The notes beneath the pieces are model-generated. The model was given only the letters and a program-made list of their open reading frames with translations. It made no database searches and had not been told where the DNA came from. The position numbers and the translations under genes are program-made. A stretch of 63,999 nt of DNA, filler included, from Basidiobolus ranarum (taxonomy: Eukaryota): the NCBI GenBank assembly GCA_040143965.1. It is 7 parts of 7 records of this genome, joined end to end, with 100 filler letters (N's around TTAATTAATTAA, not from the genome) between each part and the next. Parts side by side here need not be neighbours in the genome. Positions count along the whole stretch, not along the records: positions 55,100 to 63,999 come from JASJQH010000904.1; 6 more parts are not named here. One strand, given 5' to 3'. The stretch's first letter is position 1; each line of letters opens with the position of its first letter. Below are positions 1 to 63,999 of this stretch, piece after piece.

Positions 1-1295
1 GACTTATTATGTGATCCCTTCTGGAGTTCATATCTTCCTTTTTGGTTGTCAGGTACACCCTAGTCAGGTACACCATTGCATCAACCTTATTTAATTGCAT
101 TTTAGCAACCGTTTTATTGCTATCAAGTAAACATTCTTAGAACAGTATGTGAGGATGGAACACGGGAATGGTATGTGAACGCTAATATTAAGGGAGCAGC
201 ATTCTGGTGTTCATTGGTTGCTCAAGATAGAGAATGGTAAGTGAACGTTAATGATTAGGTGCTCATTGGTTGCTCAAGATATGGTTTGTAGCTTGGGAGT
301 CAAATCCACGAGCTTCCTGGTCAATGAAGGGTCCGGTATAACTAGCTATTTTGGGGATTTTTGACTGCATTGGAATAAGAATATCAAACAGGCAAGGTGA
401 GACATCAGACATGGATTTGAAAATAAAGTGGCAAATTAAACTAAGAGCTGCAATTAATTTTGTGTTACATGCATCCTACCCTCCACGAAAACCATTGTTG
501 CGTTTTACGCTATTCAAATGAGTATTACCAATCCTCTTTCGTCCAACATCATGGTCAACCATCATGACTTTGAGGATCTAGAGTTGAATGGATTCCTGCT
601 TTCTTTGGTTCTCTTCTAATCCACCGAATTTTACCACTGATCATACTGAATTTGGCGTGAAAAGTTACTCACACCTTGTGCAAACCGTTTATAGCCCTTT
701 GTTTGCAAAAACAAAGAACTTCAATGTTGCACAAATTTGTCCAGATTCGAGCAATTTCGAGGTTACAAGTGGGATAGACCGTGAGTGAATCGTTAATATT
801 AATATTTAACTTGTTGGGTTTTGTAGGGAGTATTGTGAACATCTCTTTTGTATCTATTCTTCTGACAACAGTGCCATCGATCGGGTACGATTTGTTTAGT
901 AAGTCGACTAGTTTTCTGAAAATAGCTCTCCCACCTCCCACCTCCAAATGCTTATTATTGTTTATTCCTCATCACCACCAAATTGCCCAATTACTAACAA
1001 ATGATCCAATACAAATAAAAACATCCCCAGTGAAATCAAGTTGTATATGTAGTAAATTCATAATAGTGTGTATTCAAGATATTTCTTTGCTTTTTGTGAT
1101 GAGTTAAGTCCACTTCACTTGATTCAAAGCACAATTATGAACGGATTTCGGAGATGTCGTTGAATATAAGAAGGTGAAAGCTAATAGAACAGGTGAAAGA
1201 AGAAGGTTAAAGTAGGTTATACATGTGACTATAAAGGTAATAAAAGAGTGCAATAAAGAAAACCCACAAATTTAAGTTTTAGTAAAAGTAGAAAA

Positions 1296-3497
1296 TTATT
1301 TAGACAAATTCCCCGCTGCCATCTTCAACCGATCTAACTCGGTGGCCATTATTCTTCTGGTGGATGAGCTAGTTCTTCCAGCAGTCGGTGATCCAGGTGC
1401 ATTTCCAGGTGACGCGAGGCCACTGGAGGATGCTCTTCTTGTTATTAAGGACTGGAAGAAGTTAGCGATCACTTCGTTTTGATTAGGTCCAGTGCCACCA
1501 TTTGCAGGTAAAGCAGTATTAGAACCGGAGGGTGAAGATGGAAGACTACCAGAGCCTGGAGACCCAGACCCAGTGAATGAAGTTCCAAGTCCATGCTGCT
1601 CCTATTAGCAAACATTAGTAAATACGAATATTTATTCTCAGTGAGAATAAAACTTACTTTGAGTTTTGCAAGTCTAGCTAAGCGAGCCGCGACATCATCC
1701 GAGTTACCACTGGATGGATATCCAGGGTTAGCTAAAGGTAATCCAGCAGTAGGACCAGTAGGTTCTGCAGTACGTTGATGAACCTCATAATGGCGTTCCA
1801 GGAAAGCTTGTTCATCCTCAGCCATGATGACTGGATTCATGACCATGGCCTTTAGATAATAGTACTGTCAGTTTTTGTTTAAGAAATGATTTACGATAAG
1901 GAAAAGCTAACCTGATCAGCGGTAGACAGATTCTTGATAGTGGATTCGAAAAAGGCTTTAGCTCCAACAACATCAGCGCTGTCAGGGTCGTTCTCGTCAT
2001 TATAAAGATCCTTTTCAAAGCCTTTGGATATTGACTCACAATCGAAGCCATCTCTCAGGACTTTTATCTTTCCCCAACTATCCCATCCTGAGGGTACAAT
2101 GACAAGATCACGTTCAACAACTTGAGCACGTGTATTGAAAGGAAAAGTGGTATGTACAAGGGTATTAGAATGATCTGAGGGAATTCCCAATAAACGATGA
2201 AGAATGTATTGACGCAGGGAGCCTAGAGTTTCTTGACGATGGGTAGAGGTATAGAACAGTGCAGCTCCATCTACAAATTGAATGTTACTACAACTTGTTT
2301 AAAATAATCGCTGACATAGAAACTAACATTTAAGACATAAGGTTCTAAGTGTCTGCTGAATAAAATCAAATTGCTCTTCTTTGTAGTCCATTTCTCTTTC
2401 GTGCAGAACGGTCACATCAGACTAAAGCCCATGAATGATTAGATTCATATAGGGACAGGTTTGCTAAGTAAATGCTCTTACCTTGGTGCAAACAACCACA
2501 ATTGGAATACCAAGATTTTTAGTAAGGCAGCCAGGTCCTAACGGTAATAGAACGTCGTTGTTCATGGAGGAGGTAATTGCGGAGTTAGGTATAGAGGGAG
2601 AGGAGTTGGAAATGGAAGGGTCGGTGTATTCTTGGACATATCTTTCCACTACATAATGACGTATGGAGTAAGTATACTAAAATGACGAGTAATTGACTTT
2701 TTATTCCACAAACGAAAGATCTCTTACATTTTTCTTTTGCTTCATCAATGACGAATTTGCCGTAGGTCCATTTATCGGGGTTATCACTCTTCTCATCTCC
2801 ACCCTCTGCTTTGATGCTTTCAATAGCCTCTTCAAGAAGCTTAATCCATCTTTCGAATGTTTCGACAAAGGTCCATGGCTTTGACCAATCGAGAGCAATA
2901 ACAATAAGTGAGCCAGATAAAGTATTGGCATTCAAGCTAAACCGAAGGAGATCATGATATGAATCATCCGAACCAGCCAACTGGTAAAGTCCAACACGAG
3001 CAACAGTTTCTACATTAGAAATAGAGAGCCGTAAGTAACCAATGGAAATGATAATCAATATTATTCTGTCTTGATAAACCTTCATTTTCATCGTCTCTAA
3101 CGTCTACAAACGAGTAAGAAAGCGCAAGCTCATTCTTTAGGTCAAGTTCGTTTTGGTCATCCATAGTATCGGTTCCAACTGCAATACTATTGCTCTGACT
3201 AGTATGGCTTTCGTCTGGAGTGCGTCTGAGATGATTGATAAGAGAAGTCTTTCCAGAACTAGAGTCACCTAATATTCAATAAAAAATTACATAACTTGAG
3301 TTAAACTGTGTATATTTGTTTGTTCGTTTGAATTGAGAGTGAAATATTCTGGCTGAAGAGGAATACGCACCTAGGATTATAACATTTTTAGTTTGAACAA
3401 TCTTGTTCGAAGCTACATTTTGCAAGATTGTAGACCAGATTTCCTCGTTCTCTTCTGCCAAAGGTTCAACTTTTGGGTCACCACTCATTAGAACCAT
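1296..3497 (-). CDS. Cytoplasmic dynein 1 light intermediate chain (DLIC family), 7 exons
   Basis: Manually spliced via GT..AG introns (approx. exons 3497-3371, 3268-3080, 3009-2728, 2648-2482, 2421-2328, 2270-1912, 1849-1658, 1601-1296; 7 introns, 8 segments). Motifs: IWSTIL..V, P-loop GDSSSGKTS, LDWSKPW, LTKNLGIPIVVVCTK, FDFIQQTLRTLCL, IVPSGWDSWGKI, EDEQAFL, C-terminal VIANFFQSL helix; TAA at 1296-1298. Confidence 0.93.
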
Positions 3498-3707
3498 TCG
3501 AAAATGAAGGAGGAATTTACGTCAACACTAAAAATAGAAAAAAGGATGATGCAGAAGGATGAAGAAAGTCCAGTTTTCGTTCTTTGTCAAGGAAAATAAC
3601 TTTGGCCCAATTGAATATTACGGATACTCGTTGAGGAGGTGCAGGACTAAACTTAACCCTTACTTGGTTTACCTCTAGAATATCATGATAAAGGTCAAAC
3701 CCCCTGT

Positions 3708-3716
3708 TCACGTGAC
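3708..3716. promoter_or_regulatory. TCACGTGAC E-box (Cbf1/bHLH-type site) in the divergent DLIC/PPR promoter
   Basis: Exact TCACGTGAC in the ~480-bp region between two divergent start codons; the same 9-mer occurs upstream of the mL59 gene. Confidence 0.4.
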
Positions 3717-3974
3717 ATTACAACAGTACTCATTAAGATAAGCATAGTTTGTGATAGCATATATATATATATGTAACAATCATTTCAGCATAGACGAATT
3801 AAACTGAATTACGTAAAATAAACAATGATCATCGATGAAAATGCTAAGTAAAGTTACTTAACTACTACTTGTCTTCATGTTTACTTTATGCTAATTTGAA
3901 TAAGAGTCGAGAATTTATCATACCGGGAGGTCACTTATAATGCGAAGAAATTTGATGTAGCGATCGCTAGCAAT

Positions 3975-6953
3975 ATGTTGAGGTATCTACTCTCTATAGA
4001 AGTAAATGCGTCTTTTCTGTCTTGTACGTCTCATTCAAATTCAACTGCACTTAAGCAATTTCAAATAGCAAGAACATATTATTGTAGAAATATTACAACT
4101 TCACCTTGTTGTTCCAAAGCAAAACACTTGTATTCTCAAAATCTAACTCGAGGTGTAAAGAGAATTCATAAAAATGCCATCTATACCAGCGCCAAAAATA
4201 CTGCTATCCATAAGAAGCCAGTATACATACCGAAGGAGAGTTTGAAACTACTAGAGAAAGATCAGATTGATTCCCTTAATATAAACGACAAGCTTATTCT
4301 CCTGAAATATCTTATCGCCACATACCGAGAACCCAAAGATATCCAAGAAAAAAGTCAAAAGTTACTTACTTCTATCCGTAATAGTAATAAGTGTTCTCTA
4401 TCTTCAACTCATTTGACGACGTTGCTTGAGTACTATAGTAAGATGGGTTATTTCAAAGAAGCTACCCGAGTAACCGAGGAGTTGAAACAGCTCAATATCC
4501 CAGTTAGCACTTCTACTTGCGCGTCACTATTGTTGATTCTTTGTCGACAAGATTTTAATCAGGGATTTTTAGTGTTGAAGCAATTACTTGAGAAAAGTAT
4601 CAGCATAAATCTCGATAGTTTTATTATATTGTTCAAGTACTGTCGAAGTCTTAATCAATTGACAGAGATGGAGAAAAGCATGAGAGAAATGGGATTTCAA
4701 CCACAGTTGAAGACTTACTCTACCTTGATCTTGGCGTATTCTAAAAAACATCAGATGGACAAGTGCTTCGAGTTACTCCAGGAAATGAAAAGTCACAATA
4801 TTTCAGCAAACAATGCGATTTACACGGCTTTAATTCATGGATGTGGGTCTATATCAAAGCTTGATAAAGTGAATTTACTGTATGATGAGATTATTCATTC
4901 CAAAGCAACCCCTGACATTGCGCTTTTTAATTCGTTGATGCATTCCTATGCGCGAAATTCGAACATGTTGAAAGCAATGCAACTTTTTCAAGAGCTCCCT
5001 GATCGCGGTCTTACGCCAGACATAATTACCTACTCGACAATGATCCATGGATTTTGTAAAAACAAGCAGCTCGATCAAGCGTTAACTCTTTACCATGAAA
5101 TGCTTCACAAAGATATACAGCCAAATCTTGTCATTTACAACACCTTAATCGATGCCCATTCCAAGCTTGGACTATCGAAGAAAGTCAATCAGCTTTACCA
5201 AGAATTGGCGATTCGCCGGATCCTTCCAAGTGTCAGGACATTCAATATCCTAATCAATATGTACGCGCGTCGTTCAGATTCGACAAAGATGTCGGAGATT
5301 TACCAGGAAATGCTCAGTAGACATCTTCATCCTGATGTTGTGACATATTCCACATTGATACATGGCTATAGTAAAAGTGGGCAAGTAGAGCTCGCCGAGG
5401 CTATGTACCGTACAATGCTTGATCAGAAACTCACGGCCAACTCAATCACCTACAATACTATGTTAAATGGCTACGGGCTTTCGGGAGATACTATGAAAAT
5501 GGAAGCTCTATTGAAGCAGATGATCTCTAATAATATAGCTCCAGATGCTACGACTTTCAACATCCTCCTCAATGTGTACCTCAAGCAATCTAAACTAAAC
5601 AAGGCAGCTGACACTCTTCAGAAAATGGATAGCTACGACATTCAACTCAACGTAATAGCCTTGGATTCTTTAGCCATTAGTTGTCTACGTAACGCAGATC
5701 CAGAAACGATACCCACAGTGTTGAAGAACTCTATTCTCTATCAATCCAATGACGCATCTATAGATACCAGTTGCACTAATAACTCGAAGCCTGACGACAA
5801 ATCAGTGTGCTCCAGTCCTTCGCATGAAAAAAGTGTAGTCATACCGGCACCGGAAGCGAAGATATATGATTCAGTGGACCGTTATAATCGACAGATTCGA
5901 GCACTAACAGTGAAAGCTAATATGAGCGCAGCTCACAGTCTCTATGACGAAATGAAATCTAAAGGTTTGTATCCAGATATTGTGACTTGCAACACCCTGA
6001 TATCCGGTTGGCTCTCAAATGGATCCTTCTCCAAGGCCAAGGAGTTTCTGGCCATCATGAAAGAAGATCGGATTTTACCCGATATAGTGACTTACAACTC
6101 TTTCATCAGCTCATGTGCCGACACATCAGATCCTAGTTCAGCTCTTCAATTCTACCATAGAATGGTTGATTGCGGTATCAAAGCTGATGTTAAAACTTAC
6201 AGCAGTTTGATCCACGCCCATGTCAAATGCTCCAACATGGCAGGGGCCAGAGGGGCATTTCGACAAATGCTGGCAAGCAAAATCCAACCAGATATGATGA
6301 TCTTCAATATCTTAATTAACGGATACACCAAATCTTCCCAAATGACTGAAGCTTTTAATACGTTGCACCATGCTATTGAACTGGGCTGCAGCCCCAATTC
6401 CGAGACATATAATGTGCTGATCGATGGTTACTGTAAAAGTGGGAACTATGAGCAGGCCATGGCCATTTACCAGGAGATGAAAGAGAAACAAGTCCCACCC
6501 AATTCCCATACCTTCCCCATCATCATGAATTGCTTGAGTAGATACGGAAACAATGATGAGGTATTGAAGATTTGGGAGCAAGCCAAGTCTCAAAAGCTCC
6601 CTTCCAATACCGCCATCACTATTATGCTAGATTCATGTGGGTTTAATTCGGATCTATCGACCTTGAAAGCCGTTTGGAATTCAGTCAAGGGGGTGTTGAT
6701 TTTGGATGAAAACAATTACAACTCTTACATTGAAGCTTTATGTCGACAGAATGCCTTTGACATGGCAAAGCAAGTTTTTCAAGAGGAAATGAGAGAGTCT
6801 GGGATCCGCCCCACTTTCAAAACCTGCCAGACACTTATCACTCAGTTCAGATCTAAGAAAAGGGTGCAGGATGTGCGTGAGATATCTCGACATATACGAG
6901 CTCAGTACCCTGATTTATTTGATGAACTGATAAACCAACAATCGTTGCGTTGA
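3975..6953 (+). CDS. Pentatricopeptide repeat (P-class PPR) protein, probably mitochondrial, intronless, 992 aa
   Basis: Many 35-aa repeats (PDIITYSTMIHGFCK, PDVVTYSTLIHGYSKSG, PNSETYNVLIDGYCKSG) in two tracts separated by a Ser-rich linker; basic N-terminus resembling a targeting peptide. Confidence 0.95.
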   Translation: MLRYLLSIEVNASFLSCTSHSNSTALKQFQIARTYYCRNITTSPCCSKAKHLYSQNLTRGVKRIHKNAIYTSAKNTAIHKKPVYIPKESLKLLEKDQIDSLNINDKLILLKYLIATYREPKDIQEKSQKLLTSIRNSNKCSLSSTHLTTLLEYYSKMGYFKEATRVTEELKQLNIPVSTSTCASLLLILCRQDFNQGFLVLKQLLEKSISINLDSFIILFKYCRSLNQLTEMEKSMREMGFQPQLKTYSTLILAYSKKHQMDKCFELLQEMKSHNISANNAIYTALIHGCGSISKLDKVNLLYDEIIHSKATPDIALFNSLMHSYARNSNMLKAMQLFQELPDRGLTPDIITYSTMIHGFCKNKQLDQALTLYHEMLHKDIQPNLVIYNTLIDAHSKLGLSKKVNQLYQELAIRRILPSVRTFNILINMYARRSDSTKMSEIYQEMLSRHLHPDVVTYSTLIHGYSKSGQVELAEAMYRTMLDQKLTANSITYNTMLNGYGLSGDTMKMEALLKQMISNNIAPDATTFNILLNVYLKQSKLNKAADTLQKMDSYDIQLNVIALDSLAISCLRNADPETIPTVLKNSILYQSNDASIDTSCTNNSKPDDKSVCSSPSHEKSVVIPAPEAKIYDSVDRYNRQIRALTVKANMSAAHSLYDEMKSKGLYPDIVTCNTLISGWLSNGSFSKAKEFLAIMKEDRILPDIVTYNSFISSCADTSDPSSALQFYHRMVDCGIKADVKTYSSLIHAHVKCSNMAGARGAFRQMLASKIQPDMMIFNILINGYTKSSQMTEAFNTLHHAIELGCSPNSETYNVLIDGYCKSGNYEQAMAIYQEMKEKQVPPNSHTFPIIMNCLSRYGNNDEVLKIWEQAKSQKLPSNTAITIMLDSCGFNSDLSTLKAVWNSVKGVLILDENNYNSYIEALCRQNAFDMAKQVFQEEMRESGIRPTFKTCQTLITQFRSKKRVQDVREISRHIRAQYPDLFDELINQQSLR

Positions 6954-7577
6954 ACATAATCCACTTTGCATGATATAAAGAATCAATATGTACAAACTGC
7001 AAGCCACACGAGTAACGTAGTCCAAAAAATGATAATCAAGTTAAACTTTGTGTTCAACTTTTGTGTAAAGTAAAGTGGCTTCCTACGCCTAGTTTCTATG
7101 CCTATAGTTCAACATGAAGGAGTATTTTGACAAATCGGGTTTAATCGAACTTGAGTGTGAACACTGCACTACAGTGTGATCTTCATTTCATTGTCAATTT
7201 GGTTATATAAGTGTTGTACACACAAGTCGTATGATTTACTTTCAGGTTGGATCAAGGCAAGGTGAAGGTTACTAAGATGTAGAGAAGAGTCCTGATTTCG
7301 AAGCCCATCAACTATTACGACGTTGTTGGTTATTTTCTTAGTAAATGACGTTAGTTGTCGTTCATTCTCTTCAAATCTATTCGTTAAAGCCTTTTTTAGA
7401 GAAAGTGAATGGGGAATAAGAGACTAATATTAAAGTAAAATCAATTATGAGTGGAAATAAATCCCGACAATGAGGTGGTCTAAGGTTGCACCAGATCAGT
7501 GGTCGGAGAATGAATTTGATTATTTAAGCGGCAAGCTCGACAGAGGAAAACATTATCCAGCAAAACCCCATTTCAAT

Positions 7578-9099
7578 ATGGTTCTCCTTTCACAGTCCTT
7601 AGCTTTGCTCGTACTGAGTGTTCCGTTGCTAGTAGCTCCAGGCTCTGACGCCGCGTATGTGTGGCCAAGACCCCAGAAATTCAGTCAGGGTGATTCTACC
7701 ATAATGGTCTCCAGTGCTATCGACTTCCAGATAAAAGGTAAAGGAAGCTATATCGGTATTGCTAAAAAAGCTGTCGATCGTTATCGGGAAATTCTCATCA
7801 AAGAGAAATGGTCGCCATACGTTTCTTGGGCCGAAACACCGGTGGACTCTTCAGGAGAGGAAATGGCTAGAAAGAATATGATTCCCGTCAAGAAAAGTAA
7901 CACTTGGCTGAAGAAGATCATCTTAGATATCGAAAATGGCAACGCAAATCTTGAATTAGGTACCGATGAGTCTTACTCGTTAGACATACCCAAAAGTGAA
8001 AAGAATAACAAATCCGTTACTGGAACCATCAAATCCAAGACCGTTTTTGGTGCCCTTCGTGCTTTGGAAACTCTCAGTCAGCTGGTCAATTATGAAAAAG
8101 ACATTGTAAGTTCTAATGGCTCAATTAGTTGAACAGGTATACTCAAGGATGTCTATCATATAGGGAAGATACATTTCCTATGGCCCTTGGCACATCGAAG
8201 ATAAGCCCGCCTATAAGCATCGTGGCTTTATGCTGGATGTAACTCGTAACTGGTTTTCTGTGGATGAACTGAAGGCCCAAATTGACGCTCTGAGTTGGAA
8301 TAAATTCAATGTTCTCCATCTCCACCTTACCGATGCTCAAAGTTTTTCGCTTGCATCGGAGGTAAGTGCTCAGAATCATGGCAACTATATAATGGTCCAG
8401 TTCTTTGATAGATTTTGATCCCACAGGTGTACCCTCAGCTTCGCAACATGGCATATGCTAAGTATCTGCCTGGCATGATATATACAAAGAAAGATATCCA
8501 TCACCTGGTTGGCTATGCACTTGAGGTAATTGGATTGATTGGTTGATATAATGTGTAGATTGTACCTAACTATTGTAATTCTTCATGACTAAGCGAGGTA
8601 TACGTATTATTCCTGAGATAGAGATGCCCGGTCATGCCTATGCCACTGGTTTGTCTTTCCCTGGTATGTTGGTTTGCGCAAATGTACAACCAGTGTGGCG
8701 AGCTATCGATTACCAGCCTCCTAGCGGTCAATTTGATGTTACACAAGATATCACTTATGAGGTCACAGAGAATCTGATCAAGGAGGTTGCCTCTTGGTTC
8801 CCAGACCAGCTCTTTCATACCGGCGGAGATGAAGTAGGTATGCGCTGCTATAAGGAGAGCGAGGTATTCCAAAAACATCTTAAGGAAAAGAACACTACAG
8901 TGGTTGGTGCCATGCAACACTTCTACAACAAGGTGGATGAATACGTATCTGCTGCAGGTAAACGCCCTGTAGTCTGGGAAGAAGCTGTGCTGAATAAGGA
9001 TCTCAATCTTACAATCCCAAAGCATTTCATTGTTCAGCAATGGACCGGGAGTCAAAATACGAAATCCATTGTTAATCTTGGGCATGACATCATCCAAAG
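7578..9099 (+). CDS. Secreted beta-N-acetylhexosaminidase (GH20), 3' end cut by the contig end
   Basis: Signal peptide MVLLSQSLALLVLSVPLLV, VWPRP, DESYSLDI, TVFGALRALETLSQL, KHRGFMLDVTRN, KFNVLHLHLTDAQSF, RGIRIIPEIEMPGH, catalytic HTGGDE; introns approx. 8106-8163, 8362-8426, 8526-8592. Confidence 0.95.
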
Positions 9100-9199
9100 N
9101 NNNNNNNNNNNNNNNNNNNNNNNNNNNNNNNNNNNNNNNNNNNTTAATTAATTAANNNNNNNNNNNNNNNNNNNNNNNNNNNNNNNNNNNNNNNNNNNN
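9100..9199. other. Artificial contig spacer (N44-TTAATTAATTAA-N44)
   Basis: Identical 100-nt spacers at 9100, 18293, 27481, 36663, 45840 and 55000. Confidence 0.98.
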
Positions 9200-9716
9200 T
9201 GTTTAACTCACATGATGCTCTAAAGTAGGTGCAAGCACAGATAATTGGCATTACATGACACTGTTGTTATATTACATAACCATATTATACTACATGCCGA
9301 ATATTACATATCAATGGTGTCAATTCCTGATCTTGTAAATTGTGCGTATCTAGATTTTAGTCAGCTGTTCTGGATTATTAATTCTCAGGTGAATCCGTAG
9401 TAAATACGCGGGAATTATGACATTTCGGATTTTTCCTATTTGGTTTGTTCTCGAACTATACTTACTATGCTTACTACACTGCCAACATGACTAGATCAAT
9501 AACAAAGGTATTCTAGAAGGGAGCCTGATTAGTACCAGTAACGTCATGGACGTGCCTGTCCGACTGTGAAAGAGGTTTCTAATCAATGACCATCTGATCA
9601 AATAGTGTAAGCTATATAAAGTAGTGATGATTGACAGTTAGAGCTCAGATTAATACTTACCTACCTGTTCTTTCAAGCCACACATAAACCTTTTCTTTAC
9701 CTTCTGTCCATACATC

Positions 9717-10157
9717 ATGTTTAACATTCTCAAATCCTACGCCTACAAGTCCAAGATACTGGAGCGTGCTCTTGAAATCACTGCCAGCCTCCAGCAAGTC
9801 TCCGTCAACTCAATCACTAGGAATACTCCTAGCAGCGTTTGGTACACCAAAACTCAACCAATCCTAATTCCTAACCCTATCTTGAACCGTAGACCACCAA
9901 TACGTTATAGTAAGAACCTAAGCCCTCGTCACTATAGCACCCATGCCTCTACAGTCTCTACAGTCCCTCCTACTCATGACGCCATTCGGTTTTCCGTTCG
10001 CAATAGCGAGCTATTCAATAAGTTCTGTGCGACAAAGCCTAAAAACGACATCTATCGGAAGAGCCAACTAATCAATATGGCACCCACCATAAAGTACAAG
10101 CCAAGATACATTCCACCCAGAAGTATTGTTCGTAGTCGCCGTCACCAATTCAACTGA
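9717..10157 (+). CDS. Hypothetical small basic protein (146 aa)
   Basis: ATG ORF preceded by TATATAAA (~9613) and a pyrimidine-rich leader; no recognisable domain. Confidence 0.45.
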   Translation: MFNILKSYAYKSKILERALEITASLQQVSVNSITRNTPSSVWYTKTQPILIPNPILNRRPPIRYSKNLSPRHYSTHASTVSTVPPTHDAIRFSVRNSELFNKFCATKPKNDIYRKSQLINMAPTIKYKPRYIPPRSIVRSRRHQFN

Positions 10158-10533
10158 GACTACTTTTGTACTTCCTCCTTGTAATCCATCAAGATGTATT
10201 AGTATTTGTTGATTACTTAATATGTTACCATTTGAGTTTTGAAATGTACAATAAATGTAAATTTATACAAAGTAATTGCTGTTATACAAGGTTTAGTTTA
10301 TTTATCAAGTTAGCCTCACTTTTGTACCTGCTTTTTCATCGTCCCGAAGCCTTGGGTGAGAATTATGCTGAAATATAAATATAAGGCAAAATGGTATGTT
10401 CTATGTTTTATTTCTCCTACGATTAAGTGAAAATACGGTTGGTTTTTGAGGAATCTCGGTAAATATTGTATAACATATATATAGACACATCACGTAATAG
10501 TGATACTAATGCAACAGAATAGAAATCTCTATT

Positions 10534-13047
10534 CTATGCAAACATAAACACCTCCTTATCACCAGAAATCATGCGCTGAGCTCGCTTTGTTCCAACAATA
10601 CGCTCCAACTTGAGCATGTCGTAACGGGTAAATACCGAAGTACAGGTCCAGTCGTTGAAGGGAGAGTTATCGTGGGATGGAAGTGTGAGGCAATTAAGAA
10701 TCTCGGAATAGAATTGGGGATAGTCTGGAAGACCATAGAATACAACGTGCTTAATACCACGAATATTGTAACGTCTGAAGAAGTGGAATCGCTCAGTATA
10801 AAGCATGAAGCTGTCTCGACCGTGGAAGAAATTGGAACGAGAGCGAGAAATATCGGCATTTGAAGTGTATTCACAGAGCTGAGCGAAAGAGTAATTATGG
10901 TCAGTGAAATAGTTTCGGACACGAACGAAATCAAAGTACGACGGAATGAAGATCAGAGTATGTTCCTGTGAAATGGCCGATTTTCTTAGGGTGGGGAGCA
11001 CTTTGTCAATGAAATGTCTGAAGCGAACATCAGCTGCTTCTACTGCGTTTTTACATGGGATGCGAGTGAAAACTTGTTGCACCTGAGGGAGAACATCATG
11101 GATAGATCCTTCATAGGACTTCTTGATCTTGAGCTTGCCATGGATATTTTTGCAATTCTTGTTGAACATTGCGTTGATTTCAGGTGTCAAGAAGCTAGAG
11201 AACGATAGAGTTTGACGTAGATACTTCGATCTACCATCGAGATACCAACCTTTGACCCTAGAGAAGTCACAGCCATGCGAGTCCTTAGGGATCAAATTAA
11301 GATGGTCGATGAGATGCTCGACATGCTCCCAGTTTTGTGTCAAGAAAACATCAGTTTGGTCTAGGATCAACATCTCGATGGATGAAAGAAAATCAAAATC
11401 TCTTTTTTTATCTTCCTGGGTACCGATAATCAAGCGAAGGCCAAGTGGTGAGGCAACGATAATGTCGGAGGAGTAGAAGTCGGAGTAGATTTTCATAGTT
11501 TTACGCGTGAATTTGATACCAACACGGAAGCAATCATCCGGATTGCCGGTAAAAATATCATTGAAATCAGCAGGCTTTGATGTGTCGACTTCGATATCTT
11601 CAGGAGGAACTCCAAACTCTTTAGTTAGTCGCTTCTTGTTGTCCTGTTGTGTAGTTCCTGAGAGCTCGATGATAGTATCAATGATCTTTAGAGCTGAATT
11701 ACGGAAGGGAACAACAATTAAAACCTTGGGTCGAGTGAATCCTTGATCTTTGATTTCCCCAATATCTTTGTCTTCATTTTGAGCGGCAGTGATCTTAATG
11801 TTGTTCTTAAGAATGCGATCTCTAGTCTTATAAGAATGATTGACAGCGTGGAGGCAGTAAAGACGGCGAATCTCTTCACAATCCTCAAGGGAACGGTTTG
11901 CGTATACGATATCTTTATATTCCTGCATTTGCTGATAGAGAAGATATTGTAAGTCTGTGAAATCGTTGTTGTAACTGTGTTTAGCATTGTGAAAGTGTTC
12001 TTGAGCAGATTTGCTCCAGGGTTCGTGAAGTCTTTGTTTGATTTTAAATTCAGCCAGCCCGATAGATGGGTCTTCATTTGTGTCGTTCTTTTCAGTGTCC
12101 GCGGCCTCTTCCAAGCTATAAGACATAACTTGGTTCAACACAGGATCATTACGACAATTTAGCTTCCATTGCTTTTCCTCTGCAAGAGCAACACGATGGT
12201 TGAAATCCTCGGGGGAATACTCTCCAAAATGTTTTTCGTAAAAATCGTTAGCTTGAGCAAGCTCTTCGTCATCCATATCTTCAACTTGAAGTTGCTCATT
12301 CTCTTCGTCATCCTCTCCTTCACTTAGTGCTTCCTCAGCCTCATCTTCTCCCTCTGACTCTTCTTCAGTATCATCATTAGGAAGTCCACCATTTTGAAGT
12401 TCTTGAAGAACAGCATCGCCATACTTCTTCCTGAACTCTTCGGCTTGCTCGGCTGTTAATTCAAGAGCTGTATAACGTAAGTCAATTAATATAATATTAC
12501 ATAGAATCAATTTGGCTAGACAAACATACTTTCACCGTCTTGAAGATCTAAATCCTGATCGTCTTCATCCTCCTCTTCCTCACTCAAAGCATCCTCTAGC
12601 CCCTCCTCTTCTAATTTTTGGCGTTTGTAAAAGTCAGCATTTCGAGAGTTTTTCTTCAATAAGTTAACCAATTTATTGTAAGAAGAAGGTTTTTCCCAAG
12701 CTTCCTCCTCTTCATCTTCAGAGACTTCCTTATCCGAGTCTTCATATTGTCGGTTACGCTCTTCGTCTATATCCTCTTCACGAATGATTTTGCGAAAAAT
12801 TCTATCTCGAACTAAAATAAGATACTGTATTAAATACCAATGTTTAGAATATAATTTCTTACTTGGATTCGAGATCGTCTTCGTCTTCTTTTGTAGGATC
12901 GAGTTCACCATATTCTATAAGTTGCTCTTTTTGACTTTTTGAAAGTTGACCAAACTTCGTGGGTTTACTCTTCTTGGCATTTCCAAAGTTGGTTCCAGTA
13001 CCTTTTCTTTTAGGATTTCCACGTTGTTGTTGTGGTTTACGCGCCAT
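10534..13047 (-). CDS. UTP25: U3 snoRNA-associated protein 25 (DEF/UTP25), 3 exons
   Basis: Acidic N-terminus; DQGFTRPKVLIVVPFR, F.GN.DD.FR.GIKF, FYSSDIIVASPLGLR, DFLSSIE, QNWEH, LIFIPSYFDFVRVRNYF, LYTERFHFFRRY; two short introns near 12860-12810 and 12528-12468. Confidence 0.96.
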
Positions 13048-13478
13048 GTTAATTCTCTTTCAAAGTAGTACGTTAAACAATACCCTTCGTGCACGTATAT
13101 GCTTTCTGAAGCATTATTCAAAAGTCCAATAATGTGGAAATCTTTTTTTCTTTTTTTTTTCTGACTCGATTTTTTAGCGAAACTGTGGAAAATTTTACTA
13201 GTTAAATCTAGGTGCACCCTTCACCAACTACAAATTAAATTGCACTTTTCGGTGTATGCTTTATAGTGAGCTGAATTATTCATATACATGAATTATCACA
13301 TATCAACCAAAATAGTCATTTATTAACTCAAGAATAAAATCAAATACATATTTACAGTTTAACTATATAAATGAGTTGGAAAGATGTAGAAAAATGAAAT
13401 TAAATCATGTAGAACGTTTGAAGAGCAAACAAAAATACACTCGTAAGAAAACTGGCTTTAAAAATTAACAAGGGATAT

Positions 13479-16400
13479 CTATGATTTTTCAACAATGCGA
13501 GGTCTCTTTGACACCTTGCGAGGAACTGGCTTCGATACGGGGGTGCCTAAGCTTGGACGCTGACTAACCTTTCCTGGAGTTCTGGTTTGTTTTTGCACGT
13601 GACGCTCAACCATGGATATACCATCACGGAATCTAGCTCTAAATAAGACATTTGCATTGTTGAACATTCCTTCCTTAAGAGAGACAACGATAAACTGAGC
13701 GCCCTTGAAGCGACTACGGAATAATTGACCAATGTTCTGAGTGTGTGAGAGATCGAGGGCTGCATCAATCTCATCCAGGATGTACATTGGGGCAGGTTTA
13801 AACTGTAGCAATGCTAGAATCAACGATAGTGCGATGAGCGAGCGTTGACCACCACTCAGTTCAGTCAAACTCTGCTTCCACACACCTCCCAGGCAAACCT
13901 TGACTTCCAAGCCCTCCATTAAAGTTTGATTCTCAGGAGGCTCAAGTTTAGCCGAGCTGTTTTGAAGAAGTTCCCCAAAGATATCTCCGAAATCAACGTT
14001 GACTTTCTTCCATGTTCTTTCCAGAGCCTCCTTTTTATAATTGTCCAACTCTTTGATAGTTTCTTCGATCTTTCTTTTATCTTTCCTGACAGTGTGCAGC
14101 ATATGTTTCAGTGACGCTTCCTTCTTTTCTACACTATCCATGGTGTTCATAACTTTCATGTTGATTTTCTTACGGAGTTTGTCATGTTCAAGTTCCAACT
14201 TTTTGAGTTTTTTGTGAGATTCCTTGACATCTTGACTATCAAAGTCGTAGGGAGTGTTCGCTTTACCAAAGAATTGCTTCTGGTCAACGATCCATTCGTG
14301 AGACTTCTCGAGATCAGCAACTACCTTGGCTGCGGATTCTCTCTCTTTATCAAATCTATCAAGTTCATGGGAAAGCTTTTGTAACTCTAGTTGAAAGTCA
14401 GCCATCTCCGAGGATTTGTCTTTCGAAAGAGTCTCGAGCTCACGAATCTCACTGTCATAGTTTTTCATGGTTTGCATCTCATTGTCCAATTTCTCCTGAG
14501 CATGGTCAAGGGCATTCTTGATGTCAATAAGATCGTTCTTCAATGACTTTTCCTTGCTCACATATTCTTCAATGGATTGATCGGCAACTGTAATCTGTTG
14601 TTTGCAGTTCTCAATTTCCGATTCAGTCTGTTCAATCTCAAGCTGAATAGTTTGTACTTCTCGTTGCATATTCTTGACAATTTGTGTGGATTTGGATAAC
14701 GCCTTCTTGGCTTTGGCGAGTTTCTTTCTCATATCCTCTAATTTGGAATCTTTGTTCTCCTTGAACTCTTCCATCTCAATCTCTAGATCTTTGACACGTT
14801 TTAGAGCATCCTTTCGTTTTTCACGACACTGAACAATCGTGGTGTCGAGATCTCCAATATCTTTTTCGAGATCCTGAGCACGCTTAAGTACTTGTGCGTG
14901 GGTGCTTTTGTTTAGTTGGTCTTCGAGGAGTGTAGCGGCATGTACCTTGAGATCAAGTTGTTGCTTGAGAGTCTTGTACTTAGCACCGTCCTTTTGTAGA
15001 GATTGTAACTTCTCGTTGACAGCCTTCAGTTGTTTGTGGAGATCAGCTAATTGCATTTTAGCGTCTTTCAGTGCATTCATTTTAATAAGGATACCTCCTG
15101 TGGAAGGTTTGGAGCCACCTTGGAGAGTGCCTGATGGGTCATAAACATCGCCGTCATAAGTAACAGACTTCATACGGACATTCTTATCAAAAGTAACCTT
15201 TTCAGCGGATTTAGCGTCTAGGAACATGTAAAAGTAAGTTCATGAACAAAAGGACTTGAATGCATCGAATATTGCTAACCTTTACAAATTAGCGTGTTTC
15301 CAAAAACGAATTGCATGGCTGCAGTTACTTCTTCATCATAACCAATGAGGTTCAAAGCTAGATCGACTTTACCAGGAGCAAGTTTTTGAGCAGTAGCGAT
15401 TTTTTGTGCAGAAGCTTTAAAGGCAGCAATCTTGTTCAAAGGAATGATCGTGACACGACGACGAAGCTTGCCTTTTTGAAGCAACTGTTTACCGACCACT
15501 TCAGTATCAACGACAACCTGGAAGTTTGTTATTTAGCAATGCATTCAAGGTTTACATGAAGAATTCTAAGCCGATACTTACATTGTAAAGTCTTCCACCA
15601 GCGCAGATTTCTAACGCAGTAGAGGCAATCTTTTGCTCATCATCAACGTTGATCAGTTCGGCTACCAAACCTTTTACTTGAGAGCGATCAAAGTTTGGAG
15701 TAGGGTCTGCAAATTGGAACTCGAGACCGGAAAGTTTAGAAGACATTGATTCTACATCTTCTTCGAGAGAATCTACATTCGATTGAATTTCAGATTTCTC
15801 CTTTAGCAGAGTGGATTCAGTATCGGGATCCCAATTGAGCTGCTCGATTTGATTCTCTAATTTTTCAATTTGCTGTTTAGCAGATTCTAGTTCTTTCATG
15901 GCAGTTTTGTTCTCTTTTATTGCTTTGGCAGTCTTGGGCTGGAGTTCCTTCAGTTCCTTCTTCATATGTGAGATACGTAGTTTGGTTTGCTCTTCCTCAG
16001 TTGAGGACTGGGATGCAACGTTTTTGGCTTCTTGAAGTTGTTCCATGTATCCATTTTCATGACCTTCTTCAGCAGCTACACCAGTAGAAAGAGTCTGAAG
16101 TAATTCTTCTGATCTCTTTACCTCGGTGGTTTTACTATCGTTTTGCTTTTTTAACTCTTCATATTCAGCAAATTTCTTCTCGTGATCCTCCTTTTTTTCT
16201 TTCAATGCTTGCTCAAGTTCTTCAAGATTGCTCAACAATGCATCTTTGCTCTTGGTTTCTTCGGCAACTGATTTTGCTTTGAGATCGCAAACAGTCTTAG
16301 TTTTCACGAGTTGCTTTGAATATTCTTTGACTGCCTCTTCCAATTCTTGGAATTTACCACCGTTAGACATTTCCTAAAGTTCAAGAAGGAAAATATTAGT

Positions 16401-17513
16401 TTCGATTAGTACGAGTAGGAGCTCTTGAATCTCTTACCTTGTGCTTTCTTTTGCTATGTCTTTGGATATCAACATCAATATTTTTGATTTCACGTTTCAG
16501 TATGTTAATTGATTTCTCCAAATCTTGAAGACGCTGTTGTTTTGAGTCCAAATCCTGGGCATTTCTATTCACTTTTTCTTCATTCTTCATGTAATCATGA
16601 GCTACAACTAATCTACGGAGACGATCAATTTCTATTTCTACTTTTTGGAATTCCAAAAACGCTCTTTTCTCCTCTCTTAGTTTCTGAAGTTTTGGGCCGA
16701 TTTCTTCGTTTAAAATCTGTACGGGATTAGTTTGTAAGTAAATTTAAAAATCATCATTTCATGCTTCACAAAAATACTCACCGAGGTAATCTCAACAACT
16801 TTGGTTTCTTTCTTGGACATGGTTTTGAAAGCCTTGTCTTTACGCTCCTCGAACATTCTTGTTCCGGCAGCTTCTTCAATCATGGCAAGAATTTCAGGTG
16901 GTTTCATGTTAAGCACCTTGGTGATCTTACCCTGCATGATTAGAAAGTGTGGGTTGTTTACGTTAAGCTGTACTGATTGGAATAAGTTGGCAACCACTTG
17001 TTGCTGTGCAGTATGGCCATTAACAATATACTTTGTTTTACCGCCCATGAGTACCTAATAGCAGAGTTTTTAGTAAAATAATATTAACTCAATAGATAAA
17101 ATTTTCAACGCATACCTGACGAGTGACGGTAATTTGTTTATATTGTTCGTATCCGATAGGACTACCCTCACGATCTTCATTGTTGAAAACAATAGTAACG
17201 GAGGCCTTAGTAATACCAGCTTGACCTCTTTTGTAGAGTAAGTCTTGCAAATTGCTAGCTCTGACCTATAAGTGATTCATATGTTAGTTTCTCAAACGTG
17301 TATGTCGCCACTCCCCTCTTTACTCCATGAAATATGGCTACTTACGTGAGTAAGGTTTGTGATACCTAGTACGAAACAAATGGCGTCTAATATATTCGAT
17401 TTACCGGAACCGTTCAAACCAGTGATGGCGTTAAACTCGGGATCCCAGCCGGTAATGTGAGTGCGGGTCGCATATGATTTGAAGCCCTCTATGATCAGTT
17501 CTTCTATTCTCAT
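13479..17513 (-). CDS. SMC2: Condensin subunit SMC2 (multi-exon)
   Basis: GFKSYA, Walker [40 protein letters not shown], hinge [11 protein letters not shown] and [13 protein letters not shown], signature [15 protein letters not shown], Walker [12 protein letters not shown]. Confidence 0.97.
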
Positions 17514-18292
17514 ACTGAGCTTTGGTTGTAGTCAATGATATCAGAGAGTAAGGTTAGAATGGTTAAAAGCTGAAAGAGAAGATGTATGGTAAAATAAACA
17601 AATATCTTGTTTATACTACAAAATACAATAACTCAACAATTCGTGAATGATTGGTTAAATTGATTTCGCTTGATGGATTTAAAAACAAACGAAATATCAA
17701 AACAAATCTGGTCCGAGTCAAATTCCAAAAAATGATTTTATCCCTCACTATTGATTCTATGTAATGCACTTTGAAAATGCTATTTTATACATTACCATGG
17801 CAAGTTGTCTTCAATAGAATTGGAAATACCACTATGCTAATCAAATTCATATCAGAAACTGTGCCTCTTTAATCATCTATTTCTTGTACTGGAGATAATT
17901 CTTCTAGTTCATTTAATAGGTGCATAATACTCGCAAGTAAACCTGGAAACCATGCATACTTCAAGGAGTAGTTCTATTGTAGATAAACTGCTGAAATTTC
18001 CAAGCATTAATGGATGAATGATCACCTATGACATTCTTGGGCTAGCAGGTTAGCTCAAAGTGTAAGACGAGTTGACCAACGCATTGAGAATATGGCAAAC
18101 CACCGACTGGGAATTCAAACATCTTATTAGTAATTGCGCCTTCATTTGGAACAAAATATTTATTGTAACAATCTACGTGAATAAAATTATTCATCGAATA
18201 ACTATCTATCAGTGTTGGTATATTGTAGGGAATGTGTCACATTTGATGGTTCTGCATTCCTACCTACTCATCAGCTACCTCGAACATGTGGG

Positions 18293-18392
18293 NNNNNNNN
18301 NNNNNNNNNNNNNNNNNNNNNNNNNNNNNNNNNNNNTTAATTAATTAANNNNNNNNNNNNNNNNNNNNNNNNNNNNNNNNNNNNNNNNNNNN
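18293..18392. other. Artificial contig spacer
   Basis: N run with TTAATTAATTAA linker. Confidence 0.98.
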
Positions 18393-19506
18393 CTTTTAGC
18401 TTTTTGGCCAAAACCCTTTTTCTGAAATCTTTGATCACATAGCCTGGTTTCTTGCAATACTTGTATGATTGCTTTCCTATTTGGGGCACCATTATTGAAG
18501 CCTGTTAAGTGTTTTACAGCTCCCAAGAATGCCTAATCTGTGTTATTTTGCTGAGAATTAGATCTGCTTGATTCCTTAATACAAAGCCCAGAACCAATAT
18601 ATTCCATGATTATTGACACTGGTCTTGATTGTAGGGCAATTATAAGGTTCCCAAGCTTGTCTGGTAGGCTCCTAAGCAGTGTCATCACTAATTCATTGTT
18701 AATTAGAGGTGCCCCAAAGGATGAGAGCTGATCTGTCACAGTTTTTATAACATTTCTTTGATTAGCCATAGAATCATCAAAATTAATGAGAAATGGGAAT
18801 AACTTTTGCCTAAGATATAGTCAATTAGCCAGACCCTGAGTCTCATATAGTCCCTCAAGTGTTTCCCAAGCAGTTTGGATGTTTTTGGCTGAGTGTATAT
18901 GCTTCAATTGAAAGTTGCTAGTATGTAGAAAAAGTGTAGAGAGTGCTTTCCTCTACTTCTTTTTAAAAGCAAGGATAGGTTTTGGTGATCCCTTTTGCTT
19001 TTTTTTTCTGCTGAAACAAATCCCACAGGTCTTGGTGTACCAGCACCATTTGCATCTTGAACTTCCAAAGTAGAAAGTCTTCCCAAGCAAACTTCTCTGT
19101 GGATGCAAAAACATTGGTAATAGTACTGGTAGACATTCCTTCAACAGCTAGCTTGGGGCTCATAACCTGGTAAAAGTGTGTAGGGGAATTGGAAGTGTTT
19201 GGACAAGATTCGGATTTGTGAATTAAATACTTAAGTTTTATTCAATTGAATATCTTCCATTTATAGCTTACTATTAAATAGGACTTTTGGATGCACTTGG
19301 ACTATAACAAACATGCCTGTTAAGCACAGGTGAAAATTTGAAGTGATTTAGAGAAGTTGTGAGCAAATAGTGAAAATTGGTAAAATTGATCTTATTGATA
19401 TTTCTATTGATTAGAGCAATATATACACAATTTGTGGAATTGAGTGCTTAGAGTGGAATAGGCTCAATTTACTGGAAGTTGAAATCTGTAAGGAGACTTC
19501 TTAACA
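18393..19506 (-). mobile_element. Decayed Ty1/copia 5' part: LTR (19168-19506), PBS (19156-19167), gag
   Basis: Minus-strand LTR TGTTAA...CCA followed directly by GGTTATGAGCCC; gag motifs WKFKMQMVL..QDLW and LLRSLPDK; homologous to the 24238+ copy. Confidence 0.85.
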
Positions 19507-19565
19507 ATGTGGCTTATTTAGCAACTTTTGTAACTGCAGAATATTCTGCTTCAGTAGAGGACAAA

Positions 19566-19916
19566 TGACTGAAGTGCTCCGGGGGTTTGGCAGTGTTTTG
19601 GACAAGATTTGGATATGTGATTTAAACATTGAAGTTTTATTGAATTGAATATGTCCTATTTATAGTTTACTAAGAAACAGGACTATTGGATGTGTTCGGA
19701 GCATAACCCACATGCATGTTAAGCATAGGTGAAAATATGAGATGATTTGGAGAAGTTTTGAAAAAATAGTGAAAATTTATAATAGTGATCTGCTTGATAT
19801 TTCTATCAATTGGAGCAATAAACACACATTTTTGAATGACAAAATGAAGGTTAAATATTCAGAACATGAATAATCTAACTACTAAATAATGAGATGCAAG
19901 TTATTGAATTTCAACA
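19566..19916 (-). mobile_element. Solo LTR of the same copia family
   Basis: About 350 bp aligning with 19168-19506; the minus-strand 5' end reads TGTTGAAATT. Confidence 0.75.
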
Positions 19917-20149
19917 ATAACAGCAGTGTGAAAAGTCCCAGTTCAGGTTGGAGAGCTGTGAATACTGGTTTTGAGCATTTTGAGTTAATCTGATGTAATG
20001 AGTGTGGGATTATTATTTGTTTGTGGAACTTTTCAACCGGTGTGCTTTGCAATATGAACTGTCAAGCTTTTTCAATGATACTTCAGCATATGTATTAAGT
20101 ACATACAGTTATTAATTAGGAGAAAGTGTGAAAAATGCAACAGTGGGTT

Positions 20150-21100
20150 ACTATTGTCAGGGCTCTCAAGCTTGTTTCTTTTTGAATGAGTTAACTTATG
20201 TTGTACTCCTTAGGCACCACTTGAGCAACTTTTCATTCTTTTCCCACTCAACAAATACATATATCTTCAAAGTGTTTCATGAGCAGGCTCACACATGCCC
20301 CATTGTCATATGCTTGCAGAAACTGAAACTCGTCACATATAATTTGTTAAAAACATTTTGAGTAACATCTGACTTCTGGTTTTTCCCACATTAATTGAAT
20401 TCTAGAAGATATTTTGCCAGATTCCATAAGGTTTGTATGATAATAAATCATTTGTCATCTGTGAAAGTGATGACTCCTCTGACAGTCAAATTCCTTTGGT
20501 TTGCTAGTTTCCCTATGTGTTTTCTGCTTTTGTATGGCCAGGCAGTTCCTTCTCATTAAGTTCACAAAATTGTTGCACACCTGTTCTGCTCCACTAGATT
20601 GTCATGGTGATATACATATGTGTGGTGTAGGATCAATTAGAATCGGCCATGAGGATATAAGGAAGGGAGAGGTTGTTGTTGCAGCTCAAGGACAGTGTTC
20701 CAAGGTACTTGCATCATTGTTATTGATTTTGTGTCTCTTTTCTGATTGTGTCTGTAAGCAGATTTAGATTTGTCATTGCAGCACAATGACTGTTGCTTGC
20801 CTGTATAGCATCTTCAAAATTTCTACATATAATATTGTACAAAAAGTCACTGAGTTTCAAATGGAGTTCCATTAATATCACAGCAGTATCTAAAGTTGTG
20901 GAGAGAGGATAGTATATTGGTGAGCCAAGCACTTTTTGATTTCACAGTCTTGACAGTTTGACCATATATTCCACCTCTTCACCTACTGACTTTTAATTTC
21001 TGAGAGGATTATGTGCACTTCACGTTAATTTAAATTAGAAAACAGTATGTCTGATATGTCTAGTCAGGTTCCACCACTATTTTGATTAGTCCCCAACTTC
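20150..21100 (-). mobile_element. Degenerate TE remnant (possibly gypsy gag/protease), homologous to 32900-33560
   Basis: Shares CTAGATTGTCATGGTGATAT and GCCTGTATAGC with the 33 kb region; many stops; CpG-poor. Confidence 0.4.
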
Positions 21101-21539
21101 TCATTAGCTCCAATAGTAGGCAATGTATTGTTGAAAAGTTCATCAAGCCTTTTGCTTCTGCCAATTTGTTCTCTTCTAGTATGCTGGCTTTGGTTTGGAT
21201 GCCATTTTGGACTTACCTTGAGTCTTTTTAAATGAAATCGCAATATTGCCTCAGTAAATTTAATTCTAGTGATATTTCCATTTACAACTACTTTGAGATA
21301 TCTCAGTCTTCCTGAGTTCTCTTCTCATTGCATTGATAATCTGCATTTTGTTGCAAAGGGGCCTCAGCTTCTTCTTCCAGGCTATTAGCTGACTCTTCCA
21401 TAGACTTACCAGCATTAAAGTTTTGCCTACTCTCCTTTGGCTTTCTCTACAAACTATGTATACTATATAGTCCTTTCTTATTATTGAAATTAGCAAAATA
21501 GCAAATCATTATTTATTAGTTTGTTTTGAAGCTGCTAAA

Positions 21540-24230
21540 AGTCCTATAGACTTCAATAATAGTGCCACTGATAGGAAATCAGTCAGTTGCAAGTATTAGA
21601 AGAAATAAGGCCATTTATGCTTAGACTGTAGAAAAATGATTTTTTCTAATAAGAAATTATCCAACACTGATGGTGACCATGTGTCTATGTTTACCCTGTC
21701 TGTAACCACTAAACAAAACTTCAAAACATCATATCTTAGCACAGGAGCTTTGCAGCATATGTCAAAGAATAACAATTGGTTTTCTGGCTGCAATTCAATC
21801 CAAACAGGCTTTGTTTACTTGGGACTGGACTATGCACTAGATGGAGTGGGTATGGGCAGGGTTGTACTGAATTTATACCAAAGCTCAGCTTAGCAATTAG
21901 CAAAGTGGGATGCTACACACCATGTGTCAAATATAGTTATAAATATTGAAATTAGGTAATTTGCTACTCAATAGTTGGTTGTTAGTTTATTGATATTCTG
22001 ATTGTTTAGCACTCAATTTTGCTATTCAAAAAAGTGTGTTTATTGTTCTAATTGATAGAAATATCAATTAGTTCACTTTTACCAACTTTCACCATTTCCT
22101 CAAAAGTTCTCCCAATCACCACTAATCTTCACTCATGCTTAACAGGCATGTTTGTTATGATCTAATCACATCTATTAGCTCTATTTCATAGTAAACTATA
22201 AATAGGACATATTCATTTCAACAAAACTAAAGTGTCTAATTCACAAATCAAAATCTTGTCAAAAACACTTCCAAGACTCCTAAACACTTTTGCCACAAAG
22301 TCTGCTATCAGTGAGCCATGCCACATCTGAGGGACTAAATATTTGTAGAACTTGGCAACATCACCCTAATGGAGATGGCTTAATCAATTCACATCATTAA
22401 TAGCTAAATTATCACCATGCAGCTGAATATGTCTCCACTTCAGTTCATGTCAATAAGAAATACCCAGTATGAAAGCTACAGAGTTCACTTGATTTGAAAC
22501 ACTCTACAATGCAAAATTTGGTGTGATTCATCACAGGAACTTTGGATGCACCAAAGAATTACCAATTACTGCTCAAATATGGTACAACAGAGAACCCAAA
22601 GCAGTAACTGCACATTTCATGGTTAATGTGACGGATCTAAAACATAAAATCAGCCTGTTACAAAAATTCAAAAGTTAATTAAGTTCCAAGATGTTACTTT
22701 TGATGAAAAACCTTGTTTTCAACTGCATATCACAGTACTTTATACTGCGAACACAATAAGTCTTGGTCAGGATGTGTCTGGGAACATTTCAGCTCTTTCT
22801 GAGCACCTTTTTACTATAAACTCAGCACCTATTACAACATCGGTTGACCTGGGATCCCAGAGATCATGCAGAGCAAGGAAAAAGGCAGCAAGCTGGTGGA
22901 ACACTTCTAATGATGATGTCTGAGCTTAAAAAGCATTTGGTGACAAGCCACAGACTCAAGATTAAGCTCTGGAGTGTACAAAAGGAGAAACATAGGAAAA
23001 CCAGCTTTTAATAAATTTACCAACTCAAGGTGAAAGAAACAAAAGCTTTGACAAGGTTGTAAATGATACTATAAGGTCAAAACTCCAGCTGATGGAACCA
23101 GAGTAGGGAACCAACCAAGATTAGTTTCACAAGGATATTACAGACCCCAGGAATTAGGTTTAGTGTGACCTTTGCTACAGTAGCTAAGTGTAGCTCTATT
23201 TTATCTATCCTGGCACTATCCACTGTCCATTACCTTGTTTTACATCAATTGGATGTAAAAACAGTCTTTCAGAGTGCAAATCTAGAAAGCAAGACCTAAA
23301 TGGAGCTTCTAAACAGATTTGTTGACCCACAACACATGTATGGTTTGTAAACTGCAAAAATGATTATTTCAACTGAAGCAAGCACCAAGGGCATGGTACA
23401 ACAATATAGATACTAACTTGGATATACAATGGTTTGAACACATCCAAATATTGCTGTAGTAGTAGGAGCTGTCAGATAATACCTCAAAAATCTGGGATCT
23501 CAACACAAAACAGCAGTAAAGTAATTATCCAGCTTTTGAGAGGAGTTTCAGATCTAGTACTGGAAAACTGTGGTACTCCAGCATCTCAAAATTTTGAAGG
23601 CTACATTGATGCAACCTGAAAAAGAAACCTTGGTGATAGAAGATAAACAACAATGTACACTTTTCTCTATGGTGAAGGCTCTGTATCTTTGAACAGTAAG
23701 AAATAACCATTCTTAGCACTGACAACTACAAAATCAGAGTATATGGCTCCTTCTGCTACTACACAAAGAGTTCTCTGGTTAGAGAAATTACTTTTCCACT
23801 TGGAATAAATACAAAAACATGCTGTTACTGTATTTGAAGATGATCAACATTGTATTTCATTTGCTTTAAAACTCTATTTTACATGCTAAAACTAAGCATA
23901 TATGCATTAGGCAACATATAGATAGAGAAGCATCAGAGAATGAAATGATTTAACTTACCTGGTGACATACCAAAGAAAGGATTGCTTACAAACTCACTAA
24001 TACTTTAGCTAAAGCAATATTTGATTAATTACAATATGAGTTGAGTTTATGAGAAATACCAAATAATCTGTTGAGTGGAATTGTTGAAGTTGGTTAAATA
24101 GCAACTCCATATTCAATAGATAGTTTTTGATAGATATATTGATTTGATCACTTTTAACGATTTTCACTAATTTAGCAAGATTTCTCCATATCATCTCAAA
24201 TTTCCACCAATGCTTTACAGGCATGCCTTT
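21540..24230 (+). mobile_element. Decayed Ty1/copia internal region (PR, IN, RT, RNaseH) with truncated 3' LTR from ~24082
   Basis: GALQHMS protease remnant; LHQLDVKTVF and LKQAPRAWY (RT); STDNYKIEYMA-like, FEDDQHCI and KTKHI (RNaseH); TGTTGAAG LTR start at 24082. Confidence 0.8.
21944..22295 (+). mobile_element. Solo LTR nested in the copia relic
   Basis: Aligns with LTR 24238-24590 (GCATGTTTGTT, TCACAAATC, AACACTTCCAA) and sits between protease and integrase remnants. Confidence 0.7.
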
Positions 24231-24237
24231 ATGATGT

Positions 24238-27200
24238 TGTTGAAATTAGTTAAATAGGAACTCCTTACTTAATAATCAACTTGTTAACTGTTCTGATTAT
24301 TTAGCACTCACTTCTGCCATTGAAAAATGTATGTATATTGATCTTATTGATAGAAATATTTATTAGATCACTTTGATCAATTCTCACTATTTTCTCAAAC
24401 CTTCTCCAAGTCACCTCAAGCTTTCATCCATGCTTTATAAGCATGCTTGTTTTGTTCTAAACATGTCAAATAGTCCCATTTTATACTGAACTGTAAGTAG
24501 GACAGAGTCAACTCAACAAAACTCTAGTATCTACTTCACAAATCCATTTCTTGTTCAAAAGAGTTCCAAAACCCCTAAACCCTGTTATCAGGCTATGAGC
24601 CCTGGGCTAGCTGTTAAAAGAATGTCTTCCTTTACTATTAACAACATTTTGGCCTTCACAGAGAAGTTTCATGGGGAGGACATCACCATTGAAATTCAAG
24701 AAAAAAGTGGTGTTAGAAGACCAGGACCTTGAAGGATTTGTTACAGGAAAAGAAATAGAACTAATGGGATGACTAGAAGCTTTCCTTGCATTTCACAAGA
24801 AGCAGAGGAGAGTATTTACTGCACTCTGTCTACAACTCAGTGACTATCAATTAAGGTTCATACACACAGCCAAAATTGTGCAAAATGCTTGGGAAACACT
24901 CAAGGGACTTTATGAGACTAAATGTCTGGCTAACAGGCTATATCTTTGATGAAATTTTTCTTTATTTGGACAACTTCTGAAGATTGTTTGGCTAATCATA
25001 TGAATTGGATAAACACTATGTCAGCTCAGCTCTTATCCATTGGAGCACCTCTAGATGTACAGATCATAATCATGACACTAATTAGGAGCCTGCCAGATAA
25101 GTTTGCGAACCTCATAATTGCCCCAGAACCAAGACCCAAGCCATTAAAAATGGAATATGTTTGTGCTAGGTTTTTGAATGAAGAATCAAGGATATCTAAT
25201 ACTCAGCAAAATAGTGAAGATTAAGAAATGTTTGGACTTGTAGAACATCCAACAGGCTTCAATAATGGTGGCCCTAACAGGAAATCAAACATCTGCAAGT
25301 CTTGCAAGAAACCAGGCCATTTAACCAAAGATTGCACAAAATGGATTTTTGCCAAAGATCTAAAATTGCAACAATTAAATTAAATAATCACTAATAGGGA
25401 ATATCTAATTGTGTATGCCCTATCAGTAACCACTAAGGAGGCCTCTCAAGCATGATACATTGATTCAGGAGTTTTCTAGCATATGTCAAATAAAAAAGAT
25501 TGGTATTCTAACTTATAACACATCCAAACAAGGAAAGTCTACTTAGGTGATGACTATACACTAGATACAAGTAGCTGAGGACACAGTTGTGCTTAATTTA
25601 GAGTAAAATCCTGCTACCCCATCTGCAAAATTTGTTGAAGTAGTCTATGTAGCAAATATGGCTAAGAATCCACTCTCAGTTAGCCTATCAACAGCTCAAG
25701 GACTTAGTGTTTTGTTCAGCCAGGCTGGATGCACTATCACAGATCATAATAATACCAAATTTGCTACTAGGAACAAAATCAAAGCTTATACAAGCTAGAA
25801 GTCAACCAATTTCATTCTAAGCATTCAAACTTTTGCCAATAATGGTTAAGTAGGCTGGCAACCATGGCAAAAGTAGTTAGACAATATTGGGGAGCAATAA
25901 GAGCCCGCATGATGGCTTGTTTCAAGATTAGAAGTTGAAAACAGCACCAACTGCCACTTTCAAGCTCTGGAGAGAACAAATACAATCAGAATTTTGCCCT
26001 GATTGATACTGACCTATGTGGGCCCACCAGAAACAACACACTTATGGTACCATATGACCTTTATTATGGACCAAAAAGATATATTTAGGTATTCTTTCCC
26101 AATTCAAAATGTGAAGACTAAACTATGCTCAAGCAATGGTAGAGAAGAAAGCAGCACATAAAATAAGGGTCCCAGGAAGTGATAATTGTGGAGAATACTG
26201 CTCTAAACATTTTGATAAGTTTTGCTCTATACACCAAATTCAGCAACAAACTACTATACTTTATGCTCCACAGCAATTTGGAGTTGCAGAACATCTTAAT
26301 AGGCTCCTATTGAAGTTGGCAAGGTCAATGTTACATGATCAACAGTTAGATTACCAATTTTGGGCTGAAACAGTCTCCATCACAGTCTATATCAAAGCAG
26401 AGGCCCAACAAGTTTGCAACAAAATTTTACTCCATTTAAAGCCCAATAACAATCAGAATCTAGTGTCAATCATCACATGATTCTTGGCAGCACAGCATGT
26501 TGCCTAATTACAGCTCAAAAAAGCTCTAAATTGGAACCCAGAAGCAGTAAATGCATATGGTATAGTTACAGGGATGGATCTCAGGGCTACGGACTGGTTG
26601 ATTCCAAAAAACAGAGTTAATTAAGGGCAGGCAGGTGATTACCAAACAAAAAGCAATTTTTCATCTCGTATCATAGTTCTTAATCCAGAAAATACAATCA
26701 GCACTGTTTAGGAAGTTTCTGACAAAATTGCAGCTGACCTTAGCCCTTGTTACCAAAATTGCAGCCCCATGACTTGAGAGGAAGATTAGGGACCAAGAAG
26801 ATCATCTGATTGGAGGTATCAGCCAGGAAACTGGTATAACACTTCCAATCATAATGTCTATGTGTATGCACCATTGTGTGACAAGCTACAGCCTCTGAAT
26901 CAAACTATGGAGTGTCCAGAGTCAAAATAATGGGAAAAAGCAATGCCTGATGTGTTTTATTCTGTACAGGATGATAAAACATCAGTTACAGTCCTTTAAC
27001 ATCAGGAAGAATCCCTACAGCTATCATATGGATCTACAAAGACAAAAATCAAGGTGAAGAAACCTTTGAAAGATTCAAAGCAAGACTAGTTGCAAAAAGT
27101 TATTACCAGACTGCATGAGTTGATTTTATTTAAGCATTGGCTCCAGTAGCTAATTTTAGCTCCACTTGATCAATCCTGGTGCTCTGAGTCATTTATACCT

Positions 27201-27480
27201 TGATTTCCTTCAAATGGCAATAAAAAGAGCTTTTTTAAAAGGAAATCTAAGAGAAGAGGTCTACATGGATCAACCAGATGGATTTGATGATCTAAAACAT
27301 CCTGATATGGTCTGTAAGCTGCCAAAACAGATATATGGACTCAAGCAAGCACCTAGGGCATGGTATGACCAGATAGATACCTGTTTGGACACACTTGGAT
27401 TCTAAAAATGAATAGCAGATCACAGTATTTACATCAAAACAACCAGAAATAGGATCCTTATCTGGGCACTATATGGGCAT
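24238..27480 (+). mobile_element. Decayed Ty1/copia retrotransposon: 5' LTR 24238-24590, PBS 24591-24602, gag-PR-IN-RT
   Basis: TGTTGAAATT...TTATCA LTR; GGCTATGAGCCC PBS; zinc knuckle CKSCKKPGHLTKDC (~25293); YIDSG; integrase SDNCGEY..F and YAPQQFGVAE; RT FKARLVAK, AFLKGNL.EEVYMDQPDGF, LKQAPRAW. Integrase lies before RT (copia order). Many stops and frameshifts. Confidence 0.92.
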
Positions 27481-27580
27481 NNNNNNNNNNNNNNNNNNNN
27501 NNNNNNNNNNNNNNNNNNNNNNNNTTAATTAATTAANNNNNNNNNNNNNNNNNNNNNNNNNNNNNNNNNNNNNNNNNNNN
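27481..27580. other. Artificial contig spacer
   Basis: N run with TTAATTAATTAA linker. Confidence 0.98.
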
Positions 27581-27679
27581 TTGACTAAATAATGTTGACT
27601 AACTAATATGCAATATATGAAATAGTTAGGTGTATAAAGATAGGGATAACATATATGATAAAGACAATAAACTTCAACA
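27581..27679 (-). mobile_element. Partial LTR (second LTR family) at the contig end
   Basis: Reverse complement of the starts of the repeats at 29448 and 36345 (TGTTGAAGTTTATTGTC). Confidence 0.7.
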
Positions 27680-29160
27680 GATGGGTGAATATTGTATTAA
27701 AGCCAATATCAATGTCTGTGTTTGTGACACTCCTGCAATCAGTAAACTTGGATGGTTTGGCAGGCTTAATGCACTATTGTGCTGTAGATTTTCTCAAATC
27801 AATGGAGTCTACTCAATAAGGCATACATATAACTAATATCCAAATACAAAACTAAACTCCATGATTTTACCATCAAGAGCCCAGTCAGATTTAACATGAT
27901 CACTGATATCAATTCACCAAATAGTCAGTCTACCATCAAACTTGGTATTAGCCATAAGTCTAAGAATAAATTGCTAAAGGGAATCAGCTGGAGCCAGAGC
28001 TTCCAATTAGGCACTATGCACTTGCTATTAAACAACATTTCAGCACTACTTACGCAGCTATATAGTGTAAAATTCAATTTTGCATGAGCCATTTGAGATA
28101 GAATCAAAGATGGTATCAAAAGGGAAGATGCTAGAAAATGTCAAGATACCATCATACTCTACCAGGACTCCCATCAATTATTTTAGGAAAACTGTCACAA
28201 TTTTAATCCATTTGGGTTTGATCATTTACTAACCATCATAAAATCATCAAGTTAGATTTGATTTTAATCAATTTTTTCAGTTTCAGGAGTGAAATTTCAA
28301 GATCTCATAAAGTAGTTGCACATGTTTGGCTACAATCTCAGAGAACTATGGATCATCACATGTGTGAAAATGTAACTCCAATTTTACACATTTACCACTG
28401 GAATGCCAATTTGTAATCATTAAAATCACCAGTTTCTTTGACATATTCTTGTGAATATTTTTTTAGAGCTCTTCACACCCCAGGTTTAGCTCATACCCAA
28501 CACCAGTTTGTATCAACATCTCCATCAAAGCCCACCATTGTATTAACATTGTTGAATGAACATTCTTCCAGCTATCTGGCAGATACCCTGCAATATTGTG
28601 CCACTCTATATTAAGTTCTTCCCAGATATCTGCATGGTCAACACCAGACTGAATGTCAAGTTGAATGTTCTTCTTCTGAAGCCACTTTCCACATACTTGC
28701 ACTGCATTTTTCCCTTCATACTTTTGAAAATACTCCTCAAGCACTTTCACCATTTTTATACATCCTTGTTGAGTGACATTACTGAGGGTGATTTGTGATA
28801 TTTGTGCAGCTTTTTGCTTGCCTTTCAGCTTGGGGCTAATTTCAACACTTTGAAAAGTACCAGTTGAGGTTGGAGAGCCATGAGTTTTATTTGCGGGTGT
28901 TTTGGCTTGTTGACAGGTGCCAGGTGTTAGATAAACTTCCAAATTTAGTACTCTTCCAGCTGGTGTACCTGGTTCCATGGTAGAGTTAAGCTTTTTTGCC
29001 AGTATATCTGATTCAGGAAATGCAGTCTTCCTAATAGTGTGTAGAATTTGGAAAGTGGGACAGTAGAGCCTAAACTCACTGGCTCCTTTGTTTTTCCCTT
29101 GGATTTACTACCTTCCTGCTCCTTGCATACTTCTTTAGCTGCTTTACTTTCCCTTAACAA
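27680..29160 (-). mobile_element. CACTA/EnSpm-like DNA transposon remnant, copy 1 (internally deleted)
   Basis: Homologous to 31030-31440 and 31910-32880, including the shared ORF ...QQAKTPANKTHGSPTSTGTFQSVEISPK... Confidence 0.7.
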
Positions 29161-29447
29161 AAAAAAAATTGATTTGATCTGGATTTGATCTGGATTGGAT
29201 CCACCCTTCTGAATAGCAAAACCAACAGAGAACTGTCACAATATTCATGGCTTTCAATCTCCCAGGGATTTTTATGGTGTGATGGCAGCTTTTTAATGGT
29301 ATTGTGATAGTATTCAAACATGTCAAAGTATTGATCCTGATATTTGGCATGTGTTATTAAATTTCCAGCAATTTTTGCAAAATCTAATTTTTGATAGGCA
29401 GAATAACAATTTTACTGCTATAGGAGTTTGAATTAATGTGCATGCCT

Positions 29448-29779
29448 TGTTGAAGTTTATTGTCTTCATCATATTTGTTATATGTATCTTTATACACCTA
29501 CCTATTTCATATATCACATATAGGTCTGTTAACACTACTTAGTCAAATATCACTTAGCTGAAAAACGGAACATATATTATATATAATTGTGAATAATGTG
29601 AGAATTAGCAATTCCATGTTGGAAATTTCAAACCCATCCAAATTGCCCCAAATATAGCCCATTTTACTCCCACAGATGTTCTGAACACAACCACAGTGTT
29701 AGTTTTCTGTGTTTCCACCAAAATGTATAAATGCTTTATTTCTGGACAATAAATAAGTATCTTACGGAAGCTATTCACA
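29448..29779 (+). mobile_element. Solo LTR (second family)
   Basis: About 330 bp starting TGTTGAAG, closely similar to 36345-36662. Confidence 0.7.
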
Positions 29780-29899
29780 ACTCCACTTTTGTAAGGTTCC
29801 TCCAAACAGCCCATGTTTTCCCAATATACCTTTATTTAAGTATTTATGGCATTGTATTCCAGCCATAATAAGAATCAAACAATACAAGAATCTTGTTAT

Positions 29900-32880
29900 G
29901 TTAGGTCTCTACTGTTGAAAGTCTGGTGACTTGTGATACAAGCGGTAATTCCCAAAGAGGAAAATATGGAGTATGGTGACTGTATCTGAACACAAAGTAT
30001 GCAGATACTTTGCTGATCAGACATAACTCAACAACTTCAAAAGATTTACCAGCAAACTAATGATGAGAAAATTGCTCAACATCTGGAATTTAGACTAGCA
30101 CTGACACTTGCATAGGGCTGACTCTTGTTACCATTCACAATGAGAATAAGCTCCTGGATTTTGGCAAATTTCCATAAAGAATTCAGCCAATATATCCCCA
30201 ACTTGCAGTCAACAAATGTCCTGCCACAGGTAGATGTGGCATTTCTTGAATAGATTACCCCATGGCTATAACTATAATACTGCATATCATATTATATCTC
30301 ACCAAGAAGTCTGTCTTGCAGCTTTCCTAGAAATACCTCCAGTTTATCACAGAAACAAATTAGGCTGAATTATAGAGGTACTTATTCTGAGTCCATGGAT
30401 TGGGCTTTATTGCTGTTATTGTGCTCAATCAATGCAAAAACCAATGGGCACATTGATAAGAGCCCTTTGTTGCAAGGTCAATATACTCTGGAGTCCCATT
30501 GATCCATTGCATCACATCCATCACTGATTTTGCTGATACATTGTTGATCAGATTAGCATATGGTAATACTGACAGTTTCACATGGAACATCATTTCACCA
30601 TAGGTGCACTCCATTGGGATCCCCCAGAATGTATAGCATGGGCCTATAATCTCTAAGCATTGAGAAAGATGCAGCAGGGAACATAGTGAAGACTGGCATA
30701 GATTCAGTTTATCTTGTTTAAAACTGTAATAAAGTTTATCATATCCAATTACAAAATCTTTGCAGAGTTGCTGTATCTGCATGATATTTGCCAATGTGAG
30801 TTGATGCTGTTAGAATATATTGACAATATCAACACACAGCTCCTAATGTGACCAATACTTATCAGGCAGAAATTTTTTCAAGATTCCACCTGACTATATA
30901 CAAATCCAATACTTCCAGTCTTTGCACTTGAATAAATGCCTAGATGAGTGGATATTGGTGGCAGTCCTGATAAAATATGATGGTATCTTAGCATTTTCAA
31001 GCATTTTCCCAATCAATTGATACCTTGATCCTATCTCAAATGGCTCATTCATATTGAATTTCCACTACCTGGCTGAGTAGTTAGTAATGGATTATTGCTC
31101 AATAGCAAGTGCAAAGTGTCTATTAGGAAGTTCTGGCTCCTGCTGATCCACTTTGGCAACATGATCTTAGGCTTGTGGCTAATACCAAGTTTGCTGTTAG
31201 ATTGACTATTTGGTGAATTGATATGAGCAATCATGGTGAATTCTGACTAGGCTCCTGATGGTAAAATCACGGAGTTTAGTTTTGTATTGGGATAGTAGTA
31301 TTGTATATGCCTGATAGAGAAAATTCCATTGATTGGACAAAATCTGTGGCAAGATAGTGATTTGTGCTGGCAAAAACCTCCAAGTTTACCAATAGCACGA
31401 GTGTCATACAATGATCATATCTTTAATAAAATATTCACCTATCCGAACCCCATTAGATAACTGTACAAATTCTGCAATCAAAGGTTCCAAGAAGCTATCT
31501 ATAAGCACTGGTGATTTAGGTCCAGATATGTTGGATAACAGCAAGATATTGTGGCACTTGTTCCATTCTGAAGGAGGAAGATTTAAGTTAATTGAATTAT
31601 TGGACAGCAAGCCTTTCCAATGGCATATATACATAGTGAGAAACCATCTGGAGCCAATGTAAATGCAAGATCATATGTTTACTCAAAGAAACCTTGACTT
31701 TTCAGATTCTGGTAGGGATATCCATCAAGTATATTGGTAATACCATCAGCTCTATGGTGAGCACTTTGGTATTGGGTCAATAATCTATATTTGGGAGATT
31801 TCATCCAAACTTTAAGATGGGGATTCAAAAGTATGTAAGCTGAATATGAATGATATTTATCTACTTCAGTGTTTGCCAACCCTAAAAGAAATTTGAGGAT
31901 TGTTATTGTAGGAAAACCATCACAATTTTAATCCATTTGGGATTCACCATTTACTTACCGCCATGAATTGTCAAGTTAGATTTGATTTTAAACAATTTTT
32001 TCAGTTTCAGGAGTGAAATTTCAAGATCTTGCAAAATAGTTGCACATGATTGGCTACAATCTCAGAGAACTATGGATCAACACATGTGCAAAGAATGTAA
32101 CTCAAATTTTACACAATTACCACTTAAATGCTAATTTGTCACCTTTGAAATCCCTAGTCTCTTTGATATATTCTCCTGAATATCTTTATAGAGTTCTTCA
32201 TACCCAAGGTTTAACTCATACACAACACAAGTTTGTGCAATATCTTCATCAAAGCCCACCATGAAATTAATGTTGCTGAATCAATATTCTTCTGGCTATC
32301 TGGCAGATATCCTGCAATATTGTGCCACTCTGTATTAGGTTCTTCCCAGATATCTGCACAGTCAACACCAGACTGAAAGTCAAGTTGAATGTTCTTCTTC
32401 TGAAGCCACTTTCTGCATGCTTGCACTGCATTTTTCTCTCCATACTTTTGAGAATACTCCTCATGCACTTTGACTATTTTTGTACATCCTCTTAGTGTGA
32501 CACTACTGAGGGTGCTTTGCAGTGTTTGTGTGGCTTTTTGTTTGCCTTTAACTTTGGGGCTAATTTCAACACTTTGAAAAGTCCCAGTTGAGGTTGGAGA
32601 GCCATGAGTTTTATTTGCTGGTGTTTTGGCTTGTTGAGAGGTGCCAGGTGTTGGATAAACTTCCAAATTTGGGCACTCTTCCAACTGGTGTACCCAGTTC
32701 CAAGGTGAAATTAAGTGTTTTTGCCAGTTTATCTGACTCTGGAACTCTAGATCTTTGTAATGGTGTGAGGAATTTGGTAAGTGGGACAGTAGAGCCTAAA
32801 ATCACTGGCTCCTTTGCTTTTCCCTTGGGTTTACTAACTTCCCGCTCCTTCAGTACTTCTTTAGCTGCTTTTCTTTCTTT
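29900..32880 (-). mobile_element. CACTA/EnSpm-like (Transposase_21) DNA transposon remnant, copy 2
   Basis: NLPPSEWNKCHNILLLSNISGPKSPVLIDSFLEPLIAEF and LHLSQCLEIIGPCYTFWGIPME match the fungal EnSpm transposase motifs NLPP..R....NI......PGP..P....FL.PL..E and H......GP....W.FPMER; interrupted by stops. Confidence 0.8.
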
Positions 32881-33959
32881 TCCAAGTTGATATTTGCATA
32901 CACTTTAGAGATGTTTCATGAGTAGGCCTATACTAGGGCATTTGCCATTTGCTTGCAAAAACCCAGGATAAGCCACATGAAAAAAGTCCAGAACTTTTGG
33001 AGTAAAGCCTGGTTTTTGGTTTTTCCACAATTGGCTCAAATCCAGGTGATATTAGGCAAGATTCCACACAATTTCCAAAATGTTAAACCACTCATCACCA
33101 GAGCAAGTGATGGCAGCTCTGACATTCAGAGTCTTTTGGTTTGCCAGTTTTCCTATAAGATTTGTACTTTCATGTGCCCAAGCAATTTTGGGTTGTTGTG
33201 TAGGCTTAATGGTCCAACACATATTCTGCTCTGCTAGATTGTCATGGTGATATTCATATATATGGTGTGGGATTGATTGAAATCCCATATGAGAATGGAA
33301 AGAGGGAGCAGCATATTGCTGTAGCTCAAGTACAGCATTCTGAAGGTCTTGTATCATTGTTGAGTAACTCTCTAACTGTTGACAAGTTGCTTCCAAACAC
33401 TGCATTAATTGTGGTATTGTGGTGTTATTGCTTGTCATGGCCTGTATAGCTACTTCATATTTTTTACTTATGGTTGCATACAAATCATTAAGGTGTTCTG
33501 CCTGCAATTCCCTTATTGTAATAATTCTATAGAGATAGATAAGTGAGTCATGCATCAGCTAAAGTCTTGGCAGTGATAGATCATTGGTTATGAATCTTGT
33601 GACTTATATTGACTTGTGTCAAGACAGATGACATAGAGGTTAATTCTGATTGTATATTCATCATGTGGTTGTTCCTTAGATCTGATAGAAGAGATACGAC
33701 AATAGATAGTTTGTTATGTGATAGGTCACCTGATATGATCACTGCATAAGGTCAGGTGACTAGTTAGCAATGATGAAAAACTAAATTCATATTCATGCAA
33801 GTTGTATAGATATGGCATAAGTTAAACAACTATTGATGTTGGTGCACAATAGTTAGGCTTTCTGAATCAAGTTCTATCAATTTGCATTGAGTCATCTGCT
33901 TGAGCTGTATTTTGTGTTAGATGGGAGGGAGATCTGAAAGCAGGTGATGAAGGAGAGAA

Positions 33960-35600
33960 TAAAGGAGCCATATTTCTTTGTTGTTATGTTTCAAACAATG
34001 GTTGTCACATTTAACTGCCTGATGGATAGTGTCAGTCAAGGTCACTGGGTCAGCCATAATGTGTAAAAGATCCTTAATGTTTTCTTGCAGTCCCTATTGG
34101 AATTGGTTGATCAGGGGAGATTCTCCCCAATTGAGATCACAGGCAAGAAGGTGGAATTCTGCAGCATAAGTCAATGCAGGTTTTGACCCTTGTTTAAGTG
34201 CATGGAACTTGGTGGCTGAAGTTCTTTCCTTATCTGCATTTGCAAATGTGGCTTCCACTTCAGCAAGAAAGGCAAGAAAGTTTGAAATAAGTGGAGATTG
34301 ACTTTCCATCAAAGAAGCAAACCAAGATAGAGCTGTTGCTGATAATAGTGTTCCAACTAAGCCTACTTTTGTGTGGTCAGAGGGGTAGTTTGTTAAAGGT
34401 TTTAAATTGGGTCTGAGAGAAGTTTTTAATTTGAGTTCATAGTTAGGTTTGAATTAAGATTTGAATTAAAGTTTTGGCGAAATAATTTTTAAAAAGTTTT
34501 TAATCTCAGATACAAATGTGGGTTATAAAAGCTTTTTAATCTTGGATACAAATTTGTTTTGGTTTTGGGTTTAAAAAGTTTCAAGCCAAGATCTGGCTGG
34601 GGTTTGGAATTAAGTATTAATTATAGTTCTTATTTGAGTTCTAAATTTAACTTGTTGCAAAAAAAATTCTAAACACTTTTTAATCTTGGATACAAGTTTG
34701 GTTTTGGTTTTGGGTTTAAAGAGTTTTGAGCCAAGATCTGAATTGGGTTTGGAATTAAGTTTTAACTATGGTTCTTTTTTGAGTTCTAAATCAAACTTGT
34801 TGCAAAATAATTCTTAAAAACATTTTAATGCTGGATACAAATTTGGTTAGGTCTTGAGTTTGAAAAGTTTCAAGCCAAGCTCTGAATTAAGTTTTAATTA
34901 TAGTTCTAAATTAAACTTGTTGCTAAATTATTTTTAAAAACTTTTTAATCTTGGATACAAATTTGATTTTAAAAAGTTTGTAACAAAAAAACAAATTAAG
35001 ATCTTATTCAAGTTCCAAATTAAAATTTGTACAAAATTATTTTTTAAAAAGTTTTTAATGTTGGATGCTAATTTGGTTTTGGTTTGGTTTCAAAAAGTTT
35101 CTAACAAAGAAACAAATTAAGATCTTATTCAAGTTCCAAATCAAAGTGTGTACAAAATAATTTTAAAAAGTTTCAAGCCAAGATCCAAATTGGGTTTGGA
35201 ATCAAGTTCTTCTTCAAGTTCCAAATTAAAGTTTGTACAAAATAATTTTAAAAAGTTTTAAAAAAGTTTCTAACAAAGGAACATTGTTAAACTATTTTAT
35301 GATAATCATGGGTTTTTAAAAATAAAGTAGTTCTAACATAGGTGATCAGTTGGAATCCTAAGAGTGCAATTAGCAGTTCCAATAGTGTTGTTGTGCATAA
35401 CTTTTATGTCTCCCACAAGTTTGCAAGCCCTCCTGTTAAGATACCCTGTAGCTGGATTCTCTACATGAGCAAGAGAAGCATGAAGTTCCTGATTTTCTTG
35501 CTGAAGCTGAGTAAGAGCTTACATGATATCTTCCATTGTGGGGGCTGGTTTAGACACAATAGCAACTATATTGGGAGGGGGAAGTTTTAAAGACCTAAAG
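33960..35600 (-). mobile_element. Ty3/gypsy gag remnant split by an insertion
   Basis: N-terminal MEDIM*ALTQLQQENQELHASL on one side of the insertion; YPSDHTKVGLVGTLLSATALSWF, LKQGSKPALTYAAEF.LLACDLNWGE and L.ENIKDLL on the other (Retrotrans_gag-like). Confidence 0.75.
34391..35338. repeat. AT-rich ~950-bp insertion built of degenerate tandem repeats, TGTTA...TAACA termini (solo-LTR-like)
   Basis: Recurrent TTTTAATCTTGGATACAAATTTGG / AAAAAGTTTCAAGCCAAGATC units; flanked by TAGTT / TAGGT (4/5 target-site duplication). Confidence 0.75.
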
Positions 35601-35929
35601 TTTCTCTAGGAATGATAATAACAATGCAATGTCCAACTTTCTATTGAAGAAATATTTGGTGCCTTGACAAAAGAATATGCTGGTAACAATGTCCTGTGAT
35701 CTTGATCAAGTAATAAAGCTTCTTTGATCAAAAGCAACTGTAAACTCAACTAGTAGTGTCTTGATAAGGATGTGCTTAGAGCAATTATCCAATGGTGGAA
35801 GGTATCTTTGCCTTAGCAGGGAAGCTTGGGAAAGCTGGGAAATAAGAGGGAAGCCAAACTTGGGGGTTTTGAGGTTGGAGAACAAGGATGGAGAGAAGTC
35901 TTCAGACAAGTGTAAGTAGTCTCATCACA

Positions 35930-36340
35930 CTGTCACAATAAGGAACTGGACAAGGACCGGAACCAACAACCAGAGGCTAGAAGGCAGGAGAGTGCTTGGG
36001 TGTAGACCACTAGACAAAACAAGACTGGACAGGGAGGATATTTTTGCAAGAATCTTTATCAATAACTGGCATTGCTCAGACTGAGGTCTGATCAAGGAAT
36101 ATTTGGGGCTTATATAGTTATTGCAGGGTGAAGCATAAAATACTGAATATGCAATATACTGTGGCAAGTTCAAGTGTTGAGGTGTTGGGGACTACAACAA
36201 CTTATACAAAGAGAGATGATGTAAAGATGATCAGGTGGGATGACATGATTGGTTAAGTTTCATGGACTGTTCCACAGAACATGACTTCCATATATGGTAA
36301 CCTGGATGAGCTAACACAAGATTGCCAAGAACGGATAACA
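35930..36340 (-). mobile_element. Probable gypsy 5' LTR
   Basis: TGTCAC...ATAACA termini, located upstream (minus strand) of the gag remnant. Confidence 0.4.
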
Positions 36341-36344
36341 AGCC

Positions 36345-36662
36345 TGTTGAAGTTTATTGTCTTTATCATATTTATTATCTCTATCTTTATACACCTAACT
36401 ATTTCATATATCACATATAAATTAGTTAACTTTGCTTAGTCAAATATCACTTAGCTGAAAATTGGAACATATATTATATACATATGTGAATAATGTGAGA
36501 ATTAGCAATTCCATATTGGAAATTTCAAACTCATCCAAATTACCCCAAAGCTAGCTCATTTTACTCCCACAGATGTTCTGAACACAACCCCAGTGTTAGT
36601 TTTCTGTATTTCCACCAAAAAGTATAAATGCTTTATTTCTGGACAATAAACAATTATCTCAC
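36345..36662 (+). mobile_element. LTR (second family), cut by the contig end
   Basis: Direct copy of 29448-29770. Confidence 0.7.
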
Positions 36663-36762
36663 NNNNNNNNNNNNNNNNNNNNNNNNNNNNNNNNNNNNNN
36701 NNNNNNTTAATTAATTAANNNNNNNNNNNNNNNNNNNNNNNNNNNNNNNNNNNNNNNNNNNN
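36663..36762. other. Artificial contig spacer
   Basis: N run with TTAATTAATTAA linker. Confidence 0.98.
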
Positions 36763-36764
36763 AG

Positions 36765-36935
36765 GATACTAGGACATCGTTCTCTCGTCAACGGCACCCT
36801 TACAGCTCGTCTGATTTGGCCAGTTTAGACTCCAAACGGTCCTCTATCAATTCAGGAATACATTTTGAACCCGTGTCTCCAATAAGAAGCATGGATGTAT
36901 ACAGCCGATCTGATAAGGAGTATTTAGATAATTAG
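36765..36935 (+). CDS. Probable 3' end of a gene truncated by the contig start
   Basis: Open frame DTRTSFSRQRHPYSSSDLASLDSKRSSINSG...YLDN* with gene-like CpG content, followed by AT-rich sequence. Confidence 0.45.
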   Translation, partial: DTRTSFSRQRHPYSSSDLASLDSKRSSINSGIHFEPVSPIRSMDVYSRSDKEYLDN

Positions 36936-38010
36936 AGAATCCCAAGATATTTTATAATTTTATTACTTAACTCGAACTGGGTGAGATTGCAACTTGTGTT
37001 GTACATTGTGTAATTTACTATTAGCATCTTCCTTACAATAATACTACTAATCATCCCATTTCCTTCGTATTTCATTCCCACGCGAAACAATTGAGTTTTT
37101 TTAGACATCAAAGTAATAAAGAATTACATTTCTTTCAATAGAGTGATTAGAACACAGACATTTTATCATCATATTGCAATGTTATTTAATGCTAAACCTT
37201 GAGTACGTAATGGTAGAATGTACCCAGGAGTGTGCCAAACACTTATCTAACCGCAATAGCATAATAAATTCACATGACTAAAAGGTAAACGCCTTGAGGT
37301 GAAGCATATGTACACGATGTAGGAGCTCATCGATTTACCCGGTTTTTGTAGGTTTAAAATCACTAGGCCTGTTTCTGTGAGAAAACCTCCATGACAGCAG
37401 GAATCAATGGATGCGACATCATTTGTTGGTTGTCCACTTTCAGGCCAACGTCATATTTTAGGGGAACAATATTTGATCATACTAAATATATCAATAAGAG
37501 CCAACCTTTTAAATGTTTCGGATGTTTCTTTTTGATCCGAACGATGGGATAATAGATAACTGGGAGAAAACTGTGATATTGAAAGCTTTATTATCAATCC
37601 AAATAATATATGAGTAATATACTGATTTGAAGGAATCCAAAATCTAGCAGTTTGGCCATCGCCTACCTCTAAAACTCACACTATCTGCACCTGTGGCATC
37701 AATGTAGAGAAAGTTCATATCAATTTTCGGCTTCCCAAGATTAGCATGAGGCAGGAATTCATGTTATATTCACGCAGTAAAGTAGTAACAAATCATTGAG
37801 AGCCTGCATAAATATCTGATTCGACTAACCAAAAATACGTAGGTTTGATGTCTGTATTCGACAACTACATGAATGTGATAGTGAGGTGGCGATATGTATA
37901 AATAGTCGGTGGATGTGGGATGTTAGCAACTGTTCTTCCCATTCTTTGACTTTTTGCTTTCAAATCCCCATACCTTCCCATTCAATAACCCCCTTTCTCA
38001 GCCTAGCAGC

Positions 38011-39960
38011 ATGTTCAAAACAGAAGGAGAATCCTTCACTACTAATCAACAACGAACAGGTGCGTAATAGAGATGGAGATCAGAAGGAATAAAATGAGTA
38101 ACATGATTTAAACCATAGATGTGGACCATGTACTATTTGTTATCCATGGAATTGGACCAATATCTGGCGAAAATCAATTTGAAGAGCATGGTATGTAACT
38201 CACATCAAGTAGTCGTAAGCATTCTTTGAATTAACCTGACTTTTAGTTAAGACCTTACGTAAAACTATTGAGGAAGTTATCAAATCAGAAGAGAATACCG
38301 AAACCTTTAACATTGAGGTGATTGCCATCGAGTGGCGCTCTGCTCTTCACGATGTTGTCGATCAGTAAGTGATACATTTAATCCAAGTGAAGGAGCTCTA
38401 TTAATCATTAGCACTTTATTAGGCGAATGCAAAGAATTACGCTCAAAACATGCCCGATGTTCCGTTCGATCGGCAATGATTACCTCGCAGACGTGATGTA
38501 CTATTTTACCAATCACAATGGACAACATATTATCAATACTATTGTAACAGCACTGAATGACGAATATGACCATTTCAAAGAGAGATATCCCACTTTCAAT
38601 GGAAGTTTCTCATTATTGGGATATAGTTTAGGTGGTGTGTGCAGTTATGACATTCTTTGCGCACAAGAAGAAAAATTTAATCTGGAAGGAAGAAAACTAT
38701 ACACTGTAGAAGTTCCCAAGTTAAAATTTACACCAAAACACCTCTTCGCCTTAGGAAGCCCCATTGGTGCAGTCATGGTACAACGAAGTCAAGAGTACGA
38801 TGGATATCAAGTTCCCAAAAACTGTACTTTTCACAATATTTTCCATCCATATGATCCTATTGTAAGTAAATATTTTCATGGTCACAACAGTAGTTATGGC
38901 TGCTTATTATTTTCCATTAAATCCACAGGCATATAGAATTGAACCTCTTATTGATGAACGATATGCTGAGATTGAGCCTTTGACAATTGAAAGCTACGCC
39001 GAAAATACGTCCATATTTCGCTCACCATTCAATTTACCATCGCTTCCCAGTGGTTTGAGCGCAATTCGTATTTCATTTTCACTCCCTTCAATCATCCCTG
39101 CCTTAAGCCAATCAGGCAGTAACTCTGATAAAGAGGGCAACCATGATGCGGATATTGCGAATGATGTCAATGCGACTGAACTTCAAACATTGGATGTAGA
39201 TGCTCTGTGTAAAAAGATTCGAGAGGATGAGCCTAGAATGAGATTTTCATATGAATCGAAATGGAGTACAGAAGAACTTAAGCCCGAGAGTTTTCTTGAC
39301 ATGGATAATAAAAGTAATCATTCGGAGCGTAAACATGAAACGGAGAATGTTGATACCAAGAAATCGTCAATTCCTTCACTTTCGAAATCTGTGGATTCTA
39401 ACCCAGAAGATAGAGTAGAAATCACCAGTACTGCTACGTTTGAAGATCGTATTCGTACTTTCCAAACTCAAAATGACCAAACTAAAGTAACGGAAGAGGT
39501 CAACACCACTCAGTCACGCTGCGAAGCTGTGTTTACTGAAAAAGAAGGAATGAAGGTGAAAAGCACTGAACTACCTGAGACGAATTCAACACAAGCCAAC
39601 TCTAAAAGCGAAATAGAGACCTCCTCAAAAACCCGTGACTCAGTGGACGAATCAACGAAAATCAAAACAGGACCTGAACTTGAAGCCAAAGCTGAGCAGA
39701 TCAAAGAGAAAGAGGAGTCTTTACCTGCTCCTATATCCAAGGAAGAACTCCAGAGGCTTCAGAATGGACCTCGTGTGGACCGTGTCCTTCAAGAGGGATT
39801 AGTTACGAGTGAGTATATTACTGCGATGACCGCGCACTTCAATTACTGGACGAATAAAGACGCTGTCTATTATATTCTCAAACAAATAATCAATGAGATT
39901 TCTAACGAAGAAGCGGAAGGAAAACAGCAAGGATGCCAGGAGACCGTTGGAGACGTTTAA
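38011..39960 (+). CDS. DDHD-domain intracellular phospholipase A1 (5 exons)
   Basis: TATAAATA at ~37897; DHVLFVIHGIG, IEWR, ITL...P.FR...ND...DV.YY, lipase motif GYSLG, LFALGSPIG, NIFHPYDPI|AYRIEPLI, RVD..L, HFNYW; GT..AG introns near 38060, 38191, 38365 and 38862. Confidence 0.92.
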
Positions 39961-41024
39961 TTTTCAAGTATTAGAATATCTCGAATCCGTATTTTACCTA
40001 GCCTATGATATATGAAATCTTGATGGTTGTAGTTTGTGAAGTGTAAATAACACTACAATGTAGAAACGAAGCCTGTTGATATGACTGCCACATTCAATAT
40101 TCTATCATCGATTGATTAAAAGAGATAGAACGTAAATACGAACTACTTTCAAGTGGAACTAAGAAGTAGTATTTCAAATCTGCAACGAAGCTTGCTGTAG
40201 ATTATTTGTGTGCTAAATCTATCAGATATGCATAGACTTTCAATAACCCAACTAGGATATCAAATTTAGTACATTATATCGTCATTTACACCTAACGGGA
40301 AAATGTGGAATCTTGGAGGCATAAATAATCTATCTATAGATTTCTGGATCTAGCAAATACAAACGTTACACCACAGTTTCTGAACATTCTACTAATAAAG
40401 TGGACAATATTTCATGCAGTCAATTTGTGTGCCTTGAGGCTCATGCGTATAACCATCTTCTGAATAGAATTTTGGCCGTACATAGTATCATTAAATCTAG
40501 TTCTGAAAAGTCTTGGTGAGAGAATTCCATTTAATAAATTTCAAAAAACCAAATTCCAAAACTTTAGAACAACATTCAGTTGTTACTTTGCTATATCTTT
40601 CGTAAGATGAAGCATGAAAAGTATTTTACAATTAAACGAATAAATATAGAAGGAAATGAACTGGATGTCCACTTCTATAGTGAGCCTAATCCAGTCCATT
40701 TCAATGGCAGCGATTTTACAGGCGGTAAGCAGAATTGATTATAGACAATGAGGGGGAGAGAAAAACGCTAGAGACATCGTTAAGCAAACGCCGAAAAATA
40801 AACAAAAAAACAGAAGGCGGATATTCATCTCGACTCTGGCCAGCCAATGTGGTAGCCATTAAAGATCAACTAGAAATGACACATAAAATGATCAAATTTT
40901 GAGAGTACCCATTCAAGATCCTAAGCAGAGATCGGGTAATTTTGGCAAGTGGTCCCTATAGGGATAATTCGAACCACAACTAATCTAATATTGCACAGCA
41001 CAGGGTTTGACCTACACTATACTT

Positions 41025-42569
41025 CTAAGAAGCATAGACAAATAATTTTCCGTTACTCCAAGCATTTTGAAGCTCTCGTTGACTGTTTAGGTTCACATAG
41101 TCACTGGAACCTGATCGGTACCTTAAGGAGACGGAGTGTTTTTCTAAACGTTCGGCAATTTTAGAGTGTAGTGCGTCATAGGTAATGCAGGATGGAACTC
41201 GAATGGCAATCAAGTCTTCCTCATATTGAATCTTCACCTTGATCAAAGTGGCCATTTCAGAATTAGATTCAACCATGGAAACAGGAGTAAATGGCTCGAT
41301 ATCGGATAATGGAGTGGATACTGATTCGATACTAGGCACAGCGGAACTGATGGAAGTGTCCGAAGATGTGGAAGAGCTAGTGGTCCTTTTATTTTGATCA
41401 GGTACCTCAGCATCATCTTGAGATGGACGACGGTTGGATACGATCCTTTTACGAGCAACATTGGCTTCGTCTTCCCCTGGCTCTTCAAGGCCGAAGAACT
41501 CTCTCAGGACCTTAGACTCCTGGATATACTTTGGTAGTCCGAAAAGTTGCTTGACATAGATATTCAATTCATGACAGCGTCTAATAGTAATGCTTTCGTC
41601 AATCAAAGTTACAGGTCCGGGCATGTAAGGAATGATTCGATATTGACCAGCGCTACCTGCTTCTTTTGGGTAGGCTTTAAGAAGAGCAACATGGAAATCG
41701 TAGAAATCTTCATAAAGCTTGTATAGAACCCGATTATGACCGTCAAGTAAAGTGATTTGAACTTCAAAGTAATAGCACTCATCCTGTTTGAAATATGTAC
41801 TGACACCGGCGCGCGTGGCCTGCTCCCGTGGAGAGAGTCCTTCGATTGATGTCTGAGAGTTATTGGGTCGTAGAGCAAACGATGTGTCTATACTAACACC
41901 ATTCACTTTTGCCTTCTCGTGGAAACGAACTTCATTTTTCTGCTCAACCACGGGAGTGTGTTTATTTGTATTCGATCCCGGAAGCATACCTTCGAGGAAT
42001 TCGTTGATGTTGACTATGGGTAACCCAGTACGAGCATCCTTGATTTCGACATAGGAAGAAGGTAAAAGCCCGAGACCTCCAAGTTTACCAATGTGCTTGG
42101 CTATAAGCCATTCATTGTTGGATTTACCGACGATGATAACATGATCACCGGCCTCTGCACTCAACTCTTCTGGGCTTTGAGACTCAAAGTCATAGAGTAC
42201 GTGACCTAAGATGGCAGGTTGAGCATTAGAGCTATTACGAGGACGGTTAACCCTTGGAGAGGTTTTGGAATCACTGGACCCGCTGATTTTCTTTTTGTCG
42301 ATTACTTCAAAGTAGGAAACTGGAACCATGCCTCTAACTTGGGTCATTGGATTAGTTGCCTCCCACCAGTGGTTATCTTCTTCGTTTCCAATCACGTGAA
42401 AGAAGTCACCCTTTTGAAAGGAAAGTTGATACGGAGTCTCGCTGTGGAAGTTATGAAGAGCGCGGATCACTTTTTTCGGGATTATAACCCCAACTCGATT
42501 GCTATACTGAGAAGTATAAGCCTTTGAAGGGGCTTTTTCCAGTACGTTGTGAATGTTGACATGTGCCAT
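41025..42569 (-). CDS. BEM1: Bem1/Scd2-type polarity scaffold (SH3-SH3-PX-PB1), intronless
   Basis: PKKVIRAL..F......LSFQKGDFFHV and GMVPVSYFE (SH3a); LYDFE....ELS..AGD and GGLGLLPSSYVEI (SH3b); LYEDFYDFHVALL...P.EAG....RIIPYMPGP (PX); IKVKIQYEEDLIAIRVP (PB1). Confidence 0.9.
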   Translation of the reverse strand: MAHVNIHNVLEKAPSKAYTSQYSNRVGVIIPKKVIRALHNFHSETPYQLSFQKGDFFHVIGNEEDNHWWEATNPMTQVRGMVPVSYFEVIDKKKISGSSDSKTSPRVNRPRNSSNAQPAILGHVLYDFESQSPEELSAEAGDHVIIVGKSNNEWLIAKHIGKLGGLGLLPSSYVEIKDARTGLPIVNINEFLEGMLPGSNTNKHTPVVEQKNEVRFHEKAKVNGVSIDTSFALRPNNSQTSIEGLSPREQATRAGVSTYFKQDECYYFEVQITLLDGHNRVLYKLYEDFYDFHVALLKAYPKEAGSAGQYRIIPYMPGPVTLIDESITIRRCHELNIYVKQLFGLPKYIQESKVLREFFGLEEPGEDEANVARKRIVSNRRPSQDDAEVPDQNKRTTSSSTSSDTSISSAVPSIESVSTPLSDIEPFTPVSMVESNSEMATLIKVKIQYEEDLIAIRVPSCITYDALHSKIAERLEKHSVSLRYRSGSSDYVNLNSQRELQNAWSNGKLFVYAS

Positions 42570-44776
42570 TTAGAAGTGAATAGTACTCAATCAAATTTAC
42601 ACAAGAGTGAATGTATAATGACCGAATTGGCTTCTTTCGAATACAGTAAGGATCGACAAGTATAGAATACTGAAAATAATACAGAATTGTATTAGAGAAA
42701 GGATGATTGAGGAGTAGTCGTAGGGATGCAAGTCTAAGGCGAAGAAAGATACTGACTCCAAGATAAACGATAACGGAGATATGAAACTTCCTAGGGGCAA
42801 ACTCCCGTGCTTTTTTATAGTAATGGAAAAGGGCAGGGAAAGTACGTGAATGCATGAATGGATATCGGAGGTATAAATATTAAATAAACAATGAAGTTAC
42901 GCAAAGAAAAAATACCATCATAAGACACCCAGGTACTGAGCAAGCTTCTGAGGCATTCATTGGCCAAGGAGAGGGAAATATTTGTCCCAGAGATGGACAG
43001 AAATAATGCTGTGTAAATAAGCAAGCAACAAAAGTACCACCTAAAGTTATTCGGAGGTTGATGGAGGGATCTTAGAGCCATTAGCTCGTTTGAGAGCAGT
43101 TTCTTAATACAGGTTTGATGTAATACACATGTCAACTTTGTTAAATGGTCAATTGATATTCTCCAATGGCCGTCCATCTCTCACAATTGCCACTCTATCC
43201 GTTAATTAGTAGCTTAAGTACTACTATGAGGGAACTATAAACGTGACATTAATTAATATCTCGACTAACTTGGCCATTCCACTCCTCATCCGTATTAGCA
43301 AGCGATTACTTTATCAAGGCATGATATACTCGAGCTTATGATTATGAAACAACTAATGAACCACAGTATCACACAGTCGGCATCTTATTGGCTCTTAATT
43401 GAGCAGTCCGTACGAGACATCGCACAATACACTTTCTAATTAATAAATTTCTTTATTGATTGCAATCCAATTAGCCTAAAGAAGCAAGTACAAGTTCTTA
43501 ATATTCGGTCTAGCTCATGCTTCATAGATGGTCTGCTTTCCACATGGCTGTCGTAGCATTAAGCTTCGCTGCTTCTTTATACTCAACCTGGTATCGTAGA
43601 GTGCTACTTTTCAGTTGGGGAGTTTTGTAAGCAATCTCTACACAGTTATCGATGAACCGGTGTCCGTTGTATTAGGTAGGGCAGACAGCATGGTTTGATT
43701 CGCATTGTCGAGGTGTACACGGTGATCTCATACTGCCTGATTGTTGTTGCGGGACTCTGTAATCCTACATGAATTTCCTGGGTATACTCAACAATCTGTC
43801 ACATGAATGAATGTAGCTCCACTGGTTGATTTTCAGTCTGGTAGATGGTGGGAGCTCAGCAAATATTTGCATCTGTTCAGTGGAGGTTGTCTGTAGTTGG
43901 GTTGGTGATCTACTGTATTTTTAATGCGATCCAGTATTGCAAGATATCAGGCACTATCCGGGCGGTTTGTTACTTTGCGGAGATTCTCAGGTTAACTCTC
44001 ATAATCCCAATCTGTGTCTGAGCCTGAAAGTTCATGCTGGCTCGGGAATAAAAGACGCTTGTGATGTATCACTATTCCATGGTTCGTGGTGTCAAAACCT
44101 GTTAGATAACAAGAGTAATGGATTTGGATTGATAACAAGATCTTAAATCGCAGTGTATGAAATATATCTCCAGGATTCATTTAGATGATTAAAGTTCGTT
44201 TATGAGGTTAGTTATAGGTATATTAGATGCTCAACGGTCGAACTGTGGAAACTGTACTACTGCCTGTAAAAGGAGACATCGATATTCTTTGTTATTCTCC
44301 ATCACAACAACAACTGTAGCACCAGAGCTCAATCAGTAAAATTGTTATCCAAACATCTCATCTGATTTCGCGTTGATTCTGTGCTATACAGTGTCCACTG
44401 AACATCCTTGCTTTGGTCCCATGCGGTAACTTGAGGGTTCACAATTTCTTGGTTGCTTAAAGATAACATATATAATTATAATTGTTTCTTCCAACTATTT
44501 CGTCTTACTTCAGACTCACGTGGATACTGAAGAGGACATCATTCAGGCTCATGCTTGGAACATTCATTTTGAGATTGATTCATGAAAAATAATATTTTCT
44601 TGTTTATTGATGAATGCTCGTGTCTATTGAACAAATGAAATGACAGAATGTTAAGTTTTCCATTCAAGCTTTTGGTTCTTATAAAGAAATAGCAAATAAA
44701 TGTTACTACTGAAGATATGGTGCATATATCAGACAAATAAAAAATCTATCTAAAATAGCAGACAGATGTACGCAAC

Positions 44777-45291
44777 TTAGAAAGGCATAACAGACTTGGC
44801 CTTGGCCTTGTCTTTGCGTTGTTCCTATGATTTAGATATATAGATTAATACGTGTCTGAAGGACTTCCTCATACATAATAAATTTTGCAGTACCTGGCGC
44901 CAGTGAGTAATCTTTTCCTCCATCTTCAATAGATTATCACGAATCTTGGCTTGTCTGAAAAGTAAAAGGAAAAAGATACTCTATTAATACAGGTCATGAC
45001 GTTTCTAATACATATTGGATATTCTTACTTTTCAACATAGGTTCTTTGGACCTTAGTTCCCTTAGGTGGCTTAACTCTGACTGGCTTGGATTCCTTAACA
45101 GCAGGTAAACCAATGGAGAGGGGGTCGATACCACTGAGTATGCAATTTTTACGCATGTTGGCTTGAATACGAAGCCCGAACTTAGGAGCTCTCCAACGAT
45201 TGTCTACGTATTGTGGAAGAAATACTTTGGGTTCATAAGTTTTTTGAATCTGGCTTAAAGCCTTCTGGGAAATGGTACGAAGAGTGGCCAT
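44777..45291 (-). CDS. MRPL25: Mitochondrial large-subunit ribosomal protein mL59 (MRPL25), 3 exons
   Basis: FLP......WRAPK.GLR.QA..RK, PPKG.K..R, then spliced RQAKIRDNLLKMEEKITHWRQ|EQRKDKAKAKSVMPF*; introns approx. 45028-44957 and 44893-44825. Confidence 0.85.
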
Positions 45292-45460
45292 ATTTTATGA
45301 TAGAGGTTAGCGCCAAAGTTAAGAGAAAGCTAAAGACTGGTCTTTCCTTGATTTTAAAAAATAACTAATCTAACCAACCAGGCAAACTTTTCACGCATCA
45401 TCTCATGCTATATCAATTTTTACCTCATCGTTGGTCAAATTTTTTCGGTCCCCCCGTCCA

Positions 45461-45469
45461 TCACGTGAC
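45461..45469. promoter_or_regulatory. TCACGTGAC E-box upstream of mL59
   Basis: Exact 9-mer about 170 bp upstream of the ATG. Confidence 0.4.
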
Positions 45470-45839
45470 ACAGTCCGGAGTAATGATTCTTTGATTCATG
45501 GAAAGGATTATGAAAATTGTAGGATTATGATGTTGACTTTGGCAATGATTTAATAATATTACAATAGATTTCAAGTGGGTCATATAGTATGGAATAGCAA
45601 TATATGAACATCGGTGAAATTTACATTACAGGTGGGTAAAAATAGAAGGAAAGATTACTTCAAAATGTATGTATAAAGTGGTGCCAATAGAGGTCTATAT
45701 TTCGATTGAATATACTATTATACTCAATGAATTTTATACCTTCGAGTTCACTTCTACCCTCAAAACTGCCATGAGAATTGAGACCCACCGGCCTGGCGAT
45801 TAATTAGATCATGGACCATGGCTAATTAAGCACCAGAGA

Positions 45840-45939
45840 NNNNNNNNNNNNNNNNNNNNNNNNNNNNNNNNNNNNNNNNNNNNTTAATTAATTAANNNNN
45901 NNNNNNNNNNNNNNNNNNNNNNNNNNNNNNNNNNNNNNN
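45840..45939. other. Artificial contig spacer
   Basis: N run with TTAATTAATTAA linker. Confidence 0.98.
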
Positions 45940-48900
45940 GGCAAGGTATTGCTTCCAAAGGTCTAGCTGGAAGTCTATAGCAACAATTTTAGGCTGTTTT
46001 GTTTCATGCAGCTGTAAAGCTAACTCAGAAACCAAAGGATCATCTTGTATTAGGGAGGGATGAAAACACCAGAAGGTGTAATCTTTATTTATCTCAAGTC
46101 AAACTAAACTATATCTGACTATCAAGGTGTCTAGGCAATGCTAATACCAACACTTTCCCCCAACTAAATATTCCTATAAACTAATACTGTAAATATTTCT
46201 TGAACATCTGTCTATCTAATGATTTGATTCATATATCAGCAATCTTGTCTTTGGTACAACAATAAGTAAAGTCAATAACCTTATTCTCTATAGTCTCTCC
46301 AATAAATTGTTGTCCATTATCAATACATATGCTTCTGTTATGAAATGAGGGATTTCTAGCTAATTTGATACAACTTTGATTATCTTGAAATTTATAGTTG
46401 GTAAAGTTTGAGATTAGCCTAGACCTATTAGGAGTTCTGTAAACCTTATTGCCTCTTTTGTTTCTTCACAAGCTGCCATATACTCTGCTTTTGTTCTTGA
46501 AAGCACAACAGTATGATATTTCTTTGAATTTCAAGAAATGAGATATTACAGCAGAGAAATAAGCATTCTTTTAATAAGGAAATTTCTGGCTTTCATTCAA
46601 ATCACAGAATGCATGCTTTGAGGCATTTTTGGTCAAGTTAAGAGTTGTTTCCAATGGGGCTGATACTGGATTACATTCTTCAATTTTAAACATCTTCAGT
46701 ATATCTAAGATTCATTCTGAATGGTTTAAATGTATTGTTTGGTAATTCTATTGATCCTAATTTGGGTTCCTAAATAATGCATCAGTTTATCAAGAGCAGT
46801 CATTTTGAATTTGGCACAAAAGCTGGATGTAGTTCTCTGCCAGTTCTTCAAGTCATTGGTTGCTTTAATAAGGTCATCTACATATAGGCCAATACAATTG
46901 AGTTTGTCTTACCTTTCCTGAACATAATACTATTGTTATCTTCACTCTTTTGGAATTTGTGTGTTCCCAAAAGAGGGTCTATCATGCTATTCCAAGCTTT
47001 TGGACATTGTTTTAAGCAATGGAGTGTTTCCTGGGGTCTGCAAGCGTTTATAGGGTTTTATGAGTCAACAAAACCATCTGGCTGCTCCATATAGATATCT
47101 GTGGCAGCCCACCATTCAAAACGGCAGCTTTGACATCAATTAGATATGGAGTATACTGATATTTAGCTGAAATGGTTAAATGCTATCTGATTCAACTAAA
47201 TTTTGCTACAGGAGCATAAATTTAAATACACTCTATTCCTGGTGTCTGGGAATAGCCTTTGTCTACTAGTTTGGTGTTGTATCTATATATATTGCCATTA
47301 AAGTTCTGATGAACTTTAAACACCAATTGGTGGCCAATTTACTCTCTGTCATCAGGTAAGTTTCTCAAAATACAAGTTTGCTTATGTAGCACAGTCTAAT
47401 ACTCATCAGCGATTACTGATTGACAAAATCTTTCATGAGGGCTATTCAGGACCTCCTTTCCAATGTGAGGCTCTTATTTTGGAGCTGTGCAGGCATATGC
47501 CCAACTTTTTGACTCATTGATATATTGCTTGAGGCTTTTTCTGATCTAACTAGATCTCCCAGTCTGCAATGAAGGTACTACAACTTCTGGCATTGCATTG
47601 GGGGCTTCAGTAAGTTGAATCCTGGTTGAAGGTTTCAATGATATTATATTTTCTTTGTTGTTTTAGTTTGAATCAATTTAAATTATTGGATCAGGAGAAA
47701 ATTAATACTCATGATTATCTGAAGTCATTTCGGGTAAATTATTTGAATTATCATCAAACAAAACATCCCTGGACTTGATCAACTTTGAAATATTGGTATC
47801 ATACAGTCTTTAGGCCTTGGTTGAGTACAATAACCCAGAATTTTGCATTTCTTACTTTTTGGAACATATTTGGACCAATTTTGCAGCATAATTTTGACTA
47901 AAGCAGTATATCCAAAAATTCTCAAATGCTTTACATTAAGTTGAGCTCCAAACCAAGCCTGACACAATCTGCTATTAGACCGACTTCTATTAAAGCTCCT
48001 ATTCTTTTGATATGTAGCTGTAGTAACAGATGCTGCTCAAAAATTATGAGACATATATTGCGCATATATCAAAGTTCTTGTCATTAAAATTCTAATCCAG
48101 TTAGCTCTTTCAGAAACTCCATTTTATTAAAGAGACATGGCTCAGTAGCTTCTTGCTTATTTCTGGAACTTGGCAAAAGTCGTTAAATATAGCTGAAGTA
48201 TATTTTCCACCAGTGTCCCTATGTATTTTCTTAATTCTATCACCAGTTTCAATCTCCACAAGAGTTTGAAAATCTCTCAAGAAAGAGAGAGCTTCTTCTC
48301 TTTCCATACAGTAGACTCATGTGTAGCTTGTGTAATCACAAATAAATGTGAAGTGATATATATTTCCCCAAAGAAAAATTCGACAAAGGTCCACAGAAAG
48401 CTATATGAACTAAATCCAATTTGTGAAAATATTTGATTAAATTAGACCTCTTGTAGGTTTGCCTGGCTTGCTTTCCATATGTGTAACTCTAAAAAGTTTC
48501 CATTATGGTTGGGGGGTTAATTAACATTTCACCCATACACAGTTTTTGATCATTTTGCTCAAAAGGTCTAATCCAATATGGCAAAATCTCTTATGGTGTG
48601 ATAGATAGTTTCTTGATTGTAATCAAGTATATTAACACATAAACCTCTTGGATTATATATCAGTGTGTATAAGCTCTGATGCTAATCTCACAAAGCTAAA
48701 TTTTTCCAATTTTGATAAGTCCTCAGGGTAATTTTGAACTCCAGAGATTAGGCAGTTTTTGATCATTTTGCTCAAAAAATCTATTCCAATATGGCCAAAT
48801 CTCTTGTGCCATAATTGAGTAGCTTCTAGATTGGAATAACTTACACTTATGCATAAGCTGCTTGGATTACATGGAAGTTTGTATTATTTCTGATCCTTTT

Positions 48901-50080
48901 CTCCCACAGCTAAGCAATTCCCATTTTGATCAATATCAGTGCAGCCTAACTTATCAGAGTTGAGTTTTGGCCTTTCTGAGGTAAGCTTGCATACAGAAAT
49001 TATATTTTTGCAATAACTTAAATATGTAGTACATCCTTGAGGGTATGCACTTTCTCCTCAGAAGCACTAGTTAATTTGACTTGAGTAGTCCTCTTTCCAA
49101 TAGCATCCAATATACAGTCAACTCATTTGAAACCATTTCTGACTGGGATTTCTTCATAACCACCAACCAATGCTTTCATTTGTGAAATGTTGGGAGGCTC
49201 TAGAATCAAAATACAATATCTGGTAATCCTTATGAGCTGTGATAGATAGAGCTGGTATGAACAAGTCATTTCTGTTGTAACAACAGTTGCAGATTCAATA
49301 TGTTTCTCTTCTTTGACAATTCTTGTGAAGCAATCTTTGCTTAAGTGGTTTAGGATTTGGCAGCTATCACAAAATATGTTACTTTTCTTCTTGAAGTGCC
49401 TTTGATATTTATAGGAAGGTTTGCCATATCCTGTTGAAGTATTTTCTACATTCTTTTGGTTGGCTCCTAAGGTATTTAAATCTTCATCCAGGAGTGTGCC
49501 AAATACATAATTTAAGTTCAAAATATTAGTTCTTGACTCCAGAGCTGCTACTAGGCTTTAAAACTTGTGTAGTAGTATATTCAGGGCCATAACTATGATT
49601 TCCTTTTTCTTGCAGCAGCCTTTAAATTTTGGTTTCCCAGACTTGATAATTAGTTCCATCAAATTTTTCAAAAGAAGGAAAAGCTCCAGAAATATGAGAG
49701 TGAACATCACAGAGAGAGCAAGCTTGGGGCTCAAATATATATTAAAATATTTTGGAGCCCATTGCAAGTGATTTGACAAATTCAAGATATTAGTGGTATT
49801 CATTTATTGATATATCAATTATATACACTTTTGTCAAGTTGTAAGCAAGCTAACATATGGATTTTGTAATGAATGGTCCTTGGAACATGTGTTCAATACT
49901 GGTGCTTCCATCACAAGCTTGAACAAATATATGTATCTGAGACCCTCTTAGTTGGTCAAAGCCTTCTCAGTAAACTCCAATTGAGAAAACTTGGTAATAT
50001 CTTAGTGAAATATAAGATAACTAAGTACTAGGCTATATATGGCTTTGTAGATGTTTAGGCAATGCTAACTTGAGCACATG
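45940..50080 (-). mobile_element. Near full-length decayed Ty1/copia (third LTR family): 5' LTR ~49740-50078, gag-IN-RT-RH, PPT, 3' LTR from 46152
   Basis: Degenerate PBS at ~49727; zinc knuckle CDSCQILNHLSKDC; integrase DTGGKY; HLRIFGY; DVKAAVLNG; LYVDDL; polypurine tract GGGGGAAAG then TGTTGGTATTAGCATTGCC, matching the LTR at 53781. Confidence 0.88.
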
Positions 50081-50850
50081 CAATATACATCTTGGTCTAC
50101 TCAATGGAAAGAAAAGAAAAAACTCTTTTTACTGGAACTATAATCAAGAAAAAATGTGCTCATCATGAGGGAGCATACAACTCAACACCATTTAATCACA
50201 TTTTAAACTTCATGGAATTAAATAAGAAGCTACTGCTCCCTATTGAACTCAACAAAAAGAAGTTGCTGAAAAGGCCAACAGGATTATTGTTGAAATGGCA
50301 AGATCTTCCATATATGCACAAAATTAAGATCACAATTTTGAGCTAAATCTGTTGCTACAGCTATATATTAAAAGTATGAATACCTCACTTGAAGTCTGTC
50401 TAGCTCAACGTTTTATCAAGCATGATTTATATACAAATTAATTTAAGATATTTGAGGATATTTGGATACATGACCTATATCATAAATATGATTGAAAGTT
50501 GGTCTGAATTGAATCCTTAAAGTCAGAAATGCATATTTTTGGGTCATTGTACTCAATATAAGGTTTAGAAATACTAGGATACTGGTTTGGAAGTTAATGT
50601 AAACCAGGGACATTTTGCTTGAAGAAAATGAAAATATTCCCCAAAATAGTATCAGATGATGAAAAAATCAATTTTCTCCTGATCCCATCATTCAGATTCA
50701 TTCAAACCAAGAGAATGACAGAAGTAGTATATATGTGGACTTTTCAGCCACAATTCAGGCTACTGAAGTGCCTGATATAGTGGTAGCAGCTATGGTTTCC
50801 TTATGCCAAACCAGGGGATCAATTCAGATAAGAAATTATTGTATTTACCA
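50080..50850 (+). mobile_element. Copia integrase fragment
   Basis: Similar to the reverse complement of 47560-48100 (YLRIFGY, KCIFLG). Confidence 0.6.
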
Positions 50851-51689
50851 GCTCAATGATAAATATAGAAATGAATACCAGAAGAAAACCAGAGGAAGCA
50901 CAAATACAGTGTAGGAATACCATCGGAAAATAGGAGGAAAAGAAAACTGGTAGAGTTATGACAAGAAAATAGGCAAAATATCATCAAAAGACTATTATAA
51001 AAAGGTATAAAAATTGTATCCAATTACAAAATCCTTGCACTGTTGCTTTTGGGTGGGATAGAGATAATAACTTAAATTTTCAGAAGAAAGCTTAATACTA
51101 CTACAAAGCTCCAGCAAAGCTGAATTCTTATACAGGAAGCTTAAAAATATTCATAGCAGATATATTCTTCACTCCATCTTTAAAGGGTAAAGTTACACAA
51201 TAGTATGTCAACAGCTTGAAAACTTTCTGAGAGAAGATTACTTCTGATGATAGAACTATCAAGAACCTTCAATACTACAAGGGTGAATAAAACTCTAGTA
51301 TTTACTCTAACTTGAAGTCAAAAGAAAGAGATATAGTTCTCTGAGATTGGCAAAAAATTGATGAAAGTGAGGTATTTTCTAAGGCTGCAAAAGTGAAGAT
51401 ACCTATGAAGGAATCTGAACTGAAGTCTTCAATTGTCAAGCCTAGTTCAGATGCAATAGGAGTCTTCATCATCCTACTATGATACAATGTTGAATATATA
51501 AAAAATATGATGCAGTTTTAGTTGATGCTAAGGATGGAAGCTTATTCACTAGGGGCAGGGGTGCTAATTTAAAGATATGGCCAAATGATGTGAATTGGTG
51601 GCTGGGAATAACTGCTGCAAGTGGGTGGCTTAGCATCAGGTTGCCAATTCAGTTACTAATATTACAGCTCTGGCCTTGAAACTTTGACA

Positions 51690-52900
51690 TATCAGCATCT
51701 GGTACTGCCACAGCTTTGCTTCTTAAACTGCACAAAATATTGTTGTAATAATTCCAACACTACATTGCTGAATCTGCCTGATATCTGCCAATGTGAGTTG
51801 ATTCCTAAGATTATATTAACACTATCTACAAACTACTCCCAATGTTGCCAATACGTATCTGGTAGAGATTTTCAAAGTTTCCCTTCAATATATACAAATT
51901 TAATACTTACAGTGTTGGAGTTTAAATAAACACCTAGATTAGTGAATAATGATGGCAGCCCTGGTAGAATATGATGGTATCTTGATGTTTTTTAAGCATC
52001 TTTCCAATCATTACAAATTTCAATCCTAGCTTGTATGGCTCATTCTGATTGAATTGGCTTACCAATAACAAAGAGTTTGTAACAAGATCATTCTCTTATT
52101 CATCCTCTTCTGATATAATGCCATCAGTGGAGGAATACACAAGGTCAACATCTAGCATCATATCCTCGAATTTTTATAAACTTACTAGTTTGACCACACT
52201 TGCACATATATCTGCATCATTGTGCTCATATAGCTGTGGTATCTCCATTGCATCTTGACTTTCAGTAGTGTTACCAAAACTTTGAGTCAAAGCACAGCCA
52301 GTGGACTCAGTGGGCAAAACTAGAGTTATTTTTGAGCACTTACCACTTTTGATACTCACCAGGCATTGTAAAGCTGCTATGAAATTGAATTGCCAGACAA
52401 AAGCAATGGCAATTTTGGAGACAGTGTAAAGTCTCAATCAACTCAATATTTTGTGCACATATATTGCATAAGTAAACATTGACCATTTCCTAGTTTCATA
52501 TCTACACCTTTCAACCATCTTGCAATCACTAAAACAAGAAAAGAAATGCATCTAACTCCAGAACTACTAAGCAAGTATTTACTAAAATTAGGGATACAAT
52601 TCCTTATTATTGTTCTAGTACAGGTATAAATTTCAAAATGAACTGATAATGGATACAAAAGTTCCCAGACATTGGAAACAGGCCATCAGTGTTGTATACA
52701 TGTTTCAAAATTAGTACACTTGCAAATCTGGCAGGTATGCCTCCCACATTTTCCCCTGTTCAACCCTATACAAGTTGCACAATTAAAATTATATCAATCA
52801 GTCAACTTATCAGTGAATCAAGTCCCAAAATTGCACTCATCTCAGGAACCAGCCACTATATATGGTAGCAGCAAAACATCAAGACAGATCCTCCATCAAA
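51690..52900 (-). mobile_element. CACTA/EnSpm-like remnant
   Basis: 51770-52050 is similar to 30780-31030; Cys-rich segment near 52680-52760. Confidence 0.5.
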
Positions 52901-52959
52901 GAAAGCACAATGCATAAAATGAAATACAAGCTAAAGACAAGGAAGAATGCCAGGCAACC

Positions 52960-53780
52960 AAGGAAACACAAAAATGCTGGATCCATATGTGACTACAGTA
53001 ACAGATGTACTTGTAGTACTAAAGGAACAAGCAAGTAAGGTTTAAAATTCTGACATCCCCAAAACAGCCTTTAGTACAAGATATGGACACTTTGAGTTCA
53101 AAGTACTCAATTTTAGCCTAAAAAAGCATCTGCAATCTTTATGGTAAAGAAGTTGTAGCTATGATCTTAGACAGATTTGCCATAGTATTCCTTAATGACA
53201 TCCTGATCTATAGCCAAAAAAACAAAGAAGAACTCCAACATCTCAAGAAAATCCTTGAATCACCAAAGTAACATCAATTGATTGCCAATCCCAAGAAATG
53301 GCAGTTTCTGAAGAAAGAGTAGGAATGTTTTAGTCTTACATTGTTCAAGAAAGGTATTCAAGTTGACCAGATGAAGATCAAAACTATACAAAACTGGCCT
53401 TGGCCCACAACTGTAAAGGAACTCAGAACATTTCTGTGACTTGCAAGTTATTACACAAGACTTGTAAGGGATTTGTCCAAGATGACTTCTCTTTTAACAC
53501 AACTGCACAGGACAAAGAACCATACCTTTAGCAAGGACCTCATGATGTAGCTTTCCAACAGATTAAGTAACTTCTCACTTAAACACCCATTTTTGCCTTC
53601 CCAGACTTCAGTCACCCCTTTACTGTTACTACAGATGCCTCTGACTTTCCCAACATATAAAGCATAACCATCCCACTACCTTTGAGTCTGAGAGACTTAC
53701 TCAGGGTGAATTAAACTCTCCTGTGCACAAAAAGGAACTTTAGGCAATCTTTCAATGCTTCAAAACTTGGAGATACTTAG
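52960..53780 (+). mobile_element. Ty3/gypsy reverse transcriptase-RNaseH fragment
   Basis: DIPKTAFSTRYGHFEF, VFLNDILIYS (decayed YLDD), WP.PTTVKELRTFL, TTDASDF, HKKEL.AI. Confidence 0.85.
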
Positions 53781-54890
53781 TGTTGAAATTAGCATTGCCT
53801 AAACACATATATAGTCATATATAGCTTAGTACTTAGTTATCTTATAATTCACCAAGATATTATCCATTATTCTCAATCAGAATTTACTAATAATATTTTT
53901 ACCAACTTAGAAGTTCTCAGATATATAGATTTTTCAAACTAGTGCTAGAAGCCCCAAACTTTGCACACATGCTACTGGGACCTCCCTTGACACACTCTAC
54001 ACATTAGTTTGTTTACATCTTGACAAAACTATAAAGTCAACTTTCTACTTAATAAATCAACAAGTGAAAACCACCAATTCCTCTAATTCTCCAATCCACT
54101 TCCAAAAAGGTCCCAAATACTTTAACAGGTTATGAGCCCAAAGCTGGCACTTTCTGTAATGTCTACTTCTCAAATTTATGGAACTTTTTCCTTTTCTGAA
54201 AAATTGAATGGAGCCATTTATCAAGTTTAGAAAATTAAAATGAAAATGCTGCTGCAAGAAAAAGAACTTTGGCACAATATTGTAGGAGAAGCAAACAATG
54301 CAAAACTATGTGAAACCAAAGTTTTAATTCAGGTTAAAAAAGGACAAAGTGCCTTTAACACAATTATGTCTCAATCTCAAAGACAAATTGCTAATTCAAT
54401 GTTCAAGTGCTAAAACTGCCAAGAAGGTATGAAAAGCCTGGGAAGACACCTACCAAACAAGTTCTGCTGCCAACATGATGTTTCTAAGAAGATAATTCTT
54501 TAACTTAAAGATGAAGCCAGGAGAAGACATTAAATCACTAATGAATAGAGTCACTATTTTAGCGGATTGAAATGGAATGTATTGGAGTATCTAAATTAGT
54601 GATTAGTCAGGATTAACCATCACTGATCAAAATGGGAATTATTTAGCTTTGGAAGAAAAGGATCAGAACTTGTACAAACTTACATAAAATCCAAAAGGTT
54701 TATGTGTAAATATAAGTTCTTCCAATCAAGAAACTATTCAATTATGGCATAAGAGATTTGACCATATTTGATTTGATTATTTGCATAAAATGATCAAAAA
54801 TTGCCCAATTTCTGGATTTGAAATGAACCCTCCAACCACAATGGAAATATGTGAGGGTTGTACATGTAGATAACATGAAAGGTAACTGTT
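53781..54890 (+). mobile_element. Ty1/copia 5' LTR (53781-54127), PBS (54128-54139) and deleted gag/pre-integrase, abutting gypsy RNaseH
   Basis: TGTTGAAATTAGC...TTTAACA followed by a perfect GGTTATGAGCCC; KMKMLLQEKELW; LWHKRFDH. Confidence 0.88.
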
Positions 54891-54892
54891 CA

Positions 54893-54999
54893 GTTAGGGG
54901 GGAGACAGTCACCCAAAGGTGAAATCTTTATTTCAAACAAAACAAAGAAGCCATAACTACTTTTGTAGTTTCTTAACTAATGTATGGAGATCAGGAGTA
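54893..54999 (+). mobile_element. Terminus of a young repeat (putative TIR DNA transposon)
   Basis: 54893-54978 is the exact reverse complement of 55100-55185. Confidence 0.6.
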
Positions 55000-55099
55000 N
55001 NNNNNNNNNNNNNNNNNNNNNNNNNNNNNNNNNNNNNNNNNNNTTAATTAATTAANNNNNNNNNNNNNNNNNNNNNNNNNNNNNNNNNNNNNNNNNNNN
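55000..55099. other. Artificial contig spacer
   Basis: N run with TTAATTAATTAA linker. Confidence 0.98.
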
Positions 55100-55185
55100 A
55101 GTTAAGAAACTACAAAAGTAGTTATGGCTTCTTTGTTTTGTTTGAAATAAAGATTTCACCTTTGGGTGACTGTCTCCCCCCTAAC
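55100..55185 (-). mobile_element. Same repeat terminus, interrupting the downstream gene
   Basis: Ends ...GGGTGACTGTCTCCCCCC|TAAC and abuts the coding frame. Confidence 0.6.
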
Positions 55186-57080
55186 CCTAAAATCTAGCCT
55201 TGAAAGATACGACTATCTAGCCCATGTCAAGAAGGTTTTCAACGGGTCTGAATCTGAAGCTAATGAATGCAGCATTGTACTCAGTCACCGTACGGGACCT
55301 CCCCAGGTCTCTTCACCGACGTCAGTTGTGGCACATTTAGTGTCTCTAGAAGGGTTAGATGAGATGCACATCGGGAATAACCACTCTCACGTCACCCTCG
55401 TGTCCTTATACAGCTGGGACTGGACTTGTATTCCCTCAAATGAAGCGAATCTTATCCATGCCTTGCAGGGTCTTGGGACCAATATCCAGCCGCTGAGAGC
55501 CTCTGATAAGAAACTTGCTACTCAGGATATCGCAGCAGTGAAAACAGGTGATCTGAAATCACCCACTGATTCCACACGAGTATGGCTTCATCAAAAACTA
55601 AAAGAAGGATATGTGCTCACGAAACAAACCTTACCAACAGGCGAACCAACCACTGCATTCTTTCGAGGTCCGTTATCACCGGTCTTGCCAGTAACTGTAG
55701 AGCAGAGATCCATTAAGCCTTGGTCACTGTTTGGGACAGATCTCCAAATCCTTGACACAAAAGTCGGTATTTTCGATACTTCTTACAACACTGCATGGCA
55801 ACTCGGCAAGGCATCTGCTATGGGTGACCGATCGTTCATTAAGAGCCTTCTTCAGCTTCGTAGTAATATCCACTCTAAAGTGTTGAACGCCACAAAAGCA
55901 GCCCTCGATGAAACCCATCTATCGCCGACGCAGTTTCTAAGCCCCTTGAAACAAGCAACTAGCACTACGGCAATCGTCCACGATCCTACTTCACTTACAA
56001 ATCACAGCATAGCAGCTCGGCGGTGTAAGGACCCATTACAGGGGCTGACGCAGTATATGAAGCAAGTTGAGCAATTAGTTCTCGGTGATTCTGATTTCGC
56101 TTCAGGTAAGAGTGACTTTTCCAAACAAACTTGGATTCTTCCATAATTTTCATTTGCCTCCAGGTAAAGCACTTTACAACGACTTTCAGTCCCCAAAGAA
56201 CCCAGATTGGGCTATTGTTATGAAATGGGTTCTAGATAAGTTGTTTATAGATATACCACACCACTATCTCATCACAGATCCTGATCATCTCCCGCCAGAG
56301 AGTATACGTACATTCTATATTGATGGTCGCTGGCTGGAAGCACTGATAGATGGAGCACTAAGTCATGGCAATCACGTCGACCGGGAAGATGACGTGATAC
56401 GTAGTGCCCTAAAGGAAAACGTCAATCAATATCTCTGTCACATCGTTAATGGGACACAGCCTCAACTACCTCGCTGGGGATTTTTTCTCCGCAGTAGTGT
56501 AATCAATGCATTCCCCGATTTGAAGGTGAATGCACCATGGCCCGATGGCCAAAAAGAGAAACGGGAGATACTTTTGATAAAAAAAATTACTGACGAAACA
56601 ATAATGTGCCTGTTGGGGCGTCATCCGGAAGAAGGAACACTTAAATCAATTACAATCTCTCAACCCGCGCACCAACAAAGGTTCTCTTGTGGTGTATCCT
56701 TGGATGACGATGAGCTCAAAGTAGAGTTCCGGAGTCTGGGAAATCAACCTGGAGCGTCAGATGATATGGTTGGTCATGATTTAGGGCTACGGACATGGCG
56801 GAGTCTGCCCAAGGAGTCAGATCCTTCTCAGCCACAAATATACGACTGGACCCACCGGACACTCATCTTGCCTTCATTTGCGAAGCGATGTGTAGACGAA
56901 CTTACCAAGGCTGGAATTTTTGAATGGAAACAAAGCGATCCTTGTCCTAGCTCCATTATCGGTGCACAGCTCACTGCTGCTGCTTTCAAGCTAAAAATTG
57001 ATGTCGACGTCACCGTGAGGCATCCGGATTCTTCCAACAACCATGGGACATGGACAACTTTACGTTCCCCCACCAATTAA
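55186..57080 (+). pseudogene. 5'-truncated gene of an uncharacterised fungal/bacterial protein family, one 58-nt intron (56106-56163)
   Basis: The two overlapping ORFs join in frame (DFAS-G-KALYND) after removing GTAAGA...CCTCCAG. Motifs YLAHV, SHRTGP, VAHLVSLEG, LVSLYSW, TGEPT.AF.RGPL.P, FGTDLQILD, AWQLGK, IP.HYLI.DP..LP.ESIR.F.ID..W..ALIDGALS, GF.LRS....FPDL.V, QP.HQQRF. Confidence 0.7.
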
Positions 57081-58532
57081 GGGTTCAGTACCTCCCAATG
57101 GTATTCATACTACAGGAATCAAGGCTAACAAGACTGTCAGGATTCCGGTGGCCACCCAATCATAACTCAGGAGAGGTATCTTTGTTGAGGTCCAGAAGGA
57201 GTATACATCACTTGGATGGTTTTTGCTTTTTTGAACGGAGGCAGTGCATTTGATGTACTTAAAAAAGTAGGTCTACATGCCAGTGATCATAGTATCGCTG
57301 CTAATATATTTAATTTTAGTGTTGAATGGTACCAGAGAGTGCCAACGAAGAAATAAAATTCGAGAATTGAGGTGTGGTTGACCCTAAAATAATGATCAAA
57401 TATACAAATATGCAGCACTATCTGTCATGATCCTGGCACAATCTGTGAGAACCGTTCTAACAAGCATGGCTGCATGAGTCAATGGGAAGTGCCTGGCACG
57501 GGATCATTTCCCCGTCAGGTAGAGGGTTCAAACTCTCAAGAACGAGTGGGAGGCAGTCGTTGACAAATGGAGGCATGCGGAACATGATTCAATTAGTAAT
57601 GCATGTAACCAAAATATTTCAGTCGTTATGAAGGTAGCAAATCCCTAGTAAGCATGAGTGTACTCTATTGAGTTAAATGCATAGAGAGATTACTGACAAC
57701 AATTTTTATCAGAGATTACCGACAGATTTTGGCAAATATTACCCAAATATGGACAGATGGTGGTAGATCATTTTTAATCGAAGCGATAAGCACTGAAATA
57801 TTTCCATTTAAGGATTACTATCACCTAAATACCATAATTAATCTGTTTCCAGAATCATCGCTATTTAAATCAATGCCGCCAAATATTTTGTCACAAATGT
57901 TACGCATCAAGCAAAGTCAGTTGAACAGGTTCATGAACTACTTATTCGGAATAGTTTGCTTTTGAAAAGCACCGAAGCAAGAAACAGAAGCCAACCCAAG
58001 TTCAGCATATATTCGGGTTCCATTTGACCAAATCAAAACAATACAATCAGGTTCCAGCAATTATCACAACCATTCATTCTGATTGGCTAATATTTAGGGT
58101 TAGGGATAATTTGACTTGTTTTTCGGAAACGGTAAGATTAAGAGCATTAATTAAGAGCATCAATTAAAAGCATCTAACGCGCGTATTGGGTGATGACTGA
58201 TCAAATGGCATTGAATTATTACACTTTTAGCACGTTATACTACCACAATTGTGAAGATGCGAACTCCACCAAGCGTTTACAAAACAAAGGCTAATTTTAC
58301 AGTTGAATATGGATAGTTACAAGCTACAATTGATTAGACTCTAGCACAGTAAGTTCTGAATAAATTGGGCAGTAAAAGCCTTTTTAGACTCTTTCAGAAT
58401 ACAAAGCTAAAACGGTTTAACATTAAGCGATGGGTATAGTAAGTAATGGGCCTAGTAAGTGATGGGTATAGTATGTGATGTGTATAAATACTCGATGTGT
58501 CTCCTCCCTTAGAAACTCAATCAACTTTCAAC

Positions 58533-59309
58533 ATGCTGTCTTCGATCAGAATTGTTACCGCTTTCTTTGCTGTCCTAGCAACAGTTCATTCAGCTCCAGT
58601 TGATCAACAAGACAGTTTGCTCCATAAGCTTGTCTTCAAAAACAAATGTTCCCATAATGTCTGGTTGGCCTCCTTATCAGAGTGGAGGAACTCACCTCTT
58701 CCCGTGAATGGTGGTCTCCTTACACCTGGTGAGTCATACACTCTCACTGTTGTGAATCGTTGGCAAGGTCGTTTCTGGGGTCGTACTGAATGTGACTTCG
58801 ATAACAAAAATATGACTACCAATACTGCTTGTGTTACCGGTGACTGTGGGTCAGGGAAAAAATACTGTCAAGACGTATCGGGACAACCACCAGCTTCCTT
58901 GGCTGAATTTCAATTCAATGGCTGGAACAATCTTGATTACTACGATGTTTCTCTCGTAGATGGCTACAATTTACCTATTTCCATCCAACCTCACTCTAAA
59001 ATCAACAATCCGGACAATCCCTACTCATGTGGTAGCCCTACTGTTGAAAAGGACATCAATCTAATTTGCCCTGAGGGATTGCAGCTACGTGATCATGGTG
59101 GAAAGGTTGTTGGTTGTAAGTCAGCTTGCGAAGCTTTTGGATCTCCTCAGTACTGTTGCGCCGGCGCTTACAGTACCCCCGAAACTTGCCATCCATCCGT
59201 CTACTCCAAGATTTTCAAGTCAGCCTGTCCATTCTGCTACAGTTATGCATATGACGACAAGACTTCCACTTTCACTTGTCAAGGTGATTACACCATTGAG
59301 TTCTGTTAA
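58533..59309 (+). CDS. Secreted thaumatin-like protein (PR-5/GH152), intronless
   Basis: TATAAATA at ~58483; signal peptide; NKC...VW, WQGRFWGRTEC, C.TGDCG, PPASLAEF, DYYDVSLVDGYNLP, GCKSAC, YCC.G, YSYAYDD.TSTFTC, Y.I.FC. Confidence 0.96.
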   Translation: MLSSIRIVTAFFAVLATVHSAPVDQQDSLLHKLVFKNKCSHNVWLASLSEWRNSPLPVNGGLLTPGESYTLTVVNRWQGRFWGRTECDFDNKNMTTNTACVTGDCGSGKKYCQDVSGQPPASLAEFQFNGWNNLDYYDVSLVDGYNLPISIQPHSKINNPDNPYSCGSPTVEKDINLICPEGLQLRDHGGKVVGCKSACEAFGSPQYCCAGAYSTPETCHPSVYSKIFKSACPFCYSYAYDDKTSTFTCQGDYTIEFC

Positions 59310-59812
59310 ATTTGTTTTGTTTCTTCTGTAATTACGTTAATAAATCTCTTTTTACTCTAAAAATTCCCTTGACTCTACTGCAACTACAAATGCAATTACA
59401 AATATACCGAGAATACCATTGGTGTGGCTAATTCGGGGTTACTAGTTGGATGAGATGTGGATTTGAGCTCAATAAAAGGCCCAACTGTCAAGGTTTTGAA
59501 GCGGTTAATATTTGCGAGGTAGGACAACTCGTAGACGAAAAGAGAACCTTCTCAGTCATTGGTTTTTTCATGTTGTTCTTATAATCATTAAGCTTGTGTC
59601 ATTATCATACAACTTTGATATGAATTCATCAAAGAATGCTTTGCAAATATGTACAGTATTGCATGCTATTATTATTATATTGCATACAGATGTCTAAGGA
59701 TGGTATCATTACAGTTTTTTATGTTTAGATTTATGTATGAAACTTTAAATATGAAACCTATTCGTTGTCGTAGCAAATTATGAGATTTATACTCATTTTA
59801 TATTCTATGCAT

Positions 59813-62800
59813 TTATGCCCAATCGCAAATGATTGAGCCAGCGAAACTTTTACAGATAGTACCAGCTGCGCAGGAATATTTCAACTGTTTACCATTAGAG
59901 CATACAGTGAATTTTGGCGACATTTCAGAATCTTCGCATTCGTACACTCCCTCTACGCATGGGGAGTCTGTAGGCGTAGGCTTACTTTCATCAGAGGTAA
60001 CCGTTATCACTCTAGTAACGGTCACGGTAGAGGCAATGCACCCGAGAGAGGTAGTCTTAGGGGGAACAGAATTAGTGTGCGACGAAAGAGTTGCTGAGTT
60101 CATGGAGCTGGCGGTGGGTCTAGTACTTTCTGAGTGGGAAGAGACGATAGTGGGTTTGGTAATTTCTGAATGAACAGAACTGAAAGTTGGCTCAGTGGTT
60201 TCAAAGTGAGACGAGCTAGGTGTATGTTTGACACTTTCTGAGTGAACAAAACCGGAAGTAGGCTTCTCACTTTCCGAACGAACAAAACTGGAGCTTGAGT
60301 GTACACTCTCAGAGTGTCCTGTTTCCGAGTGAGATGAACTGGCAGTTGACTTTACACTTTCCAAGTGAACCGAGTTGGCAGTGGGTTTCAAGCTGTCAGA
60401 GTAAGCAGAAGTAGATGTAGCCTTCACGCTCTTAGAGTTAATAGAGCTGACGGTGGATCTTACGTTTTCCGAGTGAGTAGAGCTGAAAGTTGGCTTTAAG
60501 CTTTCGGAGTTAGCGGCACTGTTAGTGGGCTTCACGATTTCAGATTGACTAAAGCTGACGGTTGACTTGCTGCTCTCAGAGTGACTAACATTGACGATAG
60601 GCTCTACGGTTTCAGAGTGAGCAGAGCTGTTAGTGGGCTTTACGCTTTCAGAGTGAGCGGCGCTGTTGGTGGGTTTCACGCTTTCCAAGCGACTAGAGTT
60701 GAAAGTTGGTTTTACGCTTTCAGAGTGACTAGAGCTAACGGAGGGTTTCACGCTTTCAGAGTGAGCAGAGCTGGAAGTAGGCTCTACATTTTCGGAGTGC
60801 TTAGAACCGGCAGTGGTTTTTTCACTTTCAGAGTGACTAGAGCTGACTGTGGGCTTCACAGTTTCAGAGTTACTTGAGTTGACAGTTGGCTTTACATTTT
60901 CGGAGTTCTTAAAACTGTTAGTGGGTTTTTCGCTTTCAGAGCGACTATAGCTGACTGTGGGCTTTACGCTTTCGGAGTGAGCAGCGCTGTTGGTAGGTTT
61001 CACGCTTTCCGAGCGACTAGAGTTTAAAGTTGGCTTTACGCTTTCATATTGACTAGAGCTAACGGAGGGTTTCACGCTTTCAGAGTGAGCAGAGCTGAAA
61101 GTGGGCTTTACTATTTCAGAGTGACTTGGGCTGACAGTTTGCTTGACACTTTCAGAATGACTTGAGCTGACTGTAGGCTTTACATTTTCAGAGTAACTAG
61201 AACTGGCTGTAGGCTTAATACTTTCAGAGTGACTAGAGCTAACAGAGGGTTTTACGCTTTCAGAGTGTGCGGAGCTGGCAGTGGGCTTCACAGTTTCAGA
61301 CTTACTTGAGCTGACAGTTGGTTTTACACTTTCGGACTGAGCAGAGCTGTGAGAGGGCTTCACATTTTCAGATTGATGAGAGCTGACGGTGGGTATTATA
61401 GTTTCAGAGTGAGCAGAACTGAAGGTTGCTCTCGCACTTTCAGACTGGGGGGAGCTAATAGTGGGCTTCAAACTTTCAGAGTAACTATAACCGACGGTAG
61501 GCTTCACAATATGAGAGTGACTAGAGCTGACGGTTAGCTTTAAGCTTACAGAGTGGGTAGAGTGTTCAATAGCTGCCGAACTTTCAGATTTTCTCGAGCT
61601 GAAGGTAGGCTTGACACTTTCAGAATGACTTGACCTGACTGTTGGCTTTACACTTTCTGAATGCTTAGAGCCGACACTGGGCTTTACAATGTCAGAGTGA
61701 GCAGAGCTGGAAGTGGACTTTATGGCTCCAGAGTAACTAGGGTTGATTGTTGGCTTTAAACCTTGGGAGGGACTAGTACTATCAGTAGGCTTCACACTTT
61801 CAGAGTGACTAGAGATTATAGTTGGCTTAAAGCTTTCAGAGTGCTTAGAACTGCCGGTGGGCTTTACGCTTTCAGAGTGAGTGGAGATGGCCGTAGGTTT
61901 CACGGTTTCTGAATGGGCAGAGCTGAAAGCTGGCTTTAAGCTTTCAGAGTGAGCCGAACTAACAGTGGGTTTAGTACTTACTATGGGCTTTACGCTTTCA
62001 GAGTGAGTGGCGCTGGCCGTAGGCTTCACGGTTTCTGAATGGGCAGAGCTGACAGCTGGCTTTAAGCTTTCAGAGTGAGCAGAACTAACAGTGGGTTTAG
62101 TACTTACTATGGGCTTTACGCTTTCAGAATGAGCAGTGCTGGCAGTAGGCTTCACACTTTCAGAATGGGTAGAGCCGGTAGTAGACTTCACGATTTCAGA
62201 ATGAGCAGAGCTGAAAGTGGCTTTTGCACTTTCGGAGTGCTTAGTACTGCCTGTGGGCTTGTGGCTCGCAGAGTGAGCAGTGCTGGCACTAGGTTTTACA
62301 ATTTCAGAAGGAGCAGAGCTGACAGTTGGCTTCAAGCCTTCCGAGTGACTAGAGCTGGCTGTAGGCTTTACGTCCTCAGAGTGACTGGAGCTGGCAGTGG
62401 GCATTATGCTTTTTGAATGGACAGAGCTGACTGTTGGCTTCACAATCTCAGAGTGACTGGAGCTGACAGTTGGTTTTAAGTTTTCAGGGTGACTAGAGCT
62501 GTAAGTAGGCTTTACGCTCTCAGAGTGCTTAGAACTAACTGTGGGCTTTATGATTTCAGAGTGACCAGTGCTGGCAGTAGGTTTCACAGTTTCAGAATGA
62601 CTAGAGCTAACAGTTGGTTTTACGCTTTCAAAGTGCTTAGAACTAACCGTAGGCTTTATGCTTTCAGAGTACTTAGAACTAGCGGCGGGCTTAACGCTTG
62701 CGGAGTGACTAGAGCTGGCAGTGGGTTTTACGTTTTCAGAATGGGCAGAGCTGACGGTTGGCTTTATAACTTCAGAGTGCTTAGAACTGACCGTGGGCTT

Positions 62801-63999
62801 TGCGCTCTTAGAGTTGTTAGAACTAGCGGTGAGCTTAACGCTTTCGGAGTGAACAGAGCTGGCAGTGGGCTTTAGGCTCTCAGAGTGACCAGTGCTGGCA
62901 GTAGGCTTCACGATTTCAGAATGAGCAGAGCTGACAGTTGGCTTTAAGTCTTCCGAGTGACTAGAGCTGTAAGTAGGCTTTACGCTTTCGGAGTGAACAG
63001 AGCTGGCGGTGGGCTTTAGGCTCTCAGAGTGACCAGTGCTGGCAGTATGCTTCATACTTTCAGAATGGGCAGAACTGGTAGTGGGCTTTGCAATTTCAGA
63101 ATGAGCGGAGCTGACAGTTGGCTTTAAGTCTTCCGAGTGACTAGAGCTGTAAGTAGGCTTTTCGCTCTCAGAGTGACTGAAGCTGGCAGTGGACATTATG
63201 CTTTCAGAGTTGTTAGAACTACTGGTGGGTTTACCGCTTTCGGAGGGAGCAGTGTTAACAGTAGGCTTCACAGTTTCAAAGTGACTAGAACTGGCAGTGG
63301 GCTTTAAACTTTCAGAATGGGCAGAGCTAACAGTTGGTTTCATAACTTCAGAGTGCTTAGAACTGACCGTGGGCTTTGCGCTCTTAGAGTTGTTAGAACT
63401 AGCGGTGGGCTTAACACTTTCGGAGTGAGCAGAGCTGACGGTGGGCTTTAGGCTCTCAAAGTGGCCAGTGCTGGCAGTAGGCTTCATGATTTCAGAATGA
63501 GCAGAGCTGACAGTTGGCTTTAAGTCTTCCGAGTGACTAGAGCTGTAAGTAGGCTTTACGCTCTCAGAATGAGCAGTGCTGGCAGTAGGCTTCACACTTT
63601 CAGAATGGGTAGAGCCGGTAGTGGACTTCACGATTTCAGAATGAGCAGAGCTGAAAGTGGCTTTTGCACTTTCGGAGTGTTTAGTACTGACTATGGGCTT
63701 TACACTTTCAGAGTGGACAGAGCTGGTAGTGGGCTTCACGATTTCAGAACGAGCAGAGCTGACGGTTGGTTTTAAACTTTCAGAGTAACTAGAGCTGGCG
63801 GTGGGCTTTACGCTTTCAGAGTGCTTAGAACTAACAGTAGGCTTAGCACTTTCGGAGTGCATAGTACTGCCTGTGGGCTTTAGGCTCTCAGAGTGAGCAG
63901 TGCTGGCACTAGGTTTTACAATTTCAGAAGGAGCAGAGCTGACAGTTGGCTTCAAGCCTTCCGAGTGACTAGAGCTGGCTGTAGGCTTTACGTCCTCAG
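59813..63999 (-). CDS. Very large Ser/Thr/His-rich tandem-repeat (mucin-like) protein with C-terminal CBM19-like Cys module; 5' end outside the window
   Basis: Uninterrupted ORF of more than 1380 aa; 12-aa repeat KPT(A/V)SS(A/S)HSES(V/L); C-terminus CVEGVYEC......FTVCSNG...YSCAAGTIC.......CDWA. Confidence 0.9.
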   Translation of the reverse strand, partial: EDVKPTASSSHSEGLKPTVSSAPSEIVKPSASTAHSESLKPTGSTMHSESAKPTVSSKHSESVKPTASSSYSESLKPTVSSARSEIVKPTTSSVHSESVKPIVSTKHSESAKATFSSAHSEIVKSTTGSTHSESVKPTASTAHSESVKPTYSSSHSEDLKPTVSSAHSEIMKPTASTGHFESLKPTVSSAHSESVKPTASSNNSKSAKPTVSSKHSEVMKPTVSSAHSESLKPTASSSHFETVKPTVNTAPSESGKPTSSSNNSESIMSTASFSHSESEKPTYSSSHSEDLKPTVSSAHSEIAKPTTSSAHSESMKHTASTGHSESLKPTASSVHSESVKPTYSSSHSEDLKPTVSSAHSEIVKPTASTGHSESLKPTASSVHSESVKLTASSNNSKSAKPTVSSKHSEVIKPTVSSAHSENVKPTASSSHSASVKPAASSKYSESIKPTVSSKHFESVKPTVSSSHSETVKPTASTGHSEIIKPTVSSKHSESVKPTYSSSHPENLKPTVSSSHSEIVKPTVSSVHSKSIMPTASSSHSEDVKPTASSSHSEGLKPTVSSAPSEIVKPSASTAHSASHKPTGSTKHSESAKATFSSAHSEIVKSTTGSTHSESVKPTASTAHSESVKPIVSTKPTVSSAHSESLKPAVSSAHSETVKPTASATHSESVKPIVSTKPTVSSAHSESLKPAFSSAHSETVKPTAISTHSESVKPTGSSKHSESFKPTIISSHSESVKPTDSTSPSQGLKPTINPSYSGAIKSTSSSAHSDIVKPSVGSKHSESVKPTVRSSHSESVKPTFSSRKSESSAAIEHSTHSVSLKLTVSSSHSHIVKPTVGYSYSESLKPTISSPQSESARATFSSAHSETIIPTVSSHQSENVKPSHSSAQSESVKPTVSSSKSETVKPTASSAHSESVKPSVSSSHSESIKPTASSSYSENVKPTVSSSHSESVKQTVSPSHSEIVKPTFSSAHSESVKPSVSSSQYESVKPTLNSSRSESVKPTNSAAHSESVKPTVSYSRSESEKPTNSFKNSENVKPTVNSSNSETVKPTVSSSHSESEKTTAGSKHSENVEPTSSSAHSESVKPSVSSSHSESVKPTFNSSRLESVKPTNSAAHSESVKPTNSSAHSETVEPIVNVSHSESSKSTVSFSQSEIVKPTNSAANSESLKPTFSSTHSENVRSTVSSINSKSVKATSTSAYSDSLKPTANSVHLESVKSTASSSHSETGHSESVHSSSSFVRSESEKPTSGFVHSESVKHTPSSSHFETTEPTFSSVHSEITKPTIVSSHSESTRPTASSMNSATLSSHTNSVPPKTTSLGCIASTVTVTRVITVTSDESKPTPTDSPCVEGVYECEDSEMSPKFTVCSNGKQLKYSCAAGTICKSFAGSIICDWA
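60090..63999 (-). repeat. 36-bp coding minisatellite (~105 units) with higher-order duplications
   Basis: Recurring CTTTCAGAGTGACTAGAGCTGACAGTTGGCTT-type unit; 62283-62379 is repeated identically at 63903-63999. Confidence 0.92.

Follow-up and report, generated by a model that had tools for sequence, protein, structure and literature searches.

A probable relic in Basidiobolus ranarum of an uncharacterised gene family common to filamentous fungi and bacteria

The stretch of Basidiobolus ranarum DNA analysed here (the window; 63,999 nt, filler included) is composed of seven contigs of ~9.1 kb with six N44-TTAATTAATTAA-N44 linkers between them. Two open reading frames lie at the very start of the last contig (positions 55100–63999) and raise the question of what gene they represent, whether it is complete, and how it came to reside in an early-diverging fungus. 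The original prediction, made from the sequence, proposed a single spliced gene of a function-unknown family, truncated by a transposable element (TE), acquired from another fungus and possibly left over from a multi-gene system. The present analysis suggests positions 55186–57198 to be a decaying copy of a gene of an uncharacterised family, named ‘g3’ here after its position in a bacterial gene cassette. The features of the locus are collected in Table 1.

Table 1. Features of the g3 locus and its surroundings (positions refer to the window)
Feature	Position	Strand	Evidence
Artificial contig joint, N44-TTAATTAATTAA-N44, non-genomic	55000..55099	.	Linker pattern
86-nt dispersed-repeat copy, very start of contig	55100..55185	.	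100% complementary to 54893-54978
Exon 1 of putative remnant, family core, without start codon	55186..56105	+	E 9.4e-198 to P0001; bacterial g3 HMM E 2.1e-31
Intron, 58 nt, phase 1, GTAAGA...CAG ends	56106..56163	+	Sequence; spliced product identical to P0001
Exon 2, in-frame part, most conserved half of core	56164..57045	+	2068 matches; P0205 residues 225-274 align to 56901-57050
1-nt frameshift site relative to nearest relative	57043..57050	+	P0205 residues 275-286 continue in +1 frame, 57046-57081; summed E 5.5e-14
Out-of-frame remnant: linker piece, then last ~35 codons of fungal C-terminal domain	57046..57198	+	P0205 residues 508-565 align to 57022-57198; E 3.7e-5, 37% identity
TAA closing annotated ORF, ~10 codons past frameshift	57078..57080	+	Sequence, ORF call
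Thaumatin-like gene, typical of Basidiobolus	58533..59309	+	PF00314, E 6.9e-73

The two ORFs (55151–56146 and 56079–57080) are joined by a GT..AG intron into one gene. The spliced product is the NCBI protein KAK9762582.1 (P0001; hypothetical protein K7432_011548, partial; source contig of 8900 nt), with 100% identity over 607 aa and the same junction, and the homologue P0003 is collinear across the splice junction with no interruption in the alignment. The expectation of one gene with a canonical 58-nt intron, rather than a frameshift, was thus borne out. On our reading of the sequences, the nearest relative, P0002, appears to read through GTAAG at the same codon as the window intron. The KAK9762582.1 record describes the same gene and assigns it no function, family or comment; unlike the present analysis, it is silent on the last ~10 residues being out of frame and on the C-terminal-domain remnants beyond them. 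The gene had also been said to keep its CpG dinucleotides, unlike the TE nests of the window. The values agree with this (CpG observed/expected of 0.75 for the gene, with 75 CpG in 1895 nt, vs 0.05 for three TE-like contigs), but the TE nests lie on other contigs and are not physically linked to it.

A search with the protein returned 59 matches, the named ones being 15 from Pezizomycotina and seven from bacteria. The exon 2 search gave 2068 representative clusters at E ≤ 1e-3 (263 at E ≤ 1e-30). Among 31 organism-named rows of a second search, 30 belonged to Pezizomycotina and one to a chytrid. Members also occur in the chytrid Spizellomyces and the basidiomycete Amanita. An HMM of the bacterial g3 proteins matched both ORFs (E 2.1e-31 and 3.1e-17), and the window copy shows collinear homology over the core, which assigns it to g3. 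Neither exon matched a Pfam family at E ≤ 0.1 and there was no NCBIfam match, so the claim of a function-unknown family in Pezizomycotina and bacteria held, with almost all named rows falling in these two groups; the motifs quoted in its favour were recognised in the alignment as the family consensus. When Pfam models were run on 24 homologues, the only domains found were TIG, in a single bacterial protein, and a methyltransferase, in a single Fusarium protein. The DUF6603 model (PF20248) did not match the window protein; DUF6603 is a neighbour of the bacterial homologues. No match for the family was found in PHROG, nor in sequence searches of the PDB, and none for g3 or the cassette proteins in PADLOC-DB 2.0 other than one DndD row (0.0048) on a fungal g4, which we read as noise. 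An Atlas search returned bacterial clusters only, annotated as hypothetical or DUF6603, and a metagenome scan found four distant loci (31–39% identity), none of them Basidiobolus-like.

Two kinds of relatives help to define what the window copy contains. The Pezizomycotina proteins of ~1100–1200 aa, such as those of Xylaria curta (F4679DRAFT_404617; P0004) and Lophium mytilinum (BU16DRAFT_536795; P0208), are collinear with the whole remnant at 41–46% identity and have the same motifs, but carry two domains missing from the window copy, one at the N terminus (~230 aa) and one at the C terminus (~300 aa). Several of them adjoin a g4 gene, and proteins of this type form the clade around the window copy. 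The bacterial proteins, of ~750–790 aa (for instance P0027 from Burkholderiaceae and P0048 from Streptomyces nigrescens), show homology across both the N-terminal domain and the core, with 22–33% identity and common invariant residues. They differ in lacking the fungal C-terminal domain and in lying within a cassette of four to six genes, just downstream of a DUF6603 (PF20248) gene.

At the 5′ side of the window copy, homology to the relatives begins at 55184–55190 (residue 229 of P0004 corresponds to 55184, and residue 248 of P0002 to 55190), directly after the 86-nt repeat, so that the onset of homology coincides with the repeat boundary. The conserved N-terminal domain (~200–260 aa), a part that shows nearly invariant P/W columns in the relatives, is absent from the window copy and had no match in any of the seven contigs; it may have been cut off where the dispersed repeat, and the contig, starts. 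Looking in the assembly for this missing half and for partner genes had been suggested, and neither is present in the seven contigs. The repeat itself is an exact inverted copy of a segment close to where the previous contig ends; no third copy was found elsewhere in the window. It is the point where the assembly broke. The proposal that a repeat terminus cuts the gene stands insofar as the repeat boundary coincides with the break in the gene, but that break is also the contig start, and no more than 86 nt of the repeat can be seen there, so these few bases beside a contig end are the whole basis for the term ‘TE-truncated’. As candidate transposon ends, inverted 21-mers containing (TTAGGG)2 at 55179–55199 and 58085–58105 were considered and rejected; the left one overlaps coding homology and the size of the match is near that expected by chance.

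Gene-derived sequence also extends past the annotated stop codon, to about 57198, and a frameshift located before this stop had previously been overlooked; the 3′ decay of the window copy is newly recognised here. The two pieces of the out-of-frame remnant are separated by a deletion that removed some 240 codons of the fungal C-terminal domain, and the remnant is further interrupted by an in-frame TAA at 57163–57165. No additional C-terminal-domain sequence was found in 56900–58500, and the C-terminal parts of P0003 and P0004 had no match in the window. The domain would thus have been lost through a frameshift, a ~240-codon deletion and a stop. Between the damaged ends, the core of ~600 codons and the 58-nt intron appear intact, seemingly with every family-invariant residue present. 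Compared with 78 other rows, the core keeps 40 of the 40 covered columns conserved at ≥90%, and 61 of the 63 conserved at ≥80%. Its identity to outgroups over the same columns is close to that of the nearest relative (0.536 vs 0.536, and 0.504 vs 0.526). A first impression that the window copy evolves five times faster was discarded: it arose because the nearest relative had been entered as two rows of half length, and both the careful tree and the same-column identities show equal rates.

Since its N-terminal domain is cut and its C-terminal domain lost, the window copy is most likely a relic whose inactivation was recent. No relaxation of constraint is seen in the core ORF, so the copy could still be in use, or the damage could in part be an artefact of assembly or sequencing. 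We consider it unlikely that the gene is still functional, with its 5′ part lying just past the contig break (through repeat collapse, or a TE in or near the gene) and its product a short form like the ~780-aa bacterial proteins. The 40 invariant columns, a rate matching that of the nearest relative (branch lengths of 0.28 vs 0.24 in the careful tree), the canonical intron ends and the retained CpGs are all what a working gene would show. Moreover, position 55100 is a mere contig end, and loss of the C-terminal domain need not abolish function, to judge by the bacterial members, which lack it entirely. However, homology halts exactly at the repeat boundary, at a place that in the nearest relative falls within continuous coding sequence; the 5′ half was not found in the window; and the three independent 3′ lesions (frameshift, ~240-codon deletion and stop) resemble decay, not the clean loss of a domain. 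Much less probable, indeed very improbable, is that the contig stems from contamination or chimeric assembly and that the gene is not Basidiobolus DNA. Although its nearest named relatives are ascomycete genes, and the contig is short (8900 nt) with a start palindromic to the end of another contig, the top ascomycete identity to the gene is just 41–46%, and the 86-nt repeat recurs in a contig of this assembly that has the typical CpG depletion. The same contig carries, 1.45 kb downstream of the remnant, the thaumatin-like gene, whose product is at least 90% identical to proteins of B. meristosporus and other B. ranarum proteins (its 90% cluster contains five B. ranarum proteins, four besides that of the window, and one from B. 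meristosporus). Because this gene is typical of Basidiobolus, the contig is genuine host DNA, and the remnant gene sits on genuine B. ranarum DNA.

The origin of the relic was approached through the family tree, in which bacteria and fungi are split with 100/100 support. The window copy, its two nearest relatives (from Logan contigs) and P0003 (from the ENA), which we take to be Basidiobolus-like, lie within an eight-row clade with Xylaria, Lophium, Podospora and Fusarium (100/100), and PMSF trees gave the same placement with SH-aLRT values of 96–100. Bacterial g3 forms a separate clade at 100/100, so the window copy did not come directly from it. An AU test (LG+G4 only) rejected the monophyly of Pezizomycotina (dlnL 93, p 6.5e-5), the group tested being one named by an earlier hypothesis, yet tested after the tree was seen. 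The predicted transfer between fungi is in line with both the nesting in Pezizomycotina and this test. The lineage of the gene has the fungal-type architecture and is nested among Pezizomycotina sequences, and it most likely reached the Basidiobolus lineage by transfer from another fungus, a direction suggested by the tree. This fungus-to-fungus transfer would be old enough for the intron to be common to the nearest relative. Vertical inheritance, with the family ancient in fungi, endowed with old paralogues, and Basidiobolus keeping one that most other lineages lost, appears distinctly unlikely. The chytrid member at the base of the fungal clade, the Amanita fragment, the clean bacteria–fungi split (100/100) and the presence of at least four deep paralogue lineages in Pezizomycotina are consistent with it. 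The paralogues, however, would have to predate the Zoopagomycota–Dikarya split and then vanish almost everywhere else; 45 of the 46 organism-named fungal rows besides Basidiobolus are from Pezizomycotina, the rejection of whose monophyly also speaks against this scenario, and within which the gene tree ignores the species tree. No name from Zoopagomycota or Mucoromycota was present among the organism-named rows, most matches carrying no name.

Clustering of the bacterial homologues with DUF6603 genes, anticipated in the original prediction, was confirmed. The bacterial gene order is DUF6603–X–g4–g5, with g3 at X, in a conserved cassette. In three of three loci (Pseudomonas, an alphaproteobacterial MAG and a Bacteroidota MAG) six genes are co-directional and the DUF6603 gene (E 1e-151 and 8e-149) is directly upstream; among 28 actinomycete loci, 26 also have a DUF6603 gene. 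Of these 28 loci, 26 have g2, 27 have g4 and 24 have g5, and where a gene is missing the flank is mostly cut. A Streptomyces locus contains a four-gene cassette between housekeeping genes. In Pezizomycotina, g3 and g4 have consecutive locus tags in five pairs (Cylindrodendrum, Fusarium coicis, F. napiforme, Dactylonectria and Trichoderma gracile), and five further pairs lie on contigs of equal size. The g4 HMM matches Cosmosporella P0149 (E 7e-60), a protein that also has g3 inside it, and Amanita P0177. A second partner, g4, is therefore conserved beside the family in fungi too, which agrees with the idea of a relic of a multi-gene system, the window copy being the probable relic. HMMs for g1, g2, g4, g5 and g6 had no match when the window was translated in all six frames; upstream of the gene, the sequence is cut off by the contig end. 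No g4 was found on contigs equal in size to those bearing the nearest relatives, the HMMs for g1, g2, g5 and g6 had zero matches among 247 retrieved proteins, and phmmer searches with single cassette proteins recovered nothing outside g3. When the cassette families and the fungal extensions were compared with one another by hhalign, only the fungal C-terminal domain and the long-form extension resembled each other (probability 95.5); the comparisons of g3 with g4 (probability 9.9) and of g5 with the C-terminal domain (probability 5) were not significant.

Whole-chain AF2 models were compared with solved structures. The g3 model (pLDDT 83.1) had no Foldseek matches in the PDB and BFVD at E ≤ 1e-3, and its best VIA Z was 5.3, to Ig/FN3-like sandwiches; the g4 model (pLDDT 78.8) also had none, and its best Z was 6.5, to helical hairpins. 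The predicted structures thus seem to have no clear match to a solved fold beyond generic beta-sandwiches and helical hairpins (Z ≤ 6.5), and the function proposed below is therefore no more than a guess drawn from how the family is distributed.

Taken as a whole, a decayed g3 copy, a transfer from another fungus and a g3–g4 module make up the explanation that we regard, with moderate confidence, as the best. An intact g3 would act with its conserved partner g4 (~1150–1400 aa), presumably by physical interaction. The two genes are neighbours in Pezizomycotina and, in bacteria, belong to a DUF6603–g3–g4–g5 series with two more genes in some phyla. Such proteins may form a large multi-protein assembly in which beta-sandwich domains are combined with long helical hairpins and no enzyme can be recognised. 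Because the distribution of the family is patchy, multi-copy and horizontally mobile, an accessory function in conflict, either defence or toxin delivery, can be offered as a tentative guess, with somewhat less than an even chance of being right. More doubtful still is the wider proposal that g3 and g4 are the core of an undescribed trans-kingdom system: a large non-enzymatic conflict assembly, extended in bacteria by DUF6603, g5 and two large proteins, that travels as one unit from one bacterial phylum to another, from bacteria to fungi and between fungi, the Basidiobolus remnant being the fossil of one fungus-to-fungus hop into an early-diverging lineage. No literature on DUF6603, PF20248 or five locus tags was found in open-access main texts; as far as these go, the g3–g4 module appears unstudied.

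The damaged copy in the window leads to large proteins whose gene neighbours stay the same in organisms ranging from Streptomyces and Pseudomonas to Fusarium and Trichoderma. A two-gene core common to bacteria and filamentous fungi is testable in tractable organisms, and a trans-kingdom module would join the few known multi-gene systems shared across kingdoms. Basidiobolus is reported to have gained genes horizontally from bacteria, with candidates that are intron-poor (median 0 vs 2; Tabima et al. 2020; PMC7466969). That screen concerned bacterial donors and secondary-metabolite genes, whereas the nearest relatives of the gene described here are fungal and it belongs to no known pathway. For Basidiobolus, it would represent an acquisition from another fungus, to be set beside the reported bacterial transfers.

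The window of 63,999 bases consists of seven pieces (9099 to 8900 bases), split by 12 runs of 44 N around six TTAATTAATTAA linkers. These pieces are unrelated contigs of ~9.1 kb from one assembly, ordered by decreasing length, so features that span a linker are artificial. The gene remnant is found right at the beginning of the last contig (55100–63999). Its two open reading frames were predicted to form one gene joined by an intron, and database entries bore this out. A search with exon 1 returned, at 100% identity, the NCBI entry 'hypothetical protein K7432_011548, partial [Basidiobolus ranarum]' (607 aa, 8900-nt contig), the sequence of which crosses exactly the same junction. In addition, a 990 aa relative from ENA (P0003) aligned collinearly with both exons. 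The gene retains its CpG dinucleotides, as had been noted (75 CpG in 1895 nt; observed/expected 0.75 versus 0.05 in contigs 3, 4 and 6); values for the four gene-bearing contigs were 0.60–0.81. The transposable element nests mentioned in the original prediction are located on other contigs. The CpG loss in contigs 3, 4 and 6 resembles methylation-driven or RIP-like loss restricted to repeats, and contig 6 contains just one ORF of 120 aa or more.

Coordinates of features in the window
Feature	Position	Strand	Remarks
N44-TTAATTAATTAA-N44 linkers	9100–9199, 18293–18392, 27481–27580, 36663–36762, 45840–45939, 55000–55099		
CpG-depleted whole contigs	18393–27480, 27581–36662, 45940–54999		TpG+CpA excess 1.28–1.37
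86-nt repeat	55100–55185		perfect inverted copy of 54893–54978, near the end of the previous contig
Telomere-like (TTAGGG)2 motifs	55179–55199, 58085–58105		inverted pair I5, 86% over 21 nt
ORFs of the gene remnant	55151–56146, 56079–57080	+	
Intron of the gene remnant	56106–56163	+	58 nt, phase 1; GTAAGA at 5′ end, CAG at 3′ end
Three direct repeats (D1)	58424–58480		16-nt spacing; directly upstream of the thaumatin-like gene
Thaumatin-like gene	58533–59309	+	PF00314, E 6.9e-73; 1.45 kb downstream of the gene remnant
Mucin- or adhesin-like ORF	59813–63997	-	at least 1394 aa; continues past the contig end

The 90%-identity cluster of the thaumatin-like gene comprised six proteins, five from B. 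ranarum and one from B. meristosporus. Judging from this cluster, the contig bearing the remnant appears to be genuine Basidiobolus DNA, a contaminant being very unlikely. At least four other copies of the thaumatin-like gene with at least 90% identity are present in B. ranarum. The ORF at the end of the contig encodes Ser/Thr/Pro-rich repeats of ~13 aa and a Cys-rich terminal domain.

The search with exon 2 detected 2068 representative clusters at E ≤ 1e-3, and 263 at E ≤ 1e-30, among 1.84 billion representatives. Members of this family, termed g3 for its place in a bacterial cassette, showed no match to Pfam, NCBIfam, PADLOC or PHROG and had no sequence relative in the PDB. The fungal matches with a named organism corresponded almost entirely to Pezizomycotina (15 of 15 in the exon 1 search, the Basidiobolus protein set aside, and 30 of 31 in a second search). 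Taxonomically, these range from Orbiliomycetes and Pezizomycetes to lichens; their usual length is 1100–1200 aa, a form of 1750–1800 aa being present in Nectriaceae and relatives. Outside Pezizomycotina, fungal g3 was found in the chytrid Spizellomyces and in a 703-aa Amanita phalloides model. The bacterial members are ~750–790 aa long, with identities of 22–33%. The expectation of an uncharacterised family common to Pezizomycotina and bacteria was thus confirmed, and the motifs quoted for it are the consensus of the family alignment. One bacterial member, from a Sphingorhabdus MAG (P0040, 1115 aa), carries choice-of-anchor Z repeats and IPT/TIG domains as a C-terminal fusion, a hint that at least some g3 proteins are located at the surface or outside the cell. 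The copies from a Heterodermia lichen MAG (P0230) and Diaporthe citri (P0227) are near-identical (end branches 0.06–0.08), which suggests that either the MAG includes a non-lichen fungus or a transfer took place very recently.

Relative to the g3 protein of a Burkholderiaceae member (P0027), the homologues from a Pseudomonas genome and from two MAGs, one alphaproteobacterial and one of Bacteroidota, show 67–78% identity, and their loci contain the same set of six co-directional genes. These code for an unknown protein of 858–908 aa (g1), a DUF6603 protein of ~887 aa (g2; E 1e-151 and 8e-149), g3, two unknown proteins of 1291–1382 aa (g4) and 535–577 aa (g5), and a ~605-aa protein with a sub-threshold Hint_2 match (g6). 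The order g2-g3-g4-g5 recurs in 28 actinomycete loci, with g2 present in 26, g4 in 27 and g5 in 24, most of the missing genes falling where the flank is cut. In Streptomyces lydicamycinicus, the four-gene cassette lies between polyphosphate kinase/CHAD and aldo-keto reductase genes. The clustering with DUF6603 genes in bacteria, stated in the original prediction, is therefore correct. The cassette proteins had no match to NCBIfam, PHROGs or PADLOC. The six-gene cassette is 67–78% identical over its entire length (positions ~4500–19700) among the Pseudomonas, alphaproteobacterial and Bacteroidota loci (L001, L002 and L003), a likeness that implies recent transfer between phyla. A DDE transposase gene lies directly downstream of the cassette in L002, and a Tox-PAAR-like gene upstream of it in L003. 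The N-terminal parts of g3 and g4 have a 'P.W...V/L-rich strand' motif in common; their profile similarity in hhalign was weak and not significant (probability 9.9, E 0.0032, 66 columns).

When 247 fetched proteins were compared with the bacterial g4 HMM, two matched: one from Cosmosporella (P0149) and one from Amanita (P0177). The Cosmosporella protein (3118 aa) contains g4 at residues 79–1135 (E 7e-60) and g3 at residues 1397–2210. The use of the fungal g4 part as query detected 58 proteins of ~1300–1400 aa, the named organisms all being Pezizomycotina. Consecutive locus tags for a g3 and a g4 gene were found in Cylindrodendrum (g1690/g1691), Fusarium coicis (4734/4733), F. napiforme (10412/10413), Dactylonectria (566936/566935) and Trichoderma gracile (001461/001460). 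Five further pairs were located on equal-sized contigs (Xylaria curta, Lasiosphaeria miniovina, two from Logan and one from ENA). Homologues of the gene thus have conserved partners, DUF6603, g4 and g5 in bacteria and g4 in fungi, and the g3-g4 pair is conserved over two kingdoms. No relatives of DUF6603, g5, g1 or g6 were detected in the fungal proteins examined, and no partner genes within the window. None of the g4 matches came from a contig as long as those that carry the closest relatives of the window copy, a weak result from a search limited by shared words.

The nearest relatives of the window copy are two Logan proteins corresponding to the N-terminal (P0002) and C-terminal (P0205) halves, both from a 17,880-nt contig. 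In the main tree (82 rows; PMSF, SH-aLRT), bacteria and fungi were split at 100, with Spizellomyces at the base of the fungal clade. The window copy grouped with the two Logan rows (99) and then with P0003 (99); this group was nested in a 12-row clade (96) that also comprised the long Fusarium forms and Podospora, Lophium and Xylaria. A 38-row subset gave the same placement, and the enclosing 8-row clade was supported 100/100 under LG+G4 with 1000 ultrafast bootstraps. When the 25 named Pezizomycotina rows were constrained to a single clade that excluded bacteria, the chytrid and the Basidiobolus group, the log-likelihood fell by 93 units (p-AU 6.5e-5; LG+G4). The phylogeny of the spliced protein and its homologues, in which the copy is nested among Pezizomycotina, thus supports the proposed fungus-to-fungus transfer; ancient paralogy with massive loss is rated lower. 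Since the nearest relative carries the fungal C-terminal domain, the source was probably a fungal-type gene, not a bacterium. This relative has an intron at the same codon and phase (our reading of a read-through translation), and P0003 lacks it, a distribution that suggests long residence in the recipient lineage. Bacterial gene transfers into Basidiobolus, of genes with few introns, are reported by Tabima et al. (2020; PMC7466969). A long branch of the window copy in the PMSF trees was rejected as an artefact, since the nearest relative had been included there as two half-length rows; in the careful tree the branch lengths were 0.28 for the window copy and 0.24 for this relative.

Homology to the relatives begins at 55184–55190, which matches residue 229 in the Xylaria protein and residue 248 in P0002, the coding sequence of which is uninterrupted at this point. 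The window copy lacks the N-terminal 230–260 residues, a stretch conserved in bacteria and fungi alike, with P and W columns that are nearly invariant; a search for this missing part gave no match in any of the seven contigs. As homology starts at the edge of the 86-nt repeat, the earlier description of a gene cut by a repeat terminus is fair, with only 86 nt of that repeat visible. No further copies of it occur elsewhere in the window. The last two contigs enter the same repeat and diverge past it; a shared repeat with divergence beyond is the usual cause of assembly breaks. The repeat terminates in one (TTAGGG)2-like unit; the inverted pair of such motifs flanking the remnant may be a chance match.

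The 3′ end is also damaged, a new observation absent from the original prediction. The ~290 residues that follow the core are present in P0205, as in P0003 and the ascomycete proteins. The alignment of P0205 follows the exon-2 frame for residues 225–274, as far as 57050, and the +1 frame at 57046–57081 for residues 275–286 (summed E 5.5e-14). Residues ~527–565, with which the C-terminal domain ends, match ~57100–57198 (HSP 508–565, E 3.7e-5), and this remnant contains an in-frame TAA (57163–57165). The copy thus bears three lesions: a frameshift of 1 nt, the loss of ~240 codons and a premature stop; the annotated TAA at 57078–57080 is just the first stop codon met past the frameshift.

When conservation is scored on the 78 other rows of the 82-row alignment, all 40 covered columns with at least 90% conservation are retained in the window protein, as are 61 of the 63 with at least 80%, both exceptions being R to K. 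In a comparison restricted to the same columns, the window protein and its nearest relative show equal identity to outgroups. The core is thus not decaying, so either the end lesions are recent or the truncated gene remains in use. Continued use would fit the intact core; however, the copy is damaged at both ends and has lost an N-terminal domain conserved throughout the family, which favours a recent relic.

AlphaFold2 models of the window protein (pLDDT 83.1, pTM 0.80) and of Kitasatospora g4 (pLDDT 78.8, pTM 0.75) were predicted with confidence, and neither the g3 nor the g4 model had a Foldseek match at E ≤ 1e-3 to solved or viral predicted structures. The best VIA matches were a discontinuous Ig/FN3-like sandwich for g3 (Z 5.3) and a helical hairpin for g4 (Z 6.5), both within the range that the notes of this tool give for common arrangements. 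Nothing recognisable as an enzyme, ATPase, signal peptide or membrane segment was detected. Open-access main texts made no mention of DUF6603, PF20248 or five locus tags; supplements may hold such identifiers.

The original observation was real and mostly correct, and its interpretation is supported and extended. The bacterial cassette is an accessory element with a patchy occurrence and near-identity between phyla; fungi carry multiple copies whose tree disagrees with the species tree, and one bacterial g3 carries fused TIG and choice-of-anchor repeats. From this distribution and fusion we tentatively propose, while considering it somewhat doubtful, that g3 may belong to a large assembly of several proteins that plays an accessory role in conflict (defence or toxin delivery). 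The local object is most likely a broken relic; the interest lies in the g3 family and its partner genes.
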